Below are positions 1 to 64,000 of a stretch of 64,000 bases of DNA, piece by piece (position 1 is the stretch's first letter; each line of letters begins with the position of its first letter). This DNA comes from an uncultured delta proteobacterium (lineage in GTDB: Bacteria; Myxococcota; UBA727; VGSZ01), in assembly GCA_963775425.1 (NCBI GenBank), contig CAVZJB010000016.1, positions 800,001 to 864,000 of the forward strand. Direction: 5' to 3'. Made by a program: the position numbers and the translations under genes. Under the pieces are notes generated by a model that saw only the letters and a program-made list of their open reading frames with translations, searched no databases and was not told where the DNA came from.

Positions 1-2
1 GC

Positions 3-1064
3 TGGGCGCGCCGCGTGGCCGCCCACATCGGCGCGGCGCACCACGAGGAGACCCTCGACGAGCGCGCGCTCCTCGACGTGCTGCCGCGGCTGGCCCGGCA
101 CCTCTCGGAGCCCTTCGCCGATCACTCGATCATCCCCACGTACCTGCTGTCGTCGTTCGCGCGCGAGAGCGTGACGGTGGCCCTCGGCGGCGACGGCGGC
201 GACGAGCTGTTCCTCGGCTATCCGACCTTCCAGGTCGAGGCGCTGCGGCCCGCCGCCTTCGATCACGCCACCTTCGCGACGCGCCCGGCGTTTGCGCGGC
301 TGCTGGCGGTGGCGCGGCGCTTGCCAGTGTCCCACGAGGACTTCTCGCTCGACTTCAAGCTGCAGCGAACGCTCGACGGGCTCGCGGAGCCGTCGGCGCT
401 GCGGCGCCACCAGCTCTTCCTCACGGGCGCCACGGACGCGCGCGTGCGCCGGCTGCTCGCCGTTGATCCGGGCCCCGGCGACATGCTCGCCGTCCTCGAC
501 GACCTCGAGCGCGCCGCCGCCGGCGCCGGCGCCCGCGACACCTTCGACGTGCTGCAGGTGGGCTACGCGAGGACGTACCTGGCGGCGGGCGTGTTGCAGA
601 AGGTGGACCGCGCGTCGATGGCGGCGTCGTTGGAGGTGCGGGCGCCGCTCCTCGACAACGACGTCGTCGACCTCGCGCTCGCGCTGCCGTCGTCGGAGAA
701 GCTGCACCGGCTGCGCACCAAGGCGATCCTGAAGGACGTCGCCGTGGCGGCGGGCGTGCCGCGCGAGGTGGTGCACCGAAGGAAGAAGGGCTTCGGCGTG
801 CCGGTGGCGTCGTGGCTCGCGGGGCCCCTGCGGCCGCTCGTCGACGAGCTCCTGTCCCGGCGCGCGCTCGAGGAAGACGGCGCGCTCGACGCTCGTGTGG
901 TGCGCGCGCTCGTCGACGAGCACATGCAGAGGCGCGCGAACCACCGCAAGCAACTGTGGTCGATCCTGATGTACCGCCTGTGGCGCACGCGCCCGCGCGA
1001 GCCCGCGCAGGACGGCGCGCACGGGCCGCACGGCGCGCTCGCCACGGCGAGGCCTGCGCCGTGA
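3..1064 (+). CDS. asnB: Asparagine synthase (glutamine-hydrolysing) family amidotransferase, C-terminal part; 5' end lies outside the window
   Basis: Motifs EPFADHS, VALGGDGGDELFLGY, KVDRASMAASLEVRAPLLD, RRKKGFGVP. The frame is open from the window edge. Confidence 0.9.
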   Translation, partial: WARRVAAHIGAAHHEETLDERALLDVLPRLARHLSEPFADHSIIPTYLLSSFARESVTVALGGDGGDELFLGYPTFQVEALRPAAFDHATFATRPAFARLLAVARRLPVSHEDFSLDFKLQRTLDGLAEPSALRRHQLFLTGATDARVRRLLAVDPGPGDMLAVLDDLERAAAGAGARDTFDVLQVGYARTYLAAGVLQKVDRASMAASLEVRAPLLDNDVVDLALALPSSEKLHRLRTKAILKDVAVAAGVPREVVHRRKKGFGVPVASWLAGPLRPLVDELLSRRALEEDGALDARVVRALVDEHMQRRANHRKQLWSILMYRLWRTRPREPAQDGAHGPHGALATARPAP

Positions 1065-2209
1065 GCGCCTCGAGGGAACCGCCCGCCGCCGTGCGCGCCT
1101 CGAGCGCACCGCCCGCCGCCGCCGCCGCCGCCGGCGCCCCGCGCGCCGCCGCCGCGGGCGTGGGCGACGACGACGCCGGGGCAGACGGGGGCGCCGCGGG
1201 CGCGGCCGCGGTGGTGGCCCTGTTCGCGCTCTCTGTCGCGATGGTCGTCGCGGTGCCGTGGTGCGAGCGCGATCGCGTGCCGGACCCGGGGGTATGGAAG
1301 GAAGCGCTCGCGCACGACGTCGGCGCGCTCCGGCCTCACGACCTGGTGCTCGTGCATCCCCCGTGGCGCGACGACGTCGTCAAGGCGCTGCGTGGCGTGC
1401 CCGGTCTGCCGCCGGGCGTCGTCATCACCGACGCGCTCGCGCCGCGCCACGGGGATCCCCTGGCGCCGCTCGTCGTCGTGCGCGAGGCCGGCGGGCCGCC
1501 GCTGCCGCGCGCGCTGCGCGGGCTCGTCGAGGAGCGCACGCGCTTCGAGGAGGGCGGCGTCGAGATCATCCGCCTGGCTGCGTCCGCCAGCGACGACGAG
1601 GTCGGGGTGCGCGACCTGTCCGACGACATCGCCCAGGCGCACGTCGAGGTGCGCATGGAGCCGCGCCCGCCGCCGGGCCCCGCCCTCCTGCCCCCGGCGC
1701 CCGCGGCGGGTCCTCCGCCGTCGACGGCGCCCGGCGGATTGGGCGGCATCAAGCGCGGCCGCTCCCCCCCGTCGCTGATCGGCTGTCCCTGGGACGCGCT
1801 CCAGGGACGCCATGTGTGCCCCGGCTTGCCCGCGTGGATGCACGTCGGCGTCGAGCAGCTCCCGATCGACGGCAAGCGGGTGGCGTGCACGTGGGCGCAC
1901 CCGATCACGGGGGGCGCCGTCGTCGTCGACTTCCCCCACGCGCACCTGCTGGCGCACCTGAAGCTCGAGCTCGCGCTCACCGACGGCGCCGCCGACAACA
2001 CCACCGCCGCCCCCGTGAGCGCCGCCCTCGCCGTCGACGGCGTCCCGGTGGCGACGCTCGACAAGCCGCCGGGCCGCCGCGGCTTCGTCAGCCGCACCGT
2101 GGCCGTCGACGGCGCGCCGCGCGACGGGTCCGTCGAGCTGCGCATCACCACGCCCCACGACGGCCAGCGCCACACGTGCTTCCGGCTCACGACGTCGGAG
2201 GCGCCGTGA
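1061..2209 (+). CDS. Hypothetical membrane-anchored extracytoplasmic protein (one TM segment, C-terminal beta-sandwich/CBM-like region)
   Basis: GTG at 1061 overlaps the asnB stop (GTGA). Hydrophobic AAAVVALFALSVAMVVAV segment; WAHP and Cys-containing C-terminal domain. GC3-biased codons. Confidence 0.7.
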   Translation: MSASREPPAAVRASSAPPAAAAAAGAPRAAAAGVGDDDAGADGGAAGAAAVVALFALSVAMVVAVPWCERDRVPDPGVWKEALAHDVGALRPHDLVLVHPPWRDDVVKALRGVPGLPPGVVITDALAPRHGDPLAPLVVVREAGGPPLPRALRGLVEERTRFEEGGVEIIRLAASASDDEVGVRDLSDDIAQAHVEVRMEPRPPPGPALLPPAPAAGPPPSTAPGGLGGIKRGRSPPSLIGCPWDALQGRHVCPGLPAWMHVGVEQLPIDGKRVACTWAHPITGGAVVVDFPHAHLLAHLKLELALTDGAADNTTAAPVSAALAVDGVPVATLDKPPGRRGFVSRTVAVDGAPRDGSVELRITTPHDGQRHTCFRLTTSEAP

Positions 2210-3942
2210 CGCCCGCCGTCGCCGCCATCGTCCACGCCGTGGCGTCGCCGTCTCGACGGTCCCGAGCCGCGTGCGCCGCCCTCATCTTCCTCGCGACCTT
2301 CGCGCTGCACGCGGCGCTCCTGCCGAGCCAGGGGCTCACCGACGACGACGACTTCTACGCGCCCGCCGGCATCTCGTACGCGCACTGGCTCGGCGAGGTC
2401 TTCACCGCACCGGCGACGGCGTTTTCCCGCGGCGGCGTCGACGCCGCGTTCCGCGCGAACCACGAGCACCCGCCCGTCGCCAAGGTGGTGTTCGGCGTCG
2501 CCCACGCCGTCGCCCACGGCGCCTTCGGCGACCTCGACGCCGCCCGCCTCGGCTGCGCCGCCTTCGCGGCCGCCGTCGCCGCGCTCCTCGTGCTCCTGCT
2601 GTGGGACACGCTCGGCCGCGCGCAGGCCCTCGCCGCGCCGGTGTTGCTCCTGTCGCTGCCGCGGTTCTTCTTCCACAGCGAAGTGGCCACGCTCGACGTG
2701 CCCGTCGCCTTCGCCGTCCTCGCCGTGACCGCCGTCTACTTCTTCGCGGAGGCGCCGGGCGGGGCGGCGCGCCACGGCAGGGCCTGGGCCCCCGTCGTCG
2801 CCGGCGTCGTCTTCGGGCTCGCGCTCGGCGTGAAGCTCAACGCGCCGTTCGCCGTGGTCCCGTGCGCGCTGTGGTCGCTCCTCGGCCGCTGGCGCGGCTT
2901 TCGCGTCGAAGGCGCGTCGCTCGTCATCCCCCCCGTGCCGCGCTCGCTCGTGTGGATGATCGTCCTCGGGCCGCTGGTGTTCGTGGCGACGTGGCCGTGG
3001 CTGTGGTTCGACACCTTGCAGCGGCTGGGCGCGTACGTCGCCTTCCACCTGCACCACTACCCGATCTACTTGTTCTACGACGGCGAGATCTGGGACAAGC
3101 CCTTCGCCCCGTGGCACGCGGTGCTGTTCCTCGGCTTCGGCAGCATCCCCCTCCCCGTCGTCGCCCTCGGTCTCCTCGGCGCGTGGCGCGGCGCGCGCGC
3201 GCTCGCCCGCATCGCGCGGCTCGCCGACGACGAAGGCGGCGTCCCCGACGTCACGCGCGGCGACAAGCTGCGTGCGCTCCTCCTGTTGCAGGCGGCGTTT
3301 TCGATGCTCGTGGTCATGAACCCCGGCATCCCCCGCTACGGCGGCGAGAAGCTCTTCATGCCGTTGTTTCCCCTGTGGTGCGCCCTCGCCGCCGACGGCG
3401 CCGTCGTCGTCGCCCGCGCGACCCTCCGCCTCGCCGCCGGAGCTGCGGCCCGGCGCCGGCGACCGGATCGACGCCGCGTGGCCTTCGCCGCGGCCGTCGT
3501 CGTCGCCCTCGCCTGCGCCCCGGGCGTCGCCGGCACCGCGCGCTTCTTCGGCGGCTATGCGCTCAGCTACTACGGGGAGCTGCTCGGCGGCCTGCGCGGC
3601 GCCGTGGCGCGCGGCGACGAGCGCACCTACTACGACGTCGCGGACAAGCCGCTCGCGCGTCTCCTCGACGCCCAGTGCGCGCGGCAGCCCACGATGTGCG
3701 CCGTGCACTTCGAGCCCAACCACAAGGAGTACGTGCGCACCTACCGCTGGCTGCAGCGCGACGGCGTCATCTCTTCGAAGTTGAAGCTCGTCGGCGACCT
3801 CGCCCACGCCTCGGTGGTGGTCCTCACGCACGAGCGCCGCTGGTCGACCTACCCCGCGCTCAAGGCCGAGCTCGAGCACCTCACGCCCATCACCGAAAAG
3901 GCCGTCGACGGCGTCCCGCTTTACACGGTCTATCGGCGCTGA
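2206..3942 (+). CDS. GT-C fold membrane glycosyltransferase (ArnT/PMT, GT39/GT83-like)
   Basis: GTG at 2206 overlaps the upstream stop. Acidic GLTDDDDFY loop, NHEHPPVAK motif, many TM segments, GLALGVKLNA. Confidence 0.82.
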   Translation: MTPAVAAIVHAVASPSRRSRAACAALIFLATFALHAALLPSQGLTDDDDFYAPAGISYAHWLGEVFTAPATAFSRGGVDAAFRANHEHPPVAKVVFGVAHAVAHGAFGDLDAARLGCAAFAAAVAALLVLLLWDTLGRAQALAAPVLLLSLPRFFFHSEVATLDVPVAFAVLAVTAVYFFAEAPGGAARHGRAWAPVVAGVVFGLALGVKLNAPFAVVPCALWSLLGRWRGFRVEGASLVIPPVPRSLVWMIVLGPLVFVATWPWLWFDTLQRLGAYVAFHLHHYPIYLFYDGEIWDKPFAPWHAVLFLGFGSIPLPVVALGLLGAWRGARALARIARLADDEGGVPDVTRGDKLRALLLLQAAFSMLVVMNPGIPRYGGEKLFMPLFPLWCALAADGAVVVARATLRLAAGAAARRRRPDRRRVAFAAAVVVALACAPGVAGTARFFGGYALSYYGELLGGLRGAVARGDERTYYDVADKPLARLLDAQCARQPTMCAVHFEPNHKEYVRTYRWLQRDGVISSKLKLVGDLAHASVVVLTHERRWSTYPALKAELEHLTPITEKAVDGVPLYTVYRR

Positions 3943-3984
3943 CGCTCACGATCCTCGACGGCGCCGACGCCGTGTCTATCGTAG

Positions 3985-4482
3985 ATGCCGATGCCCGAAA
4001 TCCAGCGACCGAGCGCGACCCAGGAGCTCCCCGCCGACCTCCAGGCGCTCGAGCGCCTCGCGAAGGCGATGGATCGCGCGGTCAAGGTGCCCGGCCTGCC
4101 GATCGAGCTCGGGCTCGATGCCGTGCTCGGCCTCCTGCCCGGCGCGGGTGATCTCGCCGCGGGCGCCGTGTCGGCGGCGCTGCTCGTAGGTGCGCTGCGC
4201 CACCGCGTCCCCCTCGTGGTGGTGGCCAGGATGGCGTTGTGGATCCTGTTCGACATCGTCCTCGGCGTCGTCCCCGTCGCCGGCGACTTCCTCGACGTGC
4301 TCTTTCAGAGCAACACGCGGAACATCGCGCTCCTGCTCGAGCACAGGGACACCACCCGCGAGCCGCGCTCGATCCCGAGGGTGGTCGGCGTCGTCCTCGC
4401 CGTGTTCCTGGGGCTCGCGGGGATGAGCGCGGCCTTCTACGGCGTCATCGCGTGGGCCGCCATCCACGCAGCGCGCAGGTGA
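3985..4482 (+). CDS. DUF4112 family membrane protein
   Basis: LAKAMDRAVKVPGLPIELGLDAVLGLLPGAGD and GVVPVAGDFLDVLFQSNTRN match the DUF4112 pattern. Alternative start at 3991. Confidence 0.85.
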   Translation: MPMPEIQRPSATQELPADLQALERLAKAMDRAVKVPGLPIELGLDAVLGLLPGAGDLAAGAVSAALLVGALRHRVPLVVVARMALWILFDIVLGVVPVAGDFLDVLFQSNTRNIALLLEHRDTTREPRSIPRVVGVVLAVFLGLAGMSAAFYGVIAWAAIHAARR

Positions 4483-4491
4483 CGTCGCTTG

Positions 4492-6720
4492 TCAGCGGCG
4501 CCGGAGCTCGACGTCGAGCGCGGCGCCCAGGTGGCCCACGCGCGCGCCGACGACGGCGCCGTCGAGCGTGCGGGTCTTCGGAACGCCGCCGTCACCCGAG
4601 CGCGTGACCGTGAGGCCGCGCACGTCGACGCGGGGGAACATCGGCGCGCCCACCACCCAGTCCGCGGAGCCCGGCACCGGGTGGAGGCCGAACGCGGCGA
4701 GGGCCCACCATGACGACAGCGCGCCGCCGTCGTCGTTGCCGGGGAGGCCGTCTTGGCCCGGCCCGTATTGCGTGGACATCACCCACGACACGAACGACGA
4801 CGCGAGCGCGTCGTCGCCGAGCTCATAGGCCAGGGACGACACGTGGAGCGACGGCTCGTTGCCCTGCCAGTGAAACGGCAGCGGCTGCACCCCGAGGGTG
4901 GACGCCGACGACGACGCGCGCGTGTCCCAATCGTCGCGCGTGCGATCGAACAGATCGCGCAGGCGGGCGGCGGCGCCGTCGTCGCCGCCGTAGACGGCGC
5001 GGATGCCCTCGACGTCGTCGAGCGGGAACAGCGACTGCCAGGCGTCGGCCTCGACGTAGTCGTCGCTGAAGTGCTCGGGCGCAAACTCGCTCTCGGCGAT
5101 GGTGAAGGCGCCGTCGGCGTCGCGGGCGCGCAGGAAGCCGCTGTCGGCGTCGAAGAGCTCGCGCCACCCCGTGCTGCGCGCGCGCAGGCGGGCGGCGTCG
5201 TCGTCGTGGCCGAGCGCGTCCGCGAACCTGGCGAGCGCCGTGTCGTCCTCCGCGTACTCGAGCGTGGCGGACACCGGCGCGCGCAGCGGCGACGGCACCC
5301 ACCCGCCCTGGGCGTCGTACGCCATGACGTCGCCGCGCCCGCCCCGACCGCTCGGCGGATCGCCGGCGTCGAGCGCGGCGCCGCGCAGGATGTCCCACGC
5401 GGCGACGACGTCGGGATCGTCCGCGGCGATGTCGCCGCGCGCGAGCGCGTCGGCGAGGACCACCTCGCCGGGGCTGCCGATCATCACGGAGGCGTCGCCG
5501 GTGGCCATCGGCCACAGCGGGCCGTGCCCGAGGAGCTCGGTCCACACGGCGATGCTCTTGGCGACGTCGTGGGCGTCGGCGGGCGCGACCAGCGAATACA
5601 GCGGCTGCACCGTGCGGTACGTGTCCCACAAGGACAGGTCCGTCATCATGCGAAAGCCGTCGGCGTGGTGGACGCCGCCGTCGGGGCCGCGGAAGCGACC
5701 GTCGACGTCGCTCTCGACGTCGGGCATCAGGAAGGAGCGATACAGCGCCGACGCGAGCATGGTGACGTCGTGGCCGGCGGCGGCTGCGGGATCGGCGACG
5801 CTCACCTTCACCGGCGACAGGATCGCGTCCCACGCCGCGCGCGCCTGCTCCTGGGACGCCGCGTACGCGGTGCCCGACGGCAGCTCCGCCTCGAGGTTCC
5901 GCGCGGCGCCGTCGACGTCGACCAGCGAGAGCCCCACGCGCAGCTCCACCGGCGAAGACGCGTCGCGCGGGCCGAAGTGGAGCGCGGCGCCGAAGCCGGT
6001 GTCAGCGGCGGTGAAGGAAGCCGCGCTCTCGAGGGCGAAGAACACGTCGTAGCCGCCGGCGGGCGACAGCGATCCCTCGGTGTGCAGCGTGCCCGTGATG
6101 CGCGCACCGTCGACGTCGTAGTGCGCGTCGTCGACGGTGCCTTCGACGAGCGTGCGGAACAGGTCGACGACGACCACGGCGTCGGCGGTGCCGTCGGGGA
6201 ACGTGACGCGCCACGCGGCGACATGCGGCCCGGGCGCGGCCAGCTCGACGGAGACGTCGGGCTCGACGAGGTGCACCGCGTAGCTGCCGGCGCGCGCGCG
6301 TTCGCGGTCGCGCGTGGCCGCGTATTGCACCGCGCGCGGGTGAGCGGCGTCGAACGACGTCGTGGGCATCATGGCGATGACGCCGCCGTCGGGCAGCCCC
6401 GTGCCCTGCAGGTGCAGGTGCGAGAAGCACAGGATGGTCGGGTCCTCGGCCCAGTTGCCCGACGTGTGCACGAAGCGGACTTCGCCGAAGGAGCCCGTGG
6501 TGTCGGGGCCGGCCTTCACGAGCCCGTGCGGCGCGGCGGCGCCGAGGAACGACGCGCCGTAGGCGAAGGCGAAGCCGCCGGTGCCGATGGTGGGATCGAC
6601 CTTGTCGACGAGGGGCCCCACGGACACGAGCTCCGGCGCCGGCGGCGCGCACGCGGCGCCCGCCGCCACGGCGAAGGCGGCGGCGGCGAACGAGCGGGCG
6701 CGCGTCGAGGATCGGGGCAT
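4492..6720 (-). CDS. GH92 family glycoside hydrolase (alpha-mannosidase-like), lipoprotein
   Basis: VDPTIGTGG, FSHLHLQGTG, SLWDTYRT, SATLEYA, GNEPSLH, GLPGNDDGGALSSW; lipobox-like GAAC after a hydrophobic leader. Confidence 0.92.
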   Translation of the reverse strand: MPRSSTRARSFAAAAFAVAAGAACAPPAPELVSVGPLVDKVDPTIGTGGFAFAYGASFLGAAAPHGLVKAGPDTTGSFGEVRFVHTSGNWAEDPTILCFSHLHLQGTGLPDGGVIAMMPTTSFDAAHPRAVQYAATRDRERARAGSYAVHLVEPDVSVELAAPGPHVAAWRVTFPDGTADAVVVVDLFRTLVEGTVDDAHYDVDGARITGTLHTEGSLSPAGGYDVFFALESAASFTAADTGFGAALHFGPRDASSPVELRVGLSLVDVDGAARNLEAELPSGTAYAASQEQARAAWDAILSPVKVSVADPAAAAGHDVTMLASALYRSFLMPDVESDVDGRFRGPDGGVHHADGFRMMTDLSLWDTYRTVQPLYSLVAPADAHDVAKSIAVWTELLGHGPLWPMATGDASVMIGSPGEVVLADALARGDIAADDPDVVAAWDILRGAALDAGDPPSGRGGRGDVMAYDAQGGWVPSPLRAPVSATLEYAEDDTALARFADALGHDDDAARLRARSTGWRELFDADSGFLRARDADGAFTIAESEFAPEHFSDDYVEADAWQSLFPLDDVEGIRAVYGGDDGAAARLRDLFDRTRDDWDTRASSSASTLGVQPLPFHWQGNEPSLHVSSLAYELGDDALASSFVSWVMSTQYGPGQDGLPGNDDGGALSSWWALAAFGLHPVPGSADWVVGAPMFPRVDVRGLTVTRSGDGGVPKTRTLDGAVVGARVGHLGAALDVELRRR

Positions 6721-6752
6721 CGTCGCAGGTGCCGTCGACGTCGTCGTCGTCG

Positions 6753-8828
6753 TCACTGGCGGCGGCGGCGGCGGCGGCGGCGGCGCCGGGACTGAAGCGC
6801 CGTGAGGCCGAAGAGCGCGGCGAGGCCCGACCACGCCGGCGCCGTGTCCGCCACCGACGTGCAGCCGCACACCGGCGTGCCGTCCTTGGCGCAGACGTAC
6901 TGGTTGGCGTCGTCGAAGACGCAGGCGAAGCCGCCGGAGGCGTCGCACACGCCGTGGTTGGTGTCGCACGCGTCGGGCACGCAGATGCCGCCCTGGCCGC
7001 CGGGCTGCGCGGCGGGCGCCTTGCCCTCGTCGCAGGTGTAGCCCGAGGGGCAGTCGCCCTGATCGCAGGGACGCGTGCACACGCCCTTCTCACACAGGCC
7101 GCTGGTGCAGTCGCCGTCCTCGGCGCACAGCGTGAACGTCTTGTGATCGCCGGGCGTGCCCGTGCAGGTGCCGAGCAGATCGTTGGGGTTTGCGACGGCG
7201 CAGGCGTCGTGCGGGTCGGGGCAGTCGAAGTTGCCGCGGGTGACGCGGCACGCGCCGTCGGGCGGCGGCGTGTCGCCTTCGCCCTCGCCCTCGCCTTCGC
7301 CCTCGCCCTCGCCTTCGCCGCCGCCGCCGCAGAACGACAGCCCGCCTTGCGCGGCGGTGCAGGTCGCGTTCGGGTCCGAGCACGTGTAGCCCTGGCTGCA
7401 CAGCCCGTGGCAGAAGCCGTCGTTCAGGCAGATGAGGCCGCGGCCGCACTCGTCGGTGCTCCCCGCGCCGCAGGAGCCGCCCTCGGGGACGTCGCCGTGG
7501 GGGAAGCACGCGGCGGAGCCGTCGCCGAACAGCGCCAGGCAGTTCTCGGTGTTGTCGCAGCCGGAGCCGGTGGTGCCATCGCACGTCGCGCGGCAAAAGC
7601 CCGAGGTCTGCGTGTCGAGAACGCAGGCGAGGCCGGACACGCACCCGTTTTGCTGATCGCAGGCCTGGCCGCGCAAGCGGCTGCCGCCGGGGACGCACAC
7701 GCCCGCCGACGCCGGCACCCCCTGCCCTTGAAGCTGAACGCAGTCCTCGTTGGTGCCGCACCCCGTGTTCGTCTGCGAGTTGCAGCCGGCGAAGCACTGG
7801 TTGGTGTTGTTGCCGGCGTCGAGGCAGACGTTGCAGCCCGGGGCGATGTTGGCGCCGTCGCAGGCGGAGGCGCAGCCGGGCGGGTTGCAGGCGTCCCCGG
7901 GCTGGGCCACGCCCGTCGACGAGAACACGCACTGCTGCGAGCCGCCGACCGAGGAGCACACCATGCCGCCCGGGCAGGTCCCCGTGCAGCTCTCCGAGCA
8001 GAAGCTCGCGCCGTCGACGGTGAGGCAGTCGCCGCTGTCGCAGTCGCCGCTCCCCGCGCAGGGGCTGCCGAGCAGGCCCGGCGCCGGGTAGAGCTGCTGG
8101 ATGCCCTGGATGTCGCCCTGCTGCGGCCCGAGCGGGTCACCGCAGGTGTCGTTGGGGGTGGCGTTGCCGCAACCGGAGAAGCCGCCCGACGACACCGCCG
8201 ACATCAGCGCGCCGCAGCCGATGCACGGGTGCCCGAGGCCGAGGCCGTGGCCCATCTCGTGGGTGAGCGTGGAGCGCGACGAGTTGGCGCTCCAGTCAAA
8301 GGCGCAGTTGCCGCTGGTGTCGCAGACGCCGTTCATGACGGTGTCGGCGTCGGAGATGTCGTTGCCGCCGTTGAAGCAGCGGTCGTTGATGGCGATGGTG
8401 ACGCCGAGGGCGTTGTTGAGCGAGCTCTGGTCGAGGCCCTGGTTGGTCCAGTCCTGGACCGTGGTGACCCAGAAGATGGAGTTGCTGCCGTTGTCGACGC
8501 CGAACTGGCGGATGGCCTGCCGCCCGTCGTCGGAGAGCTGGAGGCTCGACACGGACATCCAGGACTGTCGCGCGGCCGCGATCTCGTTGTTCCAGCGGGT
8601 GGACGACACGCCCCGCGCGCCCGACGGCAGGGTGGTCTTGTCGTAGCTGTACGCGACGACGGCGGGCTGCCAGCGGGCGGCGGTGGTGGCGTTGCAGGCG
8701 CCGCAGCCGTCGCCGCTGGGGTTGCCGTTGGCGTCGATGCCGTCGCAGAGGAAACGGAACTCCTGCTGGGCCAACGCCGGCGAAGACGCCAGCGCGACGA
8801 GGGCGACGGGAGCGAGGAGCGCGCGCAT
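6753..8828 (-). CDS. Secreted matrixin (M10-like) zinc metalloprotease with Cys-rich repeats and MYXO-CTERM anchor
   Basis: Signal peptide; HEMGHGLGLGH zinc motif followed by Met-turn (ALM); long Cys-rich region; GE linker; C-terminal CGC, TM helix and poly-Arg. Confidence 0.88.
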   Translation of the reverse strand: MRALLAPVALVALASSPALAQQEFRFLCDGIDANGNPSGDGCGACNATTAARWQPAVVAYSYDKTTLPSGARGVSSTRWNNEIAAARQSWMSVSSLQLSDDGRQAIRQFGVDNGSNSIFWVTTVQDWTNQGLDQSSLNNALGVTIAINDRCFNGGNDISDADTVMNGVCDTSGNCAFDWSANSSRSTLTHEMGHGLGLGHPCIGCGALMSAVSSGGFSGCGNATPNDTCGDPLGPQQGDIQGIQQLYPAPGLLGSPCAGSGDCDSGDCLTVDGASFCSESCTGTCPGGMVCSSVGGSQQCVFSSTGVAQPGDACNPPGCASACDGANIAPGCNVCLDAGNNTNQCFAGCNSQTNTGCGTNEDCVQLQGQGVPASAGVCVPGGSRLRGQACDQQNGCVSGLACVLDTQTSGFCRATCDGTTGSGCDNTENCLALFGDGSAACFPHGDVPEGGSCGAGSTDECGRGLICLNDGFCHGLCSQGYTCSDPNATCTAAQGGLSFCGGGGEGEGEGEGEGEGEGDTPPPDGACRVTRGNFDCPDPHDACAVANPNDLLGTCTGTPGDHKTFTLCAEDGDCTSGLCEKGVCTRPCDQGDCPSGYTCDEGKAPAAQPGGQGGICVPDACDTNHGVCDASGGFACVFDDANQYVCAKDGTPVCGCTSVADTAPAWSGLAALFGLTALQSRRRRRRRRRRQ

Positions 8829-9445
8829 CAGTGCCTCCCCGGGAGCCGCGGCGCGAGCACCTTCTTGTGCGGCGGCTGCGGCAGGTCCTTCATCACGATG
8901 GCGGCCCGAACGGTGTTCTCGAAGGACGCCAGCGAGTCGTAGCGGCGAACCTCCGGCGGCTTCATCTCGGTGGTGACGACGTCACCGACGTCCTCCTCCA
9001 CCTGTGGGCCCGTGAGCGAATCGACGACCTTGAACAGGCCGAAGCCGATGCCGTAGGGGACCACCACGTTTTCGCCGTAGCGCTTCTGGTGGAGGCTGTT
9101 GACCGCGAAGATGACGAGGTGCTCGCCCTTGTCGAAGTGGTGCGCGCCCGCGATCCACGCCGTCTTGCCGTCGTACGTGCCGCCGAGCTGGTAGATGACC
9201 AGGCGCTCGCCCGTCTTCCACTGCCCCTTGATGGCGTTCTTGATGGTGACCGGGGTCAGCGTGACGATGCGGCCCGCTTCCTTGTGCGCGACCCCGGTGC
9301 CCACCTCGACCTCGGCGATGACGTCGGAGGCCACCGCCATCTCCTCGAGGGAGGGGACCACCACGACGGTGGCGTGGGCGCCGCCGGCCCAGACGGCGGC
9401 GACGAGGAGGGGGGCGGCGGCGACGAGGAACGGAGGAGAGCGCAT
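8828..9445 (-). CDS. Secreted hypothetical protein, partner of the matrixin
   Basis: Signal peptide ending AHA; TVVVVPSLEEMAVASDVIAEVEV motif; its stop overlaps the matrixin start (TGATG). Confidence 0.8.
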   Translation of the reverse strand: MRSPPFLVAAAPLLVAAVWAGGAHATVVVVPSLEEMAVASDVIAEVEVGTGVAHKEAGRIVTLTPVTIKNAIKGQWKTGERLVIYQLGGTYDGKTAWIAGAHHFDKGEHLVIFAVNSLHQKRYGENVVVPYGIGFGLFKVVDSLTGPQVEEDVGDVVTTEMKPPEVRRYDSLASFENTVRAAIVMKDLPQPPHKKVLAPRLPGRH

Positions 9446-9607
9446 GGTCACCGGGCTACCAGCCGAACTGCGATCCGTCACCGGGAGCCCGGCTGACAGA
9501 GTGGTGTAGGTCACAGTCCCACATCGCCCCGCCGCTCCCGCGGCGCCCGGGGCAACCCGTCCAGTTTATGGGTTGTGGGTGCAAACGATGCGATGCTGCC
9601 GCCGTCT

Positions 9608-12421
9608 ATGTCGGCGGATCCGTCCCAATCCCGCATCCTCCTCGTGGGGCCGCGGGTGGTGCACCTCAAGCCCTTCTTCGACGCACGGCGGTACAACTGC
9701 GTCGCGGTGCAAAAGGGCGTCGAGGGTATGACGGCGCTCGACGCCGAGCCGCGCGACATCGTCATCCTCGAGCTCAACCTGGGCGATCTCACCGCCACCG
9801 AGTTCCTCATGGCGGCGCGGCAGGCCCACGCGCAGGCGAGCTTCCTCCTGCTCGACGACGCCTCGAAGGCCGGCCAGATCGTGAAGGCGCTGCAGGCGGG
9901 GCTCGACGGCTACCTGCCGACGCCCCCTGACGAGGATCGGCTGTTCTTCGAGGTCGAGCGCCACCTCAGGGGCGGCGGCGGCAACGGCATGAACACGGGG
10001 GAGACGCAGCTCACCACGCGGCCGCAGGAATTCACCGACCTCCACACGCAGCTCGCCGATCGCGAGAGCCAGCTCGTCGAGATCGGCATGCAAAACGACC
10101 TGCTCCAACAGGAGATCGGCAAGGCGCGCGAGCAGGCGAAGGCCTTCCAGGCCGTGCGCGGCGCGTTGGTCGGTGTCCTCGAGGGTGACCTCGACGAGGC
10201 GCAGGCGGTGCGTTTGCGGGAGCGCCTCGCGATGGCCACGGTCCTCGAGACCGAGGTCGAGGCGCTGCGCGAGGAGCTGTCGAGCATCCGCTCCGTGCGG
10301 CGCGAGCTGCAGGAGCAGGTCGACACCCTGCGCAAGAAGGTGACCGGCCTCGAGGGGCGCCTCGACGAAAAGAACGAGGACTCCCTCGAGGGAGCGGCGC
10401 TCAAGGATCGCGTCTCCGAGCTCGAGAGCGAGATCATGGTCCTCGAGGGCCGGCTCGCCGAGAGCGGCGAAGAGCTCGACCTCGCGCGCGCCGAGGTCGT
10501 CGCGCTCGAGCAGAAGCACGACGGCGAGCTGTCGGACCTCCAGCGCGAGCTGAGCCGCGTGTCGTCGGATCAGGCGGCGACCCAGGGCGACTCCGAGCGC
10601 GCCACGCAGGAGGCGGCGCAGACCGTCGCGCGGCTGAAGGAGGAGCACGAGGAAGCGCTCGCGCGCCTCAAGGAGGAGCACGAGGCTGCGCTCAAGCGCG
10701 CCGTCAGCGACGTCGAGATCGAGCGCGCCACCGTGCAGACGCGTGTCCAGGAGGCCATCGACGCCGAGCGCAAGCGGCTGCAGGCCGAGGCGGGCGGCCA
10801 GAAGGGCGCGCTCGAGCAGGAGCTGCAGGCGGCCATCGCGGAGCGGGAGCAGGCCGTCGGCCGCGCCCTCGACATCGAGCTCGTCCTCGACGAGCTCAAG
10901 CTCAAGATCGAGATGCTCGAGAGCGACGTCGAAAAGGAGAAGGAGCGCGCGACGAAGGCCGAGGAGACCTTCAAGAAGGACAAGCTGCGCCTCATCGAGG
11001 AGAAGGAGGTCGCCGCGTCCGGCTCCGGCGAGGCCTTCGAGAAGGTGCAGAAGTTCCTCGACGAGAACACCGTGCTCAAGCGGCAAAACGCCGAGCTCGA
11101 GGCCATGCGCGTCGCGCTCGAGCAGAAGGCGACCGCCGGCGAGGAGGCGCAGATGAACGCCGCCCTGCAGATGGAGCAGGCGGCCATCATCCGCGCCGAG
11201 GCCATCCAGCAGCGCGACACGGCCGAGGGGGCCAGGCGCGCCATCGAGGACCGCTGCGCGCAGCTCGAGCAGCGCGCCGCGGGCCTCGAGAAGTCGCTCG
11301 AGGAGGAGCGCCAGCGCCTGCTCGAGGCAGAGCGCGCGCTCGGGGACGCCGGCAGCATCAACAACAAGCTCGCCGACGTCACCGCCGCCAAGGACGCGCT
11401 CGAGAAGGAGGCCGAGCGCCTCGGCGAGAAGCTCGCGGAGTCCGAGGGCGCGCTGTTGCGCGTGCAGGACGAGCTGGAGCACCAAAGGAGCCTCGACGGC
11501 GACAACGACGCCCTCGTCGCCGACCTCAAGGAGCGCATCGGCAAGCTCGAGGACACCATCATCGACCGCGAGGCCGCCGCCAACGAGGCCAAGGAAGCGC
11601 TGGTCACGATGCAGCAGGAGCTCGAGGCGCAGCACAAATCGCTCACCGAGCACTACGAGGTCCGGCTCAAGGACGCGGCCGAGGGCAACCCGGGCGCCGC
11701 CACCGACGCCCTCGCCGAGCGCGACGCGTACCGCCAGCGCCTCGCCGAGACCGAGGCGTGGGTCCAACAGGCGCAGGTGCACCTCGAGGCGCTGCGCGTC
11801 GAGCGCGACCAGCTCGCGGCGCAGGCCACGGCCCTCGCCAACGACATCCACGCGCGCGGCGCAGAGTCGCAGGAGCTGTACGCGCAGTTGTCGCAAGCCA
11901 AGCAGCAGGTCGAGCAGCTCACGGCCCGCGCGGCGGGGCTCGAGCAGGAGCTGAACGCCGCACGCCAACAACAGCCTTCGCAGGGCGCCGACCCGAGCGC
12001 GCTCGCCGAGGCCCAGGCGGCCGCGCACAGCGCGCGGCAGCAGGTGCAGCAAGCGCAGCACGCGATGCAGGAGGCCCAGGACGCCTTGCAGCAGGCGCGG
12101 GCCGAGGCGCAGCAGGCGCGGGCGGAGGCGCAGGCCGCGCAGGCGCAGGCGGCGCAGGGCCAGGGACCCGACCCGCGCGCCTTCGCCGCCGCGCAAGACG
12201 AGGTGCGCGCGCTGCAGCAGCAGCTCCAGGCGCTGCAGATGCAGATGGCCCAGGGCGGCGGCGGCCGCCTGCCCGAGGAGCTCGAGCCGCTGCGCTGGAC
12301 GCTGACCGCCGCCATCGACGCCATCACCACGCTCGAGCAGCGCGAGCCGTCGTTGGGCGCGCACCTGCGCAACCTGCGCCTCCTCGCCAACACGCTCGCC
12401 CGGCTGTCGCCGTCGGGGTGA
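9608..12421 (+). CDS. Atypical receiver-domain protein with very long coiled-coil (FrzS/AglZ-like architecture)
   Basis: N-terminal receiver fold (RILLV...DIVILELNLGD...ALQAGLDGYL) followed by about 800 aa of E/Q/A/L-rich heptads. Start uncertain (9575/9593/9608). Confidence 0.8.
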   Translation: MSADPSQSRILLVGPRVVHLKPFFDARRYNCVAVQKGVEGMTALDAEPRDIVILELNLGDLTATEFLMAARQAHAQASFLLLDDASKAGQIVKALQAGLDGYLPTPPDEDRLFFEVERHLRGGGGNGMNTGETQLTTRPQEFTDLHTQLADRESQLVEIGMQNDLLQQEIGKAREQAKAFQAVRGALVGVLEGDLDEAQAVRLRERLAMATVLETEVEALREELSSIRSVRRELQEQVDTLRKKVTGLEGRLDEKNEDSLEGAALKDRVSELESEIMVLEGRLAESGEELDLARAEVVALEQKHDGELSDLQRELSRVSSDQAATQGDSERATQEAAQTVARLKEEHEEALARLKEEHEAALKRAVSDVEIERATVQTRVQEAIDAERKRLQAEAGGQKGALEQELQAAIAEREQAVGRALDIELVLDELKLKIEMLESDVEKEKERATKAEETFKKDKLRLIEEKEVAASGSGEAFEKVQKFLDENTVLKRQNAELEAMRVALEQKATAGEEAQMNAALQMEQAAIIRAEAIQQRDTAEGARRAIEDRCAQLEQRAAGLEKSLEEERQRLLEAERALGDAGSINNKLADVTAAKDALEKEAERLGEKLAESEGALLRVQDELEHQRSLDGDNDALVADLKERIGKLEDTIIDREAAANEAKEALVTMQQELEAQHKSLTEHYEVRLKDAAEGNPGAATDALAERDAYRQRLAETEAWVQQAQVHLEALRVERDQLAAQATALANDIHARGAESQELYAQLSQAKQQVEQLTARAAGLEQELNAARQQQPSQGADPSALAEAQAAAHSARQQVQQAQHAMQEAQDALQQARAEAQQARAEAQAAQAQAAQGQGPDPRAFAAAQDEVRALQQQLQALQMQMAQGGGGRLPEELEPLRWTLTAAIDAITTLEQREPSLGAHLRNLRLLANTLARLSPSG

Positions 12422-12497
12422 GCCGCGTGTCTCTGATCAGCGCAGCGGCCGACGCCGGTCATCTGCCGTTGGCACGGATTTCGGTTGCCGTTGGCCG

Positions 12498-13844
12498 ATG
12501 GCGACCCGCACCGATCTCCCGCCGGGCAGCTCGCGCGTGCTCGTGCACGCCGCCAAGCGCGCCCTCGCCCCCTTGGAGCGCTTCTTCGCGGTAGAGGCCG
12601 CCGGCGGCATCGTGCTCCTCGTGGCCGCCGCCGTCGCGCTTTGCTGGGCGAACTCGCCGTGGAGCGAGCGCTACTTCGCCCTGTGGGAGACGCCGCTGTC
12701 GTTGCACGTCGGTTCGCTGTTGTTGGAGCACGACCTGCGCTTCGTCGTGAACGACGGCCTGATGACCGTGTTCTTCCTCCTCGCCGGCCTCGAGATCCGC
12801 CGCGAGCTCCATCGCGGCGAGCTGTCCACCTTGCGGCGCGCGGCGCTCCCCGCGGTCGCCGCGGCGGGCGGCATGGTCGTGCCCGCGTGCATCTTCCTCG
12901 CGCTCAACGCGGGGGGGCCCGGCGCCGCCGGCTGGGGCATCCCCATGGCCACGGACATCGCGTTCGCCGCCGGCGTGTTCGCCCTGCTGGGCGAGCGGGT
13001 GCCCCGCGCGCTGCGCGTCCAATTGCTCGCGCTCGCCGTCATCGACGACGTCGGCGCGTTCCTCGTCATCGCCATCTTCTACTCGAGCCACCTCGCCCCT
13101 GTCGGCTTCGTCGTCGCCGCCGCCGGCATCGGCATCATCCTCGTCATGCAGTGGGCCGGCGTGCGCCCGCCGTGGGCCTACGTCGCCCCCGGCGTCGTCG
13201 TGTGGGCCGGCGCGCTCGCCGCCGGCATGCACCCCGCGCTCTCCGGCGTCGTCGTCGGGCTCCTGACACCCACGCGCGCGTGGCTCGGCCTCGAGGGGTT
13301 CCTCGAGGAGGCCCGCGCGACGCTCGGCGCGCTGCGCGGCGGCGGCGACTCCGCCACGGTGCAGCGCCGCCTCGATCGGGTCGCGACGGCGCGCCGCGAG
13401 GCGGTCTCGCCGCTCGACAACGTCGAGCACTCCCTCGTGCGCTGGGTGGCCTACGGCATCATGCCGCTCTTCGCGCTCGCCAACGCCGGCGTGCGCATCA
13501 CCGCCGGCACCCTCGAGGGGGAGCCGATGTTGATCGTCGGCGTCGTCGCCGGCCTGGTCGTCGGCAAGCCGCTCGGCGTGGTGGCGTTTTCGTGGCTGGC
13601 GGCGCGGGCGCGCCTGGTCACCCTGCCCGACGCCGTCACCTGGCCGCGGCTCGCCCTCGTCGGTGTGGTCGCCGGCATCGGCTTCACGATGTCGATCTTC
13701 ATCGCCGAGCTCGCCTTCGTCGACGAGGAGCACGTCGCTTCGGCGAAGCTCGCCGTGCTGATCGCCTCGGGCGCCGCCGCGCTGCTCGCGGTGTTCTTCG
13801 GGCGGAGGCTCCGCCCGCTCCCCGCTACACTTCCTTCAGCTTGA
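12498..13844 (+). CDS. nhaA: Na+/H+ antiporter NhaA
   Basis: VNDGLMTVFFLLAGLEIRRE, GWGIPMATDIAF, LALAVIDD, GIGFTMSIFIAELAF. Confidence 0.95.
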   Translation: MATRTDLPPGSSRVLVHAAKRALAPLERFFAVEAAGGIVLLVAAAVALCWANSPWSERYFALWETPLSLHVGSLLLEHDLRFVVNDGLMTVFFLLAGLEIRRELHRGELSTLRRAALPAVAAAGGMVVPACIFLALNAGGPGAAGWGIPMATDIAFAAGVFALLGERVPRALRVQLLALAVIDDVGAFLVIAIFYSSHLAPVGFVVAAAGIGIILVMQWAGVRPPWAYVAPGVVVWAGALAAGMHPALSGVVVGLLTPTRAWLGLEGFLEEARATLGALRGGGDSATVQRRLDRVATARREAVSPLDNVEHSLVRWVAYGIMPLFALANAGVRITAGTLEGEPMLIVGVVAGLVVGKPLGVVAFSWLAARARLVTLPDAVTWPRLALVGVVAGIGFTMSIFIAELAFVDEEHVASAKLAVLIASGAAALLAVFFGRRLRPLPATLPSA

Positions 13845-14027
13845 AGCGGCTCTCCCCGAGCATGACGACCTTGAAGGTGTTGCCGCAGTAGTAGCAGAGC
13901 ACCTCGCTGCCGCCGCGAAAGCCGTCCGGGTAGGGGTTGTTGGCGTTGCAGTCGGGGCAGTCGAATTCATCGAACGCCTTGCCCTGGGGGGCGGGGCTGT
14001 CGTCGTCGTCGAAGTTGAAGTCGACCA

Positions 14028-14028
<1 letters not shown>
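13825..14028 (-). CDS. Small acidic zinc-ribbon protein (67 aa)
   Basis: ATG at 14028 overlaps the kinase stop (TGATG). Sequence MVDFNFDDDDSPAPQGKAFDEFDCPDCNANNPYPDGFRGGSEVLCYYCGNTFKVV; buried at the end of the spurious 2193-aa ORF. Confidence 0.8.
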
Positions 14029-17120
<3,092 letters not shown>

Positions 17121-17157
17121 CGCGGCCGAGCTTAGCTCGACGTGCTAAGCCGGCGCC
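17121..17157. promoter_or_regulatory. Putative bidirectional promoter (back-to-back -10-like hexamers)
   Basis: Only 37 bp separate two divergent ATGs. The inverted repeat GCTTAGC-N7-GCTAAGC gives TAAGCT (-) and TAAGCC (+) 8 and 6 nt upstream of each ATG. No Shine-Dalgarno. Confidence 0.5.
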
Positions 17158-18351
17158 ATGCGCGCGCTCCTCGCCGTCGTCGCCCTCGCCGCCGCGTGCG
17201 CCACCGCTCCTACGCCGGCCCACACCGCGCCCCCCGACGAGCTCCCGGCGGGCGAGCCGCCGCCGCTCGTCGTGGTGCACAAGCGCCCCGCCGGCGCCGC
17301 GGCGAAAGACGCCGGCGTCGCCGTGGACGCCCGGCCCGCGCCGCAGGGGCCGGCGATGATCGTGCACCTCCTCGACGTCGGCCAGGGCGCGGCCACGCTG
17401 GTGGAGCTGCCGTGCGGCGCCGTCCTCGTCGACACGGGCGGCGAGGAGGACGAGGACTTCGACTCGGTCGAGGCCCTCGACGCGCAGCTCGACGCGTTCT
17501 TCGCGCGCCGCACGGATCTCGCGCGCACCATCGACGTCTTGTTCATCACGCACCCGCACATCGACCACGTGCGCGGGGTCCCGTCGGTGCTTTCGCGCTA
17601 CACGGTGAAGAACGTCGTCGACGACGGCCTGATGGGCGCGCGGAACGTGCACCCCGAGGAGGAGGCGCTGCGCGCGTTCGTCGCCGAGCACCACGCCGGC
17701 TACCGCGGCGTGCACCGCGATGACGTCGCCGCGAAGACGGGGCTCACCGACGACGTCATCGATCCGCTGGCGTGCGCGCCGGTGGATCCCGTGATCCGGG
17801 TGCTCTCGGGGAGCGTGGACGGCGACCCCGGCTGGGGGCGCAACCGCTACGGCAAGCGCGAGGTCGACAACATGAACAACCACTCGCTGGTGGTGCGCTT
17901 CGACTTCGGCAAGTCGTCGTTCCTCGTCACCGGTGATCTCGAGGAGGTGGCCATCCACGACCTCGTCGACAAGTACGCGGGGACCGGCCTCCTCGACGCC
18001 GACGTCCTCGAGGCGGGGCACCACGGCTCGTACAACGGGACCACGCCGGACCTGATGCGCGCGGTGACGCCCGACGTGGCGCTGATCTCCGTGGGCTCCC
18101 CCGATCGCGAGCACCCATGGACCGCGTGGGCCTTCGGGCACCCGCGCGAGCAGGCGGTGCAGCTCCTCGAGGGGGCGGTGAAGTTGCGGCGGAGGCCCGT
18201 CGACGTGCTCGTGGGCATCAAGGTGAAAGGCTTCGTCACCGAGCACCTGCGCGGGGCGGTGTTCGCCACCGGGTGGGACGGCCCCGTCGACGTCACCCTC
18301 GGCGCCGACGGCGCGCTGGCCGTGGCCCGGGCCGCGCCGCCGTCTTCCTGA
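17158..18351 (+). CDS. ComEC/Rec2-type metallo-beta-lactamase-fold hydrolase, lipoprotein
   Basis: Lipobox AAAC; LDVGQG, VDTGG, THPHIDH, TGDLE, GHHGS, FGHP. Confidence 0.88.
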   Translation: MRALLAVVALAAACATAPTPAHTAPPDELPAGEPPPLVVVHKRPAGAAAKDAGVAVDARPAPQGPAMIVHLLDVGQGAATLVELPCGAVLVDTGGEEDEDFDSVEALDAQLDAFFARRTDLARTIDVLFITHPHIDHVRGVPSVLSRYTVKNVVDDGLMGARNVHPEEEALRAFVAEHHAGYRGVHRDDVAAKTGLTDDVIDPLACAPVDPVIRVLSGSVDGDPGWGRNRYGKREVDNMNNHSLVVRFDFGKSSFLVTGDLEEVAIHDLVDKYAGTGLLDADVLEAGHHGSYNGTTPDLMRAVTPDVALISVGSPDREHPWTAWAFGHPREQAVQLLEGAVKLRRRPVDVLVGIKVKGFVTEHLRGAVFATGWDGPVDVTLGADGALAVARAAPPSS

Positions 18352-18441
18352 GGCTCTCTCTCGAGACGACGGCCGGACGGTCGGCACCCCCCTGTTTCGG
18401 GGGAGTTTCAGCTCCGCGCCGGGGTCGCAGACTGCGGAGCC

Positions 18442-20793
18442 ATGAAACACGCCTTTGTCGTCGGCGGCGTGATCGTCGCCTGTGCTTCTTCGGGTTGTGG
18501 CGGCGGGCCTTCCCCGGCCGCGGACTTCGGCGACGGCGTCAGCGTGGAGCCGCTGCTCCTCGATCCGGGCACCGTGCCCGAGGCGCCGCGCGACGACACG
18601 CCGGCGGAGCCGCGCGACCGCACGGCCACCGTCAGCGGGATCGCCGTCGACGACGACGGCCGCCCCGTCGCAGACGCCGGCGTCACCGTCAACGGCGTGG
18701 CGACGCGGACCGACCGCGGCGGCGCGTGGAGCGCCACCGTCGTCGACGCCACGAGGATCATCGCGACCTTCGAGGAGGCGGGCTACGCGCCGGTCACGCA
18801 CGTCGGCGATCGCAGCCAGAGCGGCATCAAGGTGCAGATGCCGGCCGTCGAGCGCGTCGCGGTGGACGCGCCCTTGCGCGGCTTCACGGTGCGCGAGTCG
18901 CGCCACGGCTCGAGCGTGACGGTGCCGCCGAACGCGCTCGTCAGCGCGCGCGGCGCGCGGCCGACGGGGCGGGTGTGGGTCGAGCTGCACACGTATGACG
19001 TCGGGCGGATCGGCGCGCCGCAGCCGCCCGGCGACGGGGCGGCGATCGACGGGCGCGGCCAGGACGCCACCGTCGAGTCGATCGCGGCGCTCTCCATCGC
19101 CGTCCACGACGACGACGGCGTCGCCTACGACCTCGTGCGCGGCGTGCAGGCGAGCGCGCAGATCGGCGTGGCGGAGGAGATGAGGGGTGTCGCGGCGGAG
19201 AACACGCGCGCGGGGACATCGAGCTACGACGACGGGAGCGGGGCGTGGCGGTCGGGTGGGACCGTGGCTTTGTACGACGCGCGGAAGCTCGCGTACCTCG
19301 CGACGATCGAGTCGCTCGACGAGGTCTGGGACGTCGATCTGGTCCCGTACGCCACAGCGCCCGCCTGCCTCGGTGTTCGCATCGAGCGCGAGACCACCGT
19401 GGTCCCCGTCGTCGTCGCGCTCTACCGGTTCCGCTACAACTACGAGGACTGGAAATTCGTACGCTTCCTGGACTTCGACGACTACGACAAGCACGCGATC
19501 TACCGAATGGGGGAGAATCAGAGCTACAAATTCGAGGTCTATTCCGGCGACGCCGAGACGCTGCTGAGCTCGTGGACGGTGCAGACGGGAGCAGGACAGA
19601 GCGCCCCGTACCCACCCGTCTCGCAGTGTCAGAGCGCGGAGTTGGCGACCACCCACCCGCCGTGGCCGCAGTTCCTCTCGCTCCCGGACGCCGGTTCGAG
19701 CGCGAGCGCCGCGGCCTACTACGCGAGGATTGACCCGGCTTCCCTGCGCGCCTCGCTCTCTGCGTTCAAGGCGGTCAACGGCTTCTCGACGCAGAACCCC
19801 GGCGTCAACGCGGAGTTCTTCAACAAAAACGAGCTCGGCCTCGGCCGCGATCTCACCTGCGCCGCGAACGGCAACGGCAACTTCGCCTGCTATCTCCGGA
19901 AGTACGGGCACCCCGGAGAGACACCGAAGAAGGCGTTGCACGACATGTTCGCGAACGTCGATCCCGGGGACACGGTGGCGATGGAGTTCTCGGGGGTTCC
20001 CGGGAGGGGCATCGGCAACGTCGTGAAGTTCTATGTGTTCGCGCCGAGCGGGGTTCGCAAGCTCTCCACCGCCTTCGACCCGCAGGGCGAGAAGTTCGTC
20101 CCCAACGTGTGCACCGGCTGCCACGGGGGCACGCCGTCCGAGACCTACCCCGATCCCGCGAGCGCGGACATCGGCGCGGTCTTTGTCCCCGTGGATCCCT
20201 CCACCCACGTGTACTCGCCGGTGCGGCCGCGGACCGTACAGGAGGACGCCCTGCGCCAGATCAACGCCTGGGTCCACACGCAGACCAGGCCGGAGGCGGC
20301 GTCGGTCAAGGACTACGTCGAATCGATGTACCCGGACGGCGTCGACGCCCCGGGTTCCGTCGCCGCCGCCTTCGTCCCCAGGAGCTACGCGCTCGCGTTC
20401 AGACAATCGACGTACACGTCAATCATCAAGCCGTACTGCCAGCTCTGCCACCTGGCGCGCCCCGTCTTCGATTGGACCGACTATGGCAACTTGCAGGCGC
20501 ACGCGCCCGCCGTCCACGATTACACCTGCCCCACGCCCGGTTCCGGCCCGACGGTCATGCCGCATGCCTTCGTTCCGTTCCGGAACCTCTGGCAGGGCCC
20601 GCTCGGACGGCAGCGCGTCGACAAGCTCATGGCCGACATCGGCGCGCCGCTGTGCCCGGAGGAGCCGCACTCGGTTCTTCCTCCTTGCGACCCCAATGTC
20701 TGCAACGGCATGTGGACGTACTGCGTCGCCGAGGACTGCACCTACTGCAACTATTATTGCTCGGACGGGTATTGCATCGATCCTTGCTACTGA
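18442..20793 (+). CDS. Secreted lipoprotein with carboxypeptidase-regulatory-like domain and two c-type heme motifs
   Basis: Lipobox-like SSGC; VSGIAVDDDGRPVADAGVTV; CTGCH (20110-20124) and CQLCH (20437-20451); Cys-rich C-terminal tail. Confidence 0.75.
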   Translation: MKHAFVVGGVIVACASSGCGGGPSPAADFGDGVSVEPLLLDPGTVPEAPRDDTPAEPRDRTATVSGIAVDDDGRPVADAGVTVNGVATRTDRGGAWSATVVDATRIIATFEEAGYAPVTHVGDRSQSGIKVQMPAVERVAVDAPLRGFTVRESRHGSSVTVPPNALVSARGARPTGRVWVELHTYDVGRIGAPQPPGDGAAIDGRGQDATVESIAALSIAVHDDDGVAYDLVRGVQASAQIGVAEEMRGVAAENTRAGTSSYDDGSGAWRSGGTVALYDARKLAYLATIESLDEVWDVDLVPYATAPACLGVRIERETTVVPVVVALYRFRYNYEDWKFVRFLDFDDYDKHAIYRMGENQSYKFEVYSGDAETLLSSWTVQTGAGQSAPYPPVSQCQSAELATTHPPWPQFLSLPDAGSSASAAAYYARIDPASLRASLSAFKAVNGFSTQNPGVNAEFFNKNELGLGRDLTCAANGNGNFACYLRKYGHPGETPKKALHDMFANVDPGDTVAMEFSGVPGRGIGNVVKFYVFAPSGVRKLSTAFDPQGEKFVPNVCTGCHGGTPSETYPDPASADIGAVFVPVDPSTHVYSPVRPRTVQEDALRQINAWVHTQTRPEAASVKDYVESMYPDGVDAPGSVAAAFVPRSYALAFRQSTYTSIIKPYCQLCHLARPVFDWTDYGNLQAHAPAVHDYTCPTPGSGPTVMPHAFVPFRNLWQGPLGRQRVDKLMADIGAPLCPEEPHSVLPPCDPNVCNGMWTYCVAEDCTYCNYYCSDGYCIDPCY

Positions 20794-20810
20794 CCCGACA
20801 CCGAATCCCC

Positions 20811-20900
20811 GTGCGCGCGGCGCACCCCGGCCAACACACGGTACGCGCGGTGCACCCCGGCCAACACACACCGTGCGCGCGGCGCACCCCGGCCAACACC
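20811..20900. repeat. Three tandem ~30-bp REP-like units
   Basis: GTGCGCGCGGCGCACCCCGGCCAACAC at 20811 and 20873, variant at 20841; hairpin GTGCGC-GCG-GCGCAC. Confidence 0.85.
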
Positions 20901-21492
20901 GCGCGCGCGCAACCTGGCCCACCGGGCCCGGGGCGCTCCTCCGCTGTCGGTGGACCGCTGCATCGCGCGCGCTCGCGCCGCAACCGCGACGAGCGCTAGC
21001 CGGTGGCGGCGCAGCTCGACGAGGACCTGCGCGCCATCGAGGCGGAGCTGCGCCGGACCGCGGGGGCAGCACAGTCATCGGCCGCGCCCGCGGCACAGGC
21101 ACCACCGACGTGCGCGCCATGCTCGACGACGGCGCGTCCGCCGCGGGCTCGCCCCTGCTCGTGCCCTCGTCCCCCGGCGCGCCGTCGGCGGTGACGGCGT
21201 GGGTGACGACGGTGGTGACGGCGGCGTTCATCAAGCGCTCCGGCTGTCCCGGTCCGCGCTGTCCTGGTCCGCGGGCTGTACGCGTCCGCGGGCGCGCTCC
21301 TCGTCGGCGCGGTGGCGGGCCTCATGCTTTTGCGCAGCTGCGCGCTCTGAGCGCGCCGCAGGGTCAGCGGCGGCGTCATCTGCGATCTGCGTCAGCGGCG
21401 CCTCGAGGCCGACGACGAGGGGCCGCACGGGCAGCTCCCGAGGTCGCCGTCGCCGCCTTCCCATTCGCCTCACGCTCGCTCGCCGGCGAGCT

Positions 21493-22746
21493 TCAAATAC
21501 GGCGGCGGCGGCGCAGCGCGAGCAGGAGCGCGAGCCCCGCGAGCGGCGTTGCCCCCGCCGCCGCGGTGCAGCCGCCGCCGGCCCGGGGGCCGGGGCTGTT
21601 GCCGTCGTCGGGGCGGGTGGGGGTGACGTCGCCGCCGGTGCCGCCGGTGTCGCCGCCGGTCAGGCCGCCGCCGGTGTCGCCGCCGGTGCCTCCCCCCGTG
21701 CCGCCGCCGCTCCCGCCGCCGGTCCCGCCACCGGTCCCGCCACCGGTCCCGCCGCCGCCGGTGTTGGCGACGCAGGCGCTGGCGCTGGCGTCGGCGTGGT
21801 AGCCGTCGTTGCAGCGGCATGTGAGGCCGTCGGGCTGCGGCGTGGAATTCGGCGGGCAGCCGCCCGTCGTCGCACCACCACCGCCGCCGCCGCCGGTCCC
21901 GCCGCCGGTCCCGCCGCCGGTGCCGCCGCCGGTGCCGCCGCCCGTGTCGCCGCCGGTGCCGCCACCGCCGCCGGACGAGACGCCGCCGGCGCACTGGGTG
22001 GGATTGTTGGTGTCGACCTCGAGGCCCTGCGTGGGCTGCCAGGCGTCGCAGTCGTTGTACTGGCAGGAGTTGATCGTCGGGTCGGCGCAGTCGCTGTCCG
22101 GGGCGCCGCAGCCGCAGTCGCACTCCCCGTCGCCGAGCCAGGTCGGATCGCACATCCAGCCGCCCGGAGCGGTGCCGCCGCCGCCGCCGCCGCCGCCGGC
22201 GACGCAGCTCGTGCCGGAGGGATCGACGACGAAGCCCGCGTCGCACTGGCACTGGGTGCCGTCCGGCGTGGGCGAGGAGTTCGGGGGGCAGGTCGCGGTG
22301 CCGCCGCCGCCGCCGCCGGTGCCGCCGCCCGTGCCACCGCCGGTGCCGCCGCCCGTGCCGCCGCCCGTGCCGCCGCCGCTCCCGCCGGTGGGGTTCGACG
22401 ACGTCGAGCTCGCGAGGCCCGGGTTGCTGATGGCCGTCGTGCGCGCCGGAGTGGCGCCGCGGGTCCAGATGCAGTCGGGGTCGCCGAGCTCCTGGCCGTT
22501 GGTCTGGCCGTCGCCGTCGCTGTCGAGGTGGCAGACCGCGGACCAGCTCGGCGTGAAGCCGCTGTTGGCCGAGATGTCCTGTCCGAACGCGTTGCGCGCG
22601 CCGCCGCCGAACTGCGACGTATGGCAGTTGATGCACCCGTTGCCGTCGATGGTGCTGCCGTTGGGCAGGTAGCCGGGGTAGTTCGAGCGCGCTTGCGCCC
22701 CCAACGAGGCGAGCAGCGCAATGACGAAGACAGCCGCGACACGCAT
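21493..22746 (-). CDS. Temptin-like domain protein with CxxCH, Gly/Thr-rich linkers, Cys-rich modules and MYXO-CTERM anchor
   Basis: Signal peptide; YPGYLPNG...CINCH...GGGARNAFGQD...CHLDSDGDGQTNGQELGDPDCIW...TPARTTAISNPG; GGGT repeats; GGCTAA, TM helix and RRRRR tail. Confidence 0.85.
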   Translation of the reverse strand: MRVAAVFVIALLASLGAQARSNYPGYLPNGSTIDGNGCINCHTSQFGGGARNAFGQDISANSGFTPSWSAVCHLDSDGDGQTNGQELGDPDCIWTRGATPARTTAISNPGLASSTSSNPTGGSGGGTGGGTGGGTGGGTGGGTGGGGGGTATCPPNSSPTPDGTQCQCDAGFVVDPSGTSCVAGGGGGGGGTAPGGWMCDPTWLGDGECDCGCGAPDSDCADPTINSCQYNDCDAWQPTQGLEVDTNNPTQCAGGVSSGGGGGTGGDTGGGTGGGTGGGTGGGTGGGGGGGATTGGCPPNSTPQPDGLTCRCNDGYHADASASACVANTGGGGTGGGTGGGTGGGSGGGTGGGTGGDTGGGLTGGDTGGTGGDVTPTRPDDGNSPGPRAGGGCTAAAGATPLAGLALLLALRRRRRI

Positions 22747-23222
22747 CTTGAAACCTCCGCGGAAGCGCGGACCCTATGTTCCGGAAACCAGTCCGCAAAG
22801 AGCGGATCCGGCTGACGGGTTCGTTCCGCAGGGGCGATCTGACTCAAACGTGGATTCCTGCACGGATTGGGCATCGGACGTTTGCCCGATGACGTCGCCG
22901 GCTGCCCTGCGCTCGAGCTCGATGAGCTTCGTCAGGCCGTCGGGTCGGCGTCCTCGTCGCCGTCCGCGACCGACGCCCGTTCGCGACGTCGGCTACGTCG
23001 CCGACCCGGCCGCGTCGTGACGTCGGCTACGTCGACCGCAATCCGGGGGCTCGTCCCCGCGTCGGAAGGCCCGGCGCCGCGGACCGTGCCCTCCGACGCG
23101 GCCCACAAGGGGCCGCGCTACGCGCCGCCGCGAATGTCGCCGCGTCGCCGATCCGTCGGCGCCGGGCGTCGAGCTCGTGCTGCGGCCCGCGCCGCCGCTC
23201 ACGAGAGCTGCCGCGACGCCCA

Positions 23223-24770
23223 TCATGACGGCGCGATTTCCGGGGCCGGCGCGCCGGGCGCGGTGAACGCCGCCGCCTCGCGAAAGCCGACCGCGCCGTG
23301 CACGTGCTCCGCCGCCACGCCGCGGCTGCCGGCGAGATTGGCGATGGTGCGCGCGACGCGCAGGATGCGGTCATAGCCGCGCGCCGACAGCGCGATGCGG
23401 TCGACGGCGGCGGCGAGGAAGCGGCGCCCCTCGCGATCGGGGCGCGCGTGCGCGCGGATCTCCGCGGGGGTGGCGCCGGCGTTGGTGCAGCCGCGCCCGT
23501 AGCGCGCCCTTTGCGTCGCCCGCGCGCGCGCCACCCGCTCCGCCACGACGTGCGAGGGCTCGCCGGGAGCCCTGCCCTCGAGCGCCGCGAGGTCCACCGG
23601 CGGCACGCTCACGTGGATGTCGATGCGATCGAGGAGCGGGCCCGAGATGCGGCCCTGGTAGCGCTGCACGTCGCGCGGCGTGCAGCGGCAGCGGCGGCGC
23701 GTGTCATGGAGATATCCACAGGGACACGGGTTCATCGACGCCACGAGCAGCGTGCGCGCCGGATATCGCAGCGTCCCCGACGCCCGCGACAGCATCACCT
23801 CGCCGCTCTCGAGCGGCTCGCGCAGCGCCTCGAGCGTGGGCCGCGAAAACTCGGGCACCTCGTCGAGGAAGAGCACGCCCTCGTGGGCGAGCGTGATCTC
23901 GCCGGGCCGCGGCAGCGCCGCGCCGCCGCCGACGAGGCCGGCGGGCGTGGTGGAGTGGTGCGGCGCGCGAAACGGGCGGTCGGCGACGAGGCCGCCGCCG
24001 ATGTTGAGGCCCGCCACCGAGTGGACGCGCGTGACCTCGAGCGCCTCCTCGCGCGTGAGCGGCGGCAGGATCCCGGGCAGCCGGCGCGCGAGCATGGTCT
24101 TGCCGCTCCCGGGTCCACCGACGAAGAGCACGTTGTGGCCGCCGGCGGCGGCGAGCTCGAGCCCGAGCCGCGCCTCCCCCTGCCCGTGCACGTCGGTGAG
24201 GTCGGGCGCCGCCGCGGTGACGCGCGCGGCGGCCTCGGGCACCACCGGCGCGCGTTCGTCGTCGCCGGCGAGCCAGGCGACGGCGTCGGCGAGCGTCTTC
24301 ACCGCCCGCACCTCGACACCGCGCACGAGCGCCGCTTCGGGCGCGTTGTCTCTCGCGACGAGGACGACGTCGCGGCCGGCGCGCACCGCCGCTTCGGCGG
24401 CGGCGATGGCGCCGCGCACCGGGCGGACGTCGCCGGCGAGGGAGAGCTCGCCGCTCACGAGGCAGCGGGCGAGGCGCGCCGCCGGGACGCTCCCCTGCGC
24501 GGCGAGGACGGCGAGGGCCATCGGGAGGTCGAACCCCGTGCCGTCCTTCTTCACGTGCGCCGGTGCGAGGTTCACGGTGATGCGCGCGACGGGGAAGACG
24601 AGGCCGGTGGCGCGGATGGCGGCCTCGACGCGGACGCGCGACTCGCGCACCGCCGCCTCCGCGAGGCCGACGATGGTGAACGAGGGCAGCCCGCCGCCGA
24701 GGTCGACCTCGACGCCGACGGGCATGGCCTCGACGCCGCGCAACGTGGCGCTGATGACGGTGTGCTGCAT
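23223..24770 (-). CDS. comM: YifB/ComM family Mg-chelatase-like AAA+ ATPase
   Basis: IVGLAEAAVRESRVRV, KKDGTGFDLP, GGPGSGKT, RPFRAPHH, LFLDEVPEF, MNPCPCG, SGPLLDRID, LSARGYDRILRVARTIA. Confidence 0.95.
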   Translation of the reverse strand: MQHTVISATLRGVEAMPVGVEVDLGGGLPSFTIVGLAEAAVRESRVRVEAAIRATGLVFPVARITVNLAPAHVKKDGTGFDLPMALAVLAAQGSVPAARLARCLVSGELSLAGDVRPVRGAIAAAEAAVRAGRDVVLVARDNAPEAALVRGVEVRAVKTLADAVAWLAGDDERAPVVPEAAARVTAAAPDLTDVHGQGEARLGLELAAAGGHNVLFVGGPGSGKTMLARRLPGILPPLTREEALEVTRVHSVAGLNIGGGLVADRPFRAPHHSTTPAGLVGGGAALPRPGEITLAHEGVLFLDEVPEFSRPTLEALREPLESGEVMLSRASGTLRYPARTLLVASMNPCPCGYLHDTRRRCRCTPRDVQRYQGRISGPLLDRIDIHVSVPPVDLAALEGRAPGEPSHVVAERVARARATQRARYGRGCTNAGATPAEIRAHARPDREGRRFLAAAVDRIALSARGYDRILRVARTIANLAGSRGVAAEHVHGAVGFREAAAFTAPGAPAPEIAPS

Positions 24771-24890
24771 CGGCCCTCGCTCTTCACGGCGCGTGCCCCG
24801 GGCGCGCCGCGTGCGTACGCGGGGCCGGAAGGCGCGGGGACGGGCGTGGAATCGGTTGCGCGCGCGTCGTTCCGAAGGGATACCGGCGAG

Positions 24891-25487
24891 ATGTTCACCG
24901 GCATCGTCGAACACACGGGACGCGTCACCTCCGTCGACCAGCGCGAGGACGGGGCGCGCATCGTGGTGGAGACCGCGCTCGAGCTCGGCGACACGCGGCT
25001 CGGCGACTCCATCGCCGTCGACGGCTGCTGCCTCACCGTGGTCGACAAGGGCGCGCGCACGGTGGCGTTCGACCTCGGCCCCGAGACGCTCGCGGTGACC
25101 ACCCTCGGGGCGTTCGCCCCGGGGACGGCGGTGCACCTCGAGCGCGCCGTGCGCCTCGCGGACAGGCTCGGCGGTCACCTCGTGCAGGGCCACGTCGACG
25201 GCGTGGGCACGGTGGAGCGGCGCGAGGCGAAGGGCGACGCGCTGCTCCTGCGCATCCGCGCGCCGCGCGAGGTGACGCGTCTGTGCATCCACAAGGGGAG
25301 CATCGCCGTCGACGGCGTGAGCCTGACCGTCAACGCCGTCGACGACGACGCCTTCGAGGTCGGCCTCATCCCGCACACGCTCGACAAGACCCACCTCGGG
25401 TCGCTCACCGTGGGCGCGCGCGTGAACCTCGAGGCGGACCTCGTCGGCAAGTACATCGACAAGCTGCTGCCTCGCTCCTCGAGCTAA
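24891..25487 (+). CDS. ribE: Riboflavin synthase (alpha chain)
   Basis: Canonical MFTGIVE start; GDSIAVDGCCLTV; RLGGHLVQGHVDG; KGSIAVDGVSLTV. Confidence 0.96.
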   Translation: MFTGIVEHTGRVTSVDQREDGARIVVETALELGDTRLGDSIAVDGCCLTVVDKGARTVAFDLGPETLAVTTLGAFAPGTAVHLERAVRLADRLGGHLVQGHVDGVGTVERREAKGDALLLRIRAPREVTRLCIHKGSIAVDGVSLTVNAVDDDAFEVGLIPHTLDKTHLGSLTVGARVNLEADLVGKYIDKLLPRSSS

Positions 25488-25908
25488 GGCACATCGAGAT
25501 CCCGAGCACCTCCGTCACCGGCGCGCCCTGATCGTTGACGGTGGGCGGCACGACCTCGAGCGTGACGTCAGCGTGCCGGTGCCGAACGATTCGCGTGCAT
25601 TGAATGACAACGCGCGGTGCTTCTTGTCGCGCGCGGTGATGGTCAATTGCCCATTGTCGTCATTGCGCTTCGGGCTCGTCTTGGTGTCGTCGAAGCCGAA
25701 CGCGTAGGACTCGCGCGTCGGATCCGCGAGCACGGTTGTTGGGCTTGCAGAAGCCGCCGGAGAACGAGACGTCGTCGTCGTCGTGACGACGGTGGCGTGG
25801 TCGACATGCGCGTGACGTCCTCCGCGCGCATGCCTGCCCCGCTCCCGCAAGGCACGCGACCCGCCGCGACGCCCCTCCGCGCTCGGCTCGGAGGGGCGTC
25901 GCCGCCGC

Positions 25909-26373
25909 TCACGGCTGCGGCGTGATCGGGCGCGGCGTCGGTCCCTCCTGCGAGCCCTGGCCCGACGCGTCGGGGGCCTGCTCCTCGGGCGCCTGCTTGG
26001 GGGCCTGCGCCTCCGGGGCCTGCTCGGGGGCCTGCGCCTCGGGCGCCTGCTCCTCGGGCGTCTGCTCCTCGGGCGTCTGCTCCTCGGGCGTCTGCTCCTC
26101 GGGCGTCTTCTCCTCGGGCGTCGCGGCGCTCGAGCCGGTGCCGGTGCCGGCCTCAGGCGCCTTGTCCTCTTCCGGGTTGGTGATGCTCGAGCCGGCCCCG
26201 GTGCCGGGCGCGGGTTGCTCTTGCTTTGTGCCTTCGGGCGCAGGCTTTTCGGACTTCCCCGTCCAGTTCTGGCATGCGCCAAGCGCGAATGCGCCCGCCA
26301 CGATCGCCACCTGCGCCGTGGTCCTCACCAAGCCGTGCGCGGGGCGGAGATCAGAGAGTCTCTGGAATTTCAT
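25909..26373 (-). CDS. Low-complexity lipoprotein with TPEEQ/APE repeats
   Basis: ATG at 26373; lipobox ALGAC; 15-bp tandem coding repeats at about 25973-26121. Confidence 0.7.
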   Translation of the reverse strand: MKFQRLSDLRPAHGLVRTTAQVAIVAGAFALGACQNWTGKSEKPAPEGTKQEQPAPGTGAGSSITNPEEDKAPEAGTGTGSSAATPEEKTPEEQTPEEQTPEEQTPEEQAPEAQAPEQAPEAQAPKQAPEEQAPDASGQGSQEGPTPRPITPQP

Positions 26374-26454
26374 GGTCGTCGTCCTCGTGGTTACGGGGCC
26401 GCGGCGTCGCTCCCGCACGCGGCGCCCTCACAGAGGGCGCAGCGGCGCCGCCAC

Positions 26455-26469
26455 GCAACGTGCGCGCCG
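26455..26469 (-). promoter_or_regulatory. Possible sigma-54 promoter for the 26373 lipoprotein gene
   Basis: Minus strand reads CGGCGCG-CACG-TTGC (GG-N10-GC). Chance matches are likely at this GC content. Confidence 0.3.
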
Positions 26470-26575
26470 GCGGGAAGCAGGAGAAGTCGAAGGCCCACGC
26501 CGCCGTCGTCGCAAGAAGCACGCCCCAAACGCCCCGGGCCCTTGTGGCAACGAGCGCGCGCGCTATGACGAGTGC

Positions 26576-27808
26576 ATGAACGCCGTGAAGCTCGAAGTCG
26601 TGCCCAAGGAAGGCTCTCTCCTCGCCCGCTACGGGTCCACCGCCGAGACGCGCGTGCGGCGCGGGATGGCGGAGCTCGCCGCGGGCAAGGCCGTCATCCT
26701 CGTCGACGATGAAGATCGCGAAAACGAGGGCGACCTCGTCATCGCCGCCGAGAAGGCCACGCCCGAGCTCATCAACTTCATGGCCAAGGAGGGCCGCGGC
26801 CTCATCTGTCTCTCCCTCACCGACGAGCGCCTGCGCGCCCTCGACCTGCCCCCCATGGTCGAGAACAACACGGCCTCGCTCGGCACCGCCTTCACCGTCA
26901 GCATCGAGGCGCGCACCGGCGTCACCACCGGCATCTCCGCCGCCGACCGCGCCCGCACCATCCAGGTCGCCATCGACGACGACGCCAAGCCGTCCGACCT
27001 CGTCAAGCCCGGCCACGTCTTCCCGCTGCGCGCCCAGCCCGGCGGCGTCCTCGTGCGCACCGGCCAGACCGAGGGCAGCGTCGACCTCTGCCGCCTCGCC
27101 GAGCTCAAGCCCGCCGGCGTCATCTGTGAGATCCTCAACGACGACGGCTCCATGGCGCGCCTGCCCGACCTCGTCGACTTCGCCGACCGCCACGGACTCA
27201 TCGTGCTGTCCGTCGCCGACATCATCGCGTTCCGTCTGCGCCACGAGCTGCTCGTCGAGCGCACCGCCCTCGCCACCGTCGACACGCCCTACGGCCCGCT
27301 GCGCGCCATGTCGTTCCGCTCGCTCGTGCGCGGCGCGTCGGGCATGGACGAAGAGGCCCTCGCGCTCGTGAAGGGGAGCGACGAGCAGCTCGCGTCGTCG
27401 ACGCCCCTCGTGCGCGTCCACTCGGGCGACCCGCTCACCGACGTCTTCGGCGGCATCCTCGACAAGGGCGGCCTCCACCTGCACGGGGCCATCCGCCAGG
27501 TGGCCGCCGAGCCCTGCGGCGTCATCCTCTACCTGCCCAAGGAGCCCGCGCCGCTTCGCTTCGTCGACGCGCTCAAGGAGCTCGAGGCCGCGCGCGCCGC
27601 CGGCACCGGCCTGCCCGAGCGCGATCGCGCGCCCAAGGGCCAATCGCCGGTCGTTCGCCACTACGGCACCGGCGCGCAGATCCTCCGCTTGCTCGGGCTC
27701 ACCCGCATGCGCCTGCTCACCAACAACCCCGTCAGGCTGAACGCGCTGCACGGCTTCGGCATCGAGGTCAAAGGCACCGTGCCCATCGAGATCGAGACCC
27801 GAACGTGA
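26576..27808 (+). CDS. ribBA: DHBP synthase fused to a degenerate GTP cyclohydrolase II domain (RibBA/RibBX)
   Basis: [43 protein letters not shown]-terminal LVRVHSG...[10 protein letters not shown]...MRLLTNNP lacks the Zn-binding cysteines. Confidence 0.92.
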
Positions 27809-28302
27809 AGGCCGCCCCCGCTGCGGAGAGCGACGTCCGCGCCGACGGCCTCCACGCCGTCATCGTCGCCAGCCGCTTCAACGGCGAGATCGTGCAAAAG
27901 CTCGTCGACGGCGCGCGCGACGCGCTGACCCGCCGCGGCGCCGCGAGCGTCGACGTCGTGTGGGTCGGCGGCGCGCTCGAGCTGCCGGTGGTCGCGCAAA
28001 CCGTGCTGGCGCGCGCGCCCGACGCCGGGGTGGTGTGCGTGGGCTGCGTCATCCGGGGCGGCACCGATCACTACGAGCACGTGTGCCGCGCCACCGTCGA
28101 CGGCATCATGCGCGTCTCGCTCGACGCCGGCGCCCCGGTCGGCAACGGCGTGCTCACCGTGGCGACGGTGGAGCAGGCGTGGGACCGCGCGGGCGGGCCC
28201 GTGGGCAACAAGGGCGCCGAGGCCGCCCTCGCGCTGATCGAGGCGCGCGCCGCCGTCTCCCAGGGGCGCGCGGTGGCCGCAGCGAAGCGAACGGAGGGCT
28301 GA
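27805..28302 (+). CDS. ribH: 6,7-dimethyl-8-ribityllumazine synthase
   Basis: VASRFN, GALELP, GCVIRGGTDHYEHV, GVLT, GNKGAEAA. Confidence 0.95.
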   Translation: MKAAPAAESDVRADGLHAVIVASRFNGEIVQKLVDGARDALTRRGAASVDVVWVGGALELPVVAQTVLARAPDAGVVCVGCVIRGGTDHYEHVCRATVDGIMRVSLDAGAPVGNGVLTVATVEQAWDRAGGPVGNKGAEAALALIEARAAVSQGRAVAAAKRTEG

Positions 28303-28304
28303 GC

Positions 28305-28725
28305 GTGGGCGTGAAACGGCAGGCGCGCGAGTGCGCCCTTCAGAATCCTCTACCCGGTGGACATGGCCGGCGTGGACGTCGAGGAGGCCATCGCGCGCTT
28401 CTTCGAGAACTTCGACGCCGACGCCCGCGCACGGGAGCGCGCGGAGTCGCTGGTGCGCGGCGTGCTCGAGCACCGCGCGCGCATCGACGAGGTCATCGCG
28501 GCGCACAGCCCGCGCTGGCGCATCGAGCGCATGGCGCTCGTGGACCGCAACGTGCTGCGACTGTGCGTGCACGAGCTGTTGTTCGACGAGGAGACGCCGC
28601 CGGCGGTGGTCATCGACGAGGGCGTGGAGATCGCCAAGCGCTTCGGCGCCGAGCAGTCGGCGGCCTTCGTGAACGGAGTGCTGGACAGCGCGGCCCGGGC
28701 TCTGGGTAGGCTCGCGCCGAAGTAG
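28305..28725 (+). pseudogene. nusB: Transcription antitermination factor NusB with a +1 frameshift (probably a sequencing/assembly error)
   Basis: GTG 28305 gives MGVKRQARECALQ. Removing one A at 28344-28345 joins it to ILYPVDMAG...WRIERMALVDRNVLR...VVIDEGVEIAKRFG...FVNGVLD. Confidence 0.88.
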
Positions 28726-28742
28726 GTCGACGGAGGACGCCC

Positions 28743-29543
<801 letters not shown>

Positions 29544-29549
29544 GTGACG

Positions 29550-30395
29550 TCAGCCGCGGGGCTTGCCGAAGACCTGCATGACCTTCTGGAGGTCGCTCCA
29601 CGCCTCGCGCTTCTTCTTCTTGTCGGGGTCGGCCTCTTCGCGCAGCAGGTACGACGGGTGATACGTCGGCATCAGGTCGATGCCCTCGTACACATGCCAC
29701 CCGCCGCGCAGGCGCGAGATGGGCGTCTTGCTCCGCAGGAGCGTCTGCGCGGCGTACTTGCCGAGGCACACGATCACCCGGGGCTTCACGATCTGGAGCT
29801 GCGCCTTGAGGAAGCGCTCGCACGCCTCGACCTCGTCGGGCTCCGGGTCGCGGTTGTTGGGCGGGCGACACTTGACGACGTTGCAGATGTAGACGTCGTC
29901 GCGGGCGAAGCCCATCGCCTCGATCATCCTGGTCAGGAGCTGCCCGGCGCGGCCCACGAAGGGGACGCCCTGGCAATCCTCGTCGGCGCCGGGGCCCTCT
30001 CCGACGAACACCAGATCGGCCTCGGGGTTTCCGACGCCGAACACGAGCTTGTTCCTCCCCCGGTGCAGCTTGCAGCGCTTGCAGTCGCCGACCACGTCGG
30101 TGCGCAGCCGCTCGAGCTTGTCGGCCGCCGGCGCGTCGAGCCCCAGGAGCGCGCCGATGTCGTCGCCGACGACGGGCAGCGCCGTCTTCGCAGGCGCCGT
30201 CTTCGCGGGCGCCGCCGCAGCGGGCGCCGCCGGCGGCGCTGCCGGCCTCGACGGCGCGGCCTCCCGCGCGCGCGGCGGCTTCGGGGCGGGCGCGCGTGAG
30301 AACACCGGGCGCGGCAGCGTCTCGATGCCGCCGAGGCGCGCGACCTCCAGGACTCCCTGGAGCTGTCGTGCGAGCGTCGCGATCTCGTCTTGCAC
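29550..30395 (-). CDS. Family-4 uracil-DNA glycosylase (4Fe-4S)
   Basis: [60 protein letters not shown] start inferred. Confidence 0.93.
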
Positions 30396-30419
30396 AGGGT
30401 GACCCTCCGGCCCCGCACG

Positions 30420-30449
30420 TTGACGCGCAATCCGGGTCAGCGTTACGGT
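30420..30449 (+). promoter_or_regulatory. Putative sigma-70 promoter
   Basis: TTGACG-N18-TACGGT followed by GGAGG (30460) and a TTG start (30471). Confidence 0.5.
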
Positions 30450-30470
30450 GGCCGCGACCGGAGGCGCGGG

Positions 30471-31028
<558 letters not shown>

Positions 31029-31094
31029 GCCGCGGCCAATCGCGGCGCGGCCCTCGGGGTTGACCGGCGGGCCCCGCGCTCCTACCCGGGGCGC

Positions 31095-32786
<1,692 letters not shown>

Positions 32787-33036
32787 GCGAGCGCCGCAGG
32801 CGCGCCCCACGACGACGAGCGCGTTCACGGCCGGTCGAGGGCGGCGCCGAAAAGGCCGGCGGCCGACCGCGAGGCGGATCCCGGCGCCGGTCCCGACATC
32901 CTCCGGGCCCGTCGCCGCCCGCCGCATCGCGCGCATGACCGAGGCCGCGACCGCCCGTCGGGGCGGGCGTGACGGGGATTGCGTCGTAACGCGTGACGTC
33001 ATGACCGTTCCATGAGCCGGGTGGTACAGCACGCAT

Positions 33037-34272
33037 ATGGCGATGAGCGCGTTCGAGGCGACGAACCTCTATTTCCGCAGGGCCGCGGACATCATGCAGC
33101 TCGGCTCGAGGATCGAGGCGGTGTTCGAGACGCCGTCTCGCGAGGTGAAGGTCGCGCTCGCCGTCGAGATGGACAACGGCGAGGTGCGCACGTTCCAGGG
33201 CTACCGCGTGCAGCACGACGACAGCCGCGGACCGTTCAAGGGCGGCTTGCGCTACCACCCGCACGTCGACCCTGACGAGGTGAAGTCGCTGGCGTCCCTG
33301 ATGACGTGGAAGACCGCGGTCATCGACGTCCCCTTCGGCGGCGCAAAGGGCGGCATCACCGTCGACCCGAAGGAGCTGTCCACCGCCGAGGTGGAGCGGC
33401 TGACGCGCAAGTTCATCGGCAAGATCCACGACGTCATCGGGCCTCACCTCGACATCCCCGCGCCCGACGTCAACACCAACGCCCAGCACATGGCGTGGAT
33501 CTTCGACGAGTACAGCAAGCTCCACATGCACAGCCCCGGCGTCGTCACGGGCAAGCCCGTCGAGCTGTACGGCTCGCTCGGCCGCGAGGCCGCCACCGGC
33601 CGCGGCGTCGCCATCGCCACCCGCGAGACGCTCAAGGCACAGGGAAAGCCCCTCGAGGGCGCGACCGTCGCCGTGCAGGGCTTCGGCAACGTCGGCAGCT
33701 ACGCCGCCCGCTTCCTCAACGAGATGGGCGCGCGCGTCGTCGCCATCGGCGACCACACCGGCGCCATCCGCAACCGCGACGGCATCGACGTCGACAAGGC
33801 CGCCGCGCACCAGCGTCACCACGGGCACATCGCCGAGCTCGACGCCGGCGAGCGCTTCAACGGAGGGGACATCCTCTACGAGGCCGTCGACGTCCTCGTG
33901 CCCGCCGCCCTCGGCAACGTCATCACCATGCAAAACGTCGCCGACATCCACGCGCGCCTCGTCGTCGAAGGGGCGAACGGCCCCATCGACCCCGAGGCCA
34001 ACGACGCGCTCGAGCGCCGCGGCGTGCTCGTGGTCCCCGACATCTACGCGAATGCCGGCGGCGTCACGGTGAGCTACTTCGAGTGGGTGCAGAACCTCCA
34101 GCACTTCACGTGGACGGAAGCGGAGGTCAACGACAAGCTCGAGGCCAAGATGGTGAAGGGCTTCGAGACGATCTGGCGCGTGGCGACGGAGCGGAAGGTG
34201 TCGCTGCGCACGGCGGCGTTCATCGTCGCCATCGGGCGTGTGGGAAAGGCGCGGGTGTTGCGTGGGCTCTAA
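33037..34272 (+). CDS. gdhA: Glutamate dehydrogenase (Glu/Leu/Phe/Val family)
   Basis: [60 protein letters not shown]. Confidence 0.93.
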
Positions 34273-34810
34273 GGCCGAGATCTCGCATCAGCTCTGGTTG
34301 AAGTCGGTCATCGGCAAGGACCTGACCGACGGGGAGGCGCGCGAGCTGTTCATGATCAGCCGCCGCGAGCTGTACAAGAAGGGCGACCACCTCTTCGAGC
34401 AGGGCGACGACCCCATCGCGCTGTTCCTCCTCGCCGAGGGCACGGTGGAGATCGTGAAGACCACCGGCAACCGCCACACCACCACGCTGGCGGCGCTGTC
34501 GGGCGGCAGCATCGTCGGCGAGATGTCGCTGCTCACGCGGGAGAAGCGCTCCGCCGCCGCCGTCGTCACCACCGACCAGGCGATGGCGCTGCGCGTGTCG
34601 TGGAAGGACTTCGAGGAGCTGCTCGAGCAGAACCCGGCGGTCGCCTACAAGCTCATGTACGCGCTCGCCCGGGTGTTGGCGTCGCGCTTGCGCAACATCA
34701 ACGCGCGCCTCGCCGAGATGGCCGAGCGCAACGAGAACAACGCGCCGCACGAGCAGATCGAAGAGTTCCAGACGTTCAAGAAGAAGCTCTTCTCCGACTG
34801 GAGCTTCTGA
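34262..34810 (+). CDS. Stand-alone cyclic-nucleotide-binding domain protein
   Basis: LFEQGD, EGTVEI, VGEMSLL, RSA; no HTH. GTG start overlaps the gdh 3' end. Confidence 0.85.
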   Translation: MGSKAEISHQLWLKSVIGKDLTDGEARELFMISRRELYKKGDHLFEQGDDPIALFLLAEGTVEIVKTTGNRHTTTLAALSGGSIVGEMSLLTREKRSAAAVVTTDQAMALRVSWKDFEELLEQNPAVAYKLMYALARVLASRLRNINARLAEMAERNENNAPHEQIEEFQTFKKKLFSDWSF

Positions 34811-34853
34811 GCGCGCCGTTGTCGACCCCCTCGGGCTTGTGTACGTCGTGCGC

Positions 34854-35444
34854 ATGGCCCTCGCGTACCGCTCCCTCACCCCGCGCACCGTGGCCGCCGC
34901 CGCCGGCGCCGCCGTGGGCCTGGCCGCGGTGTTCGTGGACACGCTCGTCCCCGGGAGCCCGCTCGACGTCGTGAAGGACCCGCAGGCTCCCCTCGGAGAC
35001 CTGGTGAACGCCTGGCTGTTCGTGGTGGCGAGCGTCCTCGAGCTCGCCACCATGCTGTTGTGGATCTACGCGGGCGCGCGGAACCTGGTGGCGCTCCGCC
35101 GCGAGGCGCTCCGCTACACGCCGTTCACGTCGGTGGCGTGGTTCTTCATGCCCATCGCGAACCTGTGGATGGGCTACCGCGTGCTCGCCGAGATCTGGCG
35201 CGCGAGCGATCCGGAGGCGCGCGATCCGGCGGCGTGGGTCGAGACCAAGGCGCCGCTCAAGCTGCTCGCCTGGTGGCTCATCACCCTGTGCGGCGTCCTC
35301 GGCGACGACGGCCCCACCGCCGCCGGCTTCGTCGGCGTCGCGGTGAACGCGGTGTCCGCGGGGATGTTCGTGCTGCTCGCGTTCGAGCTGCGCGATCGCC
35401 AGGATGCGCTCGCCGCGCGCCTGTCGCGATCCTTCAGCGAGTGA
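34854..35444 (+). CDS. DUF4328 family membrane protein
   Basis: WIYAGARNL...VAWFFMPIANLWMGYRVLAEIWRAS...LAWW. Confidence 0.75.
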   Translation: MALAYRSLTPRTVAAAAGAAVGLAAVFVDTLVPGSPLDVVKDPQAPLGDLVNAWLFVVASVLELATMLLWIYAGARNLVALRREALRYTPFTSVAWFFMPIANLWMGYRVLAEIWRASDPEARDPAAWVETKAPLKLLAWWLITLCGVLGDDGPTAAGFVGVAVNAVSAGMFVLLAFELRDRQDALAARLSRSFSE

Positions 35445-36747
35445 CGTCGCCGGTGAAGCGCATGAGGTCGACGGCGGCGGCGTCGCAGCGGGCGCGGGCG
35501 TGCACGAGGCCGCGCTGGGCGCTGACGGCGCGCGCCTGCACCTCGGCGGCTCGGACCACGTCGGCCTGGCCGGCGTCGAGGGCGCGCTGCACGTCGGCGA
35601 GGCCCTCCTCGACAATCTCCTTCTGGCTGTCCTCGTAGAGCTTGACGAGCGCGGCGGCGCCCTGGAGGCGATCGAAGGCGCTGCGCACGTCGGCCTCGAG
35701 CTCGCGGGCGGCGTCGGCGTAGAGCGCGTCGATGCGTTGCTCGTCGATGGCGGCGGCGCGGCCGGTGTCGGAGAGCGGCTCGAGGAACGGCAGCGCGATC
35801 GAGAGGCGGGCGCGCACGCTGTTCTGCTTGTCGAGCGGCTCGTCGTAGTAGCCGACGAGCACGTCCTCGACGTACGGGGCCCAGGCCGCCCACGCGAGCG
35901 ACGCCTGGATGTGCGCGCGATCGCGGCGCGCCTTGAGGGCCTGCAGGCGGACCGACTGCGTGCGCGCGCGGCGCACGAGCGCGTTGACGTCGGCGGGCGC
36001 GCCCGCGCACAGCGGCGTCGCCGGCGGCGCCAGCGACAGGGGCGCCGCCCGGCCGACGAGCGCGGCGAGCCGGTGCTCGGCGCGATCCGCGTCGCTGCGC
36101 ACGTCCTCGACGTCGGCGGCCGCGTCGAGGCGGCGAAGCGCGACGAAGCGGGCGTCGAGCGCCGTGGCCGCCTCCGCCTGCAGTTGCGCCTGCGTCTGCT
36201 TTTCGAGCCGCGCCGCGATCGCGAGCGCGTTTTCGGCCAGGCGCTCTTCCCCCCGCAGCGCGAGCACCTGGGCGTGCAGGGTGCGCACCTCGGCGGCGAG
36301 GTCGCGCTCGCGATCGACGACGTCGAGGTCGTCGGCCTGGGCCGCGGCGTCGTCGGCGAGGAGATCGGTGAGCTCCGCGGGGTTCGGGGGCTTCCAGTCG
36401 AGGGTGATGAAGGTGTCGTCGAGCACGCCGTAGGCGTTGCCGTTGTTGTCGGTGTGGGGCGTGCCGAAGAGACCATCGGCGCTGCGGTCGCCGACTCGAA
36501 GGCGAAACGGCGCGTACGACAAACCGCGCCGGAGCTTGTCGCGCTCGGCGCCGAGCCTCGCCGCCTGTACGGCCCCGCTGCGCTGGAGCGCGAGGCGCAC
36601 GGCGTCGTCGGGTGTGAGCCCCGCGCGGGGGGGTGCCGGTCCCGAGGGGGCCGGCGCCGGCGACGAGGACGCGGCCGTTGGAGCGGCCGGGCCGGCCGCG
36701 CCCCACGACGACAGGACGAGCCAGAGCGCCGCTGCCGGGAGCGTCAT
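35434..36747 (-). CDS. TolC family outer-membrane efflux protein
   Basis: Signal peptide; LTPDDAVRLAL; two helical repeats with LSIALP beta-strand; GQADVV...LMRFTG C-terminus. ATG overlaps the HlyD stop (ATGA). Confidence 0.8.
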   Translation of the reverse strand: MTLPAAALWLVLSSWGAAGPAAPTAASSSPAPAPSGPAPPRAGLTPDDAVRLALQRSGAVQAARLGAERDKLRRGLSYAPFRLRVGDRSADGLFGTPHTDNNGNAYGVLDDTFITLDWKPPNPAELTDLLADDAAAQADDLDVVDRERDLAAEVRTLHAQVLALRGEERLAENALAIAARLEKQTQAQLQAEAATALDARFVALRRLDAAADVEDVRSDADRAEHRLAALVGRAAPLSLAPPATPLCAGAPADVNALVRRARTQSVRLQALKARRDRAHIQASLAWAAWAPYVEDVLVGYYDEPLDKQNSVRARLSIALPFLEPLSDTGRAAAIDEQRIDALYADAARELEADVRSAFDRLQGAAALVKLYEDSQKEIVEEGLADVQRALDAGQADVVRAAEVQARAVSAQRGLVHARARCDAAAVDLMRFTGDVTR

Positions 36748-37877
36748 CGACGAAGCCCGACGACGGTTCCGGCGAACACGACGTCGAACGCCTGCCCCGG
36801 CAAGGGCGCCGGGAGCCCGTCCGCCGTCGACAGCGCGATGTAGATGGCGCGGCCGAACGTGGGCTGCGTGGGCACCACGCGAAAGCGCGGCGGCACCTCG
36901 GCGATCCCCGGCGCCAACGCCCGCACCACGCCCCGCCGCGGCGGCCCGCTCCGGTCCGACGGCCGCATGCTCACCTCGTCCCCGACGTGCACCCGCGGCG
37001 CGGCGCGCTCGTCGACGTACGCGACCACGCGCAGCGGGTGATCGTCGACGATGCTCACGAGCGCCTCGTCCTGCCGCGCCGTGTCCCCTTCGCTCACGAG
37101 CACGTCCGCCACCGACCCCGCAATCGGCGCCTTCAACACCAGGCTGCCCTTGAGGTTCTCGAGCTGCCGCACGCGCTCTTCCTGCGCCGCCACCTCCGCC
37201 CGCGCCGGCGCCACACGCTCCTCGAGCGGGCCCGCCTTCGCGTGCCCCTCCCGCCACGTCCCGAGGCAATCGTGGGTCGCCGCCTCGTGATCGCGGGCGG
37301 CCTTCAACAGGCCGTCGTACTCCGCCACCCGCTGCGCCAGCGACGCCCGGCGCAGCTTCAGCTCGTCGCGCTGCGCCGCCGACGCGAGCTTCTGCTCGAT
37401 GAGCTTGTCCTGCTTGGCCATCAGCTCGTCCAACTGCGTCAGCTCCGCGCGATCGCGCTTGGCCTCCGCCTCCAAAGCCGCGAGGTCCACGGTGGCGCTC
37501 TCCGCCTCCTGCGCCAGGCGCGCCGCGCTCTCGAGGTCGCTCCCCTGAAGATCCAGCTCACGCGCGACCGCGCCCGCCTTGGTGCGCTCGAGCTCCGCGC
37601 GCGCGATGGCGAGCTCGAAGTCGACGGACGCGGGATCGAGCTCCACCAGCGGATCGCCCGCGGCGACGACGTCACCGGGCCGCACCGCCACCTTCAACAC
37701 GCGCGCGGTGCGCGGCGCAGTCACCGACGCCTCCCGCACCTCCGCGCTCGCGGCCACCACGCCCACGGTGCCGATGCCCGGCGCCAGCACGAACACGACG
37801 ACGAGCACCGCCGCCCAGGCGATCCACGGAGACGCGCGCTTGATCCTCGGGTGCTTGCGCAGCGGATCAAAGCTCAA
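36744..37877 (-). CDS. HlyD/membrane-fusion periplasmic adaptor protein
   Basis: N-terminal TM; lipoyl halves VRPGDVVAAGDPLVELD and LKAPIAGSV..VSEGD flanking a long coiled-coil; beta-barrel AYVDE. Confidence 0.9.
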   Translation of the reverse strand: MSFDPLRKHPRIKRASPWIAWAAVLVVVFVLAPGIGTVGVVAASAEVREASVTAPRTARVLKVAVRPGDVVAAGDPLVELDPASVDFELAIARAELERTKAGAVARELDLQGSDLESAARLAQEAESATVDLAALEAEAKRDRAELTQLDELMAKQDKLIEQKLASAAQRDELKLRRASLAQRVAEYDGLLKAARDHEAATHDCLGTWREGHAKAGPLEERVAPARAEVAAQEERVRQLENLKGSLVLKAPIAGSVADVLVSEGDTARQDEALVSIVDDHPLRVVAYVDERAAPRVHVGDEVSMRPSDRSGPPRRGVVRALAPGIAEVPPRFRVVPTQPTFGRAIYIALSTADGLPAPLPGQAFDVVFAGTVVGLRR

Positions 37878-38547
37878 CCGTGGACTCCTGCATCGAGATC
37901 GCCACGTCCTGCGCCCCCGGCAGCGCCGACAGCGCGTGGATGAGCGCCTGCTCCTCGTCGAGCTTCTTGAACGAGAGCTGGTAGGCGAGCTCCATCTCGC
38001 TCCCCTGCGCGACCTCCCGCAGCGTCACCAGGGCGAAGCGTGTGCAGTGCGCGCGCAACACCTCCCGGAGCTTTTCGCCGGGCTCCTTCCCCGACGGCAG
38101 TCGCAGGCGCACGATGCCGTCGTACTGCCGCTGCGCGCCGAACCCCGTCAGGCGCAGCGTCGCGGCCACCGCGCAAAACAGCGTGGTGCCGACGACCCCG
38201 GTGGCGTAGTTGCCGGTGCCCGCGGCGATGCCGGACCCGAACGCCGCGAAGATGAACACCATGTCGAGCGGGTCGCGCAGGTTGGTACGGAACCGGATGA
38301 GCGCCAGCGTCCCGACGATGCCGATGCCGCGCGCGAGGCTGTTGCCGATGGCGAGCATCAACATCGCCGCCACGATGCCGCCGACGACGAGGGCCTGCAC
38401 GAAAGAGCGCGAGTACGACAAGCCGCGATAGGTCCACGCGTAGACCGCGCCGATGGTCTGGCTCATCAGGTACGCGACGAGGATCGACGCCACCGCCTGT
38501 CGCATGGTGGCGACGTCGAGAGCGCCGAGCTCGGTCCAGGTATCCAT
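37867..38547 (-). CDS. DUF4956 family membrane protein
   Basis: YRGLSYSRSFVQAL, IGNSLARGIGIVGTLALIRFRTNLRDPLD, C-terminal ACT-like domain. Confidence 0.9.
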   Translation of the reverse strand: MDTWTELGALDVATMRQAVASILVAYLMSQTIGAVYAWTYRGLSYSRSFVQALVVGGIVAAMLMLAIGNSLARGIGIVGTLALIRFRTNLRDPLDMVFIFAAFGSGIAAGTGNYATGVVGTTLFCAVAATLRLTGFGAQRQYDGIVRLRLPSGKEPGEKLREVLRAHCTRFALVTLREVAQGSEMELAYQLSFKKLDEEQALIHALSALPGAQDVAISMQESTVEL

Positions 38548-38612
38548 CGGTTCGCGGAGGAGAGCAGCCCCGCCTCCGATCCTCAAGTTACGCGCATCCA
38601 GCCGGTCCGCGA

Positions 38613-39395
38613 TCAGCCGGCGGCGACGGGCTCACGGCGCGCCGCGTCGAGGAGGGTGTCGCGGGCGTAGCTGCGCAGCACGCCGACGCCGTATTTGGAG
38701 AAGCCGCGGCGATCGAGCTCGAGCGTACGAAGCATGTGCACGATCCAACGCGGGACCTCGCGCTCGAACTTCACCTCGAGGAGCACCCGCGGATCGCTCT
38801 CGTCCATGGCGACGGGGTCGTCGGCGGCGCACCAGTGCGCGGGATCGCCCGCGAGGGTCCAGTCGCGGCAGCGCTGGAACTGGAGCCGGGAGTCGAAGGT
38901 CACGCGCGCGTAGCTCTCGGTGACGCCCTTATAGGCCTTGCGCTCGTAGCGCACGAGGAGGGCGGGCTCACAGCGGAAGCGGTCGCGGCGCGCACAGAAG
39001 TCGCGCTCGACGGCGGTGGTGCCCATCCCGCGCGCCCGCTCGAGCCACGCCTCCGGCGGGATCACGGCGCGGCGCTTGACGGTGATGTCCATGAGCTTCT
39101 GCTTCACCTCGAGGAACACCGGGCTGTCGCCCAGGCGCTCCCCGTAGCGCCGCACGCGCAGCTTGAAGCGCCGGCCGGTGCCGAGCTCCCACTCGCGCCA
39201 GAACGTGAGGCGAGGCGAGTCGAGGTAGAGGCTGGTGACGAGGTAGCGGCCGCCGGGCTCCTTCGCCGAGCTCTCGTCCTCGACGCAAAACGGCGCGATC
39301 AGCCGGTGCACCGCCTCCGCCTGCGCCAGCGTCAGCAGGAACTTGTGCTCGTAGCGCGGGGGGATGTCGTCGCCCGCCCCGCGCGCCTCGCTCAC
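38613..39395 (-). CDS. VTC-domain polyphosphate polymerase (CYTH/TTM superfamily)
   Basis: RYEHKF, SLYLDSP, KLRVRRYG, FLEVKQK, YERKAY, RVTFD, LLEVKF, FSKY. GTG overlaps the ferredoxin stop. Confidence 0.9.
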   Translation of the reverse strand: MSEARGAGDDIPPRYEHKFLLTLAQAEAVHRLIAPFCVEDESSAKEPGGRYLVTSLYLDSPRLTFWREWELGTGRRFKLRVRRYGERLGDSPVFLEVKQKLMDITVKRRAVIPPEAWLERARGMGTTAVERDFCARRDRFRCEPALLVRYERKAYKGVTESYARVTFDSRLQFQRCRDWTLAGDPAHWCAADDPVAMDESDPRVLLEVKFEREVPRWIVHMLRTLELDRRGFSKYGVGVLRSYARDTLLDAARREPVAAG

Positions 39396-39685
39396 GAGCC
39401 CTTCCGGAAGCGCGAGGGGAACCCCGCGGGGAAGGCCTTCTTCGGGTGCAGCCGTTGGGCGCGGCGCAGCAGCTCGACCTCGGGCTCTTCGCGATCGGGG
39501 TCGGGCAGGCACGCGTCCACGGGGCACACGCGGGCGCACGCTTCCTCGTCGTGGAACCCCACGCACTCGGTGCATCGCACCGGATTGATGACGTACAGCT
39601 GCTCCCCCGGCGAGATGGCGCTGTTCGGGCACGCCGGCTCGCACAGCCCGCAGTTGATGCAATCGTCGACGATGAGCGTGGCCAA
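39392..39685 (-). CDS. YfhL-type 2x[4Fe-4S] ferredoxin
   Basis: CINCGLCEPACP and CTECVGFHDEEACARVCPVDAC. Confidence 0.92.
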   Translation of the reverse strand: MATLIVDDCINCGLCEPACPNSAISPGEQLYVINPVRCTECVGFHDEEACARVCPVDACLPDPDREEPEVELLRRAQRLHPKKAFPAGFPSRFRKGS

Positions 39686-39749
39686 GGTCTCTGCTCCGGA
39701 GCCCTCACTGTACTGGCCCGGCGCGCCAAACGCATGCTAGAGACCGGCG

Positions 39750-41375
39750 GTGGTGCCCCCCGAGTACGAGCCGAGCCCGCTGTCCGCCCCCTGGTTCCGC
39801 GCCGTCCTGGTCGGCGTCGCCGCGGCGCTCGTCGGCCTGCTCGCGGGCCTCATCGTCGAGGCGTGGTGGGCCGCGGCCGTCGCCGCCGGCGCCGGCGCCC
39901 TCCTCGGCACCTGGGTGGTCCTCGCCATGCCGGCGCCGGAGGCGGAGCTGCTCGCCCGTTGGACCGAATACCTCCTCGATCACCCCCACGAGCGGGTCCC
40001 CGAGGGCCTGCCGGGGGTCCACGGCGCCCTGGCCCGCCGGATCAACTCGCTGATCGCCCGCGACGCGCCCCGGCCCGGGGCCCTCGTCCCGGCCACGCCG
40101 GCGGCGCCGGCCAAGAGCGAGGCGCCCAAACAGCCGACGGAGATCATCACGGTGCTCGCCGAGGCCCAGCGGCACGCACAGAACCAGGGCAGCTCCCTCG
40201 ACGACACCAGCGCCGCCATGGCCGAGATGGCGGCCACCGTGCGCACCATCGCGGCCAGCGTCGACTCGCTGGCCACGTCGGCGGAGGAGAGCGGCTCGAG
40301 CATCCTCGAGATGAGCGCCATCAACGACGAGATGGCGGAGAACATCCAGGAGCTCGCCGGCGCCATCGAGGAGACGGCGGCCTCCATCGAGCAGATGATC
40401 TACTCCATCAAAGAGGTCGCCAAGAACATCGAGGACCTCGCGTTGGCGGCGGAGCAGACGTCGACGTCGATGAACGAGATGGAGGCCTCCATCAACCACG
40501 TCGAGGAGAACGCCACGGCCACGGCGCGGCTGTCCGAGGACGTGATCCGCGACGCCGAGCGCGGCGCCGACGCCGTCAAGCGCACCCTGTTCGGCATCGA
40601 CGAGATCCGCCAGTCGTCCCGCACCGCAGGCGAGGTCATCCGGCAGCTCGGCGAGCGCATCGCCGCCATCGGCAACATCTTGAACGTCATCGACGACGTC
40701 GCCGAGCAGACCAACCTGCTGGCGCTCAACGCCGCCATCATCGCCGCGCAGGCCGGCGAGCACGGCCGCGGCTTCGCCGTCGTCGCCGACGAGATCAAGG
40801 ACCTCGCCGAGAGGACCGGCGCCTCCACCAAGGAGATCGCCGAGCTCATCCGCTCGGTGCAGGAGGAGTCGAGGAACGCCGTCACCGCCATCTCGCGCGG
40901 CGAGCGCAGCGTCGAGGCCGGCGTGAACCTCTCGCAGGCCGCGGAGGGCGCGCTCACGGAGATCGTGAGCTCGGCGGGCAAGGCCACGGAGATGGTGAAG
41001 GCCATCGCGCTCGCCACCGTGGAGCAATCCAAGGGCAGCAAGGTGGTGGCCGACGCCGTCGACCGCATCGCCCGCACCGTCCAGCAGGTGGCGGCGGCCA
41101 CGGCGGAGCAGGCGCGCGGCTCCGAGCAGATCATGCGCAGCACCGAACGCATGAAGACCCTGTCCACCCACGTGGAGCTGTCGTCGCAGGAGCAGTCCAA
41201 GGGCAGCAAGCAGATCGCAGGCGCCATCGAGCACATCAGCGAGATGGTGCGGCAGCTCCACCAGGCGCAATCCGAGCAGGCCCGCGGCAGCGAGCAGCTC
41301 CTGGCGGCGGTGGAGCAGCTCCGCTCGTCGCAATTCCGCCAGATCGAGATCCTCGAGCGCGTCGCCCGCCGGTAG
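39750..41375 (+). CDS. Methyl-accepting chemotaxis protein
   Basis: Two N-terminal TM helices; signalling hairpin [39 protein letters not shown]. Confidence 0.93.
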
Positions 41376-41559
41376 GCACCGCCGCGGCCACCCCTCGCCG
41401 CGGCCGGGAGCCCGCCGGCCGGATCCGCGGGACAGCACGCCCCGCGCGCCGCTGACGAGCCCGCCCGCGACGGCCGTCGTTGCGGCGGAGGGGCCCGAGG
41501 CGTACCTTGTCCCATCGCTTGGGACCCGTCGACGCGGTCGTCCCTTCGAGGAGGCCTGC

Positions 41560-42039
41560 GTGTTCGGCATCGGGATGAGCGAGATGGTGATCATCCTCGC
41601 CGTGGCGCTCCTGGTCTTCGGGCCCGACAAGCTGCCCGACATCGCCAAGCAGATCGCCAAAGGGCTGAAGGAGCTGCGGCGCGCCGGCGACGACCTCCGC
41701 GCCAGCATCGACTTCGACCTCGACGACGACAACCCGCGCCGCCGCCGCATCCCCCCGCCCCGCCAACCACCGGCGAACATCCCCAACAGCGCCCTCGCGG
41801 ACAAGCTGCCCGCCGAGGACGACGGCCCGCGCCTCAAGGACGTGTGGCCCAAGCCCGCCGACGGCGCCGTCGCGCAGAACGCGTCACCCTCGAGCCCCGC
41901 CTCCCCCGGCAGCGACGCGACCGCCGCGGAGCCGGCGGCTGCTGCGGCGCCGGCTGCGGCTGCGGCGACGGGGGCGGCGCCCGCTTCCCCGGCGCCGCCG
42001 TCCGCGGGCGCGGGGAGCGCGCCGAAGGGCGAGGCGTAG
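41560..42039 (+). CDS. tatB: Twin-arginine translocase TatA/TatB family subunit
   Basis: MFGIGMSEMVIILAVALLVFGPDKLP; GGAGG RBS; directly upstream of tatC. Confidence 0.88.
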   Translation: MFGIGMSEMVIILAVALLVFGPDKLPDIAKQIAKGLKELRRAGDDLRASIDFDLDDDNPRRRRIPPPRQPPANIPNSALADKLPAEDDGPRLKDVWPKPADGAVAQNASPSSPASPGSDATAAEPAAAAAPAAAAATGAAPASPAPPSAGAGSAPKGEA

Positions 42040-42885
42040 ATGGACGAGCGCGAGTACTCGTTGCTGGAGCACCTCACCGAGCTGCGCGGGCGGCTCGCCA
42101 AGGCGCTCATCGGCGTCGCCCTCGTCGCCGTCGCCGCCTTCGGCGTCTCCGATACGCTGCTCGAGGTCATCCGCGCGCCGATGCAGGTGGTGCTCGTCAA
42201 GCACTACGGGCCCACGGCGCACTTCGTCACCACGGGCGCCGCCGAATACTTCGTGTGCCAGATGAAGGCCGCCATCGTCGCCGGCATCTTCGTGGCGAGC
42301 CCATGGGTGCTCTACCAGATCTGGTCGTTCATCGCGCCCGGCCTGTACGAGCACGAGAAGAAGTACGTCGGGTGGTTCGTCGGCGCGGGCGCCTTCTGCT
42401 TCATCGGCGGCGCCGTCTTTTCGTACTTCATGGTCTTCCCGCAGATGTACGGGTTCTTCGTCTCCCAGCAGCCGGCGGACGTGCAGATGCTGCCGAGCCT
42501 CGACGAGAACTTCACGTTCACGCTGAAGCTGTTGGTCGCGTTCGGCGGCGTGTTCGAGACGCCGGTGGTGATCTTCATCCTGTCCATGGCAGGGATCATC
42601 GATCCCAGCACGCTCGGCAAGTACCGCCGCTACGTCGTCGTCGTCGCGTTCATCATCGGGGCCGTGCTCACGCCGTCGCCGGACATCTATTCGCAGTGCT
42701 TGATGGCGGGCCCGCTCCTGCTTTTGTACGAGATCGGGGTGCTCGTCTCGCGCATCACCGTGAAGATGAAGGGTCGTCCGCTCTCGCGGAAGGAGCGCGC
42801 CGCCGAGGAGGCCGCCAAGAAGGCCGGCACCGCCATCGTCCCCGCGGAGCCGCAGCCGCCGCCTGACGAGAAGCCGCCGCAGTGA
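42040..42885 (+). CDS. tatC: Twin-arginine translocase TatC
   Basis: LLEHLTELRGRL, YQIWSFIAPGLYEHEK, FETP, TPSPD, LLYE. Confidence 0.95.
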   Translation: MDEREYSLLEHLTELRGRLAKALIGVALVAVAAFGVSDTLLEVIRAPMQVVLVKHYGPTAHFVTTGAAEYFVCQMKAAIVAGIFVASPWVLYQIWSFIAPGLYEHEKKYVGWFVGAGAFCFIGGAVFSYFMVFPQMYGFFVSQQPADVQMLPSLDENFTFTLKLLVAFGGVFETPVVIFILSMAGIIDPSTLGKYRRYVVVVAFIIGAVLTPSPDIYSQCLMAGPLLLLYEIGVLVSRITVKMKGRPLSRKERAAEEAAKKAGTAIVPAEPQPPPDEKPPQ

Positions 42886-44438
42886 TCGGCCTCGTCGTCG
42901 CCGGGGCCCTCGCCGCCGGTGTCGTCGTCGACGCCACAGCCGCGGCCGAGACCCGCGCCACGGAGGCCGGCCCGACGTCCGCCACCGACACCGGCGGCGG
43001 CGGCCTGTTCGGTGCGCTCGTCCTGCGGCCGGGCCTCTCGGGCGCCGTCGAGCGCGGCGGCTTCGCGCTCGCGGCGTCGTACAGCCCGCAGCTCTCGATG
43101 GTCACGACCTCGCTCGCGCCGGCCATCCTCAACGCCGGCGACCTCCGCGCCGAGGTGCCGTTCGGACCGCGCTTTCGCCTGCGCGTCAACGCGGGCGGCT
43201 CCATCGGCGACCTCGACCCCGGCACCGCGCAGGGCGTGCTGTCGTCGAGCGCGGGCCTGCTCGCGCCGGTGGCCGCCCTCTCGTTCGCGAGCGCCAACGC
43301 GGGCGTGGGCGCGGCCGCGCGGCTGACCCGCACGGTCAGCCTCGACGTCGACGCCCGCGGCGCCGTCACGGGCTCCCCCGACGGCAGCGCGCTCATCGCG
43401 CCGTCCACATCGGGCGGCCTCGACGCGACGCTCGCGTGGCAAGCGTGGCGCACCGACGCGTTCACGGTCGGCGGCGAGGCCCGCTCGCTCGCGGTCGACG
43501 GGCGCGGCAGCGTCGTCGGCGGCGCACCCACCGTCGGCTGGCGCCACCAGCTCGGTCCGTCCTCCGGCGTCGACGCGCGCGCCGGCCTCGGCGCCGTCGC
43601 GCTCACCACCGGCGGCGCCGACGACGGCGTCTACGCCCTGCCCGCCTTCGCGGTGGCCGCGCACGCGCTCCTCGACGTCGCCGGCTCCCCCAAGCTCGAG
43701 GTGAACGGCGGGGCGGGGCTCGATCTCTCCAACGATCCGCTCGGCGCGCTCCTCGACGACCGGCTGAGCGCCAGCCTCGGGCTCGGCTTCCGGGCGACGC
43801 GCGAGATCTCGTTTCACGTCGACAGCGCGGGCTTCTGGTCCGTCTTCTCCGTGAACCCGCCGCGCAAGGTGAACGGCGTCGACATCGAAAACCCCGTCTC
43901 CACCGCGCTCGTCGCCAACCGCGGGAGCATCTCGTGGGAATTCACCGACGGCGCGTCCCTCGAGCTGTCGGCGCTCAGCACCACGCGTCTCGTCGGCAGC
44001 TTCCTCGCCACCGACGCCACCGTCGGCCTGAGCGTCAACGGCACCATCCCCGTCTTTCACGCAGGCGACCGCCCGGAGGGCTCCGATCCTCGAGCCGGCC
44101 GCGACATCGGCGTCGAGCGCGTGGCCGCGCCGCCGCCGCCGGGCTCGACCACCATCGAGGCGCCGCCCCCGTTGCCCGAGGTGCCCGAGGAGCCCCCGGT
44201 TCCCCCGGCGCTCGCGGCGCCGCCGCCGAACATCCCCATCCTCGAGGCGCCGCTCAACCTGCCGAGCCTCCACGAAGGAAACGACAAGCTGCGCGACGCG
44301 AGCAAGGCCGCGGACGACAAGCGCGACAAGAAGAAGCGCGACAAGAAGAAGCACGCGGGCGACAAGGCGCTGGGCCTCGACGACACCGCCCCCGCCCCCG
44401 TCGCGCCCAAGGACCCGCAGCCGGCCGCGACCCCCTGA
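42882..44438 (+). CDS. Hypothetical secreted protein, probable outer-membrane beta-barrel with Pro/Lys-rich tail
   Basis: GTG overlaps the tatC stop; signal-like N-terminus; alternating hydrophobic, Gly-rich strands. Confidence 0.6.
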   Translation: MIGLVVAGALAAGVVVDATAAAETRATEAGPTSATDTGGGGLFGALVLRPGLSGAVERGGFALAASYSPQLSMVTTSLAPAILNAGDLRAEVPFGPRFRLRVNAGGSIGDLDPGTAQGVLSSSAGLLAPVAALSFASANAGVGAAARLTRTVSLDVDARGAVTGSPDGSALIAPSTSGGLDATLAWQAWRTDAFTVGGEARSLAVDGRGSVVGGAPTVGWRHQLGPSSGVDARAGLGAVALTTGGADDGVYALPAFAVAAHALLDVAGSPKLEVNGGAGLDLSNDPLGALLDDRLSASLGLGFRATREISFHVDSAGFWSVFSVNPPRKVNGVDIENPVSTALVANRGSISWEFTDGASLELSALSTTRLVGSFLATDATVGLSVNGTIPVFHAGDRPEGSDPRAGRDIGVERVAAPPPPGSTTIEAPPPLPEVPEEPPVPPALAAPPPNIPILEAPLNLPSLHEGNDKLRDASKAADDKRDKKKRDKKKHAGDKALGLDDTAPAPVAPKDPQPAATP

Positions 44439-44535
44439 GTACGCCGACCGAGAGACCGCACGAGCATCGGGCGGCGGGCCGACGCGAGGCGACGGAGCGT
44501 CGACGATGCTGTGCGCGGGTGGACAGGAGGTGGGC

Positions 44536-45048
44536 ATGAATTTCGTTCCGCGGAGCCCGCGCCGCAGCACGCGCTTGCGTGCCGTCGTCGACATCGGGGC
44601 GCGCCGGGCCGTCGGGCGCGTGCGCGACGTGTCCACGTCGGGCGCGTTCGTCGAGGCCGACGCCGCGCTCGCCGTCGGCGACAAGGTCGCCGTCCTCTCC
44701 CTCGCCGGCGACGGCGCCGACGAGCGGCGCCCCGCCGAGGTCGCGCGGGTCGACCGCGGCGGCGTCGGCCTGCGCTATCTCGACGAGCCCGTCGCGGGCG
44801 ACGCGCCGGTGTTCATCCTCACCGACGACGACGACGACGGCGACGACGACGTCGGGCGCACGGCCGGCGGCCCGCGCGCGCTGCGCGAGCGCAACGCGGC
44901 CCTGCTCGAGGAAAACGGCGCGCTCAAGCGGCAGGTGATGGCGCTGCAGGCGCGGCTGTCGATGCGCTGGACCACCGAGGAGGCGCTGGTGAAACGCATC
45001 GCCACCCTCGAGGAGCTGCTGCGCCGCGGGATGATGGAAGGCTGGTAG
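44536..45048 (+). CDS. PilZ-domain protein with C-terminal coiled-coil
   Basis: RSPR (RxxxR-like) and DVSTSG (DxSxxG) motifs; AGGAGG RBS. Confidence 0.8.
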   Translation: MNFVPRSPRRSTRLRAVVDIGARRAVGRVRDVSTSGAFVEADAALAVGDKVAVLSLAGDGADERRPAEVARVDRGGVGLRYLDEPVAGDAPVFILTDDDDDGDDDVGRTAGGPRALRERNAALLEENGALKRQVMALQARLSMRWTTEEALVKRIATLEELLRRGMMEGW

Positions 45049-45061
45049 ACAGCGCACTCCG

Positions 45062-45077
45062 CGGCACGGCCAGTGCA
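45062..45077 (+). promoter_or_regulatory. Possible sigma-54 promoter for the SPW gene
   Basis: CGGCACG-GCCA-GTGCA (GG-N10-GC) about 30 nt upstream of the ATG, with GGAGG RBS in between. Confidence 0.4.
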
Positions 45078-45108
45078 CTCACTCTGTCGTCAAAAGACGG
45101 AGGATAAG

Positions 45109-45450
45109 ATGGACTACATCATCGCTTTGGCCGGGCTCGCGCTCGTCGGCTCGCCCTGGCTGTTCCGCTTCAGCACCAACAACGCCGCAATGTCCTCGAG
45201 CGTGATCCTGGGCGTGATCGTGCTCGTCATTGCGGGCTATCGCGCGCTCGCCAAGGACAAGGGGAGCTGGGAGGAGTGGACGGTCGGTGTCGCCGGCGTC
45301 CTCGCCATCATCGCCCCGTTCGTCTTCGGCGTGTCCCAGGCCGCCATCTGGTCCATGGTGATCCTCGGCGTCATCGTCGCCGCGCTCGCCGCGTACCAGC
45401 TCTTCGCCGCGGCCCAGCAACCGCCACGCGTGTCGCCGCAGGCGCACTGA
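45109..45450 (+). CDS. SPW-repeat membrane protein
   Basis: Two repeats, GSPWLFRF and IAPFVFG, with WEEW linker; GGAGG RBS. Confidence 0.85.
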   Translation: MDYIIALAGLALVGSPWLFRFSTNNAAMSSSVILGVIVLVIAGYRALAKDKGSWEEWTVGVAGVLAIIAPFVFGVSQAAIWSMVILGVIVAALAAYQLFAAAQQPPRVSPQAH

Positions 45451-45460
45451 GCTCTGCGCG

Positions 45461-46924
45461 TCAGGCGAGGCGGCCCTGAAGGGAGAGCGCCGACGCGCGC
45501 GTGACGGTGACCTGCGCGAGCGTGCCGACGAGGGCGGGGTCGCCGTCGAAGGCGACGATGTGATCGCCCCGGGTCCTCGACGTGAGCCGCACCGCCGCGC
45601 CGGCGGCCTTGCGGCGGCCGAGGCTATAGAGCACGGCGCCGTCGCCGTCGCGCGCGTTCGCCGGGTCGAGCTTGGCGTTGCCCTCGACGTAGACCTCGAC
45701 GGTCTTTCCCAGCAGCGCCTCGTGGTGCTCGAGCGCGATCTCCTGCTGCAGCTTGAGCATGCGCTGGTTGCGCTCGCGCTTGACGGCGTCGGCGACGTCG
45801 TCGGCGTCGCGGCGGTCGGCGACGGTGCCCGGCCGCGGGGAGTACTTGAAGACGTAGACGGTCTTGTAGCGGACCTCGCGCAGCAGGGAGAGCGACCTCT
45901 CGAAGTCCTCGTCGGTCTCGCTTGGGTAGCCGACGATCATGTCGCCGACCACCGCCACGTCCGGCATGCGCGCGCGGGCGCGCTCGATGAGGTCGAGGTA
46001 CTGCGCCCGCGTGTAGCCCCGGTTCATGAGCTTGAGCATGCGGTCGCTGCCGGACTGGGCCGGGATGTGCAGGAAGGCGCAGATGCGCTCGCGCGTCGCC
46101 ATGACGTCGAGCGCCTCGTCGGTGAAGTCCCGCGGGTAGCTCGTGAGGAAGCGCAGCCGCTTGAGCGCCGGCACCTCGTCGTGCACGCGGGCGAGCAGCC
46201 GGGCGAAGGACGTGTCGCCGTGCACGTAGTGGTTGATGGTCTGGCCGAGGAGCGTCACCTCGACGGCGCCGGCGTCGACGAGCTTGTTGACCTCGTCGAC
46301 GATGGCGTCGGGCGGGCGGTGCACCTCGGGCCCGCGGGTCATCGGGACGACGCAGAAGGAGCAGAACTTGTTGCAGCCGCGGGTGATGCGCACGTACGCC
46401 TGCGTGGACGCCGCGTCCGGGTCCACCAGGCGGCCCTGGTCGAGCGCCTCCAGCCGGTCCATGGCGGCCTCGAGCGTGCTGCTGCGCCGCACGGCGTGGC
46501 CCGAGAGCGCGACGTGGCGGCCGCCCGCCTGCAGGAGCGCGGGCAGCTTGTCGAGCTCGCTCGGGCCGACGACGAGGTCGAGGTGCTTCATCCGGGCCGC
46601 CAGCTCCGCCCCGGTGCGCTCGGCCATGCACCCGAGCATGCCGACGACGAGGTCCGGCCGCTCCGCCTTGCGCTGACGCATGACGCCGAGCCGGGAGAGC
46701 ACCTTCTGCTCGCTCTGCTCGCGCACGGCGCACGTGTTGTAGAGGACGACGTCGGCGTCGTCGACGCGCGGGGTGAACGCGTAGCCGCTCGCCGCGAGCT
46801 GGTCGCGCACGAGCTCGCTGTCGAGCACGTTCATCTGGCAACCGAAGGTCTCGATGAAGACCTTCTTGGGAGGGGCCGTCAAAAACCCCTCCCCCGCGTC
46901 GGGATTTCTGTCTTCGGTCGTCAC
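45461..46924 (-). CDS. miaB: tRNA-i6A37 methylthiotransferase MiaB
   Basis: TFGCQMN, NTCAVRE, GCMAER, GCNKFCSFCVVP, QSGSD, YSPRPGT, TRAM domain. Start uncertain (46924 or 46960). Confidence 0.93.
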   Translation of the reverse strand: MTTEDRNPDAGEGFLTAPPKKVFIETFGCQMNVLDSELVRDQLAASGYAFTPRVDDADVVLYNTCAVREQSEQKVLSRLGVMRQRKAERPDLVVGMLGCMAERTGAELAARMKHLDLVVGPSELDKLPALLQAGGRHVALSGHAVRRSSTLEAAMDRLEALDQGRLVDPDAASTQAYVRITRGCNKFCSFCVVPMTRGPEVHRPPDAIVDEVNKLVDAGAVEVTLLGQTINHYVHGDTSFARLLARVHDEVPALKRLRFLTSYPRDFTDEALDVMATRERICAFLHIPAQSGSDRMLKLMNRGYTRAQYLDLIERARARMPDVAVVGDMIVGYPSETDEDFERSLSLLREVRYKTVYVFKYSPRPGTVADRRDADDVADAVKRERNQRMLKLQQEIALEHHEALLGKTVEVYVEGNAKLDPANARDGDGAVLYSLGRRKAAGAAVRLTSRTRGDHIVAFDGDPALVGTLAQVTVTRASALSLQGRLA

Positions 46925-46949
46925 GATGCCGGAGCGTAGCGCCAAGGCG

Positions 46950-47423
46950 TCAGGGCGCAATCGCTCCCGACGCGTCGCCGAGCGGGTCGCCGCCGAGCAC
47001 GGCGGCGACGGAGAGTCCCGCGAACAGCGCGAACAGGACCGCCACGGTGGTGAGGACCGTGACGCCGAGGGCGCGCCGCCAGCTCCGCTTGCCCGCGGAC
47101 GCGACGAGCTCGGCGGGGAAGGCGAAGCGGGCGGGCTGCCTGAGCGAGATGGCGAGGATGACGGGGATGAACCCGATGGGGCGCGTGACGAGCGCGCCCA
47201 CGACGCACAACAGCCCCGTGGCGAGGCCGCCGATGAGGACGGCGAGCCAAGCGCGCTGCTTGCCGAGCGCCACCATGTTCGCGCGCCACATCACGCCCGC
47301 GGCCATCGGCGTGCCGAGCAGCGCGCCGACCACGATGTGGCTCGGCGTGTACAGCGGCGACAGCGGCGCCGGCGGCGGCGGCAGCTCGGTGTCGGGGCGC
47401 GGGATGGCGGCGGGCTCGGTCAT
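46950..47423 (-). CDS. Hypothetical membrane protein
   Basis: ATG overlaps the tig stop (ATGA); LYTP...LLGTPMAAG..NMVALG; several TM segments. Confidence 0.75.
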   Translation of the reverse strand: MTEPAAIPRPDTELPPPPAPLSPLYTPSHIVVGALLGTPMAAGVMWRANMVALGKQRAWLAVLIGGLATGLLCVVGALVTRPIGFIPVILAISLRQPARFAFPAELVASAGKRSWRRALGVTVLTTVAVLFALFAGLSVAAVLGGDPLGDASGAIAP

Positions 47424-48739
47424 CCGCTCACCGACTTGTTCACGACCTCGACCTTGGCCTCCTCGATCACGCGATCGAGCATGCGGTTGGTGGCGAGCTG
47501 GAACTTGAGTTCCTCGAGGCGGCGGCCCTTCGTGTACACCTTGCGCACGGTCTTGACGTCGCTGCCGACCTCGGCCGCGAGCTTCTCGATGTGGGCGTCG
47601 ACGTCGGCGTCGGTGATCTCGACGCTCTCCTTCTTGACCAGCTCCTCGAGGATGAGGCTCACGCGCACCTGCTTCACGGCCATGGGGCGGGCGTCTTCCT
47701 TCAAGCGCACGTGCTGCGCCTGCCAGATGGCCTCCGCCTGCTGCTGCGGCAGCCGCGACAGGCGATCGGCGGCGATCTGCTCTGCCTGGCGGTCCACGAG
47801 GGACTGCGGCAGGTCGAACGGGTTCTTCTCGATGAGAGCCTCGATGGCGGCCTCGCGCGTCTCGCTCTGCGCGCGCTGCTCGGCGACGGACTTGAGGTTC
47901 TTTTCGATGGACTCCTTGAGCTGCGTGAGCGTCTCGAACTCGTCGCTCACGTCCTTGGCGAGCTCGTCGTCGAGGGCAGGCAGGAGCTTCTGCTTGAGGC
48001 CGAGCACCTTGATGCTGAGCACCGCGGTCTTTCCGCGCGCGGACTCGATGCGGAACTCGTCGGGCACCTTGACGTCGACGGTGAACTGCTCGCCCACCTT
48101 CTTGCCCACGAGCGCCTGCTCGGCCTCCTTGAAGGCGAAGCTGCCGCCGCCGACCTCGATGACGTAGTTGATGCCGGAGAGGCCCTTGACGGGCTCGCCC
48201 TCGACGGTGCCCGACCAATTGGTCTCGACGAGGTCGCCCTGCTGCGCGGCGTCGCGCTCCTCGATCGGGCTCACCTTGGCGGCGCGCTCGCGCAGGCCCT
48301 CGAGCTCCTTGTCGACGTCGGCGGCGCCGACCTCGAACACGGACTTCTTGATCTCGAGGCCCTTCCACTGCTGCAGCTCGATGACCGGCTTGACCTCGAC
48401 CTTGGCCGAGTAGCGGAAGTCCATGCCGGGGATGAGCTCGCCGGCGGTCTGGATCTCGGGGTTGGCGACGGGCTCGATGGAGTGGCTCTTCACCGCCTCG
48501 CGGAAGCTCTGCCCGAGGATCTTTTCGAGGACGCGCTGCTCGGTGTCCTGCTTGTAGTACTGCTCGAGGACGTAGCGCGGGACCTTGCCCTGGCGGAACC
48601 CCTTGAGCCGCACCTTCTGGCCGAGCTCGCGGTAGGCGCGATCGAGCTCCTTGGCGACCTCGGTGCCGGGGATGACGACGGAGAGCTCGCGCTCGACGGA
48701 GGAGAGCTCCTTGACTTCGCTCTGGATGGAAATTGCCAT
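47420..48739 (-). CDS. tig: Trigger factor
   Basis: GFRQGKVP ribosome-binding motif, FKBP domain, LPALDDELAK. Confidence 0.95.
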   Translation of the reverse strand: MAISIQSEVKELSSVERELSVVIPGTEVAKELDRAYRELGQKVRLKGFRQGKVPRYVLEQYYKQDTEQRVLEKILGQSFREAVKSHSIEPVANPEIQTAGELIPGMDFRYSAKVEVKPVIELQQWKGLEIKKSVFEVGAADVDKELEGLRERAAKVSPIEERDAAQQGDLVETNWSGTVEGEPVKGLSGINYVIEVGGGSFAFKEAEQALVGKKVGEQFTVDVKVPDEFRIESARGKTAVLSIKVLGLKQKLLPALDDELAKDVSDEFETLTQLKESIEKNLKSVAEQRAQSETREAAIEALIEKNPFDLPQSLVDRQAEQIAADRLSRLPQQQAEAIWQAQHVRLKEDARPMAVKQVRVSLILEELVKKESVEITDADVDAHIEKLAAEVGSDVKTVRKVYTKGRRLEELKFQLATNRMLDRVIEEAKVEVVNKSVSG

Positions 48740-48758
48740 ATGGGGAGGGGAGCTAGCG

Positions 48759-48840
48759 TGCGAGCGGGGGGAATTGAACCCCCACGAGTTGCCCCACTGG
48801 AACCTAAGTCCAGCGCGTCTACCAGTTCCGCCACGCTCGC
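48759..48840 (-). tRNA. tRNA-Leu (anticodon TAG), CCA not encoded
   Basis: Minus strand GCGAGCGTGGCGGAACTGGTAGACGCGCTGGACTTAGGTTCCAGTGGGGCAACTCGTGGGGGTTCAATTCCCCCCGCTCGCA: acceptor stem, D-loop, CTGGA/TCCAG anticodon stem, variable arm and T-loop. Confidence 0.96.
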
Positions 48841-49117
48841 CTGCCCCGACCCTACCCACCCGCGGGCGGCCTGCGTAGGGGGCGGCGCGAAAGCGGGCTC
48901 TGTAAAGCGTGCGTAAACATCGAGCGCTCCGGTCAAACGTGGGTAAAACGGGCTTTGTCGTCGCTGAGCGGAGAACCGATCGCGATTAGAGTCGTTCCCG
49001 CATGGACACCGTTGCGCCGGTGCGCGAGTTGACACGAGAAACGATCTGATGGGAGCGTCGCGCCGGCGTGAATTGCCAACAGCACGGTTCCATGGAGCCG
49101 TTGCAGAAGGAGCGAAG

Positions 49118-49510
49118 ATGAAGATCACCAGCATGGTTCTCGCGACGTCCCTCGCTCTCGTCCCCGCGACGGCTGCGTTCGCGGACGACGCGAAGAAGGC
49201 CGCCATGAAGAAGGCCAAGGAAGCCGCCAAGGAGAAGGCGATCGAGAAGGCCAAGGAGAAGTCCAAGGCCAAGCTCGACAAGGCCAAGACCGTGGCCGCC
49301 GCCAAGGAGAAGAAGGCCGACGCTGCCAAAGCCGACGAGGCCGCCAAGGCCGACGCGCTCAAGTCCGAGAACGAGCAGCACGCCAAGACCATGGGCGAGA
49401 TCGAGCGACTGCAGCAGATCGCCGATGCCACCAACAACGCCGAGCTCAAGACGGCGGTGCAGCGCCTGAGCGACAAAGAGTCCAAGCGCCACCAGATGGC
49501 CACCGAGTGA
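49118..49510 (+). CDS. Secreted Lys/Ala-rich helical protein
   Basis: AAGGAG RBS; signal peptide ending AFA; K/A/E-rich body. Confidence 0.75.
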   Translation: MKITSMVLATSLALVPATAAFADDAKKAAMKKAKEAAKEKAIEKAKEKSKAKLDKAKTVAAAKEKKADAAKADEAAKADALKSENEQHAKTMGEIERLQQIADATNNAELKTAVQRLSDKESKRHQMATE

Positions 49511-49536
49511 GCTCACCAGCAGAAAAGAGGTTCGCC

Positions 49537-49839
49537 ATGAAGAACATCGTTGCCCGTGTTTTGCTCGCCGCCCTCGTCGCGGTTCCCGTCGCGGTCATCT
49601 CGGGCTGCCCCGAGGACACCAAGAAGGAGGAGCCGCCTCCTCCGCCGCCGCCGCCGCCGCCGCCGCCGGCCGCAGCGCCGGCCATCCCGGACTACAACCC
49701 CGTGGGTGACGACGCCGACCTGAAGAAGCAGGGCGCCGCCGGCATCGACGACAAGAACGCCGCGCAGAAGGCCGCTGAGCTCGAGGGTGCCCTCGACGCC
49801 CAGATCAAGGACCTCGAGGCCAAGAAGGCCACCAAGTAG
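49537..49839 (+). CDS. Small poly-Pro lipoprotein
   Basis: GAGG RBS; lipobox ISGC; poly-Pro linker. Confidence 0.8.
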   Translation: MKNIVARVLLAALVAVPVAVISGCPEDTKKEEPPPPPPPPPPPPAAAPAIPDYNPVGDDADLKKQGAAGIDDKNAAQKAAELEGALDAQIKDLEAKKATK

Positions 49840-49951
49840 GGCGGGGGCTCGTCCCCCGCCTCGTAGGGCGGGGGCTCGTCCCCCGCTTCGGTGGGCGGGG
49901 GCTCGTCCCCCGCCTCGTAGGGCGGGGGCTCGTCCCCCGCTTCGGTGGGCG
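49836..49951. repeat. Tandem array of four GTAG-type REP palindromes
   Basis: GT(A)GGGCGGGGGCTCGTCCCCCGC units at 49836, 49863, 49891 and 49917 (54-bp dimer period); stem GCGGGGG/CCCCCGC; no unique spacers. Confidence 0.9.
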
Positions 49952-49975
49952 CCTCCAGGGCGGCCGCCGGAACAG

Positions 49976-50005
49976 AGCGCCCCCGCCTTCGGGGGCGCTT
50001 TTTTT
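49976..50005 (+). terminator. Rho-independent terminator
   Basis: AGCGCCCCC-GCCTTC-GGGGGCGCT followed by a T run. Confidence 0.88.
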
Positions 50006-50020
50006 GTTAGAAGCGAGCCC

Positions 50021-52240
50021 ATGGCCGAACCCACCCGCGCCCTCCTCGAACGCTTCTCGGATTCGCTCTCCAGCGAGCACCGCGCCCGGCGGAGCATCTT
50101 GTCGTTCGAGGAGTACCTCGACGACGTCTACGAGCACCCCCGCCGCCACCTGAGGAACGCCGCCCAGTACCTGATGGACGTCGTGGACCACTTCGGCAGT
50201 GAAGAGGTCACGCTGCCCACGGGCAAGTTCGTCCGCCACAAGCTCTTCGACGCCGCCTTCGACGACGGCCGCGGGCGCGTCGCCGGCCAGGAGCGCGTGC
50301 AGCAGCAGATCGTGCGCGTCCTCGAGAACTTCGTGCGCTCCGGCCGCATCGATCGCCTGGTGCTCCTCCACGGGCCGAACGGCTCCGCCAAGACCAGCAT
50401 CATCCAGGCGTTCACCCGCGCCTCCGAGGTCTATTCGAGCACCGAGGAGGGCACGCTGTACCGCTTCAACTGGGTGTTCCCGACGGGCCAGGTCTCCAAG
50501 GGCACGCTCGGCTTCGGCGGCGGCGCCTCCCGCACGTCGGGCAGCTACGCGCACCTCGCGGCGGAGAACGTCGAGGCCCGCCTGCCCTGCGAGTTCAAGG
50601 ACCACCCGCTCTTGCTCCTGCCGCGCGAGGACCGCGCCCAGCTCTTCGCCGAGCTCCTGAAGGCCGACCGGGTCCCCCGCGACTGGGCCATCCCCGAGAT
50701 CCTCAAGGTGGGCGACCTCAGCGTCAAGAACCGCAAGATCTTCGACGCGCTGATGACGCACACGCAGGGCGACGTGCGCGAGGTGTTGCGCCACGTGCAG
50801 GTCGAGCGCTTCTACCTCTCGCGGCGCTACCGCACCGGCGTCGTCGCCGTGGAGCCGCAGATGAGCGTGGACGCGTACTCGCGCCAGGTCACCGCGGACC
50901 GCTCCTTGGCGATGCTGCCGGTGGCGCTGCAGCACCTCTCGCTGTTCGAGACGGCCGGCGCGCTCAACGACGCCAACCGCGGCGTCCTCGAGTTCAACGA
51001 CCTGCTCAAGCGGCCGCTCGACGCGTGGAAGTACCTCCTCGTCGCCACGGAGCAGGCGCAGGCCAGCCTCGACCACGTGAGCGTGTTCCTCGACGTGGTG
51101 ATGGTGGCGTCGTCCAACGAGCTGCACCTCGACGCCTTCAAGCAACACCCGGACTGGCCGAGCTTCAAGGGCCGCATGGAGCTCGTGACCGCCCCGTACC
51201 TCTTGCGCGTCGCCGACGAGATCAAGATCTACGAGGACCAGGTGCCGCGCGCGCTCACCGGCGTGCACATCGCGCCCCACGCCCTCGAGGTCGCCGCCCG
51301 TTGGGCCGTGCTCACGCGGCTCGAGCCGCCTGACCCCGACGCCTACCCCGAAGACGTCAAGCGCCTCGTGGGCGAGCTGTCGCCCATCGAGAAGATGCGC
51401 CTGTACGACAACGGCAGCGTGCCCGAGCGCCTCACCCAGAAGGAGCGCAAGGAGCTGCGCCAGGCGGCCTTCCTGCTGTACGACGAGCACGCCGCGCGCG
51501 ACGAGTACGAGGGCCGCTACGGTGCCAGCGCGCGCGAGGTGCGCACGGCGCTGTTGAACGCCGCGCAGGATCCGCACTTCGACCACCTGTCGCCCATCGC
51601 GGTCTTCGAGGAGCTGCGGACCCTGGTGCGGGCCAAGTCGACCTACGACTGGCTGCGCCGCGAGCCCACCCGCGGCTACCGCGACGCCTCGGACTTCGTG
51701 TCCATCGTCGAGGAGATGTACGTGAGGGACCTCGACGAGGAGATCCGCACCGCCATGGGCCTCGTGAAGGCCGGCAGCCACGTGGACATGTTCGGCCGCT
51801 ACATCCGCCACGTCTCGGCGTGGACCAAGCGCGAGAAGCTCCCGGACCCGGTCACCGGCAAGCTGGTGGAGCCGGACGCCGACTTGATGAAGCGCGTCGA
51901 GGACGTGCTCCTGCCGCCGCAGGAGTCACCCGAGGACTTCCGCCGCTCGCTCATCGGTCAGATTGGCGCGTACAAGCTCGAGCACCCCGACGACAACGTC
52001 GACTACGAGCTCTTGTTCGGCATGTACATGAAGCGCCTCAACGAGGACTTCTACAACCAGCGCAGAAAGGCCGTGCTCCGCCTCGAGCAATCCTTCTTCA
52101 AGGTGCTCGACGGCGACGACAAGGACATCGACGCCAAGGAGCGCGAGCAGGTGGAGACGTTCAGGAAGAGCCTCCACGCGCTCGGCTACAACGACGGCTC
52201 AGCGCGCAGCGCCATCGCGTTCCTCATGAGGCGCCGCTGA
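50021..52240 (+). CDS. prkA: PrkA/YeaG family AAA+ serine protein kinase
   Basis: LSFEEYL, LLHGPNGSAKTS (Walker A), EFKDHPL, GALNDANRGVLEFNDLLK, GRYGASARE. Confidence 0.88.
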   Translation: MAEPTRALLERFSDSLSSEHRARRSILSFEEYLDDVYEHPRRHLRNAAQYLMDVVDHFGSEEVTLPTGKFVRHKLFDAAFDDGRGRVAGQERVQQQIVRVLENFVRSGRIDRLVLLHGPNGSAKTSIIQAFTRASEVYSSTEEGTLYRFNWVFPTGQVSKGTLGFGGGASRTSGSYAHLAAENVEARLPCEFKDHPLLLLPREDRAQLFAELLKADRVPRDWAIPEILKVGDLSVKNRKIFDALMTHTQGDVREVLRHVQVERFYLSRRYRTGVVAVEPQMSVDAYSRQVTADRSLAMLPVALQHLSLFETAGALNDANRGVLEFNDLLKRPLDAWKYLLVATEQAQASLDHVSVFLDVVMVASSNELHLDAFKQHPDWPSFKGRMELVTAPYLLRVADEIKIYEDQVPRALTGVHIAPHALEVAARWAVLTRLEPPDPDAYPEDVKRLVGELSPIEKMRLYDNGSVPERLTQKERKELRQAAFLLYDEHAARDEYEGRYGASAREVRTALLNAAQDPHFDHLSPIAVFEELRTLVRAKSTYDWLRREPTRGYRDASDFVSIVEEMYVRDLDEEIRTAMGLVKAGSHVDMFGRYIRHVSAWTKREKLPDPVTGKLVEPDADLMKRVEDVLLPPQESPEDFRRSLIGQIGAYKLEHPDDNVDYELLFGMYMKRLNEDFYNQRRKAVLRLEQSFFKVLDGDDKDIDAKEREQVETFRKSLHALGYNDGSARSAIAFLMRRR

Positions 52241-52306
52241 CGCCTTAGCTCCGGAGGCGCCGGATCGCGCGACGCGTGGGCGCTCCCGCACGTCGTGGGA
52301 TCCACC

Positions 52307-52555
52307 TCAGGCGTGGCTCTCGTGCAGGCCTCGGCTCGCCGCTTTCGTCCCGGGAAGGAAGAACAGCGCTCCCACGCCGCAGACGCCGACGATCGCATAG
52401 ATCACGCGGCTGAGCGTGCTCGTCTCTTCGCGGGCGCCGCCGCCGAAGATCGCGTCGACCAGGTTGAAGTTGAAGAACCCGATCAGGCCCCAGTTGATCG
52501 CGCCGATGAGCGCGACGGCGACGACGATGATCCCGATGACGTTGGTGCTTTTCAT
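52307..52555 (-). CDS. DUF378 family membrane protein
   Basis: IGAINWGLIGFFNFNLVDAIFG...SRVIYAIVGVCG; GGAG RBS. Confidence 0.92.
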   Translation of the reverse strand: MKSTNVIGIIVVAVALIGAINWGLIGFFNFNLVDAIFGGGAREETSTLSRVIYAIVGVCGVGALFFLPGTKAASRGLHESHA

Positions 52556-52745
52556 GACGAATCTCCTCCGATTCTCTGAGGCGATCTCCTGCACGTTCCA
52601 TGCGAGAGCCCGGCTGCGCACGCGCATGTGCGAAGCCGCCGTGTCATCGACGTGCGGCTCACGGCTGAACGAAGCGACGGCGAGACACGAGTCACCGAGC
52701 GCCCGCTCTGGCGAACGTGCCTGCTACGCTCGGCTTGGGGGACCG

Positions 52746-53249
52746 ATGCACCGAGCCGCACGCTTCGTCATGAGCCTTGTGTTGGTCTGCGGAGCCGCCG
52801 CGTGCGGCGCGGAGCGCTTCGAGGACCTGATTATCGATGAGGTCAGCCTCAGCAACTTCCAGTTCGGTCAGGCCGGGGTTGTCCTGGGCTACAGCGACGC
52901 CACCGCCGACATGGAGCTCCGCGACCTCGACGGCGAGACCCACCAGTTCGTGGCGCACCTCACGGGCCCCGCCATCGGCTTCATCCTCGACGCCGAATTC
53001 GCACAGCCCCCCATCGCCTTCAACGACGAGGATGTGAAGGTGAGCAAGCCAAACACGTCACCGGCGCTCGGCAAGGACATGCTGGGCGGGTACTTCGGCA
53101 GCACCTTCTCCGGGATGCTGGTGGGCGGCGCCGCCGGCGTCTCGATGACGAACGACAAGGGCGCCGCGATCGACGCCCTCGTGTACGGGTACGGGCTCGG
53201 TGGAGCCGTCGGGCTCACGTGGCTGAACCTGGACGTGCGCGACCCCTGA
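52746..53249 (+). CDS. Lipoprotein, possibly EipA/DUF1134-like beta fold
   Basis: Lipobox AAAC; TGPAIGF...GGYFG...VGGAAGVSMTNDKG...GLGGAVGL pattern. Confidence 0.65.
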   Translation: MHRAARFVMSLVLVCGAAACGAERFEDLIIDEVSLSNFQFGQAGVVLGYSDATADMELRDLDGETHQFVAHLTGPAIGFILDAEFAQPPIAFNDEDVKVSKPNTSPALGKDMLGGYFGSTFSGMLVGGAAGVSMTNDKGAAIDALVYGYGLGGAVGLTWLNLDVRDP

Positions 53250-53758
53250 CGCACCCACCTGACGCGGCCGTGCCTCGAGTCGGCGTGCACCCCAGCCACG
53301 GCCGCGGCGCCACGCAGTAGGATGGCGCTTTGGAACACGCGCCACGCCTCTCGTCCCTCATCGCAGTGGCTTGCTCGTCTCTCGCGTGTGGCCCGTCGGA
53401 TCCATCCGCGCATCGCAGAGATCCCGCGCAGCATCGATGCCTTCGATCAGGCGTTGCGCGCCTTCGGCAATTGGAGCGCCCAGGTCGACGCGAGCTCGCT
53501 CGGGACGCTGGTGGACGCTCCCGGCAGCGAGACAACGCTGCAGTCCCTTCAGCTCGACGGGCAGGCGGCCCTCTTCGATGCAGGCGTGAGTCTCTACCGC
53601 GACCGTATGGCGCCGAGGTGCATTCCCGGGCGCGACATCCTCGAAGCTGACGACTTGCTCGCGTGGCTCGAGGTACCGACGTCCATCAGGACGCGCCTCG
53701 AGCAAGGTGGCGTTGCCGGCTTCGCCGGCGCCGCAGTCGCCGGACGACCCCGGGCGGC

Positions 53759-54130
53759 TCACTCCTCGTCGGACACGTGCAGCACCGGCGGCGCCCCGAA
53801 GCGATCCTCGAACTCGAAGTAGAGGCGCTCCAGGTGCACGCGCGCCTCGTCGCCGCCGGCGTAGAAGCGGAACGCGAGCTCACCCTGGCCGCGGGCGCCG
53901 GGCTCGTCGAGCTCGTCGGCGAACAGGCGGCGCAGCGCCTCGCGGGCGGAGCGGGCGGCGTAGAAGTAGAAGACCATGGCGCTCTTGCCCTTCGGGTACA
54001 ACGCGAGGGACTTGTCCAGCCGCGACACCTGCACCGCCGCCGGCGCGTCCGGCGCGTGCTGCGTGACGCCGGCGGCGCTGAGCGGGAACCACTCGGAGAA
54101 GCCGGCCGGCTCGACGGGGGAGCCCGTCAT
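53759..54130 (-). CDS. Hypothetical protein, degenerate GIY-YIG-like
   Basis: ATG overlaps the qor stop; FSEWFPL...APDAPAAVQV...YPKGKSAMVFY...FEDRFGAPP. Confidence 0.7.
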   Translation of the reverse strand: MTGSPVEPAGFSEWFPLSAAGVTQHAPDAPAAVQVSRLDKSLALYPKGKSAMVFYFYAARSAREALRRLFADELDEPGARGQGELAFRFYAGGDEARVHLERLYFEFEDRFGAPPVLHVSDEE

Positions 54131-55110
54131 GGCGTCAACACCAGCGCGCCGGTGGTCTTTCGGCCTTCGAGGTCCTCGTGGGCGCGCGCGGCCTCCGCGA
54201 GCGGGTAGCGGCCGCCCACCGCCGGGGTGAGCGAGCCCTTCTCGACGGCGGCGAACAACGCGTTGGCGGAGGCGCGGTACTCGCCCGCGTCGGCGATGTA
54301 GTCGAAGAGCGTGGGGCGCGTGAGGAAGAGCGAGCCCTTGCGCGCGAGCAAGGCCGGATCGAAGGGGCCGACGGGGCCCGAGGCCTGTCCGAACAACACG
54401 AGCATCCCTCGCGCGCGCAGCGCATCGAGCGACTCGGGAAAGGAGTCCTTGCCGACGGAGTCGTAGACGACGTCGACGCCGGCGGGCTGCAGCTCGCGCA
54501 CGCGCGCCGCGAGCTTGCCGTAGTCGCGGCCCGCGCCGGCGGTGAGCACGTGGTGCGCGCCCGCCTGCAGCGCCGTGCGCGCCTTCTGCTCGGTGGAGAC
54601 CACGCCTATCACCTTGGCGCCGAGCGCGCGGCCCCACTGGCACAGGAGCGTGCCGACGCCGCCGCCCGCGGCATACACGAGGATGGTGTGCCGCGCGTCG
54701 ACGCGGAAGGTGCGGCGCAGCAGGTACTCCGCCGTGAGGCCCTTCAACATCACCGCCGCGGCGACGTCGTCGGGGACGCCCGCGGGGAGCTCGAGCAGCG
54801 ACATGGCGGGGACGTTGCGCTCCTCGGCGTACGCGCCTGGCGGCTTGTAGACGTAGGCGACGCGCGCGCCGGGCTTGAGGTGGGTGACGCCCGAGCCGAC
54901 GTCGACGACGACGCCGGCGGCCTCCGTGCCGAGCACCGTGGGCAGCGGCAGCGGGTAGAGCCCGGTGCGGTGGTAGATGTCGATGAAGTCGACCCCGATG
55001 GCGGTGTGCCGCACGCGCACCTCGCCCGGCCCCGGAGGCGGGACGTCGATGTCGTCGACGACGAGGCTCGACGGCGGCCCCGGCTGATGGATACGGACGG
55101 CGCGGACCAT
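54127..55110 (-). CDS. qor: NADPH:quinone oxidoreductase (zeta-crystallin family)
   Basis: FIDIYHRTGLYP, LGTEAAG, AAGGGVG, VYDSVGK, KGSLFLTRPTL, AHEDLEGRKTTG. Confidence 0.93.
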   Translation of the reverse strand: MVRAVRIHQPGPPSSLVVDDIDVPPPGPGEVRVRHTAIGVDFIDIYHRTGLYPLPLPTVLGTEAAGVVVDVGSGVTHLKPGARVAYVYKPPGAYAEERNVPAMSLLELPAGVPDDVAAAVMLKGLTAEYLLRRTFRVDARHTILVYAAGGGVGTLLCQWGRALGAKVIGVVSTEQKARTALQAGAHHVLTAGAGRDYGKLAARVRELQPAGVDVVYDSVGKDSFPESLDALRARGMLVLFGQASGPVGPFDPALLARKGSLFLTRPTLFDYIADAGEYRASANALFAAVEKGSLTPAVGGRYPLAEAARAHEDLEGRKTTGALVLTP

Positions 55111-55187
55111 GCCCCACCAATAGCCCACGACAGGCGCGCGCGCACCCACCGGCACAGGGGCGGCGCCCGCGCAACGATGAACGCCGC

Positions 55188-57056
55188 TCAGGCCCCGCTG
55201 TCGTCGAGGACCAGCGTCGTCGGCGCCAGGATCACGTCGTCGCCCCGCGTCGCGGACACCTGGTACGTGAGGAAGTCCGCCTGGGCGAAGTCCGGGACCA
55301 CCGCGAACCGAATGGCCACGTCCCCCGGCGCGTCGGCCTCGAGCGCGTCGTTCCAGTTGTGGTGCGTGCTCGTGTAGCGCTGGGCGTCGAACGCATCGAT
55401 GAAGAAGCGCTGGCCCGGCAACAACAGCTCCGTCGACACCGCCGCGTACAGCGTGCTCGTCCCCGCGCCCTGCCCCACCGCGCGGCGGACGACGCGCAGG
55501 ATGACGGCGCCGTCGGCGCTGTGCAGGGAGAGCGTCTCGTCGGGATCCACCCGGATGCCCTCGAGGCGCGACGGCGTGACGAGCGCCCCCCAGGGGAAGC
55601 CGGCGCCGTCGTCGACGTCGACGCGCGCGGCGGCGCCGTAGTCGCTCACGGTCACCGCCGCGCCGCCGACGGTGAAGGAGAAGCCCGGGTGGTCGTCGAC
55701 GTCCACGTCGCCGTCCTTTTCGAAGCGCTGCCCGAGCACGCTCGTGTCGTCGCCGAACACCACGGGCACCACGGCGACGACGTCGTAGCCGGGCGCGGCG
55801 GCGCGCGGGCACGTAAGCGCCTGCAGAACGAACGAGTCGAAGCCGAGGACGCCGAGGCCACGGACGGCGGCGCCGTCACAGGAGAGCGAGCGCTCGAGCG
55901 CCGTGGCGTCGACGCGGACAGGCGGGCGGTCGACGCTCCAGGTGCTCGTGCTCTCCGCGCCCGTCGCGAGGTCGCGGTCGACGACGTCGATAGCAGCGGC
56001 GTCGCCGAAGCCGTTGATTCCCGACAGGAGCACGGTGCGCGGGGCGATCCCGCTTTGGACGAGGGGCGCGGCCGCGAAGAAGGAGGCGTACGAGGCGAGA
56101 TCGCGGTCGAAGTCGATCTCGCTGTCCTCTTCCCAGTTGTGGTGCTGCGCGGCGTAGGTGTGCGCCCAGAAGCCCGTGGCGCGGAAGGAGACGAAGGGAG
56201 CGTCGCTGCGCACGAGCAGCGTGCTTTGCCAGAGCACCGGCGCGCTGCCGGCGAAGGTGTCGGCGGTGACGACGTGGCGGATGAGCGCCGCGCGGTCGCC
56301 GCCGCGGGCGGCGGTGATGACCTCGAGGGCGTCGACGGGCTCGAAGACCGCGCCGCCGTCGCAGGGCTCGAGGTACGCGGAGACGCCGGCGGCGGCGTCC
56401 TCCCAGCCGAACGAGACCGCGGTGCCCTCGCCGTACACCACCGGCGCCGGCGCGGCGGCGTCCCGGGAGGTCACGGCGATGCTCTCGACGACGTCACCCG
56501 CGGCGCCGAGGACGTAGCGGTTCTGGGCGCGCAGGACGACGAACGACGGGTTCTGGTCGTCGACACGCCAGTCGACGACGACGGCGTCGCCCGGGCACGC
56601 GCTCGTCTCGAAGCGCTCGGAGGCGAGCACGCCGCGCTCGACGGCCACGCCGACCAGGCCGGCGGCCGCGAGGTCCGCGCGGCGGAAGCTCGGTCGCTCC
56701 TGCGACGGGATCACGATGCGCACCTTCTTGTTCCGCTCGTCGGCGCGCGACGCCCCCTCGCTCCAGGCGCTGCAGAGCGTGAGCGGATCGGGCCACGAGA
56801 TCGAGAGCGCGTCGAAGGGCGTCCCCGTGAGCGACCCGTCGTCGGGGCCGACGCCCGCGTGGCCCGGGCACTGCGGCGGCGGCGGCGGCGGGCCCTCTCC
56901 CTCACCTTCACCCTCGCCTTCACCCTCGCCCTCACCCTCGCCCTCGCCCTCGCCCTCGCCCTCGCCGGCGCCGGGGGGCGCGCATGACGCCGACGCGAGC
57001 GCCGCCAGCGCCGCGAACGCCGCAGCGAAGAGGAGCCAGGCCGCGTGCCGCTTCAT
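55188..57056 (-). CDS. Hypothetical lipoprotein with GE linker and duplicated HHNW domain
   Basis: Lipobox ASASC; long GE repeat; YAAQHHNWEE and YTSTHHNWND. Confidence 0.8.
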   Translation of the reverse strand: MKRHAAWLLFAAAFAALAALASASCAPPGAGEGEGEGEGEGEGEGEGEGEGEGEGPPPPPPQCPGHAGVGPDDGSLTGTPFDALSISWPDPLTLCSAWSEGASRADERNKKVRIVIPSQERPSFRRADLAAAGLVGVAVERGVLASERFETSACPGDAVVVDWRVDDQNPSFVVLRAQNRYVLGAAGDVVESIAVTSRDAAAPAPVVYGEGTAVSFGWEDAAAGVSAYLEPCDGGAVFEPVDALEVITAARGGDRAALIRHVVTADTFAGSAPVLWQSTLLVRSDAPFVSFRATGFWAHTYAAQHHNWEEDSEIDFDRDLASYASFFAAAPLVQSGIAPRTVLLSGINGFGDAAAIDVVDRDLATGAESTSTWSVDRPPVRVDATALERSLSCDGAAVRGLGVLGFDSFVLQALTCPRAAAPGYDVVAVVPVVFGDDTSVLGQRFEKDGDVDVDDHPGFSFTVGGAAVTVSDYGAAARVDVDDGAGFPWGALVTPSRLEGIRVDPDETLSLHSADGAVILRVVRRAVGQGAGTSTLYAAVSTELLLPGQRFFIDAFDAQRYTSTHHNWNDALEADAPGDVAIRFAVVPDFAQADFLTYQVSATRGDDVILAPTTLVLDDSGA

Positions 57057-57238
57057 GTGCGCATCACAGCAACGACCACGCCACCGCGCTCCGCCGCGTG
57101 AAGGCGCGCACAGCGGGTGCCCGCATCAGGAATCTGACGACCCGCGCGCACCAGCTCTCACAGTCAACCAACCGATACATGCGAAATTCGGTGTTCCACA
57201 CGACGCGGGCGGCACCGGCCCGGGCCTACTCTCGTCGG

Positions 57239-59641
57239 ATGACAAAACGTCGCGCCTTCGCCGCCGGGTCCGCGCCGATGATTGTCGCGATCGCCGGCGC
57301 CGCGCTGGCCGCGGCCGGCTGCGTGACGAAGCTGCCCCACGGGCCGACCCCGACCAAGGCGCCGGTGGAGGGCGAAGGCGAGGGCGAGGGCGAAGGCGAA
57401 GGCGTCGTCTTCGAGTGCCCCACCGACGCGAGCGCCGGCAGCCTCGACGAGATGGCGCAGCGCTACGCCACCGACATCGATCCGCTGATGACGCGCGCGC
57501 AGGGCGGCTGCATCGCGTGCCACGCCGCCGACAGCGGGCGCTTGATGACGCTCGCCGACACCGCCGAAAACAGCTTCTTCCGCATTCGCGCCAGCGGCTT
57601 CTTCCGCCTCGTGAACGGCATGATCCCCGAGCGCGTCATCCATGACTCCATGCCGCAGGGCGGCCCCGCGTGGACGCAAGACGAAAAGGACCTGCTGCTC
57701 AACTTCGCCTGCGACCTCGCCACGCTCGACGACGCCGGGGTCCCGCCGGACGAGGAATTCCCGCCCGAGCTGCTGTCGCCGTACACCGGCCCGGCCGTCA
57801 CCGACTACGACGACACCTTCCTCACCTACGAGCAGCTCCGCGGCCGCGTCATCCAGACCTTCGACGACGACTGGGTGCGCCTCGGCGTCGATCAGTTCTC
57901 GCAGAACATCTCGCTGTTCGGCGGCGCCGACTTCGTCACCACGTTCGTCCCCGCGCGCGACGCCGCACCCGAGTTCTTCGTGGGCCTCGACCTCCTCGCC
58001 GAGGACGTCTGCGGCCGCGCCGCCGCCGACGAGACCGGGCCGTTCGCCGGGCTCGACCTCGACGCCCCCATCGTCGCCGAGCCGCTGCCGGCGCTGCAGT
58101 CGCTCGAGGCCGAGCAGCAGACCATCACGGGCCTGCCCGCCGGCTGCATGCCCGGGCCCAACTCCACCACCGTGTCCCTTTGCACCAACGCCACCATCTC
58201 CACCACGCTCACGTTCCCCATCGGCGGCGACTACACCATCGTCGTCACTGCGCGCGGCACGGAGGCGGGGCCCGACCTGCCCGCCATGGACGTCTCCGTC
58301 GACGGCGTCGTCGCGCAGACCTTCGGCGTCCCCGCCGGCAGCCTGCAGGACTTCTCCGTCACCACGCACATCGACGGCGGCAGCCACATCGTGTCCGTCG
58401 CCTTCACCAACGACTTCGTCGATCCCGACACCAACGCCGACCGCAACCTCATCGTCGACAAGTACACCATCGACGGCCCCACGCCCGGCAGCACCGACGG
58501 CTCCGCCACCGGCCCCGCCGACGCCAAGGCGCGCCTGGCCGCCATCTTTCAGCGCATCCTGCTCCGGCCGCCGGTGCAGGACGGCGGCCCCGACGACGAG
58601 ATCAACCCGCTCTACGACACGCTGGTGCAGCTCGAGCAGTTCGACGGCGATCGCCGCGGCGCGTTCGCCGGCGCGTGTCAGGGGCTCCTGCAGCACCCGG
58701 ACTTCCTCTTCACGCGGCCGGCCGCGTTCGACACGGCCGTCGGCGGCGAGCGCGAGCGCCTGCTGCTCGTCAAGACCGCGCTCGACCTCGTGAACCGGCC
58801 GCCGTCGCCGGACGAATTCGGGCGCTTCGACACCGGCGAGAGCCGTGAGCAGCTCGTCGACGAGTGGCTGCACTCAGACGAGTTCAAGGCCGCGTACAAC
58901 CAGAAGGTGCGCGCCATCCTCGAGTTCGACGGCACGCCCGACGGCGACGAGCCGGCGCGGCTGTGGACCTACGTGATGGACAACGATCGTCCGCTCAAGG
59001 AGATCCTCACCGCCGACTACACCGTCGACGAGTCCGGTAACCGCGTGGCGCGCTCGGCCGAGCACGGGGCCACCGGGCTCCTCACCATGAAGGGGTACAT
59101 CAAGGGCAAGCCCGGCCTGCCCCACTACAACTACGCTGCGCGCGTGTTCACGGGCTTCATGGGCTTCGTGTTCAACGTGCCGCAGGAGGCGCTTGACGCG
59201 CGGGCCACGGCCACGGCGGCGTCGACGGTGGATCCCACGAGCATCTGCTTCTCCTGCCACCGCCTGCTCACGCCGCTCGCGCACCAGCGCCTGAAGTGGG
59301 ACGACGACGGCAACTACCGAGAGACCTTCGACGACGGCCGCCCCATCGACGACACCGACCACGGGCTCGTCGAGGACTACCCCTTCAAGGGCCCCGGCAT
59401 CGAGAGCTTCGCGTTGGTGGCCGTGCGCAAGGAGGGCTTCATCCGGCGCATGGCCAACGTGCACTGGGCGTTCTCGTTCGGGCGCAACCTGCGCCACGAC
59501 CAGGACGAGCGCGACGTCTACCTCGAGCTGTGGAACGCCGCCAACAGCGGCAACGGCACGTTCCGCGACGTGATGAAGACCGTGCTGTTCTCGAGGACCT
59601 ACGAAAACCCCAACCCGCCCACGGACGGAGGTGCCCCATGA
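57239..59641 (+). CDS. Lipoprotein with two c-type heme motifs, Ca-dependent CBM-like domain and DUF1592/DUF1588-like (PSD/PSCyt) regions
   Basis: Lipobox AAGC; GE linker; CIACH (57509-57523) with MPQGG; FTND...DRNLIVD; LLRPP, HPDFLF, GLLT; CFSCH (59246-59260). Confidence 0.8.
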   Translation: MTKRRAFAAGSAPMIVAIAGAALAAAGCVTKLPHGPTPTKAPVEGEGEGEGEGEGVVFECPTDASAGSLDEMAQRYATDIDPLMTRAQGGCIACHAADSGRLMTLADTAENSFFRIRASGFFRLVNGMIPERVIHDSMPQGGPAWTQDEKDLLLNFACDLATLDDAGVPPDEEFPPELLSPYTGPAVTDYDDTFLTYEQLRGRVIQTFDDDWVRLGVDQFSQNISLFGGADFVTTFVPARDAAPEFFVGLDLLAEDVCGRAAADETGPFAGLDLDAPIVAEPLPALQSLEAEQQTITGLPAGCMPGPNSTTVSLCTNATISTTLTFPIGGDYTIVVTARGTEAGPDLPAMDVSVDGVVAQTFGVPAGSLQDFSVTTHIDGGSHIVSVAFTNDFVDPDTNADRNLIVDKYTIDGPTPGSTDGSATGPADAKARLAAIFQRILLRPPVQDGGPDDEINPLYDTLVQLEQFDGDRRGAFAGACQGLLQHPDFLFTRPAAFDTAVGGERERLLLVKTALDLVNRPPSPDEFGRFDTGESREQLVDEWLHSDEFKAAYNQKVRAILEFDGTPDGDEPARLWTYVMDNDRPLKEILTADYTVDESGNRVARSAEHGATGLLTMKGYIKGKPGLPHYNYAARVFTGFMGFVFNVPQEALDARATATAASTVDPTSICFSCHRLLTPLAHQRLKWDDDGNYRETFDDGRPIDDTDHGLVEDYPFKGPGIESFALVAVRKEGFIRRMANVHWAFSFGRNLRHDQDERDVYLELWNAANSGNGTFRDVMKTVLFSRTYENPNPPTDGGAP

Positions 59642-61338
59642 CACGCGACCGCTCCCGGCCGCCCATGACACCCGAGCGCTCCCTCCGGTCGCCCATGAAG
59701 CGGCGCTCCTTCCTCGGAGGCGCCGTCGCCACCGGCGCCATCTCGGTGGCCGAGTGGCTCGGCTTCTTCAGTCGCCACGGCGTCCCCGGCACCGCCAGGG
59801 ACTGGGGCATCGCGCAGGCGCGCGCCCAGGAGGAACAGGAGGATCGCTTCCTCGTGTACTGGTTCGTGGAGGGCGGCTGGGACAGCTACTCGATGTTCGG
59901 CCCGGTGCACACGCGGAACGACTCGGCCATCGACGTCCCCGTCAACACGCTGAACCCCACGCCCCCGTGGAGCCAGCAGATCTATCGCGTGGGCAACTAC
60001 GGCAACGCGCCCTACCCCGTCCCGCAGACGGTGAACGGCATCGAGCACGGCTACCTCGCCGTCGACGGACAGCCGCTGTTCCCGGACATGGCCGTGGTGT
60101 CTTCGGTGAAGGGCAACCTGTTTCACTCGGGCGGCCGCTGGGACATGCACTACGGCACGTACAACCACTCGCTGACGGCCTTCCGCGGCGACGACGAGCG
60201 CACCGTGATGCAGGCGTTCGCCGAGGCCAAGGGCGGCTCGTTCCTGCTGCCGAACGTGTCGTGGCACCGCTGGCTCTCCGACGGCGAGCTCGACCTCGGG
60301 CAATACCCGCCGGGCACCGGCTACTACGAGAACCTCGGCCCCGCGTACGCGCACACCGTCTACGGACACACCCCGCGCGACCTGAAGGCGCGGCTGTTGT
60401 CCACGGGCGACGTCGCCACGCAGGAGCGGCGCCGCATCATTCGCGGCTACACCGACGCCATCCAGGCGCGCTTCCTGCGCGGCCGCGACAGCGCCAGCGT
60501 GCGCGCGTTCGCGTCGGCGCTCGAGATCCACAAGTCGCTCGCCGACCGCGGCGGCACCTTCGACGTGGCTTCGCTGTTCTCCGACGATCAGCTCAAGACC
60601 GAGTTCGGCGTGCGTGACGGCGACGAGCTCACCACCGCCACCGTCGTGAACGGCAACCCGGCCCGCAGCAAGGAGTCGCCGCACATCCGGGTGCAGGCCA
60701 TGATGGCCTACGAGCTGATGCGCGCGAAGATCTCGTGTGCGCTCTGGCTCGAGACCCGCGACGTGCGCCTGTTCGACAGCCACCGCGCGCGCAGGAACGT
60801 GCTCAACGCCGACACCAACTCCGATCAGCTCCAGCTCGCGCGCGACGAGATCTGGAACCCGCTCATCGCGTTCGTCGCCAAGCTCAAGACCACCGAGATG
60901 CTGGGGGAGCCGGGCGTGTCTTTGTGGGACCGGACCAACATCGTGCTGTGCTCGGAGATGTCCCGGACCCTCCAGGGCGACGTCGAAGCCATCTTGTCGT
61001 CAGGCGACGCCACGGACAGCAAGTACCAGCAGATCCTGGACCAGGACGTCTGCCAGCACTGGCACGTGTCGTCCGCGGCGTTCCTCGGGGCCAACGTCAA
61101 CGGCGGCACGCAGTTCGGGCGCGTGGGCGCGTCGACGCTGGAGAGCATCCCCATCCTCGCCGACGGCTCCCTCGACCCGGCCTTCGATGCCCAGACCGGG
61201 CAGCAGAGCGGCAACCAGACGGGCTTTGTCGCCGAGCCCGGCCACATCTACTCCACCGCCCTCTCGCTCGGCGGCGTCGACCCGACGAACGTCGGCAGGA
61301 ACACCAAGCCCGCGCTGTCCTTCATCAAGAAGGCCTGA
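59638..61338 (+). CDS. Tat-exported DUF1501-family protein
   Basis: KRRSFLGG twin-arginine signal; FVEGGWD, FDSH, SEMSRT, HW, GANVNGGTQFG. ATG overlaps the upstream stop (ATGA); alternative start 59695. Confidence 0.85.
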   Translation: MTRDRSRPPMTPERSLRSPMKRRSFLGGAVATGAISVAEWLGFFSRHGVPGTARDWGIAQARAQEEQEDRFLVYWFVEGGWDSYSMFGPVHTRNDSAIDVPVNTLNPTPPWSQQIYRVGNYGNAPYPVPQTVNGIEHGYLAVDGQPLFPDMAVVSSVKGNLFHSGGRWDMHYGTYNHSLTAFRGDDERTVMQAFAEAKGGSFLLPNVSWHRWLSDGELDLGQYPPGTGYYENLGPAYAHTVYGHTPRDLKARLLSTGDVATQERRRIIRGYTDAIQARFLRGRDSASVRAFASALEIHKSLADRGGTFDVASLFSDDQLKTEFGVRDGDELTTATVVNGNPARSKESPHIRVQAMMAYELMRAKISCALWLETRDVRLFDSHRARRNVLNADTNSDQLQLARDEIWNPLIAFVAKLKTTEMLGEPGVSLWDRTNIVLCSEMSRTLQGDVEAILSSGDATDSKYQQILDQDVCQHWHVSSAAFLGANVNGGTQFGRVGASTLESIPILADGSLDPAFDAQTGQQSGNQTGFVAEPGHIYSTALSLGGVDPTNVGRNTKPALSFIKKA

Positions 61339-61443
61339 CCGCCGAAGCCGAGATCGGACGCGGCCGCGGGGGCCCGCGTCGGAAGACTCGCGGCGCCGGC
61401 TCACCCGTGGCCTCCTCCACGTCGACGAACCCGTCGACGACCC

Positions 61444-61467
61444 GTAGGGCGGGGGCTTGTCCCCCGC
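61444..61467. repeat. Dispersed copy of the GTAG REP
   Basis: GTAGGGCGGGGGCTTGTCCCCCGC, one loop substitution relative to the 49836 units. Confidence 0.85.
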
Positions 61468-61794
61468 GTCGGAGAGGCCCGGCGCCGGGGACGGTGCCGG
61501 TCCGTCGTAACGCCGCTGAGCTCGAAGGGTGAGGCGCAATGTGATCCATGCGGCGCGGACGTGCCGTGTCGACGCGTGCGGCGACGACGGCGACGACCGT
61601 CGCCCCGACGCGACAAAGGCGCCGAAGGCGCGGTCGATGATCGCGGTCGAGGCGCGCCGATGGCGAGGCGCGAGGAGGGAGCGTGGCCGTCGCCACGTGA
61701 CCGACGAGCAACGAAGCCAGCGGCGATGGATCGGCCGCGAGGGCGATCGAGTTGTTCATTCGGGGGCCCTAAGCTCGTAACGCCGCTCGACTCA

Positions 61795-62997
61795 TCAGAG
61801 CTTCGGCAACAACGTGCGCACGATGTCGAGCGGCAGCGCCGGCGCGAAGTGGCGGTTGGCGCCGCGCATGTCGCTCGCGGTGCACACCGCGTTCATGATC
61901 GCCTCCTCCACGCACTCGACGACGGCGCGGAACACCGGGTCGATGTGCTCGTCGGAGAGCGCGCGGATTGTGAGCACGCGCTCGGCTGACGTGCGCGGGT
62001 AGGTGTTGGCCGTCGAAAACGACAGGATGATCTCGCCCGAGCCGTGACCCGCGGAGCTGCCGGTGCGGCCGATGCCCAGCGCCGCACGCTTCGAGACGCG
62101 GTTGAGCTGGTGCGGCGTGAGCGGCGCGTCGGTGGCGACGACGCAGATGATGCTGCCGTACTCGCCGCCGCGCTTGACCACCGCCTTGTACAGCGGCGCG
62201 AGGTGCGGCCCCAGGTGGTCGCCGCCCATGCGCAGATCGACGACGTGGCCGAAGTTGGACTGCACCAGCACGCCGACGGTGAACCCGCCCGCGCGAGCGG
62301 GGAGGACGCGCGACGAGGTGCCGATGCCGCCGGCGAAGTCGAATGTGGTCATGCCGGTGCCGGCGCCCACGTTGCCCTCCGCGACGGCACCCGACGTCGC
62401 GCCCTCGAGCGCGGCGCGCACGTGCTCCGTGCGCACGTGGAGGCCGGCGATGTCCGAGAGCCAACTGTCGTCGCACTCGGCGACGACGGGGAGCACCGTG
62501 TCGTGCTCGCGGCCGATGCCCGGGTTCTTCTCGATCATGTACTGCACGCACGCATCCAGCGCCGCGCCCACCGCCAGCGTGTTGGTGAGCACCACCGGCG
62601 TCTCGAGCAAGCCCCACTCGAGGATCTGCGTCAGCCCCGTCATCTCGCCGGCACCGTTCAGCACCCAGCCGCTGGCCGCGAGGCGCTCGAGGAAGACGTT
62701 GCCCGGCGGCACGATGGCGGTGACGCCGGTGCGCGCGGGGCCCTTGCCCACCTCGAGCTTGCCGTCGCCGAAGACCACGGTGGTGTGGCCGACGCGCACG
62801 CCCTTCACGTCGGTGATCGCGTTGTTCTCGCCGGGCGGGTAGATGCCGAGGTCGATCTTGACCTCCTTGGCGAGGTCGCGAACGCGCAGGCGCGCCCCCG
62901 ACGACGGCACCTCCTCGACGGGCTCGCCCTCGACGGTCCATGCCTCGAAGCGCTGGTCGGCGTTGCCGGGGGCGTCATCGTCTTGTCGTCGCGTCAC
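61795..62997 (-). CDS. dmpA: DmpA/P1 (S58) family L-aminopeptidase/D-amidase
   Basis: NAITDVKGVRVGH, RTGVTAI, NGAGEMTG, PVVAECDDS, EGNVGAGTGM, GGIGTSSR, G|SIICVVATDAP autoprocessing site, HGSGE. Confidence 0.92.
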   Translation of the reverse strand: MTRRQDDDAPGNADQRFEAWTVEGEPVEEVPSSGARLRVRDLAKEVKIDLGIYPPGENNAITDVKGVRVGHTTVVFGDGKLEVGKGPARTGVTAIVPPGNVFLERLAASGWVLNGAGEMTGLTQILEWGLLETPVVLTNTLAVGAALDACVQYMIEKNPGIGREHDTVLPVVAECDDSWLSDIAGLHVRTEHVRAALEGATSGAVAEGNVGAGTGMTTFDFAGGIGTSSRVLPARAGGFTVGVLVQSNFGHVVDLRMGGDHLGPHLAPLYKAVVKRGGEYGSIICVVATDAPLTPHQLNRVSKRAALGIGRTGSSAGHGSGEIILSFSTANTYPRTSAERVLTIRALSDEHIDPVFRAVVECVEEAIMNAVCTASDMRGANRHFAPALPLDIVRTLLPKL

Positions 62998-62998
62998 G

Positions 62999-64000
62999 TC
63001 ACACCTCGCCTCGTGGACCGGCCCCCGCGGAACCCGCGGCGGCTCGCGCGCGCCGGCGCGCCTCGAGGCGGGCGATGGCGGGCGCGAGGATCTCGCCGAT
63101 GAGCGCCTCGTATCGCATGCCCGCACCCTCGGCGATGAGGCAGAGATCCGACCAGCCCGGCGTCAGCCCGGGCAGCGGGTTCACCTCGATGACGCGCAGC
63201 GCGCCGGCGGCGTCACAGCGCAGATCGATGCGGGCGACGTCGCGGCAGCCGAGCGCGCGCCACGTGCCGCGCGCCACCCGCTCGATCTCGGCGGCGAGCG
63301 CGGCGTCGACGGTGGCCGGGCGGTCGTAGCGGATCCTGGTCGACCAATCGAGCTTGTCGTCGAAGGCATAGACCGGGCGCGGCGCGCCGCCCGCGAGGAA
63401 CACGATCTCCATCGGCGGCAGCACGCGCGGCGCCTCCGGCGGGCCGAGCAGCCCCACCGTGAATTCGCGACCGGGGAGGTACTCCTCCGCGATGACCTCC
63501 TGGCGGTAGCGCGACAGGAGCGTGCGCGCCGCCGCGCGCAGGGCGGGCTCGTCCTCGACGACGCTCTGCGCGAGGATGCCCTTGGACGAGCCCTCGGCGT
63601 TGGGCTTCACGATCACCGGGAACGCGATGCCCGCGGGGAGCGGCTCGTCGCCGGTGAGCATGCGCACCCCGCGCGGCACCGGGACGCCGGCGGCGCCGAT
63701 CACCGCCTTGCAGAGGTCCTTGTCGAGGGCCAGCGACATGGTGGCGGCGTCCGAGCCCGTGAAGGGGATGTCGAGCATCTCGAGGAGCGCAGGGACGTGC
63801 GCCTCGCGGCTGCGCCCGCGCAAACCTTCGGCCAGGTTGAAGACGACGTCGACGCCGGCGTCCGGGAGCGTCCGCACGATGTCGGCGCCGGCCTCGAGGC
63901 GCACCACCTGGTGACCGTGCGACTCGATGGCGGCCTGCAGCGCGTCGATGGTGGTGACGGAGTCGTACTCGGCCTCGGCGTCGTCGTCGTCGGCGTGCTT
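62999..64000 (-). CDS. D-Ala-D-Ala ligase-like ATP-grasp enzyme; 5' end lies outside the window
   Basis: EAEYDS, VFNLAEG, PFTGSD, LDK, VKPNAEGSSKGI, EEYLPGREFTV, ARIDLR, IEVNPLPGL. The frame is open to the window edge. Confidence 0.9.
   Translation of the reverse strand, partial: KHADDDDAEAEYDSVTTIDALQAAIESHGHQVVRLEAGADIVRTLPDAGVDVVFNLAEGLRGRSREAHVPALLEMLDIPFTGSDAATMSLALDKDLCKAVIGAAGVPVPRGVRMLTGDEPLPAGIAFPVIVKPNAEGSSKGILAQSVVEDEPALRAAARTLLSRYRQEVIAEEYLPGREFTVGLLGPPEAPRVLPPMEIVFLAGGAPRPVYAFDDKLDWSTRIRYDRPATVDAALAAEIERVARGTWRALGCRDVARIDLRCDAAGALRVIEVNPLPGLTPGWSDLCLIAEGAGMRYEALIGEILAPAIARLEARRRARAAAGSAGAGPRGEV

Follow-up and report, generated by a model that had tools for sequence, protein, structure and literature searches.

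Synthase-dependent exopolysaccharide secretion, as known for alginate (Alg8/Alg44/AlgK/AlgE), cellulose, Pel and PNAG, carries an anionic polymer out of the cell with no separate pump. A polymerase at the cytoplasmic face drives the polymer through an inner-membrane component and then along a scaffold across the periplasm to a channel in the outer membrane, and Alg44 has an adaptor-like periplasmic domain. Adaptors and outer-membrane channels are also the parts of tripartite MFP-OMF efflux systems, of which AaeAB/PET is one type.

In the yeast VTC complex, growth of the polyphosphate (polyP) chain is reported to feed a channel whose entrance is positively charged (PMC9911596; bioRxiv 10.1101/2023.01.27.525886). 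Nine residues of Vtc4 are reported as required for polyP synthesis, and one of these, K458, is absent from the inactive Vtc2 and Vtc3 and separates them from the catalytic Vtc4, which has been observed with bound triphosphate (bioRxiv 10.1101/2023.01.27.525886). In bacteria, Gram-positive pel loci are reported to hold cotH, polyP-polymerase and DUF4956 accessory genes (PMC7112168), and the same three are described in S. intermedius as SIR_1592-1594. The DUF4956 protein is there described as an MgtC-like transmembrane (TM) domain with an ACT domain, and DUF4956 and CotH mutants had changed Pel levels and reduced aggregation (PMC12345266). The literature searched describes no diderm counterpart that includes an adaptor and outer-membrane channel.

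The locus described here lies in a stretch of 64,000 nucleotides (the window) and places a VTC gene and a DUF4956 gene in an operon with genes for an HlyD-family adaptor and a TolC-like outer-membrane factor (OEP). At about even confidence, we read the four genes as one conserved envelope-spanning export module, a polyP exporter driven by chain growth. If true, this points to a previously undescribed route for sending phosphate polymer out of the cell.

The operon and its proteins

All four genes are on the minus strand, in the transcriptional order VTC (38613-39395, 260 aa, GTG start), DUF4956 (37867-38547, 226 aa), HlyD (36744-37877, 377 aa) and OEP (35434-36747, 437 aa, ATG start). The VTC stop and the DUF4956 ATG at 38547 are 65 bp apart, and HlyD shares 11 bp with DUF4956 (37867-37877) and 4 bp with OEP (36744-36747). 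The ATG at 38547 gives the same length, 226 aa, as in the closest homologues; an alternative TTG start lies at 38586. The co-directional arrangement and spacing given in an earlier note on this DNA are thus borne out by the gene coordinates, and a Pfam scan confirmed its claim that the operon has no ABC, RND or MFS gene. All four proteins score above the curated Pfam cut-offs. None of the three transporter families was found by Pfam in 49 of the 52 gene calls of the window, the scan covering all but three short calls (13825-14028, 25909-26373 and 52307-52627), and the sole transporter in the scanned calls is an NhaA antiporter (12498-13844).

A fifth co-oriented gene, for a YfhL-family 4Fe-4S dicluster ferredoxin (39392-39685, minus strand, 97 aa; NCBIfam NF033683, 103.9 bits where the cut-off is 86), runs 4 bp into the start of VTC and is probably co-transcribed with the four-gene set. 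It has no homologue at any of 80 related loci and is a local passenger outside the conserved module. According to the gene calls, a divergent intergenic region of 64 bp (39686-39749) separates it from an MCP gene and is presumed to be the promoter region; a consensus scan of 35000-40000 detected neither a sigma-70-like site nor, on the minus strand, a terminator-like site.

The VTC protein matches Pfam VTC (PF09359, E 5.5e-33, 114.9 bits). The catalytic motifs that had been called intact were each located, as E16-x-K18, R80-x-R82-x-Y84, E96-x-K98, E207-x-K209 and F232-S-K-Y235. A profile of 41 VTC orthologues matched the catalytic domain of Vtc4 (3g3q) with E 1.2e-17 and Vtc2 with E 1.4e-9. 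All nine synthesis residues of Vtc4 have equivalents in the window protein; those of K200, R264, R266, K281, Y359, R361, E426 and K458 occur in 41/41 sequences, and the S457 equivalent is serine in 31/41. By its sequence the protein looks able to act as a soluble Vtc4-like triphosphate-tunnel enzyme and putative polyP polymerase, a reading in which the conserved tunnel residues alone cannot tell polymerase from triphosphatase.

DUF4956 (Pfam PF16316, E 1.4e-11) has five predicted helices followed by a C-terminal ACT-like domain (AF2 model, pLDDT 91.2). In structure comparison this domain matches ACT folds and the C-terminal domain of MgtC (2lqj), while the TM bundle matched no solved structure at E <= 1e-3. 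A DUF4956 profile aligned with E. coli YhiD over 162 columns, which take in both the TM helices and C-terminal domain (hhalign, probability 95.6%, E 1.1e-8); the window protein does not reach the Pfam MgtC cut-off (E 0.9). The nearest non-DUF4956 clusters in the Atlas are MgtC, with scores of 0.76-0.78 that are to be taken as a lead only. R85 is kept in 68/69 and R87 in 69/69 DUF4956 sequences. On this homology DUF4956 is a distant relative of MgtC/YhiD that ends in an ACT-like domain, and it is a candidate for the inner-membrane component of an exporter. A five-helix monomer is too small to form a pore alone. The kinship with MgtC/YhiD counts against export: in the available text of PMC12345266 the MgtC family acts on ATP synthase and PhoR, is not described as a transporter and has no transport activity attributed to it.

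The adaptor matches HlyD_3 (E 1e-17) and HlyD_D23 (E 2.2e-13) in Pfam. Its model (AF2, pLDDT 93.4) has an N-terminal TM helix (10-36), a long alpha-hairpin (helices 83-161 and 167-244), and lipoyl and beta-barrel domains. The best fold match in the PDB is EmrA (4tko, E 5e-19), followed by EmrAB-TolC (8zal/8zar), and no NCBIfam adaptor model reached its cut-off, type_I_hlyD giving 48 bits against 208. From the model, the protein is thus closest to EmrA, an adaptor type that serves membrane-embedded partners. The OEP protein matches PF02321 in two stretches (E 2.4e-16), and a profile of 32 orthologues gave near end-to-end matches to SilC, CusC, OprJ, OprM and TolC, with E-values from 1.2e-18 to 2e-8. 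Judged by eye, its N-terminus resembles a signal peptide.

Conservation of the gene set and its neighbours

The survey covered the nearest relatives rather than the whole DUF4956 family, which has 4668 clusters at 50% identity: from 225 confirmed, pattern-matched DUF4956 relatives the best 80 were taken (39-70% identity), and their loci span at least 11 diderm phyla. Among these best 80, HlyD is found on the DUF4956 strand in 75, OEP in 63 and VTC in 74. Allowing for contig ends, HlyD directly follows DUF4956 in 68/71 loci and OEP follows HlyD in 56/61, which upholds the conservation of HlyD and TolC beside VTC-DUF4956 that the earlier note had set beforehand as a test. The complete four-gene set is present in 43/51 fully assessable loci.

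Two gene orders occur, VTC-DUF4956-HlyD-OEP in 32 (+2) loci and DUF4956-HlyD-OEP-VTC in 25, and both keep HlyD after DUF4956. In 72/75 loci a candidate start of HlyD falls between -11 and +25 nt from the DUF4956 stop, by a measure that takes the start nearest to the stop and is thereby biased to small gaps. Four clades of the DUF4956 tree each form one branch in the HlyD tree (SH-aLRT 98-99), so the two trees agree, which speaks for co-inheritance. No genuine gene fusion was found, a point against the module. Exceptions are three loci with VTC-DUF4956 and full flanks that have no HlyD or OEP (L022, L070 and L078), four Verrucomicrobiota loci with no OEP nearby (L061, L064, L069 and L080), and L005, where VTC is absent. 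The acidobacterial L022 has, after DUF4956, a gene for a phosphate-selective porin O/P (E 2.3e-34) instead of HlyD and OEP, and genes for CotH and a purple-acid-phosphatase-like protein lie downstream of it.

No canonical pump recurs beside the four-gene set, and HlyD and TolC showed no recurrent pairing with an ABC transporter in the flanks. Among the other flanking ORFs of 59 complete loci, the nearest 89 include four with matches to ABC or MFS families, each of a different kind, and no RND match. The only flanking families that recur in more than 7/80 loci are CotH and LTD (lamin-tail-domain) proteins. One or both are encoded in 40/80 loci, in 37 of them on the same strand and within 1.5 kb, and by eye their N-termini resemble signal peptides or lipoboxes, some proteins also having T9SS tails. 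A search with local HMMs detected neither CotH nor LTD genes in the window, as had been claimed for CotH, and there is none in its four closest relatives (L001, L002, L006 and L008, all on short contigs); the view of CotH as incidental did not hold, given its recurrence in diderm loci. As the one other recurrent neighbour, CotH/LTD changes the probable purpose of the exported product.

A difference between diderms and monoderms was also seen. VTC followed by DUF4956 is retained at each of the four monoderm loci examined, two of which have CotH/LTD genes, and HlyD and OEP are missing from 4/4.

Proposed mechanism and alternative explanations

In the proposed mechanism, the VTC protein would build a polyP chain from ATP in the cytoplasm by the chemistry of yeast Vtc4, operating at DUF4956, an MgtC-like helix bundle in the membrane. 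The invariant Arg-Phe-Arg loop and the ACT-like domain of DUF4956 would receive the chain, and the latter may additionally regulate the process. The chain would then cross the inner membrane via DUF4956, probably as an oligomer acting as the pore, and the duct of EmrA-like adaptor and TolC-family channel would carry it to the cell surface or medium. As in the yeast VTC complex and synthase-dependent secretion, chain growth would push the polymer outward, so no ATP- or PMF-driven pump would be needed. Outside, secreted CotH-type kinases and LTD proteins are the probable users of the product; many relatives, but not this window, encode them alongside the module. The exporter claim of the earlier note is thus partly supported, namely by the HlyD/OEP linkage in two gene orders, the matching DUF4956 and HlyD trees, the lack of a pump, the EmrA-like adaptor and the nine Vtc4 residues, while we infer the polymerase activity, the pore role of DUF4956 and the assembly of the parts, and also that polymerisation drives export and that polyP is the cargo.

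VTC and DUF4956 might instead be a membrane-associated phosphate- or energy-homeostasis pair, with polyP kept inside and an MgtC-like regulator, and HlyD and OEP co-regulated with them to serve a pump encoded elsewhere. Some outer-membrane factors, E. coli TolC among them, do serve unlinked pumps, and the four Verrucomicrobiota loci have no linked OEP gene. The remote MgtC/YhiD homology and ACT-like domain of DUF4956 would also fit, as would the reported action of MgtC on ATP synthase and PhoR (PMC12345266). However, DUF4956 is directly upstream of HlyD in 68/71 loci and stays there through gene-order rearrangement, HlyD and OEP are just the two genes that monoderm loci are missing, no pump recurs in the neighbourhood, and the secreted CotH/LTD neighbours point outside the cell. 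Adaptors are, moreover, normally encoded with their inner-membrane partner, and we consider a homeostasis role of the pair unlikely.

It is rather improbable that the exporter carries a cargo other than long polyP, namely a small phosphate-rich molecule such as short tri- or tetrapolyphosphate, a nucleotide, or a phosphorylated product made by VTC, which would provide secreted CotH kinases with phosphoryl donors. The K458 equivalent, the mark of catalytic Vtc4, is universal among the 41 sequences, and export would have no evident energy source without polymer growth, because no pump is present. These points stand against the recurrence of CotH/LTD in diderm and monoderm loci, the general binding of triphosphate moieties by triphosphate-tunnel enzymes, the triphosphate seen in Vtc4 (bioRxiv 10.1101/2023.01.27.525886), and the L022 porin, through which small phosphate anions would likewise pass.

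Type I secretion uses HlyD and TolC as its adaptor and channel, and large CotH/LTD proteins are encoded at half of the surveyed loci, which would suit a type-I-like route for these proteins with VTC-DUF4956 only assisting. This is highly implausible, as no ABC exporter recurs, the window has the module with no CotH/LTD gene, and the type_I_hlyD score is far below cut-off. The CotH/LTD proteins also seem to have their own export routes, because their N-termini are signal-peptide- or lipobox-like and some have T9SS C-terminal sorting domains. Finally, chance adjacency of an efflux adaptor/channel pair to VTC-DUF4956 in this genome, which the many HlyD/OEP pairs of Myxococcota genomes and the passenger ferredoxin of the same operon might suggest, has a negligible probability and is ruled out by the recurrence of the gene set in 43/51 assessable loci of many phyla, together with the agreement of the DUF4956 and HlyD trees.

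Comparison with described systems

DUF4956 resembles the MgtC/SapB/YhiD family in its YhiD profile match and the 2lqj-like C-terminal fold, and differs from it in the sub-cut-off Pfam MgtC score and in the RFRTNLRDP motif and genomic context, both specific to DUF4956. The Gram-positive pel accessory genes share the VTC-DUF4956 pair and a secreted CotH protein, but they belong to monoderms, and the available texts report no HlyD or OEP for them (PMC7112168; PMC12345266).

With EmrAB-TolC and other tripartite MFP-OMF efflux systems, the module has in common the adaptor domains, a full-length outer-membrane factor and overlapping genes in one operon. Unlike in the ABC, RND, MFS and PET types, the position of the inner-membrane partner is held by DUF4956, the adaptor reaches no NCBIfam cut-off, and the presumed energy source is a polymerase.

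The yeast VTC complex (Vtc4/Vtc3/Vtc1) has a catalytic domain of the same Pfam family, with the nine synthesis residues in common, and there too the enzyme is tied to a small membrane protein of several helices; chain growth feeding a channel is the proposed logic in both. However, by Pfam the window VTC protein has no SPX or Vtc1-type TM domain, its membrane partner is a separate MgtC-like protein with an ACT-like domain, and bacterial VTC proteins have an invariant E16 where Vtc4 has T198. The destination in yeast is the vacuole lumen, whereas here it would be the cell exterior via adaptor and outer-membrane channel.

By analogy, the module may work like synthase-dependent exopolysaccharide secretion, with an inorganic polymer in place of a polysaccharide, a triphosphate-tunnel protein instead of a glycosyltransferase, and a TolC-type barrel instead of an AlgE- or PgaA-type porin.

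Gene set in the window and its conservation

Since the G+C content of the window is 72%, genes were called by codon-position G+C and then checked with Pfam, and a scan for consensus promoters and terminators is uninformative at this composition. Transcription on the minus strand runs from a YfhL-type 4Fe-4S dicluster ferredoxin (39392-39685; NCBIfam 103.9 bits, cut-off 86) through a VTC-domain protein of 260 aa (38613-39395; Pfam E 5.5e-33), a DUF4956 protein of 226 aa (37867-38547; Pfam) and an HlyD-family adaptor of 377 aa (36744-37877; Pfam HlyD_3 and HlyD_D23) to an OEP/TolC-family protein of 437 aa (35434-36747; Pfam OEP in two stretches). On either side of this five-gene unit lie an MCP gene in divergent orientation (39750-41375) and a DUF4328 gene in convergent orientation (34839-35444). 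The gene calls match the spacings given in the earlier note, i.e., a gap of 65 bp between VTC and DUF4956 and overlaps of 11 bp between DUF4956 and HlyD and of 4 bp between HlyD and OEP. The ferredoxin stop and the VTC start also overlap by 4 bp, and the ferredoxin is probably co-transcribed with VTC. A ferredoxin homologue is found in none of the 80 related loci described below; it therefore looks like a local passenger and was rejected as a member of the module, which comprises the other four genes.

Pfam assignments for 49 of the 52 gene calls in the window include no ABC, RND or MFS protein, as the earlier note had stated for the operon, and NhaA (12498-13844) is the sole transporter among them. 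The same 49 proteins contain no SPX or Vtc1-type domain. The absence of a gene for CotH, a secreted kinase family, was also borne out, as local HMMs find neither a CotH nor a lamin-tail-domain (LTD) gene in the window. Two other kinases, a PrkA-type serine kinase (50021-52240, plus strand) and a Ser/Thr kinase of 1030 aa with a PEGA domain (14028-17120, minus strand), have no link to the module. Five long ORFs have a strong codon-position G+C bias and no Pfam family at the thresholds used (42882-44438, 18544-20793 and 59638-61338 on the plus strand; 55188-57056 and 6753-8828 on the minus strand).

The window DUF4956 has 1182 matches among near relatives, and the family comprises 4668 clusters at 50% identity in a cluster-representative search (E <= 1e-3). 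Species-representative genomes were scanned with an alignment of close relatives, which matched 257 stretches, 225 of them encoding a relative. The survey covers the best 80 of these 225 (L001-L080, 39-70% identity) rather than the whole family. Their labels include Myxococcota or 'Deltaproteobacteria' (19), PVC group (18), Acidobacteriota (10), KSB1 (4), Marinisomatota (4), Latescibacterota (2), Calditrichota (2), Proteobacteria (2), and Ignavibacteria, Cytophagia and Gemmatimonas (1 each). ORFs in these loci were called mechanically and searched with the window proteins, followed by iterated local HMMs. Homologues of HlyD are present in 75 loci, of VTC in 74 and of OEP in 63, and every one lies on the DUF4956 strand.

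When VTC, DUF4956, HlyD and OEP are written as V, D, H and O, the gene orders are VDHO (32 loci), DHOV (25), VDHOO (1) and VDHOH (1), in addition to the partial orders VDH (9), VD (5), DHO (4), DH (2) and DHV (1), many of which are cut off by a contig edge. Where enough sequence is available, HlyD directly follows DUF4956 in 68/71 loci and OEP follows HlyD in 56/61. The earlier note had treated the four genes as one system, and the full set is retained in 43 of the 51 loci with enough sequence. The exceptions are L005, which has no VTC, L022, L070 and L078, which have VTC-DUF4956 only, and L061, L064, L069 and L080, which have no nearby OEP. A candidate HlyD start is located -11 to +25 nt from the DUF4956 stop in 72/75 loci, and an OEP start -35 to +17 nt from the HlyD stop in 58/62, where choosing the start nearest the stop favours small gaps in both counts. 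L038, L063 and L071 are the only loci without an HlyD start codon near the DUF4956 stop. In L038 (KSB1), an LTD gene of 681 aa (L038:10872-12917) sits between the two.

In the DUF4956 tree, the loci with DHOV order group as a single clade (31 rows), so that one rearrangement suffices to explain this order. Each of the four major DUF4956 clades is a single branch in the HlyD tree (SH-aLRT 98-99). As related sequences share labels, this agreement reflects co-inheritance of the pair and not strict co-evolution. The module is found in Myxococcota, Acidobacteriota, the PVC group, KSB1, Marinisomatota, Latescibacterota, Calditrichota and others. Because it is conserved both through rearrangement and across phyla, the four genes very probably constitute one functional unit.

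Three MAGs labelled as Myxococcota (L037, L051 and L053) carry a DHOV-type module that clusters with KSB1, Marinisomatota and Calditrichota in both trees, outside the Myxococcota clade of the window, which suggests either whole-module transfer or a wrong MAG label. A search for DUF4956 fusions gave two long proteins in all. P0270, a metagenome protein of 512 aa, resembles a DUF4956-HlyD fusion by Pfam only: its DUF4956 match ends partway through the ACT-like domain, and ~70 unrelated residues separate it from the HlyD part. Given this mid-domain break and its occurrence as a single sequence on a 2-kb contig, P0270 most likely reflects a frameshift or an error in gene calling. The other, P0271, joins DUF4956 to a glycosyl-hydrolase-like region. 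The corresponding search for longer VTC proteins gave no matches, a blank that is weak evidence.

Components of the candidate exporter

To cover flanking genes, all ORFs that lie no more than 4 kb from the module and encode 90 aa or more were clustered across the 80 loci. Only one family, CotH/LTD, occurs in more than 7 loci, and no ABC, RND, MFS or PET pump recurs among the flanking families. For the 59 loci in which the module is complete, Pfam was also run on the nearest other ORFs in the flanks, 89 in total. This extends the pumpless operon of the earlier note to its relatives, as only 4/89 ORFs belong to ABC or MFS families, all different, and none to RND. The four are ABC_tran in L012, adjoining a second, separate HlyD gene, MacB/FtsX in L041, MFS_2 in L044, and ABC-3 on the opposite strand in L071. 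With no recurring pump nearby, DUF4956 holds the slot beside the adaptor that is normally taken by the gene for an inner-membrane partner.

The AlphaFold2 model of the window HlyD (pLDDT 93.4) has a TM helix at 10-36, lipoyl and beta-barrel domains, and a hairpin of two helices of ~78 residues each. Foldseek gives 74 PDB matches at E <= 1e-3 with EmrA as the best (4tko, E 5e-19), followed by EmrA in EmrAB-TolC (8zal, 8zar), ahead of MacA, MexA and AcrA. In a C-terminal motif R343 is invariant and R331 nearly so. The score against the type-I HlyD equivalog TIGR01843 is 48.4 bits vs a cut-off of 208.65. A longer HlyD of ~690 aa, with an extra C-terminal domain of ~300 aa, is found at L014:10630-12708 and in 24 other loci, mostly of DHOV order. 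This domain forms part of the HlyD ORF in 25 cases, is encoded by a gene of its own in L011 alone and is missing from the window HlyD; the Atlas clusters closest to it, which serve as a lead only, are DUF3616, DUF6929, DUF6910 and 'Phytase-like' (scores 0.87-0.89).

PDB searches with the single OEP and VTC sequences gave nothing useful, and orthologue profiles succeeded for both. The profile of 32 OEP orthologues resembles SilC, CusC, OprJ, MtrE, OprM and TolC over positions about 42-417 of 424.

The window DUF4956 scores 44.9-45.1 bits against PF16316 (cut-off 30.6). In its AlphaFold2 model (pLDDT 91.2; 69 diverse sequences), five helices (12-39, 47-67, 71-87, 93-110 and 114-134) precede a C-terminal beta-alpha-beta-beta-alpha-beta domain (144-219). 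The whole model has no Foldseek match in the PDB at E <= 1e-3; the top rows, a CusA-type pump and SecDF, have TM-scores of 0.25-0.29 and were set aside. The C-terminal domain on its own resembles ACT domains and the corresponding domain of MgtC (2lqj). The match to Pfam MgtC (PF02308) is below the cut-off (E 0.9), and hhalign of the DUF4956 profile vs E. coli YhiD gives a probability of 95.6% (E 1.1e-8, 162 columns). DUF4956 appears to be a remote MgtC/SapB/YhiD homologue, and it is not a member of that family by the curated model. Conservation is highest between helices 3 and 4, in an R85-F-R87 motif (R85 in 68/69 and R87 in 69/69 sequences) and at D92 and D95. From the reading of five TM helices and the positive-inside rule, we infer a cytoplasmic location for this loop and the ACT-like domain, on the same side as VTC and ATP. 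For the DUF4956 homologue in Streptococcus intermedius, a passage of PMC12345266 gives four predicted TM segments.

The window VTC matches PF09359 with 114.9 bits (cut-off 23) over 232/235 model positions, and a profile of 41 VTC orthologues matches the Vtc4 catalytic domain (3g3q, E 1.2e-17) ahead of Vtc2 (1.4e-9) and Vtc3 (about 1e-7). Passages of bioRxiv 10.1101/2023.01.27.525886 report that triphosphate is bound by Vtc4 K200, R264, R266, K281, Y359, R361, S457 and K458 and Mn2+ by E426, and that polyphosphate (polyP) synthesis needs each of the nine residues. The alignment was mapped to native Vtc4 numbering, and the offset was verified by the correct placement of R264 and R266. The catalytic site, previously described as intact from motifs, holds up at residue level: window K18, R80, R82, K98, Y150, R152, E207, S233 and K234 align with the nine Vtc4 residues. 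Eight of these positions are kept in 41/41 sequences, and at the S233 position 31 sequences have S and 10 have C. According to the same passages, K458 is the one residue of the nine not shared by the inactive proteins Vtc2, with Ile, and Vtc3, with Leu, and the equivalent K234 is kept in 41/41 sequences. The catalytically impaired form of Vtc4 in the excerpted text of PMC9911596 is R264A/R266A/E426N. From these residues, the window VTC is a putative ATP-dependent polyP polymerase.

Neighbouring genes and monoderm loci

CotH-kinase and/or LTD proteins, the sole recurrent flanking family, occur in 40/80 loci (CotH in 24, LTD in 35), and in 37/80 they are encoded on the strand of the module at a distance of no more than 1.5 kb. 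The proteins range from ~180 aa with a single LTD up to 2000-2600 aa with PA14, PKD and Fn3-associated domains, some carry a T9SS sorting tail, and their N-termini, as judged by eye, resemble signal peptides or lipoboxes.

A tblastn search of a plasmid collection with VTC gave four records, each of which comes from a monoderm (Paenibacillus, Nonomuraea, Acetoanaerobium and Enterococcus), and their ORFs were annotated with Pfam and local HMMs. In this sample of four loci (L081-L084), VTC is directly followed by DUF4956 in 4/4 and CotH is present in 2/4, and neither method finds HlyD, OEP or LTD in any. These loci agree with published descriptions. In excerpts of PMC7112168, Gram-positive pel operons are contiguous with cotH, a polyP polymerase gene, DUF4956 and DUF4832. 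For S. intermedius, the available passages of PMC12345266 describe SIR_1592 as an MgtC-like TM domain with ACT, SIR_1593 as a polyP polymerase domain and SIR_1594 as a secreted CotH, and they report altered Pel levels and less aggregation on mutation of SIR_1592 and of SIR_1594.

One acidobacterial locus without HlyD and OEP (L022:10693-15187) has a phosphate-selective porin O/P gene (PF07396, E 2.3e-34) after DUF4956, followed by a CotH gene and a purple-acid-phosphatase/metallophosphoesterase-like gene, with an Omp85 gene further on. The porin seems to give the same product another path across the outer membrane, and a phosphate-anion-selective channel in the place of the duct is what a phosphate-polymer cargo would predict. 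L022 is the single such case in the 80 loci. DUF2490, whose gene stands beside a DUF4956 gene in Bacteroides thetaiotaomicron, may be an outer-membrane barrel that takes the part of OEP or of the porin in Bacteroidota. This pair is found in a table row, BT3498-BT3499, of PMC10434189.

Several other genes recur at lower frequency. Proteins with a PPDK_N domain (PEP/pyruvate-dikinase ATP-binding) lie beside the module in five Myxococcota loci (L010, L017, L033, L036 and L058, the last a MAG labelled as Anaeromyxobacter), and in Nonomuraea a PPDK_N protein with PEP-utilizer and histidine-phosphatase domains is located beside CotH (L082:10050-11944); these proteins may be a further phosphotransfer component. 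Carbohydrate-binding, beta-helix proteins of the Cthe_2159 family are encoded directly upstream of the module in three diderm loci (L014:8046-9845, L052:7937-9781 and L071:7095-8984) and directly after DUF4956 in Paenibacillus (L081:8482-10380). A pair of OmpR-type response regulator and histidine kinase adjoins 3/4 monoderm loci (L081, L083 and L084), and TPR-histidine kinases recur in 7/80 diderm loci.

Proposed mechanism and relation to known systems

If the four genes are one unit, it likely serves export, with DUF4956 as its part in the inner membrane. This reading is based on what type of adaptor is encoded and on where the genes lie, on the missing pump, and on the fact that monoderms have lost HlyD and OEP. 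A main rival is that VTC and DUF4956 form an MgtC-like regulatory pair, while the adaptor and channel serve an unlinked pump. The remote homology of DUF4956 to MgtC is compatible with such a pair, and the occupation of the partner slot by DUF4956 points to the exporter instead. For an exporter of this kind, the cargo is rather more likely than otherwise to be polyP made by VTC, since the catalytic residues including K458 are intact, a porin O/P takes the place of the duct in L022, and polymer growth would be the sole energy source. The other main rival concerns this step and holds that the cargo is a short phosphate-rich molecule, not a long chain; a phosphate-selective porin would suit either, and the retained K458 equivalent favours the polymer. 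Type-I-like secretion of the CotH/LTD proteins that recur beside the module is poorly supported, because these proteins have their own N-terminal signal-like sequences (by eye) and no ABC exporter is found among the 49 scanned window proteins or recurs in the 80 loci, and the TIGR01843 score below cut-off also speaks against it.

Taken as a whole, the polyP-exporter mechanism stands in our view at an even chance of being correct. In this mechanism, an MgtC-like DUF4956 oligomer would be the inner-membrane part and the Vtc4-like polymerase the motor, and inorganic polyphosphate would be extruded to the surface of the diderm cell. In a bolder extension, the surface polymer would serve secreted CotH kinases and LTD proteins as a donor of phosphoryl groups or as a scaffold, resulting in ATP-independent phosphorylation of substrates outside the bacterial cell, and monoderms would have the same system minus the duct. 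The full proposal, in which a DUF4956 oligomer and a Vtc4-like motor make up a fifth TolC-dependent tripartite class whose surface polyP feeds CotH/LTD extracellular phosphorylation, is speculative and we consider it rather doubtful.

The literature covered, which is thin on subscription journals, gave no account of a bacterial polyP exporter or of the diderm module and no function for bacterial VTC-domain proteins, and the excerpts of PMC7356697 (Pontiella) and PMC10657179 hold nothing on bacterial VTC loci. DUF4956 is mentioned in just five papers of this literature. If the mechanism is true, a polymer-driven member would join the tripartite export machines, which so far comprise ABC, RND, MFS and PET types. 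DUF4956, and by extension the MgtC superfamily, would obtain a concrete, testable molecular role, and there would be a candidate explanation for how secreted CotH-type kinases could work without ATP. The module would also be a bacterial counterpart of the eukaryotic VTC machine, with bearing on the evolutionary origin of the latter. Surface or extracellular polyP could affect metal binding, mineral formation and phosphorus cycling, and as the module is widespread, this could matter in soils and sediments.

Compared with known systems, the module shares the outer two parts, the adaptor and the TolC-family channel, with tripartite efflux pumps. However, the known tripartite classes carry an ABC, RND, MFS or PET partner, and since the module is without one it belongs to none of them. 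It also departs from type I secretion, which comprises a dedicated ABC exporter, the type-I HlyD equivalog and a substrate whose secretion signal is C-terminal. The eukaryotic VTC complex has SPX domains and channel-forming Vtc1-type three-helix TM domains, whereas the window VTC is a VTC domain alone by Pfam, which places the module outside that complex. By analogy, the working principle proposed for the module would nevertheless be the same as that of the yeast VTC complex and of synthase-dependent exopolysaccharide secretion.
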